From the NCBI RefSeq assembly GCF_902713615.1, contig NC_052154.1, forward strand, positions 192,982,948 to 193,046,947: a DNA stretch of 64,000 nucleotides. Direction: 5' to 3'. The stretch comes from Scyliorhinus canicula (Eukaryota). Positions 1-64,000 of the stretch are shown here, piece by piece. The notes below the pieces were generated by a model. That model was not told the origin of the DNA, made no database searches, and was given only the letters and a program-made list of their open reading frames with translations. Position 1 is the first letter of the stretch; each line of letters starts with the position of its first letter. The position numbers and the translations under genes are program-made.

Positions 1-344
1 AAGAACACCCTCTCCCAGTCGCACCACCAACCATGAGGCCTGTGGCCTCGCCTAACCCCACCTTCAGACCCCAATCTTCCCAATTCCCTACATTTGTCTC
101 CCAATTTCCAGGCTTTAAAACAAAACATTTATAATCACCGCATCATTATTTCCTGAATCCTCTTGTTTTCTCCAACTCTTGGCCCTAGTGGCAACTCCCT
201 TTGATACCTTAACCATTTAATACGTTTGGGTCAGTTATTGGATGCTGAAAGACATTGACCATGGTCATTTCTACCCTCATCTGATCACAGACTTGCTGGC
301 TGGCAGCTGGATCCAGATCACAGTATGAACCTGATGCCTTCTGT

Positions 345-755
345 TCAGAGTGTTAGCTGCAGCTCTTGCTTCTTGAGTCAGAAAGTTGTGTGTTCCAGGC
401 CCACTCTAGCACCGAAACCAGGTCTAACACTGCAATACTGAGAGAGTGCAGCAGTGTTGAAGATGTGACTTTAAAATCAAAGTCCCAGCTGCATGCTGAA
501 GGGGATGTAAAAGATCCCATGGCACTATTTTGAAAAAGAGTAGTGGAGTTATTCCTGGTTTCCTCGTCAGTATTTCTTTCTCAAATCAAGAGCAGTAAAG
601 CAGATTGAGTAGTTATTAGCACATGGTTCTTTGTGGAAGCTTGCTCTGTGCATATAGCTGCATTTTCTATTTTATAACAGGGACTTCAGAAATTGGCTTC
701 AAAACATTTTGGGGCTTCCTGTGATCTTAAAAAGTGTGATATAAATGCAAGTCTT
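345..755 (+). mobile_element. Ancient Deu-domain SINE (SacSINE1/AmnSINE1-like); second copy ~5310-5720
   Basis: tgtaaaagatcccatggcactatt...cttgctctgtgca...tataaatgcaagtc matches the remembered Deu-SINE core and tail. Confidence 0.7.
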
Positions 756-1695
756 TTTTGTTTTGTTGCTTAGAAATGAATAGTGCAATACATTCACCTA
801 TTGATTTGTAGTGGTGCTCACTCACTCAGTCTTCTCTCAGTCTTGGTGGTCTCCTGCATGTACAGGCTAGGTCCTTTACCCTAGCTTGTCAACTTGGAAA
901 GCTTATAGCATGTTTGAGGGAGGTTTTGTGCAGTGGTACCATCACTATCTTTGGGCCAGTAGCTCTGGGTTCAAGTCCCACTTCAGGACATGGAAGGTGG
1001 CCAAACAGGTCAATTATCAGCTTGTAAATCCTTCCCATATGCCTACAGGCGGGACGTAAAGAGTGGGAGTTTCCTGGTCAACCATACTGCAGAAGGCAAC
1101 AGCAAACCACTGCAGTGCATTGCCGAGTGCAATTCGGTACCAATCTAATGGAAGCCCATGCTCAGCATTGGGGTAGCTGAAGAAAGAGGAGAATAGAAAG
1201 ATTGAGAAGAATGAGCACATTCCCTCTTGTGGCCATGATGCACAGAGTGATTGAGTTTATTGTCTGCATCAGTTTGAAATGATGCATCAGCACAGCTGAA
1301 AGTTACACAGGGGCGGTATATTCAATTACTAACACAATTCAGGTCAACAAAATATCAAATAGATTAGTATTCTATGGAAGTTTAGCAGTTGAGTTTGTCA
1401 CCGTTTTTCAGATATTAAGGTGAACACACAAGCTCAGATTCTCGAGCCTAGGTTGGGAGATTTCCTGGTTCCACGAACCTGACCTTCAAAAGTGTCTGTC
1501 TGTCGGTGCAGGCTGAAATAGGAATCGGGCGAGTGATCCCAGAACGAGTAGAAAGGCTGCCGGGTGATGAGGCAGGTTGGGTGGATGGCCCACCTTTGTG
1601 AACCAGCATGCTGTTTAAATAAATAATAGATCCAAAAAATAGCCCTTAGGCCTCACCCCACCCCATGCTCCCTGTGCCCCATGTCCTTACATCCA

Positions 1696-1939
1696 TTTTT
1701 AAAAATTAATTATTTTAAAAAATAAATTCAGAGTACCCAATTATTTTTTTCCAATTAAGGGGCAATTTAGAGTGGCCAATCTACCTATCCTGCACATCTT
1801 CGGGTTGTGGGGGTGAAACCCACGCAGACACGGGGAGAATGTGCAAACTCCACACGGACAGTGACCCAGGGCCGGGATTCGAACCCTGGTCCTCAGCGCC
1901 ATAGGCAGCAATGCTAACCACTGTGCCATCGTGCTGCCC
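1696..1939 (-). mobile_element. Short tRNA-derived SINE family with aattgggtactctaaattt tail; other copies 12972-13201(-), 25839-26030(+), 40821-41036(+), 45913-46131(-), 51362-51579(-), 51789-52020(+), 57503-57731(-)
   Basis: Pol III A/B boxes (tggcacagtgg, ggttcgaatcc) and shared body. TSDs visible, e.g. tcctcctgata around 12972-13201. Confidence 0.9.
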
Positions 1940-3777
1940 ATGTGCTTACATCCATGCCAACTCACCAAGTATCATTGGACATTTCCTTCACAGCTTTGAC
2001 ACTTCCTTGACAGCGGGACAGTTCCAATGAGTTTGTGCATAGCAAGTGCATAATCATGTTTAATTTTAACAAAACTAAAGTGCGCCCTATTTCTTTCCCA
2101 AAGAGCGCCTTACCTCTCCCGGAGGTATCCCGGGACCCTATCCAAAGAGATACCGTACCTTTCTGAAGGGGTACCCTCGCTATCAAATGAATTTGCCGAG
2201 TTCAGACTCCTGTTACATGTTCTAATCAGCACACTGGGTTTCACACTCCTGTGGATACCAAGAGCAAATGTAATCATTTTGATAGCATTTAAAGCAATTT
2301 TTAAAACATCTTTTTCTTTAAAATTCTATTTTTTATTTGAAGGAACGAGTGGTGGGCTATTGTAATGTTAGCAGTTGTTAATGAGACAGTCATCTAGGAC
2401 AGTCAGTGGTGGTGAATCTCCCGCACTTTCTGTATTTGCCATCAATATAAAACCCTGCAGCATGAATCAGAGTCTAAATCTATCACCATCAAATCCCATC
2501 TCCCTCTAACCCGACGATCCCATAACTGAAAATCAGTTAGTGCAGGAGAGTCGTTCAATACCAATCATAATTGTAAAACATTCAACAATTACCACTTTTG
2601 TTTTGTTAGTTATAAATCCCCGAAGGTACAGTACGACCCCTCTGAACAAAGTTCTGTATTGCCCGATTTCATCCATCCCTCTGTTACTTCAGGATCACCT
2701 CCTGCCTGGAGGACTTCATCTTTACCAACACGCAAGATTCCAAATTTGTCTAGGTGCTTTAGCAACACCTCTTCTGCTATCTAGCACGTTTCTAAGTGAC
2801 GCTTTATGGGTGTAGGGTGTTGTTTACAGACACCGGTGTCCAAGGTAACTGTTCTGGATAAATGATATCTGTCTCAGATTCTTTCTTGGCACCAGCTTCA
2901 GAGATCCAGTGAATCATTCAAGGCGGGAGAAACAGGAAAATAAAAGCTAGAGAGGTCACAATTGAGGCATGTACCATTGGCCTTGCTGCTGACCAACACT
3001 GCATGCCCGGTGATGCATGTTGAACCAAATTGGTCAAAGCGATTCACCATGACACCGTACAGAATAATTGGGACTCATGGAGCAAGTCAGTCTTCCAGCT
3101 CCGTGCATCTGAACTGCTTGTTTTCAGGTCCACTTTCTCTACTTACACAGCACAAAAGGAGGCCATTTGGCCTTTCTTGCTTGTGCCAGCTCTCTGCAAG
3201 AGCAATTTACCGAGTGCCACCCTCCAGCCTTTTTCCCATAGCCCTGCAGAATTTCCTCTTCAGATAATAATCCAATTCTCTTTTGAAAGTCATGAGTGAC
3301 CTTGCCTCAGCACACTCTTGGCCAGTGCATTCCAGATCCTAACCAATGTGCAAAAAAAGGTTTTTACTCATGTCACTATTGTTCACCAATTTTTATTTAT
3401 AAAGGCTCACTGGAAATTGAAATTCTATTGTACAGCAAGAGCTTTGTATCCAAGTTTTTGTACTTTTCTTTCAAATCACTTAGCATGGGTAATCTATAGG
3501 CTCCGTCACACTTCAAGAGACTCTCGCTCCTGCTGATCTGTTTATTGAACCACAGGAACAGGATGTCAATCAATTTATTTGCTTCGGCATAATGAATGTG
3601 ATTTTTGGAATGCATGTGGGTGGCCTGCCGAAAGTGCATTTTTTTAAGATTCTAGTTTAGGGACCTCAGTCTTGTGAATCAGAATTGGACATTGCTTTTA
3701 CCTTTTAGAATGATTGTCACAAAGCGGGCACCAAAAACAGCAAGTGTCCTGTGTGGGACCAAGGGCAACAATTTTCT

Positions 3778-5009
3778 TTCTTTTAATAAACATTTTATTG
3801 AGGTATTTTTGGTATTGTAACTACAACAAAATAAACAATGTACAGGAAACTATAAACATAGTGCAAAACCCGTCTCCCTTTCTTCCAGGTCCCACCTTTA
3901 TTAGCCCCCTACTCTAAGCTAAACTAAACCCCCCCCACCCCTTTCTGCTGATGATTAATTTTCCGCGAAGAAGTCGATGAACGGCTGCCCCCTCCGGGCG
4001 AACCCTAACACTGACCCTCTCAAGGCGAACTTGATTTTCTCCAAACACAGAAAGCTAGCCATGTCTGATAGCCAGGGCTCCGACTTTGGGACCTTTGAGT
4101 CCCTCCAAGCTAATAGCATCTGTCTCCGGGCTACCAGGGAAGCAAAGGCCAGAACGGCTGCCTCTTTCTCCTCCTGGATTCCCGGGTCTTCCGACACCCC
4201 GAAAATCGCCACCCCTGGACTCCGCGCCACCCTTGTTTTTAACACCGTGGACATGACATCTGCAAACCCCTGCCAAAATCCCCTGAGCTTCGGACATGGT
4301 TTGCTGGTCCTCCCACACATTTTACACACCTGTCATCCACCCCAGAGAATCTGCTCATCCGGGCCAGTGTCATGTGAGCCCGGTGAACGGCCTTGAATTG
4401 TATCAGGCTGAGCCTGGCACATGTTACGGACGCATTTACTCTACTCAACGCGTCCGCCCATAGACCATCCTCTATCTCTCCTCCCAGCTCCTCCTCCCAC
4501 TTGCGCTTCAGCTCCTCGGTCTGCGTCTCCTCTGACCCCATAAGTTCCTTGTAAATGTTAGAGACGCTCCCTTCTCCTACCCACCCTCTGGAAACTACCC
4601 TGTCCTGAATCCCCCTTAGCGGTAGGAGCGGGAAGGTTGACACCTGTTTACGTAGGAAGTCCCACACCTGCAGATCCCTGAATTTGTTTCCCCTCGCCAA
4701 CCCAAACTTCTCCTCCAGCGCCCTCATACTCGGAAAGCTCCCCTCTATAAACATGTCCCCCATCCTCTCAATCCCTGCTCTCCGCCATATCCAGAACCCC
4801 CCATCCATACTTCCCGGGGCAAACCGGTGATTATTACAGATTGGGGACCAGACCGATGCTCCCTCTGCTCCCACATGTCTCCTCCATTGCCCCCAGACTC
4901 TCAGGGCCGCCACCACCACGGGGCTGGTGAAGTACCGTTCCGGCGGGAACGGCAGAGGCGCAGCTGCCAACGCCCCCAGACTGGTGCCCTAGCATGAAGC
5001 TGCCTCCAT
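3778..5009 (-). mobile_element. 5'-truncated fish-type L1/Tx1-like LINE, ORF2 C-terminus + 3' UTR
   Basis: ARLSLIQFKAVHRAH and LEKIKFALRGS motifs. TSD aggg(c/a)aacaattttct at 3762-3777 and 5010-5025. Confidence 0.85.
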
Positions 5010-6106
5010 AGGGAAACAATTTTCTGAGCAAAGACCTGCGTCGAGTACATTATTTACTGATAGTTCCAATACAACAGGAAAGCCAATGGTTCAGTGCCGA
5101 TTTAAACTATGCAAAATCCACCTTTGAGGCACTGTTGAAACGTGCAACAGTACAGCTGCCTTAAGAAGTAATGACATAAATTTGTCAAACATGGGACATC
5201 CATTGCCAGCCACAATGATCGTCGTTCTCTTAATGCTATACAGGGAATGCTGAAAAAATATGTTCCTCTTGTGGCATTCCAGCAATGAGTATCATCTATT
5301 TGTACCAGCTGCAGCTCAGTGGATCGCACATTTGCCGCTGCATCATAAGGTTCTGAATTCAAGTCCCATTCCAGGACTTGAGTATAAAAATCAAGGCTGA
5401 CGCTCAGTGCAATACTGAGGGAGCACGGCACTGCTTGAAGTGCAGATTTCAGATGAGATATTAAAATCCAGCCCCCTCCCCCTGGGATTTGCCTGTACAG
5501 TGGAAGCAAAATAACACCATTGTACTATCTTGAATAAGAGTAGGAGTCACCCTATTGTGCATGATCAACGTTGCATTAAAAAGATTATCTAGTCACTGTC
5601 ACTGGAAGTTTGTTGTGTGCATCTTATGGTTGCATTTCCTCCATTGCAACAATGACTGTACTTCAAGTACCCCACTGGCTATTCGTCACTTTAAGGTGTA
5701 CGTTGGTTGTGAGAAGCTAGTCTCTCCCCACCACCACTCCCTATCCATGGTGCTCCCAGCATGCCCAATCATCAGGCTTTGTCGGAGGGCACATATTCAG
5801 TGTTCCTCCAATGGTAAGTATTGCAATGGTTGCAGAGATCAGTGCGGCCCAATGTTAACATCAGCTGACATTGAAATCATCAGTTTGTCCAAAGATGTGT
5901 TTCCTTTATCAGCCAATGAACTCGCTCAACCCTCTAGCGTGTAAAAGCAATATTTCTTGTTGGAATGATGACGTGTTTGAAAGTTGCGTTTCTTTTCCTC
6001 ATTTGCATATTTAATAACCTGCTGCATTTGTTTATTGTGTGAGTGTAAAATTTGCATTTAAAGATACCTCAAAGTAACATACGTGATATTTGTTCTGATA
6101 CACTAG

Positions 6107-6271
6107 GATGAGCACAATATCACAAGTGATGTGTTCCTAAGTCTCCCCTGTGTCCTGGGAATAACAGGAGTATGTGGAATCTTAAAGCAGCCACTCAAGG
6201 AGAAAGAGGAAACTAAACTGAAAAGCAGTGTGGAAAACCTTCTGAGAATCCAGCGAGAAATTTCACTCTGA
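6107..6271 (+). CDS. Last coding exon of an L-lactate dehydrogenase-like gene (not in the ORF track)
   Basis: After ...gatacactag: DEHNITSDVFLSLPCVLGITGVCGILKQPLKEKEETKLKSSVENLLRIQREISL*, 54 aa. Same length and phase-0 boundary as the LDHA last exon as I recall it ([23 protein letters not shown]...[22 protein letters not shown]). Confidence 0.9.
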   Translation, partial: DEHNITSDVFLSLPCVLGITGVCGILKQPLKEKEETKLKSSVENLLRIQREISL

Positions 6272-6479
6272 ACAAAATGCTAAGCGCCGGCCTCTTTATA
6301 TAACTGGTTGTCAGAGCACCATTGTTATATCACTTATGGGTGCATCATTATATAATAGTGTATAATCATTGTGAATATTAGTTAAGTTGTTTGCAGTGTG
6401 AAAGTTGCACAGAAATTAGATGCAAATGTATTTTAAATATTGCCTATTAGATTTATATTAAAACCAATAACCAATATGC

Positions 6480-6485
6480 AATAAA
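6480..6485 (+). promoter_or_regulatory. Likely polyadenylation signal of the LDH-like gene
   Basis: AATAAA ~210 nt after the stop codon in an AT-rich 3' UTR. Confidence 0.5.
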
Positions 6486-8663
6486 ACGGAAACCAAATCA
6501 CAAGCATGCCAACTTAATGTGGCATTTACTATCCACTTCAAAGCAGAGAATACATTAGCCTTGAAGGTTAATAATCAAGAACTGACAAGGGTATAACGAG
6601 ATGTAGTAACCCTCAAGGTCTTTGCCTTTACTTTCAAATTGAAGTCCAGCTGCATGAACATGGAGTTAATTGGAAAAGAGCCAGGTTCTTCCATAATAAA
6701 ATTGAATAACTCCTTATAATATAGATGTGTACCACATATCAATAGACATAACCATTGATATCAACCCATTAAATGCAGAGGAATTGGATTACCTCCACTT
6801 TAAGTACTCAACATCTAGTCTACACACTGCCAAATCTACAAATTAAAGGATACTTAATAATAAAGATCTGTGCACTGGAATGTTAACTTCCCCAATTCTC
6901 TAAATGCCTGAAGGATTTCAACCTTGTTGGTGAAAATCAATGTGCAGCACACAGAGAAACCTCCATCAATTTATTATGGATGGGTTGTATTATTTTTGTT
7001 TGTAAAGTAACTACAATGATTTTATTCATTTTGGAAAACAGCTGATAGTGTGATGCAGTTCTGCCACCCTTGCACTGAAGTGTAAGTGATGAAAAGATCC
7101 TTTCCTCACAGTAACTGTGGGGAACTCTGCAAGTCATACTTCATCAGCTCCAACTATAATTGCTGAATGTTACGTCAGGAATTCAGCAAACTCTTTCCAA
7201 ATGTCATACTTTCAGGCAGTAACTAAACCAGCTGGTTTCAGATACAGCAATGAAGTTGCCCTGTCGGTTAGCAAGCTATTTCCACTGGATAGCCAAATTG
7301 CTGTCAATTGTAGGAATTTTACAACAAAATAGATAAGGGTGGAAATGCAGTGCTGGCCCATCACCATCTGCAATAAGGCGACTGGTTAATATTTTGGGCG
7401 TTAATCCTTGCAGCATTTTCTGTTTTTATTTGGAAATTCCAGACTTGATACCCCTCCCCCGCCCCAATGTGCTTCTCTTCACCCGATGTTTCTGTATCGC
7501 TGCTGTAAGTTTGTACGTTAATTCCAGGTAGAGGAAAATCTTCTCCGTTGTTTTAAATGTTTTATTGCAAATTGCTCTACAGTTAAACATTACTTCCTAC
7601 TTTACAAATTACAAGTATAGACAACATTGTTCAAGGGGTGAAGTTGTCCTCCCCCTCTGTGGCGTGTTCTGCAGAGGCGGAGGGCACCCTGCCAGTGGCC
7701 AGCAGAGGGATCGTCTGGTCCCCCCATTGCCAATGGGGTTTCCCGTTCCTGTTGAACGCACCCCTTACTGCCGCAAAACCCACGGTGGGAATGCGTCACC
7801 AGCTTGGTCAACCAGAAAATCCCAGCCAGTTTCTATTTTGATTGGATTTTGTTCATTTTACTCCCACCATCGACTTCTATTTATATTTCCAGCATTTAAA
7901 GCAGACCAAAACATTGCATAGAAGTGAAACAAACTGAAGGAACTTTAAGTAAAACTCTTCTTTTATTCTGAAGTTGTGAAAGCAGGACCTTAATAAAAAA
8001 AAACACAACCTGTGTAAATAAAAGGAGTACATCTGGAATATGGTTATTACTAAATAACACTGACATAGGGGGCCCAATTTTAACTCTTTGCCAGTGAATG
8101 GGTTTTGAGCGAGTTAAAAATTAATTCACCCATTAATTCAGTCTCTGGGTTTAGCGCAGTATATTTTCTGTAGCACTTTCATTCAGTTACAGGATAAACT
8201 ACATGCCAAGATTTTTCTTTTGTTGCCACATGTGAAAGGTTGTGGTTTGGAAGTGTGCATCTTTCTTTGGCTAATCTTCATCTATTATTTGTAATACATA
8301 AAAGACTATTCTACAATGTTTAAGAAGTTTCAATAAATTAAATGGAACATATCACATAATTAGAAGTAACGGCTTCTGAATTATTGCTGGTCATGTACTG
8401 AAAGGGCTGCTGAATGATTTGTGCGATGCTTGTTCTGCTTCTGCCACATTGAAGATACACTTTCTGGCCAAAATGTCCATTGTCAAAGGGCAACACTTCA
8501 TCATCTAGTATCTTGCTCTTGGGAGGATTTTCTCAGCTGGGATTCTGTTGGTTGAACTGTCTGGAAATGCAGATGTAAGGTCACTTTTTGTGTGTGTGAA
8601 GAACAATGTTCATTACAGCTACATTCTGTTGCGTGTGACTGCAGAGTCTTTGGAGATGTCTAT

Positions 8664-8995
8664 CTACAAATGGTGAGCTGTCTGCTGAGCGGAAATAGTT
8701 ACTGGATAGTTGGTACCTGGAGCTGGTTCCTCCTCCACTTTGATTTTAGGAGTCAGTAACCACTCATTAAATAGCGTATTAGGACTGTTCTTTACATACC
8801 TCCCACTCTCTGATATCAACGTGTAATCAAAAGGTTCGGATTTTACTCCATTACTATTGCCAACGTGAATATTGGCAATTGGCTTTCTTTCAGACCTACT
8901 GCAGTCTGTAGCACGGGTGGGGTTACAATGCACGGAAACTTCTGGGTCACACAAATTCTTTTCAGGGTTTTGTTTGCTCAGCGAACTGCATAAGT
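8664..8995 (-). CDS. Terminal coding exon of the PRDM-like gene (LCSSLSKQNPEKNL...VKSEP...IKVEEEP...AHHL*)
   Basis: Acceptor ttatctttttttctag; phase 1 start gives 110 codons to TAG. Non-repetitive sequence with VKSE and IKVE motifs typical of transcription-factor tails. Confidence 0.75.
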
Positions 8996-9594
8996 CTAGA
9001 AAAAAGATAAGACAATGAATAAAACATTGCGTTCATTTCCATTTTAGAAATGAGTTGATGCCCATAAATAGTCATGCTTTTGATAATTTATCGTTAGTTT
9101 ATCTGACATGTTAGTGCCCAAGAATATATTTTAGGGAATGAACAGCTATTTACATGAGAAACATTTTTTTTGGCATTTAATTTTTTAGTCATTCCCCGAC
9201 TGCATACAATGCAGGAGTGTTGTATCTCAATTTTCTGACAGGACAAAGAATCCATCTATTTCACACTCGGGTATAAGTAGGTGCCGAAATGTAGCTCTTC
9301 CCTCCAGGTAGGCACAGCTGAGATCAGGGATTCCACCAAGGGACACATATCATGGGGGCAGGGGAAGGAAGAGTTTATAGAAACAAGAACTGGTGCATTT
9401 CACAAGGCATTTACCTGCACCCTCCACCTTTACACAATTTTCCTTCCACTTCAATTAGACATTAGCACTGCTGTTTGCCTCAAATAAGTTTCCCGATCTC
9501 GCACGGACACTTTTTGCAAAGATTTTAACTATTTGGCTCTCGCGAGCCCAAGGGAAATAAAAACCAACCGTTTATGCTTGTAAAAGTATACATC

Positions 9595-11147
9595 TTTCAG
9601 CTGACTCTTGGAAGCGCAGTGGGGCGTGAGCAGGTGTTAAGCTGGAACTTGACTTGGGGGATTGGGTTTCTAGTGCTGTTGCTGGCAGGGGGGGAGGAGA
9701 CTGTTTTGCTGACGGGAGAAACTGTTACTAGGGGACAAATGGGAGGTCGGAAACGGCGACAGCCCGAGTGGGGACTCGATGAAGCGGAGGGCACGAGCTC
9801 GAGGCTGGCCTAAAAAGGGTGATGGCTAGTCGGCCGGGGGGGGGGTTTGGAAGCCCCCCGTCCACACTGATCACATGGAACATGAGAGGACTGAATGGGC
9901 CGGTCAAGAGGGCTCGCATGTTTGCGCATTTGAGGGCACTGAAGGTGGACGTGGCAATGTTACAAGAGACACACCTAAAGGTTACAGACCAGACGAGACT
10001 GAGGAAGGGGTGGGTTAGCCAAGTGTTCCACTCAGGATTGGACTCAAAGACCAGGGGGGGTAGCGATCTTCATCAGCAAACGAGTGGCATTCGAGACAGG
10101 GAGAATTGTGTCAGAAAAGGGGGGTAGGTACATAATGATGAGTGGGAAGCTGGAGGGGGTGCGAGTGGTATTTGTGAACATATATGCTCCGAATTGGGAC
10201 GACGTGGAATTTATGAGGCGGGTGGAGGGGAAGGGAGTGGCACAAAGCAGGTCATATCGGATTGCTTGCTTGTTATAAGCAGAACCTGATATTCAGTTCT
10301 ATTGCAGTCGATGGAACTAAATACTGTTTCATTTCATTTTCATTTTTTTCATTTCATTTCATTTTCATTTTATTCATTTCGTTTGGTAAGGTCCCAGACT
10401 TAGAGTCACATAACTTGATCATGGGAGGGGACTTCAGCACAGTCATTGATCCGGAATTGGACCAGTTAAAATCCAGGACAGGAGGGGGCTGTCTGTGGCA
10501 AAGGAATTGAAGGGTTTTATGGAAAAGATGGGCGGAATAGACCCATGGAAGTTTGCACAGCCGAGGACGAAGGAGTTTTCCTTTTTCTCACTTGTCCAGA
10601 AGGTATACTCTAACATCGACTTTTTTGTTCTGAGCAGGGCGTTAATACCGAAGGTGGTGGATCATGTCCCGCACTGGGTGGATCTACGGGTTAGTGTGGA
10701 GAGAGGGCAACGCCTGCTGTGGAGATGCTAGCGGACGAGGCGGTCTGTGTGCAAAAAGAGGCCGACGTCTTGGCCTTTGCCTCCCTGGTAGCCCGGAGAC
10801 AGATCTTGTTAATGTGGAGGGACTCAAAGCCCCCGAGTGTAGAGACCTGGGTTAGTGACATGGCTGGGTTTCTCAGTCTCTAGAAAATAAAGTTTGCCTT
10901 AAGAGGGTCAATGTTAGAGTTCTCCCGGAGGTGGCAGCCGTTCATCGACTTTCTCAGGGAAAATTAAAATGTCAGCAGATGCAGTATTCCAAAGGGGGCG
11001 GGAGGGGATTGTCGTATGGTTGAGGTGTGTGAAGATTGGGCTGGGGGGGGGCGGGATATGTTTATTTTACCATGTTGATGTCATTGTTTATGTTACTGTT
11101 CTAAAAAATTTTAAATACCTTAATAAAATATTATTTAAAAAAAAAAG
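9595..11147 (+). mobile_element. Internally deleted L1-like LINE (ORF2 endonuclease start joined to ORF2 end/3' UTR)
   Basis: TWNMRGLNGPVKR, LQETHL, NIYAPN and MGGDF motifs; A-tail. 12-bp TSD AAAGTATACATC at 9583-9594 and 11148-11159. Confidence 0.88.
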
Positions 11148-11532
11148 AAAGTATACATCGTGTTGCATTTGCAATTTTCTTTGTCTTTGCCTGAGTTGGT
11201 TTTCTTTTGTTAAAACTTATTGGGGTGGAGAGAGGGGAAGGGAGTGGCACAAAGCAGGTCATATCGGATTGCTTGCTTGTTATAAGCAGTACCTGATATT
11301 CAGTTCTATTGCAGTCGATGGAATTAAATGCCAGGCACTGTTGTGACGAGGCAGGCAATCCAATACCACTGGTTTTGTGCCATGATCCAAAATCAGTTTT
11401 GACCTCATTCTTTTTCTGAAATGCAAGAATCAGCATTTCTTTTCAAACCAATAAGCCTCCCTTCACAGTTTGATTAGGTTCGTCGCCATCGGCTGTCCCT
11501 TGATTCAAATATGATGTATTCGAAGATACAAA

Positions 11533-11757
11533 GGTGGAGTATTGTGAGCAGTTCTGGGCCCTGTATCCAAGGAAGGATGTGCTGGCCTTGGAAAGGGTCC
11601 AGAGGAGGTTCACAAGAATGATCCCTGGAATGAAGAGCTTGTTGTATGAGGAGCGTATGAGGACTCTGGGTCTGTACTCATTGGAGTTTGGAAGGATGAG
11701 AGGGGATCTTATTGAAATGTACAAGATACTGCGAGGCCTGAATAGAGTGGACGTGGG
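11533..11757 (+). mobile_element. CR1/HER1 RT C-terminal fragment
   Basis: EYCEQFWALYPRKDVLALERVQRRFTRMIPG. Confidence 0.85.
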
Positions 11758-11811
11758 TGGTTAGTTTAGATTTGGCATGGAGGCGACTTTGGTTAATGGG
11801 TTTTCCACCTA

Positions 11812-12697
11812 TTTTTTAAAATAATGTTTTTATTCTCCGTTTTCACATTTTCCTTCAAAATTTACACCCCACCCACCGACAGTAAACGGTAACAAATACA
11901 AAATCAATCCCCTTAACAATAACAACGACCCCATCCTCCCACCACCCCAAACAATTGCCCACCTGTCAATATATGCATCCAATAAAACAAACCCTCTCAC
12001 GGTGGAAAGAAAAAAACAAAGGAGAAAAAGAAAAAGGAGTCCGGGACCGCCCATGGTCACCTCGGTCCTTCAACTCCTTCAGGCAGCCCCACAATCCTCA
12101 AATTCTGTCGCCTGGATCTGTTTTCCAGGTCTTCCATTTTTCCTCGCAGATCCTTGTTAATCTCCATCACCGTCCCCATCTCCTTCCCCATCGAGATAAG
12201 TTGATCACCGTGCTGGAATAATGTCTCCTCCACTTCCTTCAGCGCCTCCCCTTGCTCCCGCACCTCCGCCACTGTGCTCGCTACCGCCGTCGTCACCGGG
12301 GAAATCGCCTCCTCCACCAGCACACTCAAAACCTCCCTCATCTCCTTCCTCATTGCCTCCATTTGTTTTGTAAACTGCCTTTCGAATTCCACAGCCATCA
12401 CCTTAGTTATTTCTTCAGCCATAAGCAATGCGGCCTCCCCTGGTGCTCCAGCCTCCATTTTCCTTGGTGACCCCGCAGTGACCTTTCCACTCCCCGACGG
12501 ACCTTCAGCTGTTTTTTTTACGGCTGTTTTTTTGCTCACCCTCGACATTTTCCTTTACTGTGCATTCACTGTGCCTTCTCCCTGCTTTTGCCGCCTCCGT
12601 GGACCCTGGGACCGGGCTTAAAGCCCCGGAAATGCCGTCCCCGAACGGGAGCCCTCCATTGTGCGGCTGCCTCCCGCCCGCCGTCACCGGAAGTCTC
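11812..12697 (-). mobile_element. L1-like deletion derivative: 5' UTR + ORF1 N-terminus fused to 3' UTR
   Basis: ORF1 coiled-coil and LENRSRRQNLRIVGLPEG motif; AATAAA and A-tail. TSD-like ggttttccac(c/t)ta on both sides. Confidence 0.8.
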
Positions 12698-13399
12698 GGT
12701 TTTCCACTTAGATGATATTTAATACTGACACCAAACAACGTTGATCTTTGCAGATGTAAACAGCCACAGTCAGGTAGATTTTAAAGTCTCACAGCCTTGC
12801 ATGATCCTGATCTTGAAGGGGTCTCTTTCAGGTTTCCCACTCAAGGCAGTTATTGAAGCATTTCTAGGATTGCCAAAAGTTTCTGGATCACAATCTACAA
12901 AGCCCTGGGGGATTTACTGAGTTCAATGCTTTGGTCAGATTGATGAATGCAGCAAAGAGTTCCTCCTGATATTCTTTTTTTTAAATAAATTTAGATTACC
13001 CAATTATTTTTTCCAATTAAGGGACAATTTAGCGTGGCCAATCTACCTACTCTGCACATTTTTGGGTTGTGGGGGTGAAACCCACGCAGACACGGGGAGA
13101 ATGCGCAAACTCCACACGGACAGTGGCCCAGAGCCGGGATCGAACCTGGGACCTCAGCGCCGTGAGGCAGCTGTGCTAACCACTAGGCCACCGTGCTGCC
13201 CTCCTCCTGATAGTCTTGACATTTTTCTTGACTTGTTGGCAGTTTCTCTGGAAGCCACACTGCGTTTCTGGAAGGATTTCCTCAGCCACAGGAAGTAGGC
13301 AATTCTGGAAAAAGCATGTCAGAATTTTTCCCGAACAAGAGGGACTTCAATAGTTCCCACGGCATGAATTATTCGCGTTCCTGAAGATAGTTACAACTG

Positions 13400-14575
13400 T
13401 CTCAGAGTGGGTTAGGATGGAGGTGGAATCTTGTGAGGGGTCTAGTTTGAGGGCTATGGTGACGGCAGCATTGCCAAAGGCTCCGAGTAGGTATTCAGGG
13501 AGCCCAGTGGTGCAGTCCACGGTGAAGATATGGAATCAGCTGAGGAGGATTTCAGGATGGGAGGGATGTCGGTGCTAACGCCGATGTGTGTGAATCATGG
13601 GTTTGAGCCGGGGGGGATGGATAGTGTATACAGGAGGTGGAGGGAAGTGGGGCTGGTCAAGGTGAGGGATTTGTATTTGAAGGAAGGGTTCGCCAGTCTG
13701 GAGGAGCTAAGGGAGAGGGTAGAGCTGCCGAGGGGGAGTGAGTTCAGGTATCTGCAGGTTAGGGACTTTGCACGAAAGATCTGGAGGGGGTTCCCTCGGT
13801 TGCCAGGAAACACTCTGCTGGAGCGACTGCTGCTTCCGGATGTGGAAAGGGAGGGAAGAATTAGGGATATATATAATTGGCTGGGGAAGCAGGGAGGTGA
13901 GCGGGTGGTGAAGATCAAGCAGAAATGGGAAGAGGAGTTGGAAATGGAGATCAATTGGGGATTATGGAGTGAGGCACTGCGAAGGGTAAATGGGACCTCC
14001 TCTTGTGCAAGGATGAGCCTGATACAGTCGAAGGTGGTGCACAGGGTACAAATGACTCAGGGGGTAGCAGATGAGTGAGAGAGGTCTGGGCGGGGGCCAG
14101 TGAAACACACGGACATGTTTTGGGGTTGCGGAAAATTGGCAAGATTCTGGGTGGGAGTGTTGACGGTCTTAGCCAGGATAGTGGAGGAGGAGGTGGACCC
14201 GCACCCCTTGGTGGCGATATTTGGGGTTTCAGAGAAGCCGGAGCTCATGGAGAGGAGGAAGGCCGATGTTGTGGCCTTCGATTCTCTGATTGCACGGCGG
14301 CGAATTTTGCTGGAGTGGCGGTCGGCAAAGCCACCGGGGGTAACGGCTTGGTTGGGTGACCTGTACTACGGTTAGAAAAGATAAAGTATGAGTTAAGGGG
14401 CTCAGCAGGGGAGTTTGAGAAAAGGTGGGGGATGTTTGTGACCATGTTTGAGGGGCTATTCGTCACAGGAGGGTGGGTGATGGGGAGGGGGGGGGGGTGA
14501 TAAAGGGGAGCAATCTGTACAGATTGTTGGGAAGTATGTTTCCCGGGGTGTTTACTTGCTGTAACTTGCTAAAGT
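13400..14575 (+). mobile_element. L1-like LINE ORF2 3' fragment
   Basis: CARMSLIQSKVVHRV and SLIARRRILLEWRS motifs, frameshifted. Confidence 0.82.
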
Positions 14576-16190
14576 TGTGGTGAGTGGAGTTTTTTTTACC
14601 ACTGCATGTTAGCACAGTGGTTTGCATTGTTGTTTCACAGCTCCAGGGTCCCAGGTTTGATTCCTGGCTTGGGTCACTGTCTGCGTGGGCTTCCTCCAGG
14701 TGCTCCGGTTTCCTCCCACAGTCCAAAGATGTGCAGGTTAGGAGGATTGGCCATGATAAATTGCCCTTAAGTGTCCAAAAAAAAGGTTAGGTGGGGTTAC
14801 GGGGAAAGGGTGGAAGTGTGGGGATAGGGTGGAGACGTAGGCTTGGGTAGGGAGCTCTTTCTAAGGGCCGGTGCAGGCTCGATGGACCGAATGGCCTCCT
14901 TCTGCACTGTAAATTCTATGACTATGACCAATCATTTCCAAAGGGTTGTTTTCCTCAAGACATGTACAGTGAGTGCAGCCCCCTAACGTCAACCATCCAT
15001 TTAGAGGTGTTCAAAACATGGCTGGGTTTCCACCTCCCCACTGGGGAGAAACGCATGGTTCACACCTGCATCTTTTCACCATTACATTTGGGAACTCATG
15101 GATACCAATCTCCATCCTGTCATTGCACAGCACAGTAACCCTCAGCCTGTGTCAATTATAAACCCCACGCTTCAAATTGTTCTCAACCAAAATGATATTT
15201 AATGTAAAGACAGAATAGGAAAAGGACTCACTGGTCCATCTACTTGGTCTCACAAGAGTTGTGATAGCTTGCACGTCGGGATAAAGACACACCTTACCCA
15301 TCATCAACCAACTAATCTCCTTGGCAAGGCAAAAAATTTTTTTTTTTTTTTTAAATCCAGGCCAGTTCCGGGGGCGCAATCTGGAAAATTCCTCTCTGTG
15401 ACTGCTCCAGGTGATTTGAGCTATTCTAGATTATACTGACCCAGATTTTTAGTCAAGGGTACCTACCTCCTGTTCTCATCTCCACCCCAGCCAGGAAAGA
15501 TCCAACTCTCTCACAGGCTTCACCTCTGATCCCTGCACCGTCCAAATCCACAACCAGTACCTTCTACAAGGGCACGGGGAGCACACACATGGAAACAGTA
15601 CCCCCCTGGAACTCCCCTCCAAGCTTCTCACCATCCTGATTTGGAAATATATCGGCTGTCCCTTCACTGTCACTGGGTCAAAATCATGGAACTCGCTCCC
15701 CAAAGCACTGTGGGTGTACCTAAACCACATGGACAGCAACGGCTCAAGAAGGCAGCTCACCACCTCCTTCCCCAGGAGAACTAGGGCTGGGCAATTAATC
15801 CTGGCCAGCCCACATCACTTGAATGAATAAAGAAAAATCCTGCCCAAGTGCATTAATAAGATACTTTTTGAAGATAAACATAATCTTCCAAATGTAGGAC
15901 CATTCCCCCCAGCACACACACGGTGGTATCATTTACAAATTACTCTCTCTCCTCCCCCCGCCTCATCAGCAGCTAGGTTACTAATGAAAGTGAGAAATAC
16001 AAATGGTCCCAACATTGATCCTTGAGGGACACTCCTCAAGGAAAATCCAAATCCATTGATAACTGTCCACCAATTCTTAAACGACTGCAGCAGATTGCCA
16101 CTAATACCACAAGATTCGATCTTGCAGAGCGGCATCTTATGAGGTGCTTAATCACAAGTGGTTTGGAAGTCCAGACGGGGAGAATCTTAC

Positions 16191-16835
16191 CTGAGGGAAA
16201 TCGTCTATGTTTCTGAAGGGAGGAGGAGTCCACAAATGTTTTCTTGCAATCATCACATTTGTACGGCTTGTCTCCAGTGTGGCGACGGAGATGTATTTTT
16301 AGGTGCGTACTCCGATGAAATGCTTTCGCACAAAAAGTACAAGCATAAGGACGCTCACCTGTGTGAGTTCGAAGATGGTCATTTAGGTTGGACTTCTCTG
16401 CAAAACCTCTGCCGCATTCATTACACACGTATGGCTTCTCTCCGGTGTGAGTGCGTCTGTGCATTGTCAACTGTGCTTGGCTCAAAAATCTCCTCCCACA
16501 ATATTCACATTTAAAGCAATTCCTTCCGACAGAAATAACGTCATTGCTTGAAGATGCAACCTCTTTAAACGTCTTGGCGTTGTTGAAAGGTCTCGAAGAG
16601 GAGTTGGCTTTGTCATCAGTTTTATTGTTAATGCAATTCATTGGAGAATGAGAAGTGTTAGTTCTTCGTTCTTCTAATGGGCAGTCATTCAACAAAGTAC
16701 CACCCCAGAAAATGTCTGCTGCGAAGCTATGGTCATAATCACCACGTTTTGTGACATCCGGAGGGAAATGGTAGCTTGAATCCCCAAAGCACGTTGCTTC
16801 AGTACGATTTACGCCAGGAAGTGCAAAAATTGGGC
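16191..16835 (-). CDS. Zinc-finger exon C (645 nt, phase 1-1), older paralog of exons A/B
   Basis: [67 protein letters not shown]. Acceptor taaattaatatag, donor TCAG|gtaaga. Confidence 0.88.
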
Positions 16836-18659
16836 CTATATTAATTTAAAACACACAAGGCTTTGATGCAATTTGAAAGCTGAAAACAAACACATACAAT
16901 GCAAACGTATTCCCACAAGGACAGTTTGGCAGGTATATAGGTTTACCTCAGTCCAGTGAGATCACTGGAACCAAAGGCAAAAGGTTGAGTGTTCCAGACT
17001 AACTCAGAAACTGTGTGCATATAATCCAAACTAAAACATCAGTAACAATACCCAAAGACTGCATGGTCAGAGTTGCCATCTTTTCTGATCGAGTCTTAAC
17101 CCAAGACCACATTCGACTGACAAATGGAAAGGAAGCCATTGTACAATTCACAGAAGAGCAGAGATTCTCTGGGCGGCTTTGCAAACATTTATTACTCAAC
17201 CAACACCATTAAAACACAACCTAGTCATTTTATAGGATCCAGATTGGCTGGCACACTTGAATAATGACAACAGTGACTTCAGAAGTACTTAATTGGCTGT
17301 GATGTGTTTGGGGACATTCCAAAAACTGGAAACCTGCTTTATAAACAAACATATGTCTTCCTTCATGTTGTCTTTGGTGGGGAAATAATTGATTAAAGGA
17401 AAAATCCAGAATTCAAGTGCTTTTAGTTGTGTGTGAATGATTGAGTCCCCATTTTATATTTTATACATGTTCAGCAAGGTGGTCTCCACCCCAGAGGTGT
17501 GAAATGCCTTCAAATATATCTGTAGGATAACATTGTAATTTAAATGCAATCTGTTCTTGAAACCATTAAGAAAATACAATTACTTTATTACATTGGAATT
17601 TGTAGCTCCACGAGACATGAACTTTGTAGTGATGCTACGGCATGGTCGTTGGTGAATTCATTGTTGTTACAACTTGCATAACTGTCAAACAGCATGAAAC
17701 AAAACTAATGTTTTGTGTTTATGAAGAAAGGTGTCTTCAGAGAAATTGGACTGAGATAGAAGGAAGTTGCTGTGTGATGTGTTGCCGTTCAGTGTTTACA
17801 ACTGGTGTGAGGAAAGGTAGCTTAGTGTCACTGTCAGATACCAAACTGCACACAATATGTGATACACTCAATGGTGCATATGGTGCACTCAATGATTTTG
17901 GAGTTCAAATTAAATTGTCCCATGTAATCTGTCGCATGGTAGCACAGTGGTTAACACTGCTGCCTCACAACGCCAGGGACCCGGGTTCAATTCCGGCCTT
18001 GGGTGATCGTCTGTGTGGAGTCTGAACTTTCTCCCAGCATCTGCATGGGTTTCCTCCGGGTGCTCCGGTTTCCTCCCACAGTCCAAAGATGTGCAGGTCA
18101 GGTTGGCTGGCCATTCTAAGTTGCCCCTTAGTGTCCAACGGTTAGGTGGGGTTACTGGGTTACAGGGATAGGGCAGGCAGTGGACCGAGGTAGGGTGCTC
18201 TTTTAGAGGGTTAGTGTAGACTCGATGAGCCAAATGGCCTCCTTCAGCACTGTAGGGATTCTAAGAATACACAGTTGAAATTTGTGTAAAATATGTATCT
18301 TTGTGGTAGAGCCCCTCCAGCAGTGCAATGGGTTGTATTTAATCTGAGTGGTTTAGTGGAGGAAGAACTTCTTTTGAAATGACTCCCAAACTTTCGGTTT
18401 CACAAATGTTGCTCAGATGTCCCAAAATAGAAATTTAATTTTATCCAATCAATAGCCACACCTCTTAGCTCTATATTAACTGTAAACTGCCTTGCAATGT
18501 CCTGAAGTCATGAAAGTTGCGATAACAATTGAGATATATACTCAGCATTGTTGGCATTATTTTTGTTGGGACGCTGGTGTAGCGGTAATTTGTTGGGACT
18601 AAAGTTCAAGCACCGACAACAGGTAGAATTTAAATCCAATGAATGAATAAACCTGCACT

Positions 18660-20600
18660 TTGTTGAGTTTGGTGGTGGTGGCCACGTTGAAGATTTGGAG
18701 GCAGTTTAGGCAGTATTTTAAGCTGGGGGGCCAGGTCAGGGAGAATGCCAATTAGGGGGAATCATGGATTCGAGCCGGGGAGGATGGACGCAAAGTTTTG
18801 GAGGTGCAAAGAGGCGGATTAAGGAAATGATGGATTTGTTCCTTGTGGGAGAGAAGCATGGTTTGACGCAGGGGGAAGGGTTTAGGTACATTCAGGGTTC
18901 GGGGCTTTACAAGGAAGGTTTCCCCGAGCATCCCGATAGCGCCAGCGTCCTTGTTGCTGGAAGCGGTGCTTTCAGCGGGGGGGGGTGGGGTTGTGTTGTT
19001 TCGTCGATTTACGGGAGGATCCTGGAGGATAGGGTGTCCATGGAGGGGATTAGGGCAAAGTGGGAGGAGGAGTCGAGGGTGGGGGGAGGGGCACTGGAAG
19101 AGTGGCTGTGGTGTGAGATGCTGCAGAGGGTGACTGCCTCGACCTCGTGTGCGAGGTTGGGGCTAATACAGCTGAAGGTAGAGTATGAGGCACACCTCAC
19201 AGAGTCAAGGATGAACTGCTGTTCAAGGGGGTGGAGGATGTCTGTGAGCGACATGCGAGGGGCCCTGCGAACCATGTTCATATGTTTTAGTCCTGCCCGA
19301 AGCTGGAAAGGTTTTGGAGGACGGTGTTCAGCACAATCTCAGGGGTCTTGCATATGGCCCGTTTCCCTAGAAGCCATATTCAGGGTGTCGGACCGGCCGG
19401 AACTGCAGGCTGGAGCGGGGGCAGATGTTTTAACCTTCGCCTCGCTAATTGCCGGGGAGGATGGATGTGAAGTTTCGGAGGTGCAACGAGACAGAATACA
19501 GGAATGAGATAGAGAATCTGGTGAACTGGTGCAACGACAATAATCTCTCACTCAATGTCAACAAAACAAAGGAGATTGTCATCGACTTCAGGAAGCGTAG
19601 TGGAGAACATGCCCCTGTCTACATCAATGGGAACGAAGTAGAAAGGATCGAGAGCTTCAAGTTTTTAGGTGTACAGATCACCAACAACCTGTCCTGGTCC
19701 CCCCATGCCGACACTATAGTTAAGAAAGCCCACCAACTACTCTACTTTCTCAGAAGAGTAAGGAAATTTGGCATGTCAGCTACGACTCTCGCCAACTTCT
19801 ACAGATGCACCATGGAAAGCATTCTTTCTGGTTGTATCACAGCTTGGTATGGATCCTGCTCTGCCCAAGACCACAGGAAACTACAAAAGGTTGTGAATGT
19901 AGCCCAGTCCATCACGCAAACCAGCCTCCCATCCATTGACTCGATCTATAACTCCCGCTGCCTCAGAGAGGCAGCCAGCATCATTAAGGACCCCGCGCAC
20001 CCCGGACATACTCTCTTCCACCTTCTTCCGTCAGGAAAAAGATACAAAAGTTTGAGGTCACGTACCAACTGACTCAAGAACAGCTTCTTCCCCACTGCCA
20101 TCAGACTTTTGAATGGACCTACCTCGTATAAAGTTGATCTTTTCTCTACTCCTTACTATAATTGTAACATTATATTCTGCAGTCTCTCCTTCCTTCCCTC
20201 TGTACGGTATGCGTTGTCTGGACAGCATGCAAGAAACAATACTTTTCACTGGATACTAATACATGTGACAATAATAAATCAAATCAAATTAAATCAATTG
20301 CTCGTTGGCGGGTCTTGTTGGGTTTGAGGTCAGCTTCTCCACCCTGTGCCTCGGCATGGCGGGGGGACCTGCTGGAATGTCTGACCCTGGAGAAGATGAA
20401 GTTGGAACTGAGGGGGGCGAAGGAGGGGTTCTACAATTGTTGGAGTTTGTTCATCATGTACTTTCGGTGGGGGGGAGGAGACGAAGGGGGTTGTGGGTGT
20501 GTCTGGGTTTGGGTGGGATTGTTTTTTATACTGTTGTTTTCCTGTTCTTCTTGTTTTTCGTTTGTAAATATGTAAATATGGTGAAAATATGTAGAAATTC
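18660..20600 (+). mobile_element. Degraded L1-like ORF2 3' fragment, split by a Rex1-like insertion
   Basis: CARLGLIQLKV and FASLIA before 19452; resumes ~20297 with LEKMKLELRG. Confidence 0.75.
19458..20295 (+). mobile_element. Rex1/Babar-clade LINE 3' end
   Basis: NWCNDNNLSLNVNKTKEIVIDFRK, FKFLGVQI, FYRCTMESILSGCITAWYG; (AATCA)n tail; aattgc on both sides. Confidence 0.85.
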
Positions 20601-21064
20601 ATAAATCTGAATTGCAACGGTGGTCTCAATAACGGAGACCATGAAACTACCAGACAGACAGGAAAAACCCATCTGGTTCACTAATGTCCTTTCGGGAAGG
20701 AAATCTGCCATCCTTACCCGGTCTGGTCTGTGTGTGACTCCGGACCCACAGCAATGTGGTAATCCTTACATAGCCTCTAAAATGGCCAGTAAACTGCTGA
20801 GTTGTATCAAACCACTTTGGAAAAGTTAAGGAAAAAACTCTTGCCCATGCCATCATTTTTCATCCTTTTCCGATTTCAACTATTTGTCCCCAGCTTCACA
20901 CCGAATGTATTCCAGAACATTTTTAGGATCAGCTCCTCTGGCTACTGTCTATAGGATTGGATTCATTGAACATTGTGTGGTTACCTCTGTACTGCCTTTG
21001 TTTTCCATGTTACTTCCTCAGGTAAACTGCAAATCATCGGTGCCATTTGTATGACAATTCTTAC

Positions 21065-21130
21065 CTTGCTCGGTCATTGGTGCTATTGGGTGCACTGCTG
21101 CTGAATCTATCTGGTCAGTTTTGCTGCAAG
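21065..21130 (-). CDS. PRDM-like linker exon 3 (66 nt, phase 1-1)
   Basis: Acceptor ttttattgttctcttag, donor CAAG|gtaaga. Open frame CSKTDQIDSAAVHPIAPMTEQ; starts like linker 2 (A-C-x-K). Confidence 0.6.
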
Positions 21131-22519
21131 CTAAGAGAACAATAAAAGCAAGTGAAGGATTAAAAGCGACGATCATAGCTGTCTAAGCACGTTATCAACA
21201 AAGTTCTATTCCTGTTAAACTCAGCTATCAGTTTGGTGAGCTGCATAGGATGATGCAAATACTTAGAACATAGAACAGTACAGCACAGAACAAGCCCTTC
21301 GGCCCTCGATGTTGTGCCGAGCAATGATCACCCTAACGCATCCACCCTATGCCCCCCCCCCCCTCCCTCCCATTAACCTTATATTTTTAGGACACTAAGG
21401 GCAATTTAGCATGGCCAATCCACCTAACCCGCACATCTTTGGGCTGTGGGAGGAAACCGGAGCACCCGGAGGAAACCCACGCACACACGGGGAGGACGTG
21501 CAGACTCCGCACAGACAGTGACCCAGCCGGGAATCGAACGTGGGACCCTGGAGCTGTGAAGCATTTATGCTAACCACCATGCTACCATGCTGCCCACTTC
21601 AACACACCTAAACAACCTCATACCCTGGAGTGAGAAAGCATAATTAGCTTTAATCGGAATATCACTCAAAACGTTCACCTCATTAAAACAGGGGCCACGC
21701 TTCAAATCTACTTCCTTGCCTTTATTACACTTTCTGATATTCCGAAAGGGTGAAAAAGGTTATGTAAATGCAAATCTTTACTTTACAGTAATCTCAGCCC
21801 ACGGCCGATATTTGCAGAGCCTGTGAGAGTCCAGGACGAACTTATCATCGAGGATGGGAATTGTAACCAATGGCTTGTACCATTCAGAGGAATGGCATGG
21901 TCCTGGGCAGACAGCCTCTGTTTTCAATCATCAATGCCAGTTTTTTTGGAGGATCCTGGACAGCTGAAGAGAAATATAATCCGACAGGACTAAAGGCTCA
22001 GCCTTGGTTTCAATTTTTGGCCATTTTATTTACTGGGCGTGGCAGGAGCGTGGTTATTACACTAGCAAAGCCTGGATTAAATGGCAGGCAGAGGATAGGC
22101 TCTTCCTGGCAGTGGTTCCCGAGCAACGCACTATTTAGAATGGGACCGTGATGAAAAGTTACATTCAGATGGGTGTCTGTGAAATTGAAGTCAATGTGGC
22201 CTTCACAAAAAAGAGAGAAACATCCACATTATTGCCAAAAACACAATGCTGGCGAATGTCCATCCGGGAAAGGACCCTACTTACCCCTCCCAGTCTGACC
22301 TACGTGGTTGATCCAAAATGCTTCCAAATGGATTTGGGAAATAACGTTCAGCACTGCAGCACCACCACGACTGTAAAGTCGATAGAAATGGACATTAAAT
22401 GGACATGAACCTTCAGACAACAAATTGTCCAGCTATCGCTGCAAACAGATTATGACTGCCAGAGGTGGCTCCCTGATCTAGGTGTCTGCCTCAGTGATCG
22501 ATGAGCATGGACTCATCAG

Positions 22520-22704
22520 GAGTCAAAAGTACCCTCGCCCCCACCAGCTTTCCAAACATCTGGACACATAGTCCGTGGAGTTGGAGCCTTCCAGGGACTC
22601 GGGCAGCCTGAAGATCCTCAAGTTTTGCCATCTGGAGCGGTTCTTCAGATCGTCTACCTTGGCCTTTAATACCTTCCGCTCCACCACCATCATCTCTGCC
22701 TCCA
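22520..22704 (-). mobile_element. L1-like ORF1 fragment
   Basis: DDLKNRSRWQNLRIFRLPESLEG. Confidence 0.65.
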
Positions 22705-23450
22705 GTGGGTGGGAGGGTGAGCTGTGAGGAGGATGCAGAGATGCTTCAATGTGATTTGGACAAGTTGAGTGAGAGGGCAAATGCATGGCAGATGCAGTAT
22801 GATTTGGATAGATGTGAGGTTAGCCACTTTGGTAGCAAAAACAGGAAGGCAGACTATTATCTGAATGGCTATAAATTAAGAGAGGGAAATGTGCAATGAG
22901 ACCTGGGTGTCCTCGTAGACCAGTTACTGAAGGTAAGCATTCAGGTGCAAACAGGACTAGACAGGGTAGATGCAGGAAGGATGTTCACAATGGTGGTATT
23001 GGAACCAACAATTCTACAGACACGCGCTTGTAGGATTAGAATAGCGGTTTTAATATACTCACAACAGAGCCAGCCTATTAGCCATTGAACTTTCGGTGAA
23101 CTGGCCGGCTGACCCTGTGGCACTGATCTTTTATACAGCAGCTTCCGGGGGAGGAGTCCTGGGCAGAGCCAAGGGAGAAGCCCCGTACAACTCAAGCATT
23201 CCCAGAGCTACTCCCCCTGGAGGACAGGTAGTGCAACTGCACTTACAATACAGACACATGTATGTACAGATTATAATCCGGTGTGAATCACATTCACCAC
23301 AGGTGGAAATGTCCAGAACAGGGAATCATAATCAAAGGACACGGGGTAACCCTTTTAGGGGTGAATTAAGGAGAGATTTCTTTACCTAGAGTGGTAAGCC
23401 TGTGGAATTCACTACCACAGGAAGCAGTTGAGGCCAAAACATTGTATGTT
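22705..23450 (+). mobile_element. Degraded CR1/HER1 fragments interrupted by a solo LTR
   Basis: LQCDLDKLSE..WQMQY and RRDFFT motifs. Confidence 0.7.
22997..23301 (-). mobile_element. Putative solo LTR (305 bp)
   Basis: Flanked by 5-bp direct repeat GGTGG (22992-22996, 23302-23306). Minus strand starts TGTGG and ends ...CAATA (CA mutated); has TATAAAA then ATTAAA in LTR order. Host CR1 reads through when it is removed. Confidence 0.65.
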
Positions 23451-23454
23451 TTCT

Positions 23455-25295
23455 ATTTTTTTAATAAAGTGTATTTTATTCCAAACATGTGTAAAAAACA
23501 ATAACATGTACAACAACTCACTCCACAACCTCACAGTCCACGGTTTGCACAATTTTTCCCCTTTTTACCCCTTCCCATCCCCCACAATGAACAATTCCTC
23601 AAACATTGTCATAAACAGCCCCCACCGTGCCGCGAAGCCCTCCGCCGAACTCCTCAACTCCAATTTGATCTTTTCCAACCGAAGAAAGTCATGCAGGTCT
23701 CCCAGCCAGCCCCCTACCTCCGGCAGCGTATCCAACCTCCAATTGAGCAAGGTCCTCCACCAGGCAACTAGAGAGGCGAGGTCATGACATCGGCCTCCTT
23801 CCCCTCCAGCAGCTCTGGCATTTCCGAGACCCCAAAGATCACCACCATAGGGTCCACCCTCACCTCCACTCCCAGTAACTCTCCAGCTTCTTGCAACCCC
23901 AAAACACGCACATAAGAACATAAGAACTAGGAGCAGGAGTAGGCCATCTGGCCCCTCGAGCCTGCTCCGCCATTCAATTAGATCATGGCTGATCTTTTGT
24001 GGACTCAGCTCCACTTTCCGGCCCGAACACCATAACCCTTAATCCCTTTATTCTTCAAAAAACTATCTATCTTTACCTTAAAAACATGTAATGAAGGAGC
24101 CTCAACTGCTTCACTGGGCAAGGAATTCCATAGATTCACAACCCTTTGGGTGAAGAAGTTCCTCCTAAACTCAGTCCTAAATCTACTTCCCCTTATTTTG
24201 AGGCTATGTCCCCTAGTTCTGCTTTCACCCGCCAGTGGAAACAACCTGCCCGCATCTATCCTATCTATTCCCTTCATAATTTTAAATGTTTCTATAAGAT
24301 CCCCCCTCATCCTTCTAAATTCCAACGAGTACAGTCCCAGTCTACTCAATCTCTCCTCATAATCCAACCCATTCAGCTCTGGGATTAACCTAGTGAATCT
24401 CCTCTGCACACCCTCCAGTGCCAGTACGTCCGTTTTCAGGTAAGGAGACCAAAACTGAACACAATACTCCAGGTGTGGCCTCACTAACACCTTATATAAT
24501 TGCAACATAACCTCCCTAGTCTTAAACTCCATCCCTCTAGCAATGAAGGACAAAATTCCATTTGCCTTCTTAATCACCTGTTGCACCTGTAAACCAACCT
24601 TCTGTGACTCATGCACTAGCACACCCAAGTCTCTCTGCATGATTCACGACCCTCGCCCACGCTTCTCACACACCCCTTGGAAGAACCCACTCACCCTTGC
24701 CCGGGTCATATGTACCCTGTGCACCACCTTGAACTGAATCAAGCTCTTCTTCATCTAAGAGGAAGTTGAATTCACCCTATGCATCACCTCTCACCACAGT
24801 TCCCCCTCCAATTCCTCCCATTTGATCTTCACCATTTGCACCCCCCTCCGCTCCCCAAACCACCCCGTTCCCCCAACCACCTACATATGTCCCCAATCCT
24901 ACCCTCTCCTGACTCATCCGGGAGCAGCAGTTGCTCCAATAGTGTGTACTCTGGCAACCTGGGAAACATCCTTTGCTCCTTCCCTGCAAAGTCCCTCCCC
25001 CGCATGTACCTAAATTCACTCCCCCTCGGCAACTCAAACCTCTCCCAGACCAACAAACTGCCCTTCCAGATACAAGTCCCTCACCTTCACCAGCCGCACC
25101 TTGCTCCACTTCCCGTCCATCCCATCCATCTCCCCGACTTAAACCTGTGGTTCCCACACAGCAGTGTCAACATCGACATCCCCTCCAACTTAAAGTGCCT
25201 CCTCAGCTGATTCCACACCCTGACCTTTGACAGTATCATCGGGCTCCCTGTATACTTCCCCGGAGCTAGTGGCAGTGGAGCCAGCAAAACATTGT
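23455..25295 (-). mobile_element. L1-like ORF2 3' fragment, split by a CR1 insertion
   Basis: LEKIKLELRSS and ELPRGSEFRY motifs on either side of 23911-24640. Confidence 0.75.
23911..24640 (-). mobile_element. Young CR1/HER1 3' end
   Basis: Uninterrupted 211-aa RT C-terminal ORF (LVRPHLEYCVQFWSP, RRNFFTQRVVNLWNSLP); (TTCTTATG)n tail. Confidence 0.92.
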
Positions 25296-26751
25296 GTTTT
25301 CTCAAGAGGAAATCAAGAAGGAGGCCATTTGGCCCATCGAGTCTGCACTGGCCCCGAGGAAAGAGCACCCAACTAAAGCCCATGCCTCCACCCTACCCCA
25401 TAACCCAGCAATCCCACCCAACAAAATATGAACGAATGAGATATGACCTTAGGGAGAAGGGGTTCAAAGGAAGGGGGGGTCGGATCAGGCTATTGAGTTG
25501 GATGATGCCGTGATTATAATGCATCACATACTCTTGCTCCTATTTCCTATGTTTCTATGAGAGTTAAAGGAGTGTGCACTGGAAAAGTGGAGCAGAAACT
25601 TTATTTAAAAGTGTTCTTTGGAAAACCTGGTCTGGACTTATGAATGCAAAATGCTGAGGGAAAATATAATTATGAGAGTAGATTTTAAAGAGTGTTTTTT
25701 GTGAGTGGAGTTTGGAAACCCTCACATGTCAATCATCTGGGGAGATTCGGAGGAGACATCCACAAAAATTCACTTGAGGTGCAGAGTGGAGAGTGTATTT
25801 GCCCACAGTCATCGTGTGTGCTTAAAAGGGACTCTGTAAGGTGGCACAGTGGTTAGCACTGCTGCCTCACAGCACCACGGTCCCAGGTACGATCCCGGCT
25901 CTGGGTCACTGTCCGTGTGGAGTTTGCACATTCTCCCCGTGTCTGCGTGGGTCTCTCCCCCACAACCCAGAGATGTGCAGGGTAGGTGGATTGGCCACAC
26001 TAAATTGCCCCTTAATTGGAAAAATATTTAAAAGGGACACTGTGTTAATGAGACCATTGTAGATTAAGATGCACTTTGTAATCAGTGTTAAACCTAAAAC
26101 CAGCGTGTAATTTTAAAAGTAACCAAATGTTTGTGAGAACTGATTAACATTCCTGTGACTCTGTCCCTCCACGGTCTATTAAAAATAAATAAAAGTTACG
26201 GTCTTTTGAGCCAGAGTTCCAATCTGGGATATTCCCATCCAGTCATAACATCAATTGGGATCACAACAAAAGCTTGATACTTAGTTAGAGAATATAATTT
26301 ACTTCCTCATCGAGCTGAATGTGAACAATACTTTCAAAGTTATATATAATGTAACCTTTATTCGTGTCACAAGTAGGTTTACATTAACACTGCACTGAAG
26401 TTACTGCGAAAATCCCCGAGTAGCCACACTCTGGTGCCTGTTTGGGTACACGGAGGGAGAATTCAGAATGTCCAAATTACCTAATAGCACATCTTTCGGG
26501 AGTTGTGGGAGGAACGGAGGAAACCCACACAGACACGGGCAGACTCCGCACATAGTGACCCGAACCGGGAATCGAACCGGGTCCCTGGCGCTGTGAAGCA
26601 ACAGTGCTAACCGCTGTGCTACCGTGCCATCCACTCAATGCGTGGATTCCTTCAAAAAGTAAAACTAGAAGCATCCACGATGAAAGTCTGTGCAAAAGAT
26701 TGTTTTCTTCGCTGAACTGAAGACTATTCCCAAGTCCTGGTCACTTAGGTT

Positions 26752-28385
26752 GTACGGTGCTGTAGCTGTACGGTACAGTCGCTGTACGGTGCTGTAGGTG
26801 TACGTTGTGGTAGCTGTACAGTACAGTCGCTGTACGGTACGGTAGCTGTACGGTACAGTCGCTGTACGGTGATGTAGCTGTACGGTACGGTAGCTGTACG
26901 GTACAGTCGCTGTACGGTAGCTGTACGGTGCGGTAGCTGTACGGTGCGGTAGCTGTACGGTGCGGTAGCTGTACGGTGCGGTAGCTGTACGGTGCGGTAG
27001 CTGTACGGTGAGGCAGCTGTACGGTGAGGCAGCTGTACGGTGAGGCAGCTGTACGGTGAGGCAGCTGTACGGTGAGGCAGCTGTACGGTGAGGCAGCTGT
27101 ACGGTGAGGCAGCTGTACGGTACGGTAGCTGTACGGTACGGTAGCTGTATAGTACGGTAGCTCTACAGTGCGGTAGCTGCACGGTGAGGTAGCTGCACGG
27201 TGAGGTAGCTGCACGGTGAGGTAGCTGTACGGTACGGAGGTACCAGTACAGTAAGGTAGCTGTACGGTACGGCGCGGTAGCTGTACGGTACGGTAGCTGT
27301 ACGGGGCGGTAGCTGTACGGGGCGGTAGCTGTACGGTACGGCGCGGTAGCTGTACGGTACGGTAGCTGTACGGTACGGGGCGGTAGCTGTACGGGGCGGT
27401 AGCTGTACGGTACGGTAGCTGTACGGGGCGGTAGCTGTACGGGGCGGTAGCTGTACGGTACGGTAGCTGTACGGGGCGGTAGCTGTACGGGGCGGTAGCT
27501 GTACGGTACGGTAGCTGTACGGGGCGGTAGCTGTACGGGGCGGTAGCTGTACGGTACGGTAGTTGTACGGGGCGGTAGCTGTACAGGGCGGTAACTGTAC
27601 GGCGCGGCGCGGTAGCTGTATGGGGCAGTAGCTGTACGGGGCGGTAGCTGTACGGTACGGTAGCTGTACGGGGCGGTAGCTGTACGGGGCGGTAGCTGTA
27701 CGGTACGGTAGTTGTACGGGGCGGTAGTTGTACGGTACGGTAGCTGTACGGGGCGGTAGCTGTACGGGGCGGTAGCTGTACGGGGCGGTAGCTGTACGGG
27801 GCGGTAGCTGTACGGGGCGGTAGCTGTACGGTACGATAGCTGTGTGGTACGGTAGCTGTACAGTGCGGTAGCTGCACGGTGAGGTAGCTGCACGGTGAGG
27901 TAGCTGTACGGTACGGAGGTACCAGTACAGTAAGGTAGCTGTACGGTATGGCGCGGTAGCAGTACGGTACGGTAGCTGTACGGTACGGCGCGGTAGCTGT
28001 ACGGTACGGCGCGGTAGCTGTACGGTACGGTAGCTGTACGGGGCGGTAGCTGTACGGGGCGGTAGCTGTACGGGGCGGTAGCTGTACGGTATGGTAGCTA
28101 TACGGTACGGTGAGGTAGCTGTACGGTACGGTAGTTGTACAGTGCTGCAGCTGTACGGTACGGTGCGGTAGCTGTAGGGTACGGTAGTTGTACGGTGCGG
28201 CAGCTATACGGTTCGATAGCTGTAAGGTACGGTGCGATAGCTGTACGGTACGGTAGCTGTACGGGGCGGTAGCTGTACGGGGCGGTAGCTGTGCGGTATG
28301 GTACAGTGCGGTAGTTGTACGGTGTGGCAGCTGTACGGTTCGATAGCTGCAAGGTACGGTGCGGTAGTTGTACGGTGTGGCAGGC
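26752..28385. repeat. CpG-rich minisatellite, 16-bp unit GCTGTACGG(TGC/TGA/GGC/TAC)GG(T/C)A with 5-bp insertions
   Basis: About 100 tandem units arranged in blocks of variants. Confidence 0.97.
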
Positions 28386-29014
28386 ACTGGCTGGATTTGT
28401 CCAATAGATTTATGGTTGTTGTCTGTGAAATGGAGGGGGTCTCAATAGAGTTGTAGATTATGGGGAAGTAGATGCTTCTGGATTTCCAGTCTTTGACTCA
28501 TTTCCAGTCTTTGAGGAACTAAGTGCTGACTGTTAATGCGCCAAAGTATAAAATTGTTCTTTGTAGCGTTTCATCGTCCTCATTCTATTTTTACTAAATA
28601 CTTGTTGTTTATTGAAAAAGAGTTTTGAGTCCTGTATTTGCAGGTGTTTCTCTCCAATATTCAAAATAAAATGCACCACACAAAACCAGTGTTTCAGGTC
28701 AGACATACACCAGCGGGATTTTGTAACACCATGGCCAGAAGAGAAACTCTGTACAAGATGCACTGCAGCAACTAGCAAAACATCCTTCGACAACACCTTC
28801 CAAACCCACGACTTCTACAACCAAGGACAAGGGCAGCAGGCACAGAGGAACACCATCACCTGCAGGTTCCCTCCAAGCCACACACCACCGTGACTTAGAA
28901 TTATATTGCAGCTCCTTCAGTGTCACTGAGGCAGGAACCTGGATCTCGCTTCCTGACAGCACTGTGGGTGTAACTGTACAGAGCCACAGTTCAAGAAGTG
29001 ACTCACCACGACCT

Positions 29015-29323
29015 GGGCGGCACAGTAGCACAGTGGTTAGCACAATGGCTTCACAGCGCCATGGTCCCAGGTTCAATTCCCAGCTTCGGTCACTGTCTGT
29101 GCGGAGTCTGCTCCTTCTCCCCGTGTCTGCGTGGGTTTCCTCCGGGTGCTCCGGTTTCCGCCCACAAGTCCCGAAAGACGTGCTGTTAGGTGAATTGGAC
29201 ATTCTGAATTCTCCCTCTGTGTACCCAAACAGGCGCCGGGAGTGTGGCGACTAGGTGATTTTCACAGTGACTTCATTGCAGTGTTAATGTAAGCGTACTT
29301 GTGACAAAAATAAAGATTATTAT
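29015..29323 (+). mobile_element. Third SINE family with cttgtgacaataaagattatta tail; other copies 26350-26628(-), 35960-36090(-), 38929-39085(+), 43468-43638(-), 48918-49088(-), 58955-59232(-)
   Basis: tRNA-like heads with shared 3' block gtgtggcgactagg..ttttcacagtaacttcattg. Confidence 0.82.
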
Positions 29324-29888
29324 TCTCAAGGACACTTATGGATCGACAATAAATACTAGCATTGTCAGCGACCTTCACATCTAATAAACAAATGAATTTT
29401 TAAAAGCTCATCAGTCTAAAGTAAATTTAAAATGTGGCTTAGAAAGAGCCGCCAATCAAATGTGCAAAGACAATCCACAAAATGTCTATTTAAATTGAGT
29501 GACTTGGACAATCGTTCAAGTAATTTTCAGGAATGCTACAACTATACTCTGGGGTTACCATATTTCAAAACTAGGTGGGCCATTTTCAGAGTAAATCTGT
29601 TTTTTAGCTCCTTGTTGTGCAGGAGAAAGAATTGCTCCACCTTTGGCAAAATATGTGATGACCATAATAACTAGATAACATAAACAGTGGTTACCAGCTT
29701 CACAGTCAAAGCCTCCCCCTCTCTCCTTCAACAGTTAAATATGTAAAGGGTGAAAAACTATAACCAAACCTAACAATTTTAATATATGTAAAGGAGATTC
29801 CAACCAATCAGAAGCTACCTGTACATTAGAAATTGCAAAGCATTATCCCTCAGCTTCTACAATGTATTTGGCCAAATGCAAGAATATC

Positions 29889-30295
29889 GGGTGGGATTCT
29901 CCGGCCCCGCTCTGGGTCGTAGAATCGCCGGCGGGCCGCGCGAATTGCGCCACGCCGCCCCGAGGTCGGCACCCTATTCTCCACAGAGCAGAGAACCGGC
30001 GCCATTGGCGCCAGCGTGGTTGGCCAGCGATTCTCTGGCCCGGATGGGCCGAGCGGCCGTAAGAAAAGAGCTGAGTCCTGACGGCGCCATTGTAACCTGC
30101 TCTGGGCCAGCGGGACGTCGGCGTGTAAGGGGGGGGGGCCGACCCTGGAGGGGGCCTCTGATGTGGCCTGGCCTGTGATCGGGGCCCACCAATCGGCTTC
30201 GTGAACCGCTCCAGCGCCGTGCTGGCCCCCTGGAGGGGCCAGAATTAGTCGTGGGAGCGGCCTGTTCACACCGTTGTAATTGGAGAATCACGCCC
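29889..30295. mobile_element. GC-rich MITE-like element
   Basis: Terminal inverted repeats gggtgggattctcc / ggagaatcacgccc; abrupt GC/CpG-rich island in an AT-rich intron. Confidence 0.65.
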
Positions 30296-30530
30296 ACCAA
30301 ATTTCAAACGATCACAATACTTTGTGCTGCAGGAGAAACTGCTGCTGATTGAATTCAAATTCACACAAACAATTATAAGAACTGTAATTTTGACTCCAGG
30401 CTTGATATTGCCTAACAAGTACTAATGTGCAGAAAAAAAACGTCAGAAATGTTCCCAATTGCAGAAGGTGCCTTGATACGTTTGTATTGTTATCTGTTTC
30501 AAAATTTGAATAACAAAGTCAGCACCTTAC

Positions 30531-31112
30531 CTGAAGGTAACCGCTTGTGCTTCTGAAGAGATGACGAATCCACAAATGTTTGATGGCAGTTATCGCATTT
30601 ATAGGGTTTCTCTCCAGTATGAAGACGGAGGTGCACCTTCAGATGGGAGCTGCGGTAAAACGCTTTGCCGCAAAAACGGCAGGAGTAAGGTCGTATACCG
30701 GTATGAGTGCGACGGTGTTCTTTGAGGTTCCACTTTTCTGCAAATGCCCTTCCACATTCCTCACACGCAAAGGGCTTCTCCCCCGTGTGCGTGCGGTGGT
30801 GCATCGTTAAATGTTGTTTACGATAAAATCTCCTTTCACAATAGTCACAGTTAAAACGCTTCTCTTTATTACAGGTCAGAGAGCTGAGATTCATTGTCCT
30901 TTTCTTCTTACCGTCGAGTCGGCCTTGTGCTTTATAGCTCCCAAACTTCAACGGGTACTCAAAGGTATCCGGTTTATCTTGGGATAGATTACTATCCAAA
31001 CGCTCCAAATCATTCATCAAAACATCCCCAGATACAGTCCCGCCTTCATTCTCAAGCCAAGGCTTTGGAAGATCACACCCGCCATTTCCCAGAGGAATTC
31101 CATTGATTAAAA
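30531..31112 (-). CDS. Zinc-finger exon B (582 nt, phase 1-1), paralog of exon A
   Basis: Same 4-finger block as exon A. Long polypyrimidine acceptor ...ccattacccag, donor TCAG|gtaagg. 15 nt shorter than A in the spacer. Confidence 0.9.
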
Positions 31113-31478
31113 CTGGGTAATGGAGAAAAAGGAAAAAAGATTAACAACCCCCACCAAACGCCACACACAGGACTGGAGAATGTGCTACTTAGAGTGGATG
31201 ACAGAGAAGATTTCAAATAGTTTGTTTCATCAGTGATTTGACATTAATGCCAAGCCTGGTGCAGCTTTCGAAGAGCGTAAAGTCTGCATTCTTTTCATTC
31301 TCTAAAGCAAAAATGGCATCCCTTCTCCTTTTACATCTTCCACTTCCCAAATCATTTCCCAATTGGGCCTCTATCTACCCCTCTGTAGGCCAACAGGACG
31401 TACATGTGAATGCAGCTCTCACTTCTCACCAGGCAGGTTATGTCTGACACGAGAACTGAACAGCGTTGAGGAAGCGTT

Positions 31479-31832
31479 GGGGCAGCACGGTAGCATTGTG
31501 GATAGCACAATCGCTTCACAGCTCCAGGGTCCCGGGTTCGATTCCCGGCTTGGGTCACTGTCTGTGCGGAGTCTGCACATCCTCCCCGTGTGTGCGTGGG
31601 TTTCCTCCGGGTACTCCGGTTTCCTCCCACAGTCCAAAGATGTGCAGGTTAGGTAGATTGGCCACGCTAAATTGCCCTTAGTGTCCAAAATTGCCCTTAG
31701 CGTTGGGCGGGGTTACTGGGTTATGGGGATAGGGTGGAGGTGTTGACCTTGGGTAGGGTGCTCTTTCCAAGAGCCGGTGCAGACTCGATGGGCCGAATGG
31801 CCTCCTTCTGCACTGTAAATTCTATGTCTATG
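31479..31832 (+). mobile_element. HE1-type V-SINE; other copies ~14605-14927(+), 17931-18263(+), 21265-21595(-), 33145-33490(-), 56560-56894(-)
   Basis: tRNA head, V-domain gggtttcctccgggtgctccggtttcctcccacagtccaaagatgtgcagg, and CR1-derived tail gggccgaatggcctccttctgcactgtaaattctatg. Confidence 0.9.
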
Positions 31833-32721
31833 AATAGTTTGGTAGAATTCTACTTCCTACCCTCTGTGGTTACAGAGTGCACAATCCTTTCAAACCGCAG
31901 AAATGACAAGTATTAATGTCCAGATGATCCACCTTCACCCACTGTTTGTGGGTGAACCACACTTCCCAAATTCATAGCCATAACTGGGAATTTAACATGC
32001 AGGGAAACGCCACATTATTTTAGTATAAATCTCTAACGTGGTGATCCTCAGTTCCAAATCTCTATTTCTTTTAATATTTATTGGTCTCATCTTCTTTCCA
32101 TTTTGAATTTATAGCTCTATTGCGTGCAGTTTGTTTTCCCACTGCCCCCACCATAACTAACCCCCCCCACCCACCCACACACACACCAAGCTTTCCTAAC
32201 TTTCTTTCTCTGCCCAGCATCCAGGATAGCCTACGCGCATTTAATGATTCTTCATTCATCTCCCCATCGCTCCACATTCTTTCCCTCGCTCTTTTAACTT
32301 TTAAAGAAAACATTTTAAAACTGTTTTTCTCTCGGCAGAGATTCTTTGGTCCCTGCCCAGCAGTGGAAACCAGATTAAGAAAACAGGCCCGATGATTGTG
32401 GCTGAGAGTAAAACACGGACTCCAAAGGGCTGGTTCGCTCGCAAATCCATTGTCAGAAATGTAAAGAATCACCCGCTTTCATCAGGCCAACTTCTTCCAT
32501 AATTTGAAAGCGCTAACCGACCAAGTAATATGATTTAAGTTAAGTTCTGAAATTTACAAAAGAGGGACAATGTTTGGAACTAGCACACCGCCGAATTTTA
32601 ACTTTAACGGCCAGCTCCTCAAGTGTTTGCAGCTCCATAAAGCAACAACATAAAGAAATTGCAGAGGTTTTATTTTCTTGAAAGTTTTCTCAGTTGTAAT
32701 TCACCTCATTCAGGAGTAATG

Positions 32722-33035
32722 GGAGGCGGTGGTGTGGTGGTAATGTCACTGGACTAGTATTCCAGAGACCCAGGGTACTGCTCTGGGGACCCGGGTTTGA
32801 ATCCCACCAGGGGAGATGGTGAAAATTTGAACTCAATCATAAAAATCATGAATTGGAAGTCATTCTTGCTTCTCATAAAAACCCATCTGGTTCACTAATG
32901 TCGGTTGGGGAAGGAAATTTATCATTCCTACCTGATCTGGTCTACATGTGACTCCAGACCCACAGCAATGTGGTTCACTATTAAAATGCCCTCTGAAATG
33001 TTTTACCCAACCAGCGATGCCCACACCCCATGTAA
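32722..33035 (+). mobile_element. tRNA-headed SINE, fourth family; fragments also ~18570-18655 and ~20600-20820
   Basis: A/B boxes plus shared block aaaacccatctggttcactaatgtc...tgtgactccagacccacagcaatgtggt. Confidence 0.65.
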
Positions 33036-34429
33036 GAAGTTTCATAAATTGACGCCACAGTCGGGTATAATGTACACCATCAATGAACCAATTGGCATAT
33101 TCAACATTCCCCTGTCTCACCACTTTCATTGAATCATAGTCTCATTGAATCATAGAATTTACAGTGCAGAAGGAGGCCATTCGGCCCATCGAGTCTGCAC
33201 CGGCCCTTGGAAAGAACACACTACCTAAGCCCACAACTCCACCCTATCCCTGTAACCCAGTAACCCCACCTAACCTTTTCTGGATACCTAAAGGCAATTT
33301 AGCTTGGCCAATCCACCCAACCTGCACATCGCCGGACCGTGGGATGAAACCGGAGCATCCGGAGGAAACCCACGCAGACACGGTGAGAACGTGCAGACTC
33401 CGCGCAGACAGCGACACAAGGCGGGAATCAAACCTAGGACCCCAGAGCTGTGAAGCAACCGTGCCAACCACTGTGCTGCCATGCCGCCCCTGACCCACAC
33501 ACACTCTTTTTAAGAGTGGCAGAAGCCAGATTCTGCTAAGAGAATCTAGAGAAACAGTGACCAATCTAATCATTAAAAGGGCAATCTGGAAAAACTGTAC
33601 TCCAGAATGATGCCTGTGATCAGCATTATATATCCAGTCTGTTGCATGCTTTGACCAAAATTCCTCAGCTTGTGCAGTTATTTTACACCAGATTACAGAT
33701 TAGCAATGACTACACGAAATACAGCTATATTTTCAGAGCTTCTTAAAAGGGAAATACACACAACAGAATCTTTGGTTTTCATCCCAACCGTACTAACAAA
33801 TACCAAAAATACTAACAAAGGCCTGGGTGCACTGCCAAGCATTTGATGGTTCTGAATAAAGCGAGACAATCATTTTTACTTCATTTCTGTTCCAAAATGG
33901 CCTTGATATAGATGGAAAACCACACTCTCCATCCACTTTCTCCAAAGCGGACAATATAAAAGGTTTGAAAATAAACTGCACAGGCACGACAAGGAAAAAG
34001 ACGTAGTTTAAAATGGTTGCGTTGGCTTGTTGGGAAAATCCTTCAGGCAGCCAAGTGAAAACTACACTATAGCCAGTAGATGGCATCTGTGTGCTAAATG
34101 CACTGAAATATTTTAGAATGCCACAATTATTTGAAATACACGCTCGTGGCACGATGCTTATCATAACTGGTCCTATAATTGGCGCATGCAACCAGTACGC
34201 GGGAGCTATCGAAAATGCTATAGAAAAGGGAGGTTTGGAAAATCACTTCCAACTGAAATTAACTCAGGAATGTAGTGATGGCTGGGCAGGTGATGTGCTG
34301 TAGCTGCGTGACGTGGGAGCTGGTAAACTCCATTCCAAGCTGCAGTAACCACAGCGAAGGAACAAAAAAGGATCTAAAACTGTAATGAGTGTTGTGTTTC
34401 ACCCCCTGGTAGCAGTTCTGAGGTGTTAG

Positions 34430-35945
34430 TTTGTAGAGATGCAGAAATTAGACAAGTGTGTAACAAAGGCAGAGTAGTATTAATGGGGGATTTTAACCTA
34501 CACATAGATTGGGAGAGGCTGAAAAGCACCTGTCTGAATTTCTGGAATGTGTGTGGGATAGTTTCCTGCAGCAACATGTTCCAGATACAACAAAGGGACA
34601 GGCAATGTTAGATTTAGTAGTGAGTAATGAGCCCAATTTAATTAGTAGCCTAACTGTGCGCGAGCATTTAGCAAATAGCGATCACAACATGATTGAATTC
34701 AGCATGGCTTCGTCAAGGAGAGGTCAAGTCTGACAAATCTATTAGAGTTCTTTGAGGAGGTACCAAGGAAGTTAGACAAAGGAGAACCAGTGGACATGAT
34801 TTATTTAGATTTCCAGAAGGCCTTTGACAAGGTGGCGGATAGGAGACTGTTAAATAAGTTAAAAGCCCATGGTTTTAAGGGTAAGATCCTGGCATGGATA
34901 AAAGATTGGCTGACTGGCAGAAGGCATAGAGTGGGGATAAAGGGATCTTTTTCAGGATGACAGCCGGTGACTAGTGGTGTGCCTCAAGGGTCTGTGCTGG
35001 GACCACAACTTTTTACAATATACATTAATGATCTGGAAGAAGGAACTAAAGGCACTGTTGTTAAGTTTACAGATGACACAAAGTTCTATAGAGGGACAGG
35101 CAGTATTAAGGAAGCAAGGGGGCTGCAGAAGGACTTGGAGAGTGGGCAAAGTGTCTGATGGAATACAATGTGGAAAAGTGTGAGGTTATGCAGTTTGGAA
35201 GGAGAAATGGAGACATAGACTATTTTCTAAATGGGGAAATGCTAAGGAAATCAGAAGCACAAAGGGACTTGGGAGTCCTTGTTCACGATTCTCTTAAGGT
35301 TAACGTGCAGGTTCAGTTGGCAGTTAGGAAGGCAAATGTAATGTCGAGAGGGATAGAATACAAGACCAGGGATGTACTTCTGAGGCTGTATAAGGCTCTG
35401 GTCAGGCCCCATTTGGATTATTGCGAGCAGTTTTGGGCCCTGTATCTAAGGAAGGATGTGCTGGCCTTGGAAAGGGTCCAGAGGAGGTTCACAAGAATAA
35501 TTCCTGGAATGAAGAGCTTGTTGTATGAGGAATGGTTGAAAACTCTGGGTGTGTGCTTGTTGGCGTTTAGAAGGATGAAGGGGATCTTATTGAAACTTAC
35601 CGGATACTGCTAGGCCTGGATAGAGTGGACGTGGAGAGGATGTTTCCACTTGTAGGAAAAAGTAGAAGCAGAGGACACAATCTCAGACTAAAGGGACGAT
35701 CTTTTAAAACAGAGATGAGAGGAATTTCTTCAGCCAGAGGGTGGTGAATCTGTGGAACTCTTTGCTGTAGAAGGCTGTGGAAGCCAAATCACTGAGTATC
35801 TTTCAGACAGAGATAGATCTTGATTAATAAGGGGTTCAGGGGTTATGGGGAGAAGGCAGAAGAATGGGGATGAGAAAAATATAATGATTGAATAGTGAAG
35901 CAGACTTGATAGGCCGAGTGGCCTAATTCTGCTGCTATGCCTTAT
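34430..35945 (+). mobile_element. Degraded CR1/HER1 ORF2 with internal deletions
   Basis: [20 protein letters not shown] and LVRPHLDYC motifs with frameshifts; CR1 3' UTR. Confidence 0.88.
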
Positions 35946-36091
35946 GGAATTCAGTGTACATGCTTACATTAACACTGCACACTCCGGCGCCTGTTCGGGT
36001 ACACAGAGGGAGAATTCAGAATGTCCAATTCACCTAACAAGCACGTCTTTTGGGATTTGTGGGAGGAAACCGGAGCGCCCGGAGGAAAGCC

Positions 36092-36425
36092 TGGAAAGAG
36101 GTTGGGTGCAGTGGATGTTCAAAGAGACTTGGGGATTCAGGTGCATAGGTCCTTAAAATGCCAGGAACAAGTGCAGAAAATAATCAAAAAGGCTAATGGA
36201 ATGCAAGCTTTTATATCTATAGGATTGGAGTACAAAGACACAGGGGTTATGCTGCAGCAGTACAAAATCCAGGTTAGACCCCACTTGGAGTCACTGGGAA
36301 CATTTCTGGGCACCACACCTTAGGAAGGATATTTTGGCCTTGGAGGGAATGCAACGTAGGTTTACAAAAATGATACCTGGACAACAGGGGTTAGGTTACG
36401 AGGAAAGATTACACAAATTAGGCCA
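36092..36425 (+). mobile_element. CR1 RT C-terminal fragment
   Basis: QRDLGIQVHRSLK...VRPHLE. Confidence 0.8.
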
Positions 36426-36544
36426 TAAAAGAACAATAAACTCATATTTCCGTCGATGAAACCATTCCTTGAAATCTTTAACATAAACATGGAACAAAGC
36501 ATTGCTCAGCAGTAAAATTATTCAGTTCACCTCAAGATGATTAC

Positions 36545-36673
36545 CTTTATTTCCTGATGGGTTTAGCTGCCTTTCACCAATGTTAGCTCCATCGCAATTG
36601 CCCGACTCTCGTTTGTCTGTTGGTTTCACCTCCTCTGAATGTATTAACGTCGCGCTCTCAGGTTTACAGCAGG
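36545..36673 (-). CDS. PRDM-like linker exon 2 (129 nt, phase 1-1)
   Basis: Acceptor gtatttttcatag, donor AAAG|gtaatc. Open frame CCKPESATLIHSEEVKPTDKRESGNCDGANIGERQLNPSGNK. Confidence 0.65.
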
Positions 36674-37084
36674 CTATGAAAAATACACAAACTGAATTAA
36701 GGGTACACCACATTCACAGCCACATGCCAAGCATCAAAACTGACCAGTTCGACTTCCACCTCTTAGGAGAAAACATTTCAACTTGGATAGCTTAAGCTGA
36801 CATGAGGACGCAAATTTCCGAACAAGTTTTACCTGAATTGGTTTCAGAAGATTAATATGTAATCTACCATTTATACAATGCCATGATGCGAGGATTTAAA
36901 AGATTGACTGCCTCGTTAATTCTAGATGAAAGAGGAGTGAAGGGGATCATGTGATTCTGTTATGAATTCTTCCCAAGCTCTCAAATAGGCTGCAACTAGC
37001 GTGGTCAGCAGAGAGGAGTGTGATGCCTTTCTGTGGACTACCAGGCAGAATGCGGAAGGGACCATTGGCAATCTGGAGACTTTT

Positions 37085-37980
37085 AAAAATTCATTTAGAG
37101 ATGTGGGCGTCGCTGGTTAGACCAGCATTTATTGCCCATCCCAAGTTGCCCTTCAGAAGGTGGTGGTGAGCTGCCTTCTTGAGCCGCTGCAGTCCTTGAG
37201 TGTAGGTACACCCACTGTGCTATTAGGGAGGGAGTACCAGGATATTGCCTCAGCAACAGTGAAGGAACGGTGATATATATCCAAGTCAGGGGTCCTCCAG
37301 GTGGTGGGGTTCCCAGGTATCTGCTGCTCTTGTCCTTCTGGATAGTAGTGGTCGTGGGTTTGGAAGGTACTATCTAAGGAACCTTGGTGAGTTACTGCAG
37401 TGCATCTTGTAGATGGTACACACGGCTGCCAATGTTCGTCGGTGATGGAGGGTTCTAATGTCTGTGGAAGGGGGAGCAATCAAGCGGAGCTGCTTTGTCC
37501 TGGACGGGGTTGAGTTTCTTGAGTGTTGTTGGAGCTGCACTCATCCAGTCAAGTGGAGAGCGTTCCATCACACTCCTGACCTGTGCCTTGTAGATGGTGG
37601 ACAGACATTGGGGGATCAGGAGGTGAGTTACCCACCGTAGGATTCCGAGCCTTTGACCTCCCCTGGTAGCCACAGTATTAACATGGCTAATCAAGTTCAG
37701 TTTCTGATCGATGGTAACCCCCAGGATGTTGATTGTGGGGTATTCAGCAATGGTAATGACATTGGATGTCAAGGGGCAGTGGGTAGGTTGTCTATTGTAG
37801 GACATGGTCATTGCCTGGCACTTTTGTGGCATGAATGTAACTTGCCACTTGTCAGCCCAAGCCTAGATATTGTGCAGGGCATGCTGCATTTGGACATGGA
37901 CTGCTTCATTATCTGAGAAGTCACGAGTGGAGTCATCGGCAAACATAATGTTGGAAGAGAGATCATTGATGAAGCAGCTC
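37085..37980 (-). mobile_element. L2/CR1-superfamily LINE 3' portion
   Basis: FADDS, PQKCQAM, ILGVTIDQKL, TIYKAQVRSVME. Related 3' UTR pieces at ~15510-15830, ~28740-29010, ~41075-41210 and ~63385-63480. Confidence 0.8.
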
Positions 37981-37984
37981 TGCG

Positions 37985-38043
37985 TGAGAGAGAGTGAGAG
38001 AGACAGTGAGACAGAGAGACACAGAGAGAGAGAGAGAGAGAGA
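37985..38043. repeat. (GA)n microsatellite
   Basis: Imperfect GA repeat. Confidence 0.9.
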
Positions 38044-39318
38044 AAATATATGACATTCTCGATTGACTTGAGAATCCAGCTTCCTGCTGCGGGATTGGCA
38101 CCGAGCAACAGACCCGTCCCCATTCTCCGTTCCCGCACCGTTAGCCATAGCAGGCTTCCTGATCCCATGCTGACAGGAACACGGAAACATCTGATTTGCA
38201 TGGATCAGAAAACAATTAACATCCCCCCCGATCCTCCAACCCCCACAGTGGGACACTGGTGTGAGTATTGCAGTCCTGGCGTGATAGACCCTGAGGACAG
38301 GGGTCAATCCTCTGCTCATGTGCCCCTCTGTTGCTGCCAGACTGTGGAGAGAGAGCTCATCAAGGGTCCTGGGGGTTGGATGGGCTGGAGCCTGGTCTGA
38401 CTTGTTTAAATTCTGCAGCCTGACAGCTGATGAGCAGACCAGACAGATCATTGAAAAATCAAGCCAAGAACACTTGCCCTTTTCTCACATTTGTTCCCTC
38501 AGCCCTATGCTTTTAAAACTGCTGCATTTTGAAGTGTCAGAGTCTCACTAGAAAGCCCACAACACTTCGTAGGGCTTGAATTCCCTAAAATCCTTTGACA
38601 GGCGAAGCGTTCAATGAATTTCACAGTGCAGTAGCTTTAACTTGTCTTTTACTGGCAGCTTAATGGTTTAAACACAGCTGCCAGGTTTATTTATCTTTCC
38701 CTTCATACTTGAATGCATCTGAAGTACTCCATTGATCCTAAAAGCAATGTTTATAAACATTCTTGTTATGATTGACAGCTGTTGAACACTTTGAAGCAGC
38801 TAAGTGGTTTCACTTGCTACTTTCTAGCCACAGAACGAACTTAGCTTTATGGGTCACACTCACGCGTGTGTAGTGTATTGAGGGCTACACAATTTTCCTG
38901 TGGAGGGGGATTCCGTGTTGAGGGATTGGAGGCTGGTGTAGCTCAGTGGGCTAGACAGCTGGTAAGTGATGCAGAACAAGGCCAGCAGCACGGGTTCAAT
39001 TCCCATACCAGCTGACCCGAACAGGCACCAGAATGTGGCGACCAGGGGCTTTTCACAGTAACTTCATACTTGCGACAATAAAAAAACGGTTACAGGATAG
39101 GTTAAGGGATCAGCGGGGGGGGTAACCAGCTCAGTTTCACAGGACATGCCTTTGCATAAACAACTGATGATTAAAAATTGTAATGTTGACTCCAGGCTTT
39201 GTATTACCTGTCAACTATAAAGGTGCGAAACAAACTTGCACCGAAATGCCGACGGTGCCAATACATATTTACACTACATTTCCACATTTGGAGCACTGTT
39301 CCCAAACCAGCACCTTAC

Positions 39319-39915
39319 CTGAAGGTAACCGCTTGTGCTTCTGAAGAGATGACGAATCCACAAATGTTTGGTGGCAGTTATCGCATTTATAGGGTTTCTC
39401 TCCAGTATGAAGACGGAGGTGCACCTTCAGATGGGAGCTGCGGTAAAACGCTTTGCCGCAAAAGTGGCAGGAGTAAGGTCGTATACCGGTATGAGTGCGA
39501 TGGTGTACTTTGAGGTTCCACTTCTCTGCAAATGCCCTTCCACATTCCTCACACGCAAAGGGCTTCTCCCCCGTGTGCGTGCGGTGGTGCATCGTTAAAT
39601 GTTGTTTACGATAAAATCTCCTTTCACAATAGTCACAGTTAAAACGCTTCTCTTTATTACAGGTCAGAGAGCTGAGATTCATCGTCTTTTTCTTCTTACC
39701 GTCGAGCCGACCTTGTCCTTTATAGTTCCCAAACTTTATTGGATGCTTAAAAATGTCTGGCTCATCTTGGGAGAGATTGCATTGCAAACGTTTCAAACTA
39801 ATCACCGAACTATCCCCAGGCAGAGTCTCTCCTTCATTATCTCCACACTGATTCTCAAGCCAAGTATTTTTGGGATCATAGACTTCCTTTTCTGGATGAA
39901 CTCCATTAACTGAAT
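39319..39915 (-). CDS. Zinc-finger exon A: spacer + 3 complete C2H2 fingers + 1 finger lacking its last His (597 nt, phase 1-1)
   Basis: [58 protein letters not shown]. Acceptor ttttttaaacacag, donor TCAG|gtaagg. Confidence 0.9.
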
Positions 39916-41467
39916 CTGTGTTTAAAAAATAGAGACATAGCTCAGAGATCCATTGATGGGATTCAAGAAAATATCAGTCGATCTTGTTGCTAGTCAGCGG
40001 TTCTAAAAGTATAGATCATGGACCACTAGGGGGTAAGGGAGGGTCTTCCGGGTATTCGCAGCTGGTCCAAAATGCAATGCTGTGGCTTGCAATGCCACAG
40101 TCGAGGTCATAGGAGAACAGGTCAGAAACCTCGTCACTCTGGCGACGTTACACAAGACCAGCTCCCGCGCCACACCAACTATCACCAACAATGTAGATTT
40201 ATAAGATTGGATTTTCAGCACTTGCAGGTTGGAAATAAAGAGGAGAAACCAGCCAAACCCAACACCAGACTGAAGCTCTCCAGCTCATTGGTGTCTCATT
40301 AGAAGTATCACCATTCTTTCCATTAATTCTGATAAGTTCTTTCGCAGTAGCAAGCAAAAGAAGGTGGGTACGACCAGTAGGTGGTCTGTGGATATTTTAC
40401 CGTGTCAAATTGCCTGCAGATGAGAGAGTTTGAGAACCACTGTTCTTGAACAACTAAAATATGGAAATCATGTTAACCTTTATAATTGCAGCGATTTCCT
40501 TCTTCCAAGCAAAATATAAACTTAATGTAAACATGGCGGTAATTTGTTCAAAAAGTCACTTGCCATTATGAAAATGCCCAAAATATAACTTTACTTGAAG
40601 GAGTTTACTAGAAGGGTCTAGCTATTTTCCTTGGTTTTGCATACCATCACGTTTAAAAGTCCCGTGACAACACATAGGAACGTGAGTGCTGTAATTAAAG
40701 GTTTTCTTCAGAAGTGCCACATTTGCAGGGGTACTCCTCTGTGTCGGCGCAGCATAAGCTCATTTAAGCTCAACTTTTTTCAAGAAACCTTATCCACTTT
40801 CATCATATCTGCTGTTCAGGTGCAGCACGGTGGCACAGTGGTTAGCGCTGCTACATCACAGCGCCGAGGACCCGGGTTCGATCCCAGCTCTGGGTCACTG
40901 TCCGTGTGGGGTTTGCACATTCTCCCCGTGTCTGCGTGGGATTCGCCCCCACAACCCAAAGATGCGCTGGGTAGGTGGATTGGCCACGCTAAATTGCCCA
41001 TTAATTGGAAAAAGTGAATTGGGTACTCTAAATTTAAAATATAAATGTCTGCTGTTAGTCTGCGTGTTTTTTTTAATTCAGTCAAGGGATGTCGGCTTTG
41101 CCCGGCTAGGCCAGTATTCATTGCTCACCCCTAATTGCCCCTGAGGTGGTGGCGAGCTGCTTTCTTGAGCGGCTGCAGTCCAGGTGGTGTAGGTACATCC
41201 ACAGTGCCATTATGTGCGCGCGCATGAAGTGAGTCTCAAGCACCAAAAAAATTGTTTCCATATAATATTCACACATAGTCATCAAAGGTGCCATTTTCAA
41301 CAAGCATGCCTCCTTTCCCATGTGTCCTGTGACTGGAGTTCAGCCTGCACCACATTTTGGAACTTCTATTGTTCCTGAAGTTGTGGGGTGAATAGAGGTT
41401 TTGATTTATTTTCTCATCTGCCATCACCAGTAAGATCATTTATTTAAAAAATGGCGTGATCTCCTAC

Positions 41468-41578
41468 CTCCCTGGGGTGACTTCATCTGGTCAGCATTGT
41501 GGTGTGACTGAGGTTGTGGAGTATTCCCACAGTCTTGCTCCTCTTTGCATGTGTCATGACAATACGATTTAGTGAAAC
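41468..41578 (-). CDS. PRDM-like linker exon 1, copy a (111 nt, phase 1-1)
   Basis: Same splice sites and peptide as 46918-47028; one synonymous difference (GCT/GCC). Confidence 0.65.
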
Positions 41579-42274
41579 CTAGAAAATTAAACAATAGCTG
41601 AAAACATACCAGTCATACAAAATGGTTTAAACCAAGTGCCTTTGGCAGCGATTTCACAACTGTGATCTGAAGTCACCAGAGCGAAAACGAGGACTGAATT
41701 TTTTGAAGCTTGAATTAACATTTTATATACTTGTTGAATTCAAGGAGAGATTCACAAGAACTAAAAGCCAGGACCAGTGACCAAATGTGTACATTGTAGA
41801 AAAGCAAACCTGACATCCATTGTAGGGAAATTTTTCTAAACAACAGAAGCCGAACTTCTGAAAGGACAGATAGATAGATAGGCCAAATACAGCACACTGC
41901 ATTTGTATAGTGCCTTGAACGTGGTCAAAGATGTCACGGTGCTCTGCAGGAGAACTATCAACTGAATTTAGGTTGCAAGCAACCAATGTAACCAATCGGC
42001 TGGGCTTTGTTCTGAGTATGAATATCACACATAGTTGTTAATTTATTTGAATTTTCATTCATAATTCTAACAGGTACAAAAAGTAAAACATGGCATTGCG
42101 TAGAAATTAGAGTTGAAAAAGAGATTGGCCACAAACAGAAACTTTATAGGTAATAGAAGAGGGGCAATGGATTTCATAGACTGAATCATGAGATGTTACG
42201 GCACGGAAACACAGAAACACACCATTCAGCTCTTTAACCCGGAGTTGATATAATCTCCACAAACTAGTATCGCA

Positions 42275-45170
42275 CCCCCAATTCCATCATCCCTGACCTT
42301 GTGTATTAACCTCTTATGTAGCACCTTATCAAATGCTTTTTAGAAACCCAAGTATACTACATCTGCTGATTCCCCTTTATCTACCCTACTAGTTGCATCT
42401 TCAAAGAAATTGCCAAACAGGATTTCCCTTTCCTAAAACCATATTGACTTGTTCTAATCATACAATGTTTTTCTAAGTGCATTCCCAATATTGTCAGACT
42501 AACTGGCGTGTAGTTCCCGGCTTTCTCTGTCCCTCCTTTATGCAATAATGGTGTTGCATTTGCTAACACCCAAATCTGATGGACCACTATAGAATCTAGG
42601 GAATTTTGGAAAATCAAAGCCAACACACCCACTATCTTTTCAGAACCCTGGATGTGGGCCATAAGGTCCTGGAGAATTGTCAGATTTTAGTCTTTTGAAT
42701 TACTCCAATACTTTTTCTCTGCTGATAATACCTAAATTTCATCACTCGTATTAGCTCCTACTTTGTCCTCTATTTCTGGCACGTAACTTACATCTCCGAA
42801 ATGAGACACAACATATTTGTTCAAAGTCTCTGCCATATCCTCATTCCCCATGCTAATTTCTCCTATCTCTTCTTCTGAGTTGCCAACATTTAATTCAGCA
42901 ACTCTCTTCCCTTTTCTATACTTGTGAAAGCTCTTACAATCTGTTTTTATACCCTAGCTAATTTACTCTCATTCTATATTTCTTCCTCATCAATGTTTTG
43001 GCGGTCCTTTGCTGGTTTCTAAAACGCTGCCAATCCTCAGACTTACTACTATACCTTGCAACATAATAAACCTCTTTTGTAATTCTAATACTATCTTTTA
43101 ATCTCCTTTATAATCATGGATGGATCTTTCTCGCTAACTTTGTTTTTCAAAGGAATATATTTTTGTCGTGGACATTTTGAATTGTTTATTTAAATGTTTC
43201 CCAGTGTACATTCACTGCCCGTGTCCTTTAGTCTATTTACCCAATCAACCTGAGCCAGTTCACCCCTCAGGATTATGCAGCTGACTAAATTTAAGATTAT
43301 TGTTTGTGATCGGGCTATGCTCCTTTCAAACTTAATGTGGAATTCAACTGTATTATCATCACTATTTGCCAGTGGATCTTTACTAATTAACTCTAAAATT
43401 AGCAAAATATTGCGGATGCTGTTCATAGCACTGAGGCAATAAATGTATCGGAGATTTCTAAAATAACAATAATCGCTTATTGTCACAAGTAGGCTTCAAT
43501 GAAGTTACTGTGAAAAGCCCCTAGTCGCCACATTCCGGCGCCTGTTCGGGGAGGCCGGTACGGGAATTGAACCCGCCCTGCTGGCATTGTTCTGCATTGC
43601 AAGCCAGCTATTTAGCCCACTGTGCTAAACCAGCCCCTATTAAGGTATTTAAGATGGAGAGAACAGTCACAATTTAAAGTGTTGGACTCCATGTTGAGTC
43701 CTGAAGACCTAATTGGAAGAGGAGATGCTGCTCCTCCAGCTTGCATTGGGCCCCATTGGAGCATTGCAGCAGGCTAAGGGCAGACATGTGGGCATAAGAG
43801 CACGGTGCAGAGTTAAAATGACAAGCAACAGGAAGGTTGGGGTCATGCTTGCAAACTGAGCAAAGGTGTTCCAGAAAGCGGCCACCCAGTCTGCGTTTAG
43901 TCTCCCCAATGTCGAGGAGGCAGTATTGGGAGTAGCGAATACAGTAGACCAATTAACTCTGTCACATTGCACAATACTACATTTAAAACAGTTTTATCCT
44001 TGGTTGATTCCACAACATATTGCTCCAGGAAAGTGTCACAAAAGCGTTCTATATAATCATCTCCAAGATCACCTCTGCCAATTTGACTGATCCAGTCTGC
44101 AAGAAGATTAAAGCATCTTCCGCAATAAATATTAACATTGCCTTTGTGACAAGTTGATATAATTTCTTGTTTAATGCTCTGTTCTATGGTATGACAACTT
44201 TTAGGGGCCTATGAACGACTTCCACCAATTACTTCTGATCTTCGCTATTCTTAACCTCCAGCTGCACCGATTCTACTTCTTGATTTTGAGCCAAGATCAT
44301 GTAACCCTCTATTATCAGGGCTTCCCCTTCTCATTTTCCATTCTGCCTGTTTTATCGAAATGTTGTGTAACCTGAAATATTTATTTCCCAATCTTGATCA
44401 CCTTGTAACCATGTCTCTGCATTAACAAATAGATGCAAACCATTTATCTCCATCTGTGCCATTCTGCCATCTATCTGATTGCAGATGCTCCGTGCATTCA
44501 GAAAAGAGCTTGCAATTTTCTTTTCTTTATTACTGCTGCCTGCATGATGCACTGTTACAGTTAGTCCCTTCCGCTCCTCCTCATTTTCTCTTTACCTACA
44601 TCGATTCCTATTGCCTGAACTTTTATTTTTGGATTTCTAAATCTCTCTTTGTCTTCGCCCTCTGTTAGTTTCAAGTAATTTTTACCCTACTCTGACCATA
44701 CTTGCTGGCTTATGTTCATACACTCTTTCTCTTTTTGTCACATTCTGATTACCATTACCCGCATCGCTAATCTGCACTATTGTTTCCCCCTTTTTCATTT
44801 AACTTCCAATTTTCCCCTCACAGAAACCATTCCCCCATTTTTTAGTTTACGGCCCTGTCCACAGCTCTAGTTACAATAGTGGCCTGGACACTGGTTACAC
44901 CATGGTTCAGGTGAAGACCATCCCAATAGTACAGCTCCCCTTTCCCCCAGTACTCATGTTAGTGTCCATGAATCGAAACCCACTTCCCCCACACCAATCT
45001 TTGAGTTACACATTTAACTCTCTGACCTTATTTACTCTATGCTATTTTTCTCGTGGTTTAAGTAACAGCCCAGAGATTATTACTGTTGTGATTCTGATTT
45101 TTAATTTAACTCCTAGCTGCTTATTGCCTTAGCAGAACCTCTTTCATCGTCCCTCGGCCTTTGGTACCCA
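42275..45170 (-). mobile_element. Old degraded CR1 element (second copy 47725-50620)
   Basis: FLNARSICN, AETWL, NYTPVSLT and GFRKGKSCL remnants. Confidence 0.75.
43665..43955 (-). mobile_element. Penelope-like element GIY-YIG endonuclease fragment (second copy 49115-49405)
   Basis: VYCIR....LLDIGETKRRLGGRFLEH...PVACHFN...KLEEQHLLFQLG. Confidence 0.8.
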
Positions 45171-45864
45171 CGTGTAGATTTATTAGAATGCTGCCAGATA
45201 TGAGGATATATAAATACATAGGAAGACTTGAAAAATGAGGTATTTTTCAATATAGCACTAAATTAGGGGGCGAAATGAGTATTTACAATTATGAAACTAT
45301 GGGACAAGATAGATAAAAGCAGATTGTTGTCAGTAATTAAAAGGACTTGGAAGAAGCAGCCATAGGTGAAAGATTACATCAGAACTTCAGAACAAATTAG
45401 AGGAAAAACATCCTCACATAGCACTGCTACGCTATAAATTTACCGAGATTAACGGCTGTGGTACAAATATTAGCAACTTTATCAACATCCAAAATTAGCT
45501 CGAATATGTGAACGAATGGATCTGGGAACAGTGCAGGACTAGTTGCTGCATGGAGTGTGAAAACCGATAAAAACTGCATGAATTGAATGGTCCGTTCCCA
45601 TTTGTCCTAAAATCCTCGTGAAAAAAACAAGTAAGGGTACTGAGATTCAATTATAGGATGATGGGAATATAAATCTAAAGAGGTGGTATTTTTGCTTTAT
45701 GGAGTGTTCAGCAGATCCCATCTGGAATATTGTGGGCAGTTCTGTTCACACTAAGGAAAATATTAGTATTGCAGAAAAAAAAAGACACTTTGTCGAAGCT
45801 TTCCATTTTGTACTCAACAGGGCAATTGCAAGAATATCAATGTCAGGGGGAGCAACAACTTCAT

Positions 45865-46318
45865 ACTGTATGAGAAGAGTGCTGATAGGTTGGCAACTGA
45901 ACTCTTTGTCTTTTTAAAAAATTAATTTAGAGTCCCCAATTCTTTTTTTCCCCCCAATTAAGAGGCAATTTGGCGTGGCCATCCACCCGGCACGTCTTTG
46001 GGTTTTGGGAGTGAGACCCACACAGACACGGGGAGAAAGTGCAAACTCTACACAGACAGTCACCCTAAGCCGGAATTGAACCCGGGACCCTGGCACTGTG
46101 AGGCACCAGTGCTAGTCACTGTGCCGTGCCGCTTGAGCAATCGGACTCTGATTGGTAGAGGTGTCGCCATAGCCAATGCACCAGTTGATGGTGACTGATA
46201 GTTAACTGCCATTGTTCGGAATGGCAGCTTGATTCTGTTAATGGTTTGTCACCATCAACCTGTGCATTCTCCATGGCAATACCTCTACCAATCAACCAGC
46301 ACTCTCTTCTCATATAGC
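45865..46318. repeat. Palindromic element interrupted by a SINE (second copy 51313-51766)
   Basis: tatgagaagagtgctg pairs with cagcactctcttctcata; tgattggtagagg..gttgatggtgac pairs with gtcaccatcaac..cctctaccaatca. Confidence 0.7.
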
Positions 46319-46917
46319 AAAGTAAATAAAGTCACCATATGGGCAGCACAGTGGCACAGTGGTTAGCATTGCTGCCTACGGCGCTGAGGACCCGGGTTCG
46401 AATCCCAGCCCTGGGTCACTGTCCGTGTGGAGTTTGCATGTTCTCCCCGTGTCTGCCTGGGTGAATTGGGTACTCTAAATTTAAAATATAAATGTCTGCT
46501 GTTAGTCTGCGTGTTTTTTTAAATTCAGTCAAGGGATGTCGGCTTTGCCCGGCTAGGCCAGTATTCATTGCTCACCCCTAATTGCCCCTGAGGTGGTGGC
46601 GAGGAGCTGCTTTCTTGAGCGGCTGCAGTCCAGGTGGTGTAGGTACATCCACAGTGCCATTATGTGCGCGCGCATGAAGTGAGTCTCAAGCACCAAAAAA
46701 ATTGTTTCCATATAATATTCACACATAGTCATCAAAGGTGCCATTTTCAACAAGCATGCCTCCTTTCCCATGTGTCCTGTGACTGGAGTTCAGCCTGCGC
46801 CACATTTTGGAACTTCTATTGTTCCTGAAGTTGTGGGGTGAATAGAGGTTTTGATTTATTTTCTCATCTGCCATCACCAGTAAGATCATTTATTTAAAAA
46901 ATGGCGTGATCTCCTAC

Positions 46918-47028
46918 CTCCCTGGGGTGACTTCATCTGGTCGGCATTGTGGTGTGACTGAGGTTGTGGAGTATTCCCACAGTCTTGCTCCTCTTTGCAT
47001 GTGTCATGACAATACGATTTAGTGAAAC
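46918..47028 (-). CDS. PRDM-like linker exon 1, copy b (111 nt, phase 1-1)
   Basis: Acceptor ttgtttaattttctag, donor GGAG|gtagga. Open frame FTKSYCHDTCKEEQDCGNTPQPQSHHNADQMKSPQG. Lies inside the tandem duplication. Confidence 0.6.
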
Positions 47029-50000
47029 CTAGAAAATTAAACAATAGCTGAAAACATACCAGTCATACAAAATGGTTTAAACCAAGTGCCTTTGGCAGCG
47101 ATTTCACAACTGTGATCTGAAGTCACCAGAGCTAAAACGTGGACTGAATTTTTTGAAGCTTGAATTAACATTTTATATACTTGTTGAATTCAAGGAGAGA
47201 TTCACAAGAACTAAAAGCCAGGACCAGTGACCAAATGTGTACATTGTAGACAAGCAAACCTGACATCCATTGTAGGGAAATTTTTCTAAACAACAGAAGC
47301 CGAACTTCTGAAAGGACAGATAGATAGACAGGCCAAATGCAGCACACTGCATTTGTATAGTGCCTTGAACGTGGTCAAAGATGTCACGGTGCTCTGCAGG
47401 AGAACTATCAACTGAATTTAGGTTGCAAGCAACCAATGTAACCAATCGGCTGGGCTTTGTTCTGAGTATGAATATCACACATAGTTGTTAATTTATTTGA
47501 ATTTTCATTCATAATTCTAACAGGTACAAAAAGTAAAACATGGCATTGCGTAGAAATTAGAGTTGAAAAAGAGATTGGCCACAAACAGAAACTTTATAGG
47601 TAATAGAAGAGGGGCAATGGATTTCATAGACTGAATCATGAGATGTTACGGCACGGAAACACAGAAACACACCATTCAGCTCTTTAACCCGGAGTTGATA
47701 TAATCTCCACAAACTAGTATCGCACCCCCAATTCCATCATCCCTGACCTTGTGTATTAACCTCTTATGTAGCACCTTATCAAATGCTTTTTAGAAACCCA
47801 AGTATACTACATCTGCTGATTCCCCTTTATCTACCCTACTAGTTGCATCTTCAAAGAAATTGCCAAACAGGATTTCCCTTTCCTAAAACCATATTGACTT
47901 GTTCTAATCATACAATGTTTTTCTAAGTGCATTCCCAATATTGTCAGACTAACTGGCGTGTAGTTCCCGGCTTTCTCTGTCCCTCCTTTATGCAATAATG
48001 GTGTTGCATTTGCTAACACCCAAATCTGATGGACCACTATAGAATCTAGGGAATTTTGGAAAATCAAAGCCAACACACCCACTATCTTTTCAGAACCCTG
48101 GATGTGGGCCATAAGGTCCTGGAGAATTGTCAGATTTTAGTCTTTTGAATTACTCCAATACTTTTTCTCTGCTGATAATACCTAAATTTCATCACTCGTA
48201 TTAGCTCCTACTTTGTCCTCTATTTCTGGCACGTAACTTACATCTCCGAAATGAGACACAACATATTTGTTCAAAGTCTCTGCCATATCCTCATTCCCCA
48301 TGCTAATTTCTCCTATCTCTTCTTCTGAGTTGCCAACATTTAATTCAGCAACTCTCTTCCCTTTTCTATACTTGTGAAAGCTCTTACAATCTGTTTTTAT
48401 ACCCTAGCTAATTTACTCTCATTCTATATTTCTTCCTCATCAATGTTTTGGCGGTCCTTTGCTGGTTTCTAAAACGCTGCCAATCCTCAGACTTACTACT
48501 ATACCTTGCAACATAATAAACCTCTTTTGTAATTCTAATACTATCTTTTAATCTCCTTTATAATCATGGATGGATCTTTCTCGCTAACTTTGTTTTTCAA
48601 AGGAATATATTTTTGTCGTGGACATTTTGAATTGTTTATTTAAATGTTTCCCAGTGTACATTCACTGCCCGTGTCCTTTAGTCTATTTACCCAATCAACC
48701 TGAGCCAGTTCACCCCTCAGGATTATGCAGCTGACTAAATTTAAGATTATTGTTTGTGATCGGGCTATGCTCCTTTCAAACTTAATGTGGAATTCAACTG
48801 TATTATCATCACTATTTGCCAGTGGATCTTTACTAATTAACTCTAAAATTAGCAAAATATTGCGGATGCTGTTCATAGCACTGAGGCAATAAATGTATCG
48901 GAGATTTCTAAAATAACAATAATCGCTTATTGTCACAAGTAGGCTTCAATGAAGTTACTGTGAAAAGCCCCTAGTCGCCACATTCCGGCGCCTGTTCGGG
49001 GAGGCCGGTACGGGAATTGAACCCGCCCTGCTGGCATTGTTCTGCATTGCAAGTCAGCTATTTAGCCCACTGTGCTAAACCAGCCCCTATTAAGGTATTT
49101 AAGATGGAGAGAACAGTCACAATTTAAAGTGTTGGACTCCATGTTGAGTCCTGAAGACCTAATTGGAAGAGGAGATGCTGCTCCTCCAGCTTGCATTGGG
49201 CCCCATTGGAGCATTGCAGCAGGCTAAGGGCAGACATGTGGGCATAAGAGCACGGTGCGGAGTTAAAATGACAAGCAACAGGAAGGTTGGGGTCATGCTT
49301 GCAAACTGAGCAAAGGTGTTCCAGAAAGCGGCCACCCAGTCTGCGTTTAGTCTCCCCAATGTCGAGGAGGCAGTATTGGGAGTAGCGAATACAGTAGACC
49401 AATTAACTCTGTCACATTGCACAATACTACATTTAAAACAGTTTTATCCTTGGTTGATTCCACAACATATTGCTCCAGGAAAGTGTCACAAAAGCGTTCT
49501 ATATAATCATCTCCAAGATCACCTCTGCCAATTTGACTGATCCAGTCTGCAAGAAGATTAAAGCATCTTCCGCAATAAATATTAACATTGCCTTTGTGAC
49601 AAGTTGATATAATTTCTTGTTTAATGCTCTGTTCTATGGTATGACAACTTTTAGGGGCCTATGAACGACTTCCACCAATTACTTCTGATCTTCGCTATTC
49701 TTAACCTCCAGCTGCACCGATTCTACTTCTTGATTTTGAGCCAAGATCATGTAACCCTCTATTATCAGGGCTTCCCCTTCTCATTTTCCATTCTGCCTGT
49801 TTCATCGAAATGTTGTGTAACCTGAAATATTTATTTCCCAATCTTGATCACCTTGTAACCATGTCTCTGCATTAACAATTAGATGCAAACCATTTATCTC
49901 CATCTGTGCCATTCGGCCATCTGTCTGATTGCAGATGCTCCGTGCATTCAGAAAAGAGCTTGCAATTTTCTTTTCTTTATTACTGCTTCCTGCATGATGC

Positions 50001-52619
50001 ACTGTTACAGTTAGTCCCTTCCGCTCCTCCTCATTTTCTCTTTACCTACATCGATTTCTATTGCCTGAACTTTTATTTTTGGATTTCTAAATCTCTCTTT
50101 GTCTTCGCCCTCTGTTAGTTTCAAGTAATTTTTACCCTACTCTGACCATACTTGCTGGCTTATGTTCATACACTCTTTCTCTTTTTGTCACATTCTGATT
50201 ACCATTACCCGCATCGCTAATCTGCACTATTGTTTCCCCCTTTTTCATTTAACTTCCAATTTTCCCCTCACAGAAACCATTCCCCCATTTTTTAGTTTAC
50301 GGCCCTGTCCACAGCTCTAGTTACAATAGTGGCCTGGACACTGGTTACACCATGGTTCAGGTGAAGACCATCCCAATAGTACAGCTCCCCTTTCCCCCAG
50401 TACTCATGTTAGTGTCCATGAATCGAAACCCACTTCCCCCACACCAATCTTTGAGTTACGCATTTAACTCTCTGACCTTATTTACTCTATGCTATTTTTC
50501 TCGTGGTTTAAGTAACAGCCCAGAGATTATTACTGTTGTGATTCTGATTTTTAATTTAACTCCTAGCTGCTTATTGCCTTAGCAGAACCTCTTTCATCGT
50601 CCCTCGGCCTTTGGTACCCACGTGTAGATTTATTAGAATGCTGCCAGATATGAGGATATATAAATACATAGGAAGACTTGAAAAATGAGGTATTTTTCAA
50701 TATAGCACTAAATTAGGGGGCGATATGAGTATTTACAATTATGAAACTATGGGACAAGATAGATAAAAGCAGATTGTTGTCAGTAATTAAAAGGACTTGG
50801 AAGAAGCAGCCATAGGTGAAAGATTACATCAGAACTTCAGAACAAATTAGAGGAAAAACATCCTCACATAGCACTGCTACGCTATAAATTTACCGAGATT
50901 AATGGCTGTGGTACAAATATTAGCAACTTTATCAACATCCAAAATTAGCTCGAATATGTGAACGAATGGATCTGGGAACAGTGCAGGACTAGTTGCTGCA
51001 TGGAGTGTGAAAACCGATAAAACTGCATGAATTGAATGGTCCGTTCCCATTTGTCCTAAAATCCTCGTGAAAAAAACAAGTAAGGGTACTGAGATTCAAT
51101 TATAGGATGATGGGAATATAAATCTAAAGAGGTGGTATTTTTGCTTTATGGAGTGTTCAGCAGATCCCATCTGGAATATTGTGGGCAGTTCTGTTCACAC
51201 TAAGGAAAATATTAGTATTGCAGAAAAAAAAGACACTTTGTCGAAGCTTTCCATTTTGTACTCAACAGGGCAATTGCAAGAATATCAATGTCAGGGGGAG
51301 CAACAACGTCATACTGTATGAGAAGAGTGCTGATAGGTTGGCAACTGAACTCTTTGTCTTTTTAAAAAATTAATTTAGAGTCCCCAATTCTTTTTTTCCC
51401 CCCAATTAAGAGGCAATTTGGCGTGGCCATCCACCCGGCACGTCTTTGGGTTTTGGGAGTGAGACCCACACAGACACGGGGAGAAAGTGCAAACTCTACA
51501 CAGACAGTCACCCTAAGCCGGAATTGAACCCGGGACCCTGGCACTGTGAGGCACCAGTGCTAGTCACTGTGCCGTGCCGCTTGAGCAATCGGACTCTGAT
51601 TGGTAGAGGTGTCGCCATAGCCAATGCACCAGTTGATGGTGACTGATAGTTAACTGCCATTGTTCGGAATGGCAGCTTGATTCTGTTAATGGTTTGTCAC
51701 CATCAACCTGTGCATTCTCCATGGCAATACCTCTACCAATCAATCAGCACTCTCTTCTCATATAGCAAAGTAAATAAAGTCGCCATATGGGCAGCACGGT
51801 GGCACAGTGGTTAGCATTGCTGCCTATGGCGCTGAGGACTCGGGTTCGAATCCCAGCCCTGGGTCACTGTCCGTGTGGAGTTTGCATGTTCTCCCCGTGT
51901 CTGCATGGGTTTCACCCCCACAACCCAAAGATGTGCAGGATAGGTAGATTGGCCACTCTAAATTGCCCCTTAATTGGAAAAAAGAATTGGGTACTCTAAA
52001 TTTAAAAAATAAATAAATAAATAAAGTCGCCATAGTCCCAGGTGACCATAGGCTGCTTTCTCCTTTAAGGTGGAGAGTTGACTGGTGGTGATTTAACCTG
52101 AGGATCACCACACCTCAGACAAGGGCCAAGGTTGAGAAGGTGGGGCCTTCCTGAATAGTCTCAGCCAGTACGGTAATTGAACCCGCGCTGTTGGCCTCGC
52201 TCTGCATCATGAACCAGCTGTCCAGCCAGCTGAGCTGAACCTCACACCGTACAAAGTTGCTGTTTCCCCTGACTTTGGCATTCTTGCGATTGGACCAATT
52301 AGTGCAAGACAAAAAGCTTTGTCAAAATCTATTTTTCAACAATATCAAGATCTGTGCTCCCAAACAACTATTTGAAGATATTGCTGCTCAAGGGACAACG
52401 GAGGATGATTCTGAGTCCCAGGAATTTCAACTATTAAGTAAGCTCAAAATAAGAGAGGTTATATGCAATTGAAAGCTTTTGGTGATTATGAAGTGAACTG
52501 ACAAAACTAATCAGGGCAACCGATTTACTTGTGCTGAAGTGTCCAAAAGTCAGAAATTTAAAAATGAGAAGATCCTGAACAACTGAGAAAGGAAGTCAGA
52601 AGCAACTTGTTCCACTCAC

Positions 52620-52885
52620 CTTGGTCTGGCACCTCCTCAGCTTTTGTTCCCTGTTGCACAGAATATGCCCCGGCCACCTCTATTCTGTTGAATGTGCAAA
52701 TAGTATCATGTTTCCCTGTGACGGGTCTGCTTTTAAGCAAAGCTCTGTTTACTGCTTCCTCCCCGTGCCAGATGAACAGTTCATGTGCTGGTTCAATTGA
52801 GCGACACACTTTGTAATAGATCTTTCCACTACACTGGGACAGGGTCAGATTTGTCTCTTCTGGTGTCTCGGCAAGATTCACAAAC
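52620..52885 (-). CDS. PRDM-like exon: PR/SET C-half (FVNLAETPEETNL...IYYKVCRSIEPAHELFIWHGEE...)
   Basis: Aligns to the PR consensus YVNCAR..EEQNL...[20 protein letters not shown]. Acceptor ttgatgcag, donor CAAG|gtgagt, phase 2-1. Confidence 0.92.
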
Positions 52886-53179
52886 CTGCATCAAGTACAG
52901 AATCTTCTTATCGCATGGGCCACATTTCAATTTTCCCTCTAGTCATCAGAAAAGTATTCTACCTATCCCTGCGCTAGTGCTGTATTTCCATCTGCTCACA
53001 TTTACCCAACAAACACAGAATTAAGAGAGGCTTATGATCTAGCAGTGAGGGGTTGAAAAACTTGTATGTTCCTTTACAGCAGGAAAATAAGAAAACAATC
53101 AATTACAGCAAACTTTGGAATAAATGAGTGAATTCATGGTGCAACAATAATTTTGCCACTGGAGGCTGCAACAACATCA

Positions 53180-54990
53180 ACATAGAAACATTGAAACTAG
53201 GAGCAGGAATAGACAATTTGGCTCTTCGAGCCTTCTCCAGCAATCAATATGATCGCGGCTGATCCTCGATCGCAATACCATATTCCCATTTTCTCCCTTG
53301 ATGCCATTAAAACCTAAAATATTCTCTTTCTTTTTCTTTAATTCATTAGGTGATTTGGCCTCCACAGCTTTCTGAGGTAGAGAATTCCAGATTTACTACC
53401 CTTTGAGTGAAGAAATCTTTCCTCATCTCTGTCCTAAATGGTCTACCCTGTATCCTGAGACTGTGTCCCCTGGTTCTAGATTTCCCAACCAGGAATAATC
53501 CTCCTGCCATCTAGTCTGTCCAGCCTAGTTAGAATGTTACACATTTCAATCAGATCTTCTATCATCCTTTTTAACTCTAGTGAATACGGGCCCAGTCAAA
53601 CCAACCTCTCCTCATAGGGCAGTCCCACCATCCCCAGTATCAGCCTAGTGAACTTCCGCTGCACTCCCTCTATGGCAAGTATACTCTTCCTTCGGTAGGG
53701 GGACGAAAATTGCACGCAATACTCCAGGCGTGATCTCACCAAGGCCCTGTATAACCGCGGTAAGACATCCCTACTTCTGAACCCAAATCCTTTTGCAATG
53801 AAGGCCAACATACCATTTGCCTTCCCAATTGCTTGCTGCACCTGCCTCTCCACTTTCATTGACTGGTGGACAAGGACACCCCAGATCCCTTCATACATCC
53901 ACACTGTCCAACATTTCACTATTTAAATAATACTCTTCCTTTCTGTTTTTCACACCAAAGCGTGTGACTTCACATTCAGCTACATTGTACTGCATCTGCC
54001 ATGTGTTTGCCCACTCACTCAACTTGTCTAAATCATCTTGAAGCCTGCTTGCATCCTCCTTACAATTAACAATTCCGCCCAGTTTTGTGTCGCCAACAAA
54101 CTTTGAAATATTACGTTTGGTTCCCTCATCCAGGTTATTCAGATATATCGTGAACAGCTGGGGCCCAAGCACTGATCCTTGCAGCACCCTACTAGTCTCT
54201 GCCTGCCATTCGGAAAAAGATCCATTTATACCCACTCTCTATTTCTTTTCTTGATCAATGCCAATACAAGACCCCCAAAGCATATGTGCTTTAATTTTGT
54301 ACACTACCTCTTATAAGGGTCCTTATAAAAAGCCTTCTGAAAGTTCAAATACACCACAGCCACTGGTTCTCCCTTATCTACTCTATTAGTTACATTCTCA
54401 AAAAAACTACAGTAGATTTGCTAAGATTGATTTGCCCTTCATAAACCCATGCTGGTTTTCTCTAATCCCATTAATGCTTTCCAAATGTTCTGTTATTCCA
54501 TTTTTTATAATAAACTCGAGCATCCTCTCCACCACTCATTTCAGGTTAACTGGTCTGGAAATCTCTCTCTTTTCTCTCCCTCACTTTTCAAATGGTGGGG
54601 TTACATTATCCACCCTCCAATCTGTAGGAACTGCTCTGGAGTCTATAGAATTTTGGAAGATGACCACCAAATACAGCCAATATTTCCAGGGCTATTTTCT
54701 TTAATACTCTGGGATGTAGATTATCAGGGCCTGGTGATTTATCAGCTTTTAACCCCATTAATTTCCCTAGCACCATTTGCTTACTAATATGGATTTCCTT
54801 CAATTCCGACCTCTGACAGCACCCTTGGTTCGCTATCATGTCTGGGAGGTTACTTGTGCCCGCTGTTGTGAAGACAGAACCAATGATCAATTCTTCTGTC
54901 ATTTCTTTGCTCCCCTTCTCATTTTCCCCAGCTTCTGACTGTAAGGGATATACATTTGCCTTTTCTCATCATTTTCTCTTCACATATTTA
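53180..54990 (-). mobile_element. Degraded CR1/HER1 ORF2 3' half
   Basis: [24 protein letters not shown] and LVRSRLEYCVQF with frameshifts; CR1 tail near 53180. Confidence 0.88.
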
Positions 54991-55224
54991 TTGAACTTGT
55001 GTAACTTATGAAGAATGACAAGTTCCAAGTACAGTCATAGTGCTGAGCGTACTGGCCTGGTTCTCGATCAAAATGTCAATATTGTAAAAAGAACAACTGC
55101 AGCTGACACTATTCCGGAGTCTCAGCAGGTTGATATGAATTGCGTTAAGAGCAGCACAGATGTGACTCTCCCTCCTCTTTTCCTACCTTGTGGCGAGATC
55201 GCACCAACCTTACTCTCTACTGGG

Positions 55225-55930
55225 CTGATAGTGGATGATGAGGCATGGAGTTACCCTTCACAGGGTGAACTCCACACCTTCATGTGCACGGCTTGGTCTG
55301 ATCCAGCTTAAGGTGGTGCATAGGGCGCACCTGGCCAAAGCTAAGATGAGTGCCTTCTTTCCGAAGGTAGAGGACAGGTGCGAGCGGTGTGCCGGGGGAC
55401 AGCCAAACACACACACATGTTCTGGCCTTATCCCAAATGGGTCAGCTTTTGGGTCTCCTTCTTTAGCCCATACCAGCGATTCTGAATATTGACCTGGAGC
55501 CTTGTCTTGTGGTGGCCTTTTTTGGGGTGTTGGACTCGCCCGGGATTGCAGGCGGGAGTGTCCTTGCCTTTGCCTCGTTGATTGCCCGGAGGTGAGTTTT
55601 GCTGGGGTGGAGATCTCCTACTCTGCCCAGTGCCTCGGTGTGGTTGGGTGACCTAATGGAGTTCTTTTACCTGGTGATGGTCAGGTACACCATCAGGGGG
55701 TCGGTTGAGGGGTTCTACTGGAGGTGGAATCCGTTCATTACTTATTTTAAGGAATTAGACACAGTCAGTTGTTGGGTGGGGGAGGGGGCTTCGGGAGTTT
55801 GTTTCTCTTTGTGGATGATGTACAGTTGGTTGGGTTTTGTTCTGTTGGTTGTGTAACATCTGCTGTGGGTAATATGGGCTCGCTTATAAAATTTACTGCA
55901 AAATGGAAAATCTTTAATGACATTTTTTAA
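55225..55930 (+). mobile_element. L1-like ORF2 3' fragment
   Basis: CARLGLIQLKVVHRAH, RCERC and WLGDLMEF motifs. Confidence 0.8.
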
Positions 55931-57036
55931 TTTTTTTAAAGCCTTACTCTCAACTATTGTCCACCCAATTAGCTGAGTGGGAACTGGTCAGGTATTAACT
56001 TCAATTGTGTGCCATCACTGCAACAACAGTACCCATTCAAAAGTTAGACATTAATTTTTATTAATTAAACAGTAAGACCGTTACTAATTATTTCTTCAAC
56101 GGCTCCAGAGGAAAAGAGCCATCAAACTTGTAAAGTTTCTGTCTCTAGCCCATGCTGAATTCACTGATCTGAGCAGGGGCATCTATGGGGTGCTACAATT
56201 GGTCTCAGTGTCTCCACGATTAGCAGAAAGAAAGTTGGCCAAGGTTACCACTGACGTTATCTAGTCACCTGAAATGGTGCGTGCGTCCTTAGGGCAAGGA
56301 TAGGTTTGAGTTGAGGTGTGACTGGTTACCTGTTGCTCAGTAATTTGCAGGCATTTGGACAACAGTCACTTGACTTGAGGTACCGCCCACCAATAATCAA
56401 TATCTTTAGAAGAGGAGGGAAAGGAAGAAAAATAAACTGAGGAATATTTATTAAATTTAGCAGAATATATGGGCCAAAGTAAATAGTTTCTTTGGAAAAC
56501 TTAATTGAAAAGCAACCTAAACTGCTAAGTTGTAATAGTTAACTGAGTGAAGTCAGGACATAGAATCATAGAATTTACAGGGCAGGAGGCCATTCGGCCA
56601 TTGAGTCTGCACCAGCCCTTGGAAAGAGCACCCTGCTTAAGCCCACTCCCTCACCCTATCCCTGTAACTCAGTAACGCACCTGACCTATTGGACACCAAG
56701 GGCAATTTATCATGGCCAATGCACCTAACCTGCATTTTTGGACCGCGGGAGGAAACCGGAGCACCCGGAGGAAACCCATGCAGTCACGGGGAGAAAGTGC
56801 AAACTCCACACAGACAGTTACCTGAGGCCGGAACTAAACCTGGGTCCCTGGAACTGTGAGGTAACAGTGCTAACCACTGTGCCACCTGCCGCCCATATAC
56901 TCCCCTGAGATCTCAAATGAAGAACATACTTTTGGGGAAATGCATATTGTTTGGTGGTCAATAACCAGAAAATTGTAACTGTAAAACAAAGCATTAAATA
57001 CATTGTGTGATAAAGAAGGTTTAACTGTTAACTCAC

Positions 57037-57098
57037 CTCATCCAGTTGCATTTAGATTCATCAAAGGCACCCGGTTTGACAAAATTTCTCTCCTGCAC
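57037..57098 (-). CDS. PRDM-like exon: PR/SET middle (VQERNFVKPGAFDESKCNWMR)
   Basis: NWMR motif split by a phase-2 intron (AG|gtgagt), typical of PRDM genes. Acceptor ttcaattcacag. Confidence 0.9.
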
Positions 57099-57919
57099 CT
57101 GTGAATTGAAAACTTTTTTTGTACTTGTGTACTTATAAAGGAAGCTACATGCTTTGACAAACGTGTCATCTAATGTGTCTCGGGCACTTTTTACAATGAG
57201 CAGGGTAGGGATTCCAGTCATTGACAAGTCTCCAGCTGAATTGTACAACCGCGACGTGGAACAAAAAAAAATGATTCAGCATCGAAAGCAACATGTGGCT
57301 GCCGACTGCACTTGTTTTCAGTTTGTTGCACACTAGCTGCTGCTAAATAAATAGACATCATAATGGCCCTTGCGGATGAATAGATTTAATGGGAGAGAAA
57401 TGGGGAATTAGAAATAATAAAAAAGTTGACCAAAAATAAGCCATTCATGTCAATGTGTCAGCAATTGCCTGCTTTGCTAATTACATTGTCAAACCAGCTG
57501 CATTTTTTTTTTTTATAAATTTAGAGTACCCAATTATTTTTTTCTCCAATTAAGGGGTAATTTAGCATGACAAATCAACCTAACCTGCACAACTCTGGGT
57601 TGTGGGGGTGAGACCCACGCAAACGGGGAGAATGTGCAAACTCCACACGGACAGTGAGCCAGGGCCGGGATTCGAACCCGGGTACTCAGCGCCGCAGTCC
57701 CAGTGCTAACCATTGCGCCACATGCCGCCTCCCAGTTCCATTGTTAAAGACAGGTGAGGATCATTGGCTCAACATCCAAAAGAGTATAAATGGACACAGC
57801 TGGAACAGCGGGGAGTTTGTAATGCTACTGTGCTGTATGAAGAATAAACTTGCGAAAGGTAAACGTCAAGCTGCTGTATTATCCCTCCACCACATTCTAT
57901 TATCTTAACAATCTCATAC

Positions 57920-58179
57920 CATCTGGGAATATAGCTTTTCCGTAGAAAGTTGTTCGACTGCAACCTGGCCTTCATATGGTCCAAATATCACACCTTTAGG
58001 GATGGCCTTCGCAGTGCACCACACTCCAAGCCCATCTCGATTTGCTGATGGTCCCACAGCAAGCCCAGGAGGAATGGTGTAAAACGCTCTTGAAGGGGTG
58101 TCAATCGCAATAGGCGTGTCAGTGACAAACACAGGTGCTCCATGGCCACCCACAAAATTCTCCTGGCAGTGTTCAGAGG
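57920..58179 (-). CDS. PRDM-like exon: degenerate zinc knuckle + N-half of PR/SET domain
   Basis: SEHCQENFVGGHGAPVFVTDTP...TIPPGLAVGPS...GLGVWC...IPKGVIFGPYEGQ...YSQM. FGPYEG is the PR-domain hallmark. Acceptor ttgttatccttag, donor ATG|gtatga. Boundaries match the PRDM9 exon as I recall it. Confidence 0.92.
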
Positions 58180-59787
58180 CTAAGGATAACAAAAAAAACA
58201 ACTTTACATTGAGGAGCAGTTTCTGAGAAAGAAGGCAACAACCCTCAAGAGAATTGTTCTCTTATAACAAATTTCGAACCAAAGGTAAAGATGAAATCTG
58301 TTAATTTAACGTGTGCAGAAATAGTTATAAATTATGAATCAAGCTCATACTCAAAGTTGAAGTGCCTCTCCATTAAAACTATGAGAGCATTCTAAATCAC
58401 ATGCCGCTGTTTTAGAAACTAAAGAAATACCGTATGGAAATCTGCAGTTTTGGGACACATTTAAAGAGGAAATCAGGACATATAGGGAGAGACCTTTCAG
58501 CTGTTCACGACAGTGGGATCTTGCACTCCCACTGATGCCGTGCTCCCCTCCCCGGGTTTCCCAGCGTCCTGGTCTGAATTCAATGGGAAATCCCACTGAC
58601 AGCGGCAGGACCAGATGATCCACTGGCAGGCTGCCTCCTGTCACCGGGAAACATGCTGCGGAGAAGCCAGAGAACCTCATCCATAGTAATTACAAATAAA
58701 GTAACTATTTGCTCGTCCATGTATAGTGGGGCCCTGTGGCACACGTTTGCTGCCATCCTTCTGAAGCTTAAACAAGTCATGGGTCACTCACCATTGTACT
58801 GGACTAAGATACTGAAGCCATACAATACATGACTGACGAGAGGTAAAAACATTACATCAAGGTGGCACGGCGGCGCAGTGGTTAGCACTACTGCTTCACG
58901 GCACTGAGGATCCGGGTTCGAACTCAGCCCCGGGTTACTGTCCACATGAAGTATAATATAATAATAATCTTTATTGTCACAAGTAGGCTTACATTAACAC
59001 TACAATGAGGTTACTGTGAAAAGTCCCTAGTCGCCACACTCCAGGGCTTGTTCAGGTACACAGAGAGAAAATTCAGAATGTCCAATTCACCTAACAGCAC
59101 GTCTTTCCTGACCTGTGAGAGGAAACCCACGCAGACACGGGGAGAACGTGCAGACTCCGCACAGTGACCCAAGCCGGGAATCGAACCTGGGACCCTGGCG
59201 CTGTGAAGCAACAATGCTAACCACTCTGCGCCCGTTTGCACATTCTCCCCGTATCTGAATTGGTGACACCCCCCACAACCCAAAACAGCGTGCAGGGTAG
59301 GTGGATCGGCCATGCTAAATTGCCCCTTAGTTGGAAAATAAGAATTGGGTACTCTGAAAAAGACAGGCCGCACAGGTCAAATATTTGGGATAACATATCG
59401 CAAAATATTGTTTTTTTTAAACAGGGTATGCACGAGAAAAGAGCAGGTAAAAAAGACGTTTGGGCAGATTCCGGTGAAGTATTTAACCAAGCATAAAGAC
59501 AAAATCTTTTGGTGAAGAAATAGAGGCGGGTAGATGGAATTAAGATACAGAAGTGTGATCGAATTGAATAGTGGAGGTCTGCTCTGGTTCCAATGGTCTC
59601 AGGTTCTAGAACATGATAGTTGTTTCAAGTGGATACGTTGCATCAGTCTTCAACAGGCTGGTCCAATCTGGTCAGTTATTAATTACATTCCAAAGTGTCA
59701 AAGTAGATGCAGATGAAATCCCGAATTAAATAAAAGGGTCAAAAACAGATCCTGGCCCTGAAAGCATTCAAACAAGTCTTCTCAAAT

Positions 59788-62700
59788 AACATAGAACATA
59801 GAACATAGAACGATACAGCGCAGTACAGGCCCTTCGGCCCTCAATGTTGCACCGACATGGAAAAAATCTAAAGGCCACCTAACCTACACTATGCCCTTAT
59901 CATCCATATGCTTATCCAATAAATTTTTAAATGCCCTCAATGTTGGCGTGTTCACTACTGTCGCAGGTAGGGCATTCCACGGCCTCACCACTCTTTGCGT
60001 AAAAAACCCACCTCTGACCTCTGTCCTATATCTATTACCCCTCAATTTAAGGCTATGTCCCCTCGTGCTAGCCACCTCCATCCGCGGGAGAAGGCTCTCG
60101 CTGTCCACCCTATCTAACCCTCTGATCATTTTGTATGCCTCTATTAAGTCACCTCTTAACCTTCTTCTCTCTAACGAAAACAACCTCAAGTCCATCAGCC
60201 TTTCCTCATAAGATTTTCCCTCCATACCAGGCAACATCCTGGTAAATCTCCTCTGCACCCGTTCCAAAGCTTCCACGTCCTTCCTATAATGAGGCGACCA
60301 GAACTGTACGCAATACTCCAAATGCGGCCGTACTAGAGTTTTGTACAACTGCAACATGACCTCATGGCTCCGGAACTCAATCCCTCTACCAATAAAGGCC
60401 AACACACCATAGGCCTTCTTCACAACCCTATCAACCTGGGTGGCAACTTTCAGGGATCTATGTACATGGACACCGAGATCCCTCTGCTCATCCACACTAC
60501 CAAGAATTTTACCATTAGCCAAATATTCCGCATTTCTGTTATTCTTTCCAAAGTGAATCACCTCACACTTATCCACATTAAACTCCATTTGCCACCTCTC
60601 AGCCCAGCTCTGCAGCTTATCTATGTCCCTCTGTAACCTGCAACATCCTTCCGCACTGTCTACAACTCCACCGACTTTAGTGTCGTCTGCAAATTTACTC
60701 ACCCATCCTTCTGCGCCCTCCTCTAGGTCATTTATAAAAATGACAAACAGCAACGGCCCCAGAACAGATCCTTGTGGTACGCCACTCGTAACTGAACTCC
60801 ATTCTGAACATTTCCCATCAACTACCACTCTCTGTCTTCTTTCAACTAGCCAATTTCTGATCCACATCTCTAAATCACCCTCAATCCCCAGCCTCCGTAT
60901 TTTCTGCAATAGCCGACCGTGGGGAACCTTATCAAACGCTTTACTGAAATCCATATACACCACATCAACTGCTCTACCCTCATCTACCTGTTCAGTCACC
61001 TTCTCAAAGAACTCGATAAGGTTTGTGAGGCATGACCTACCCTTCACAAAACCATGCTGACTGTCCCTAATCATATTATTCCTATCTAGATGATTATAAA
61101 TCGTATCTTTTATAATCCTCTCCAAGACTTTCCCCACCACAGACGTTAGGCTCACCGGCCTATAGTTACCGGGGTTATCTCTACTCCCCTTCTTGAACAA
61201 AGGGACCACATTTGCTATCCTCCAGTCCTCTGGCACTATTCCTGTAGCCAATGATGACCTAAAAAATCAAAGCCAAAGGCTCAGCAATCTCTTCCCTGGC
61301 TTCCCAGAGAATCCTAGGATAAATCCCATCCGGCCCCGGGGACTTATCTATTTTCACCTTGTCCAGAATTGCCAACACTTCTTCCCTACGCACCTCAATG
61401 CCATCTATTCTAATAGCCTGGGTCTCAGCATTCTCCTCCACAATATTATCTTTTTCTTGAGTGAATACTGACGAAAAGTATTCATTTAGTATCTCGCTTA
61501 TCTCCTCAGCCTCCACACACAACTTCCCACCACTGTCCTTGACTGGCCCTACTCTTACCCTAGTCATTCTTTTATTCCTGACATACCTATAGAAAGCTTT
61601 TGGGTTTTCCTTGATCCTACCTGCCAACGACTTCTCATGTCCCCTCCTTGCTCGTCTCAGCTCTCTCTTTAGATCCTTCCTCGCTTCCTTGTAACTATCA
61701 AGCGCCCCAACTGAAACTTCATGCCTCATCTTCACATAGGCCTCCTTCTTCCTCTTAACAAGAGATTCCACTTCTTTGGTAAACCACGGTTCCCTCGCTC
61801 GACCCCTTCCTCCCTGCCTGACTGGTACGTACTTATCAAGAACATGCAATAGCTGTTCCTTGAACACGCTCCACATATCCAGTGTGCCCAACCCTTGCAG
61901 CCTACTTCTCCAACCAACACATCCTAAGTCATGTCTAATGGCATCATAATTGCCCTTGCCCCAGCTATAACTCTTGCCCTGCGGGGTATACTTATCCCTT
62001 TCCATCACTAACGTAAAGGTCACCGAATTGTGGTCACTGTTTCCAAAGTGCTCACCTACCTCCAGATCTAACACCTGGCCTGGTTCATTACCCAAAACCA
62101 AATCCAATGTGGCCTCGCCTCTTGTTGGCCTGTCAACATATTGTGTCAGGAAACCCTCCTGCACACATTGTACAAAGAATGACCCATCTAATGTACTCGA
62201 ACTATATCTTTTCCAGTCAATATTTGGAAAGTTAAAGTCTCCCATAACAACTACCCTGTTACTTTCGCTCTTTTCCAGAATCATCTTCGCCATCCTTTCC
62301 TCTACATCCCTAGAACTATTAGGTGGCCTATAGAAAACTCCCAACAGGGTGACCTCTCCTTTCCTGTTTCTAACCTCAGCCCATACTACCTCAGAAGAAG
62401 AGTCCCCATCTAGCATCCTTTCCGCCACCGTAATACTGTCCTTGACTAGCAGCGCCACACCTCCCCCTCTTTTGCCCCCTTCTCTGAGCTTACTAAAACA
62501 CCTAAACCCCGGAACCTGCAACAACCATTCCTGTCCCTGCTCTATCCATGTCTCTGAAATGGCCACAACATCAAAGTCCCAGGTACCAACCCATGCTGCC
62601 AGTTCCCCTACCTTATTTCGTATACTCCTGGCATTGAAGTAGACACACTTCAAACCACCTACCTGAACACTGGCACCCTCCTGCGAAGTCAAATCTGTGC

Positions 62701-62946
62701 TCCTGACCTCTATACTCTCAATCTCCCGTACCCCAAAACTACAATCCAGGTTCCCATGCCCCTGCTGAATTAGTTTAAACCCCCCCAAAGAGCACTAACA
62801 AATCTCCCCCCCAGGATATTGGTGCCCCTCAGGTTCCGATGTAGACCATCCTGTCTATAGAGGTCCCACCTTCCCCAGAAAGAGCCCCAGTTATCCAGAA
62901 ATCTGAATCCCTCCCGCCTGCACCATCCCTGTAGCCACGTGTTTAA
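59788..62946 (-). mobile_element. CR1-clade LINE (HER1-like), 5'-truncated: end of ORF1 + nearly intact ORF2 (APE endonuclease + RT)
   Basis: ORFs 62788-61259 (YFNARSIRNK, ISETW, MGDFN, SDHN, KSPGPDG) and 61251-59884 ([30 protein letters not shown]). 3' tail (TTCTATG)n. One frameshift at the A-run 61261-61266. Confidence 0.95.
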
Positions 62947-63092
62947 TTAAAACATTTTGAACAATTTCATGGGAGCAATTTTGCGCTAGAGATATGCAGA
63001 TCTTAATTGTGTGACTTTTTTTGAAAATCCTAACCCTGCAAAAAAAAGACTTTGTTTGACACAGCAATTGTGCAAAATGAAGATTTACTTAC

Positions 63093-63216
63093 ACAAGTTA
63101 ACATTTTCGCTACTGCTTTGTCGAGGAGAATTGCTGTCTTTTATTAGTTCTCTCAGAATTATTGGCTTCATCTCCTCAGACTGGTTTGAATCCATATTTC
63201 CATCAAGTATAACTTC
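63093..63216 (-). CDS. PRDM-like exon upstream of the zinc knuckle (EVILDGNMDSNQSEEMKPIILRELIKDSNSPRQSSSENVNL); possible start ATG at 63195
   Basis: Acceptor tttattcttgtag, donor T|gtaagt. Open frame ending in phase 1, matching the next exon. ATG in context AATATGG. Confidence 0.65.
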
Positions 63217-63484
63217 CTACAAGAATAAATTGAGGTAACAAGAAGGGAAGAGGCAGGTAAATCTCAGTCGTTAGATAAAATACACACTCAGAAACTCAAT
63301 CATCATTTGAAAAATCAACAACCACTCAAAAGACCGAAAATCTGATGTTGAAATAGCAATGAAGCAAGGAGGTGGTGACCTTCTTCGACTGCATCTTCCA
63401 AATCGTGTCCTCGACCACCTTAGAAGGACAAGTGCTGCAGATGCACGGGATCACCAAGCCACACACCACCCTGATTTGGAACTA

Positions 63485-64000
63485 CAGTAGTCCCCCGTTA
63501 TACCGCGCTCCGCAATACCGCGGATTGGAGGGAGAGAGCAGCCGGCAGTGTCAACTTCAGCGGCCGGCTGATTGTTTCAGTGAGAGAGCAGCTTCCCTCT
63601 CTGGATCAAAGTGAGCCAGCTGCTGAAATTGACACTGCCGGCTGCTCTCTCCCTCCAATCAGCCGGCAGTGTCAATTTCAGCGGCCGGCTCACTTTGATC
63701 CGGAGGGGGAAGCTGCTCTCTCACTGAAACAATCAGCCGGCCGCTGAAATTGACACTGCCGGCTGCTCTCTCCCTCCAATCCAACTTTTAAGTTGTTAAA
63801 AATGCAGCAGTGCTTGTTTTAATTAGATCCACGATGGGGGTTTTAAATTTATTTAAAAATCTATGCATGCGCTTCCCATTGTGAGTCTACGGGGGTCTGA
63901 CCTCCCCCCGCCCCCCGTAGACTCACAATGGGAAGCGCATGCATATTTTAAATAAATTAAAAACCCCAATCGTGGATATCCGCGGCTCGGATGCAACGCG
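63485..64000. mobile_element. Tc1/mariner (Tigger/pogo-like) non-autonomous foldback element, runs off the window
   Basis: TA|CAGTAGTCCCCCGTTATACCGCG terminus; nested internal inverted repeats at 63520-63782 and 63836-63968. Confidence 0.65.

Follow-up and report, generated by a model that had tools for sequence, protein, structure and literature searches.

Finger-coding exons of an uncharacterised catshark PRDM-type gene are probably kept alike by recurrent gene conversion

Two exons of a single catshark gene, lying 8.8 kb apart, are almost identical over the part that encodes their zinc fingers and have diverged in the rest, and the question raised by this locus is how one part of each exon has stayed the same. 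The DNA studied, referred to as the window, is the whole 64,000-nt stretch of Scyliorhinus canicula contig NC_052154.1 (GCF_902713615.1) from 192,982,948 to 193,046,947. One gene runs along its minus strand from window position 63216 to 8667. It is annotated in S. canicula as 'ZNF761-like / PRDM9-like' and is an uncharacterised PRDM-type zinc-finger gene that combines a PR/SET domain with three modules (exons B, A and C), each made of a spacer and four C2H2 fingers. The zf-C2H2 match is found four times per module, for twelve fingers in the gene. The parts of the gene, in window coordinates, are as follows.

63094..63216, minus strand: first coding exon of the gene
57917..58189, minus strand: N-terminal exon of the PR/SET domain
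52618..52899, minus strand: C-terminal exon of the PR/SET domain, with WHG instead of WYG
41466..47029, minus strand: span holding two copies of a 38-residue exon (47029-46916 and 41579-41466)
39319..39915, minus strand: exon B (module 1), 597 nt, phase 1-1, residues 313-512 of P0157; spacer (DSVNGVHPEKE...) and four C2H2 fingers, ending ...QKHKRLPS G / GTAAG
36546..36674, minus strand: small exon between B and A (ACCKPESATLIHS...)
30531..31112, minus strand: exon A (module 2), 582 nt, phase 1-1, residues 555-749 of P0157; spacer (VLINGIPLGNGG...) then four C2H2 fingers
21063..21131, minus strand: small exon between A and C (ACSKTDQIDSA...)
16192..16835, minus strand: exon C (module 3), with the architecture of A and B, an older paralogue that is not homogenised
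8667..9005, minus strand: last coding exon (a tail containing ...LISESGRYVKNSP..., then the stop)

The first residues of the small exon at 21063-21131 are paralogous to those of the small exon at 36546-36674. Both copies of the 38-residue exon sit in a 5.45-kb tandem duplication (99.4% identical), and are parts of the gene outside the tract described below. The exon type shared by A, B and C has only three copies in the 4.2-Gb genome, the next match being at 54% amino acid identity, and the exon C finger block is 71% identical to those of A and B at the nucleotide level, with silent sites saturated. The main annotated isoform carries exons B and A in series, so the two are not mutually exclusive; an annotated, predicted isoform, X10 (P0160), skips exon A and the small exon that precedes it (36546-36674). 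The outcome at the protein level is two near-identical four-finger heads and one divergent head (C).

The original prediction, made from the letters of the sequence, was that the finger blocks of A and B had been homogenised by gene conversion, and it counted 6 differences in 364 nt between 30531-30894 and 39319-39682. Our count is the same (98.4% identity), with the differences at 30583, 30676, 30677, 30713, 30719 and 30736 in exon A coordinates. Identity continues over the first 11 bases of the 3′ intron (30520-30530, 11/11) and falls to ~48% over the next 200 nt, in agreement with the end originally placed about 10 nt into the intron. The loss of identity described on the upstream side was also borne out, including the peptides quoted for it: the exon A spacer is 80% identical to B over 30895-30990 and 61% identical over 30991-31112, where B has an additional QCGDN (a 15-nt indel), and the upstream introns are at a random level of 44%. 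The homogenised tract, in its two copies, is therefore placed as follows.

30520..30894, minus strand: exon A copy, 375 nt with 6 differences from the B copy, spanning the last 17 spacer codons, the four fingers and the first 11 intron bases
39308..39682, minus strand: exon B copy, offset by +8788 from the A copy

Diverged sequence bounds this tract on both sides (flanks at 44-61% identity), making each exon a mosaic. A two-breakpoint likelihood scan drew the low-divergence segment slightly longer, from 30948 to 30520, with 12/429 differences inside and 130/344 outside, and the longest identical run between A and B is 158 nt (permutation P about 1e-5). The weaker zone beyond the tract, reaching 30948 in A and 39736 in B, may be an older tract or just a conserved piece of spacer, at 11% divergence over 30895-30948. 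The introns of A and B cannot be aligned except for one short block, and downstream of both exons there is a conserved intronic block. At four of the six positions it is B that carries the derived state, through a GAA>GTA change that turns E into V at helix position 6 of finger 2, a pair of CpG>CpA changes (R>H) and one silent change. Exon B thus has three derived amino acid changes, one of them at a DNA-contact position.

Silent sites provide a quantitative measure of how unusual the tract is. Counted by the method of Nei-Gojobori, the 121 codons of the tract hold 3 synonymous and 3 non-synonymous differences between A and B (dS 0.042, dN 0.010), confirming that synonymous sites are nearly unchanged, while the 72 spacer codons give a dS of 0.60 and a dN of 0.27. 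Silent-site divergence is significantly lower in the tract than in the spacer (Fisher P = 4.5e-7), and third codon positions give the same result, with 3/121 differing in the tract and 16/52 in the spacer (Fisher P = 3e-7). Low silent divergence could also arise with no exchange of sequence, if splicing enhancers, RNA structure or codon usage placed the nucleotides themselves under selection, and the block is indeed strongly conserved in protein and has the conserved intronic block downstream of both exons. However, the same finger codons compared between Scyliorhinus and Chiloscyllium have a dS of 0.55-0.58 (dN 0.054-0.065, dN/dS about 0.1), as high as the spacer and as exon C (0.525 between these species), showing that silent sites of the finger block are free to change. 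Silent differences number 3/74 within the species and 29/74 between the two (P = 1.5e-7). Over 417 nt, 57 substitutions separating Scyliorhinus from Chiloscyllium are common to A and B, many of them silent, and A and B differ from each other at only 12. Selection on nucleotides is contradicted by the between-species dS, and we consider it hardly credible. There is a hint of the higher GC3 that GC-biased conversion would predict, with 0.49-0.53 in A/B-type fingers and 0.38-0.40 in C-type fingers, a difference that is not significant in this small sample.

To place these results in other lineages, seven sharks including S. canicula were compared at the protein level, along with one partial comparison to Chiloscyllium at the DNA level. 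If conversion is at work, fingers are expected to cluster within species and spacers by exon, a check proposed with the original prediction, and this is what the trees give. For the N-terminal spacer, module 1 and module 2 form separate clades (support 100/99), and since these spacers group by exon across sharks, the A/B duplication is ancient. For the finger block, the modules pair by species in 7/7 sharks (support 85-100) and are monophyletic in 0% of bootstraps. Finger blocks differ at 1-4/109 residues within a species and at a mean of 11-12 between species, with finger 3 and most of finger 4 invariant across sharks.

A finger exon duplicated independently and recently in each shark lineage, through birth and death by unequal crossing-over, would also make the blocks similar because they are young. 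Duplication of units does occur at this locus, as a third A-type module occurs in Mustelus along with the small exon that comes before it, the number of modules in Callorhinchus is 3-4 according to the isoform, and the 99.4% identical 5.45-kb tandem duplication lies nearby. Even so, the spacer clades, the 15-nt indel (module-specific in all sharks compared) and the inter-module small exon, which is likewise kept, are module-specific across the seven sharks. A young duplicate would moreover be evenly similar throughout, and identity within the S. canicula pair reaches 98.4% over one stretch of the exon but 61% over a different one. Recent independent duplications are contradicted by the exon-wise spacer clades, and we regard them as highly improbable.

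The limits of the tract are not the same in every lineage. Conversion has reached the mid-spacer in certain lineages, with 1/55 differences between modules in Chiloscyllium and 4/52 in Heptranchias, and has left it out elsewhere. The Chiloscyllium DNA came from an older scaffold (L013) whose second module consists largely of N; over their last 117 nt the two modules differ at 1 silent site, and identity reaches 34 nt into the intron before ending, compared to 11 nt in S. canicula. Variable limits of this kind are expected for independent events. The finger block is apparently homogenised in the chimaera too. These observations bear on whether a single recent non-homologous replacement, by a replication template switch or a cDNA patch, took place instead of recurrent homologous conversion. 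One such event suffices for the profile within S. canicula alone, but the pattern is seen again and again in seven lineages, its limits varying among them, and since the tract holds intron bases (11 in S. canicula, 34 in Chiloscyllium) spliced cDNA cannot be the donor. We therefore give a single replacement only a slim chance, if one slightly better than that of the other alternatives.

It is also important to consider the assembly itself, as short reads of one exon could have been used in polishing to correct the other, wiping out true differences. The 375-bp tract is within the size range where short reads map ambiguously, and the difference count might be affected. Against this, six differences remain, both boundaries are sharp and biologically placed, and the pattern is also present in about six to seven other independently assembled species, in Chiloscyllium at the DNA level. 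Nearly all of the exon A 31-mers sampled are present in independent data, where 18 small transcriptome-like runs, taken from 8 studies, contain 0.83-0.98 of them. In the same kind of runs, the share of the exon B region present is about its exon fraction, which would require B-specific words. An artefact as the source of the pattern is accordingly very improbable.

Taken together, we conclude that the A and B finger blocks are kept alike by recurrent intragenic (non-allelic) gene conversion, with a probability of roughly 0.85; the inter-exon conversion originally proposed finds its support in the trees, in the gap between spacer dS (0.60) and tract dS (0.042), in the dS of the finger codons between species and in the substitutions common to A and B. 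We propose that B and A, both in frame (phase 1-1) within one gene, stem from an ancient exon duplication and have had their 3′ parts repeatedly homogenised. During repair or recombination, one copy would pair with its partner 8.8 kb away and take over its sequence. In the lineage of S. canicula, the most recent event (or events) would have rewritten about 375-430 bp, with the 3′ end of the tract 11 nt into the intron and its 5′ end within the spacer near the ...GRLDGKKK codons. The 6 substitutions would have been gained since then, including the four derived in B, two of which look like CpG decay. The mechanism is likely a heteroduplex or synthesis-dependent strand annealing (SDSA) type of conversion and not a double crossover. 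The process may also feed itself, with strong purifying selection on the fingers keeping the copies similar enough to pair, and the diverged introns and N-terminal spacers probably halt the tract. Scaling the tract dS (0.042) against the between-order dS (0.55) and an assumed split of ~200 My, we infer that the last conversion took place roughly ~15 My ago, with a range of 3-45 My.

The original prediction likened the locus to PRDM9, and this likeness holds in part. Judged from its PR/SET sequence, the gene belongs to the PRDM9/PRDM11 clade, a placement made at clade level. A PDB search with the PR/SET domain returned the PR domains of PRDM11 and PRDM9 at the top with nearly equal scores (E 1e-15 to 2e-16), and the best PDB match of the first PR/SET exon is the PRDM11 PR domain. 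The gene combines a PR/SET domain (PF21549 listed), beginning about 60 residues from the N-terminus, with C2H2 zinc fingers, as the PRDM family does. The catalytic tyrosine of WYG is absent in S. canicula (WHG). Its place is taken by H, Q or L in other elasmobranchs, and Callorhinchus alone has the Y. True PRDM9-like copies are found elsewhere in the catshark, in a cluster on G000:C12 (117 bits to PRDM9), and a further locus in the catshark, at C23:9.15 Mb, matches PRDM11 with a higher score (79 bits).

PRDM9 has KRAB and SSXRD domains, and a single exon encodes its fingers as a minisatellite of 84-bp repeats that are almost identical, with contact residues evolving fast under positive selection; PRDM11 is its sister in jawed vertebrates (PMC5519329). 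The catshark gene resembles PRDM9 in its related PR/SET domain and in having C2H2 fingers homogenised within species through recombination-based exchange. In contrast to PRDM9, what is repeated here is not a single 84-bp finger but an entire exon of four fingers, with its partner 8.8 kb away. Nucleotide identity among the fingers of exon A is only 44-56%, ruling out a finger minisatellite of the PRDM9 kind. Its fingers also evolve slowly between species under purifying selection (dN/dS about 0.1), and KRAB (PF01352) is absent from the precomputed Pfam lists of P0157, P0160 and the orthologues. With respect to PRDM11, the catshark gene has twelve fingers and the characterised vertebrate PRDM11 proteins have none (PMC4760075). 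A subfamily with this architecture is not named in the consulted portions of these two PRDM family surveys (PMC4760075, PMC5519329).

Searches with parts of the gene returned few relatives. With the PR/SET region, the protein search matched only members of this family in sharks, a chimaera and the coelacanth, none of its hits being a protein named PRDM9 or PRDM11. With exon B, the only match apart from zinc-finger proteins of no relation was a fragment from the whale shark, and Logan yielded no contigs carrying the exon; a search of representative proteins gave mostly long poly-finger proteins, with only P0122 and P0022 being relevant.

A closer parallel for the exchange itself is the human fetal globin pair HBG1/HBG2, the textbook case of concerted evolution of tandem duplicates by gene conversion. 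In both systems two copies lie a few kb apart and share a discrete tract in which even silent sites, and some intronic ones, are nearly identical, the flanks are diverged, the duplication is older than the similarity implies, and the paralogues group within species. The shark units, however, are two exons of one gene, both in one mRNA, and not two genes, and in seven lineages the shark tract stays confined to the part that encodes the fingers. The pair also resembles tandem duplicated cassette exons, being duplicated with symmetric 1-1 phases and having the predicted isoform P0160 that skips exon A.

It is possible, though we think it doubtful, that homogenisation is itself selected because two identical four-finger heads are needed, for example for bivalent reading of a repeated or paired DNA motif. 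If so, conversion would let both heads change jointly as the target changes, explaining homogenisation in seven shark lineages, and apparently in the chimaera, over hundreds of My while the adjoining spacer diverges, and the three amino acid changes in exon B would be a transient state or the beginning of an escape.

This is a clean yet unsurprising case of concerted evolution, and the accepted view of the mechanism of gene conversion is unaltered by it. As a natural example at the level of exons, it offers mapped tract limits, replication in seven lineages and an internal control in exon C, which was never converted, making it useful for studying where conversion tracts start and stop and how long paralogous exons stay coupled. 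The three-module family was matched only in sharks, a chimaera and coelacanth in the protein searches run here, and these findings draw notice to it as an unnamed PRDM9/PRDM11-clade gene family with three four-finger modules.

Mapping of P0157, an annotated Scyliorhinus canicula isoform (1095 aa, named 'zinc finger protein 761-like isoform X3'), onto the DNA placed the gene complete on the minus strand of the window, with the exons listed here.

Exons of the gene from the P0157 mapping
63216-63094, minus strand, first coding exon
58189-57917 and 52899-52618, minus strand, PR/SET exons
47029-46916 and 41579-41466, minus strand, two copies of a 38-residue exon
39915-39319, minus strand, exon B (module 1)
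36674-36546, minus strand, small exon between B and A
31112-30531, minus strand, exon A (module 2)
21131-21063, minus strand, small exon between A and C
16835-16192, minus strand, exon C (module 3)
9005-8667, minus strand, last exon

Exons B, A and C are built alike: both ends are in phase 1, ~90 residues of spacer come with four C2H2 fingers (Pfam), and the 3′ ends read ...QKH(K/R)R(L/F)PS and then G|GTAAG. Only these three copies of the exon type are found in the 4.2-Gb genome. All three are present in series in the main isoform; isoform X10 (P0160, named 'PRDM9-like') is without the small exon at 36674-36546 and without exon A. Finger 4 of each module has no second histidine inside its exon (…QKHKRLPS; 39319-39333, 30531-30545 and 16192-16206), and the next exon (starting at 36674, 21131 and 9005) always opens with xC (ACCK.., ACSK.. 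and DLCS.., with GC.. in other sharks). All species share this arrangement, as does the isoform that skips exon A, and finger 4 may be a C2HC finger (H-x6/7-C) joined across the splice junction.

The intron that separates exon A from the small exon at 21131 contains a minisatellite of ~1.6 kb (26751-28376, copies ~80% alike), whose PYSYRTVQL-like repeats read as a long but spurious ORF. Downstream of the first coding exon, the intron holds long intact ORFs of a LINE-type retrotransposon (59884-62788, minus strand), one endonuclease-like (509 aa) and one reverse-transcriptase-like (455 aa). A 5.45-kb tandem duplication (41014-46462 and 46461-51910) is 99.4% identical across 5452 nt; each copy carries one symmetric 38-residue exon, and P0157 uses both, against a single one in the S. 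torazame model P0161. Either the duplication happened very recently or the assembly introduced it.

The finger-coding stretches of exons A (30531-30894) and B (39319-39682), 364 nt each on the coding (minus) strand of this one gene, differ at six positions. Both exons, each taken with 400 nt on either side, were aligned globally and gave the following profile.

Identity of exons A and B (A coordinates)
Upstream intron: 44%
30991-31112, exon start, holding a 15-nt indel: 61%
30895-30990: 80%
30531-30894: 98.4%
30520-30530, first 11 intron bases: 100%
Following 200 nt of intron: ~48%

A two-breakpoint likelihood scan placed the low-divergence segment at 30948..30520, with 12/429 differences inside and 130/344 outside. 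Profile and scan together confirm the sequence pattern described in the original prediction, including an identity drop about 10 nt into the intron. A further conserved block, with the core CCTGGAnTCAA, lies ~100-190 nt 3′ of exon A (~30355-30425), exon B (~39150-39221) and module 1 of Chiloscyllium punctatum (~19390-19470 on L013, an older scaffold) in introns that are otherwise unalignable, and was not found after exon C or after Chiloscyllium module 2. This block could have a role in splicing, or it could be the remnant of an older tract.

Silent sites were also compared between A and B. Across the 121 codons of the tract there are three synonymous and three non-synonymous differences (dS 0.042, dN 0.010), whereas the 72 alignable spacer codons gave a dS of 0.60 and a dN of 0.27 (Fisher's test on synonymous counts, P = 4.5e-7), and third positions differ at 3/121 and 16/52, respectively. 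The same finger codons compared between A or B and Chiloscyllium module 1 (L013 DNA) have a dS of 0.55-0.58 and a dN of 0.054-0.065, so the low dS between A and B is not due to constraint on silent sites; exon C gave a dS of 0.525 between the two genera. Over 417 nt, 57 substitutions that set the catshark exons apart from Chiloscyllium are common to A and B, against 12 differences between A and B. With Chiloscyllium as the outgroup, B carries the derived state at four of the six tract differences and A at the other two. Those in B are E>V in finger 2 (helix position 6), two R>H replacements caused by CpG>CpA, and one silent change.

We considered that an assembly artefact might have produced the near-identity, but six differences remain, the boundaries are sharp, and the same pattern occurs in seven other assemblies, once at the DNA level. 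Sequencing runs also argue against it. In 18 small transcriptome-like runs, drawn from 8 studies, 0.83-0.98 of the exon A 31-mers are present. For the 3.7-kb region around exon B, the fraction present in runs of this type is 0.18-0.22, a share matching its exon fraction (0.196) that would need B-specific words. These runs indicate that both exons A and B are expressed.

Comparison across species was made with annotated orthologues from Mustelus, Cetorhinus, Chiloscyllium, Heterodontus, Heptranchias and Pristiophorus, along with Callorhinchus and Latimeria. Aligned shark modules showed that, in each shark, the first 30-35 residues at the N-terminus are specific to the module (DSVNGV...WLEN-x5-NEGETLPGD versus VLINGV...LENEGGTVPGD), as is a five-residue indel, whereas the finger blocks carry species-specific substitutions common to both modules of a species (for example, FIRKEH, VRPYPC and CDKC in Chiloscyllium; CEKRFV and CNFC in Heptranchias; CHHSF in Pristiophorus; CERKF and CENC in Mustelus). 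The trees behaved as expected under conversion: N-spacers part module 1 from module 2 (support 100/99), and finger blocks pair the modules by species in 7/7 sharks (support 85-100), with zero bootstrap trees in which the modules are monophyletic. Homogenisation covers the middle spacer in Chiloscyllium (1/55 differences) and Heptranchias (4/52), only its last part in Scyliorhinus, and none of it in Cetorhinus or Mustelus, which shows that each lineage had its own events with differing 5′ limits. At the 3′ end, Chiloscyllium DNA has one silent difference in the last 117 nt of its two modules, and the identical stretch ends 34 nt inside the intron, compared to 11 nt in the catshark. No homogenisation was seen in Latimeria (P0168), where the three modules are well diverged from one another.

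Silent sites, mosaic flanks and shark trees all support the predicted gene conversion between exons. The duplication predates the shark radiation, both flanks of the tract are copy-specific and orthologous, and the tract includes a few intron bases; taken together, these observations call for repeated homologous exchange of a short stretch within exons A and B, a non-allelic gene conversion. The intron bases also rule out spliced RNA as the donor, and a single unequal crossover would not have kept both flanks. Whole units have nevertheless been duplicated at this locus: Mustelus asterias (P0154) has a third module of A/B type that nearly copies the second, including its small exon, and Callorhinchus milii (P0158/P0022/P0159) has three or four near-identical modules by isoform. 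Under non-allelic conversion, purifying selection on the fingers would keep the copies alike enough to pair, and the diverged intron and N-spacer would halt the tracts. Exon C has dropped out of the exchange, its nucleotide identity being 71%. If Scyliorhinus and Chiloscyllium are assumed to have split ~200 My ago, scaling the dS of 0.042 to the between-order value of 0.55 gives a very rough age of ~15 My for the last homogenisation.

The PR/SET exons matched the PRDM11 and PRDM9 PR domains about equally well as best PDB hits. At least five PRDM9-like copies are clustered on S. canicula chromosome 12 (63.85-64.24 Mb; 117 bits to PRDM9), and a PR/SET exon on chromosome 23 (9.15 Mb) scores better to PRDM11 and leans that way; we therefore regard this gene as a separate member of the PRDM9/PRDM11 clade. 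Two further PR/SET copies of the clade lie ~81 Mb from the window on the same chromosome (chromosome 9, 111.98 and 112.07 Mb). Among the searches made, relatives of the same architecture came only from sharks, Callorhinchus and Latimeria. The catalytic WYG is replaced by WHG at 52765-52767, in the PR/SET exon at 52618-52899. Histidine occupies the tyrosine position in Scyliorhinus, Chiloscyllium, Heterodontus, Mustelus and Pristiophorus, glutamine in Cetorhinus and leucine in Heptranchias and Latimeria; among these orthologues only Callorhinchus has the tyrosine. Methyltransferase activity has probably been lost in elasmobranchs.

The suggested likeness to PRDM9 holds for the clade of the PR/SET domain and not for the evolution of the array. 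Unlike PRDM9 arrays, fingers within a module are only 44-56% identical to each other, they are conserved between species (dN/dS ~0.1), and no KRAB domain appears among the Pfam hits of the proteins. Rapid finger evolution is described by Baker et al. only for complete PRDM9 orthologues (PMC5519329), and Vervoort et al. describe characterised PRDM11 proteins as being without fingers (PMC4760075); this gene fits neither description. What we see is classical concerted evolution by gene conversion, as in duplicated globin genes, except that the units here are two exons of one gene. Selection might be what keeps the two finger heads identical. The kind of process is already known, and this gene adds another case.
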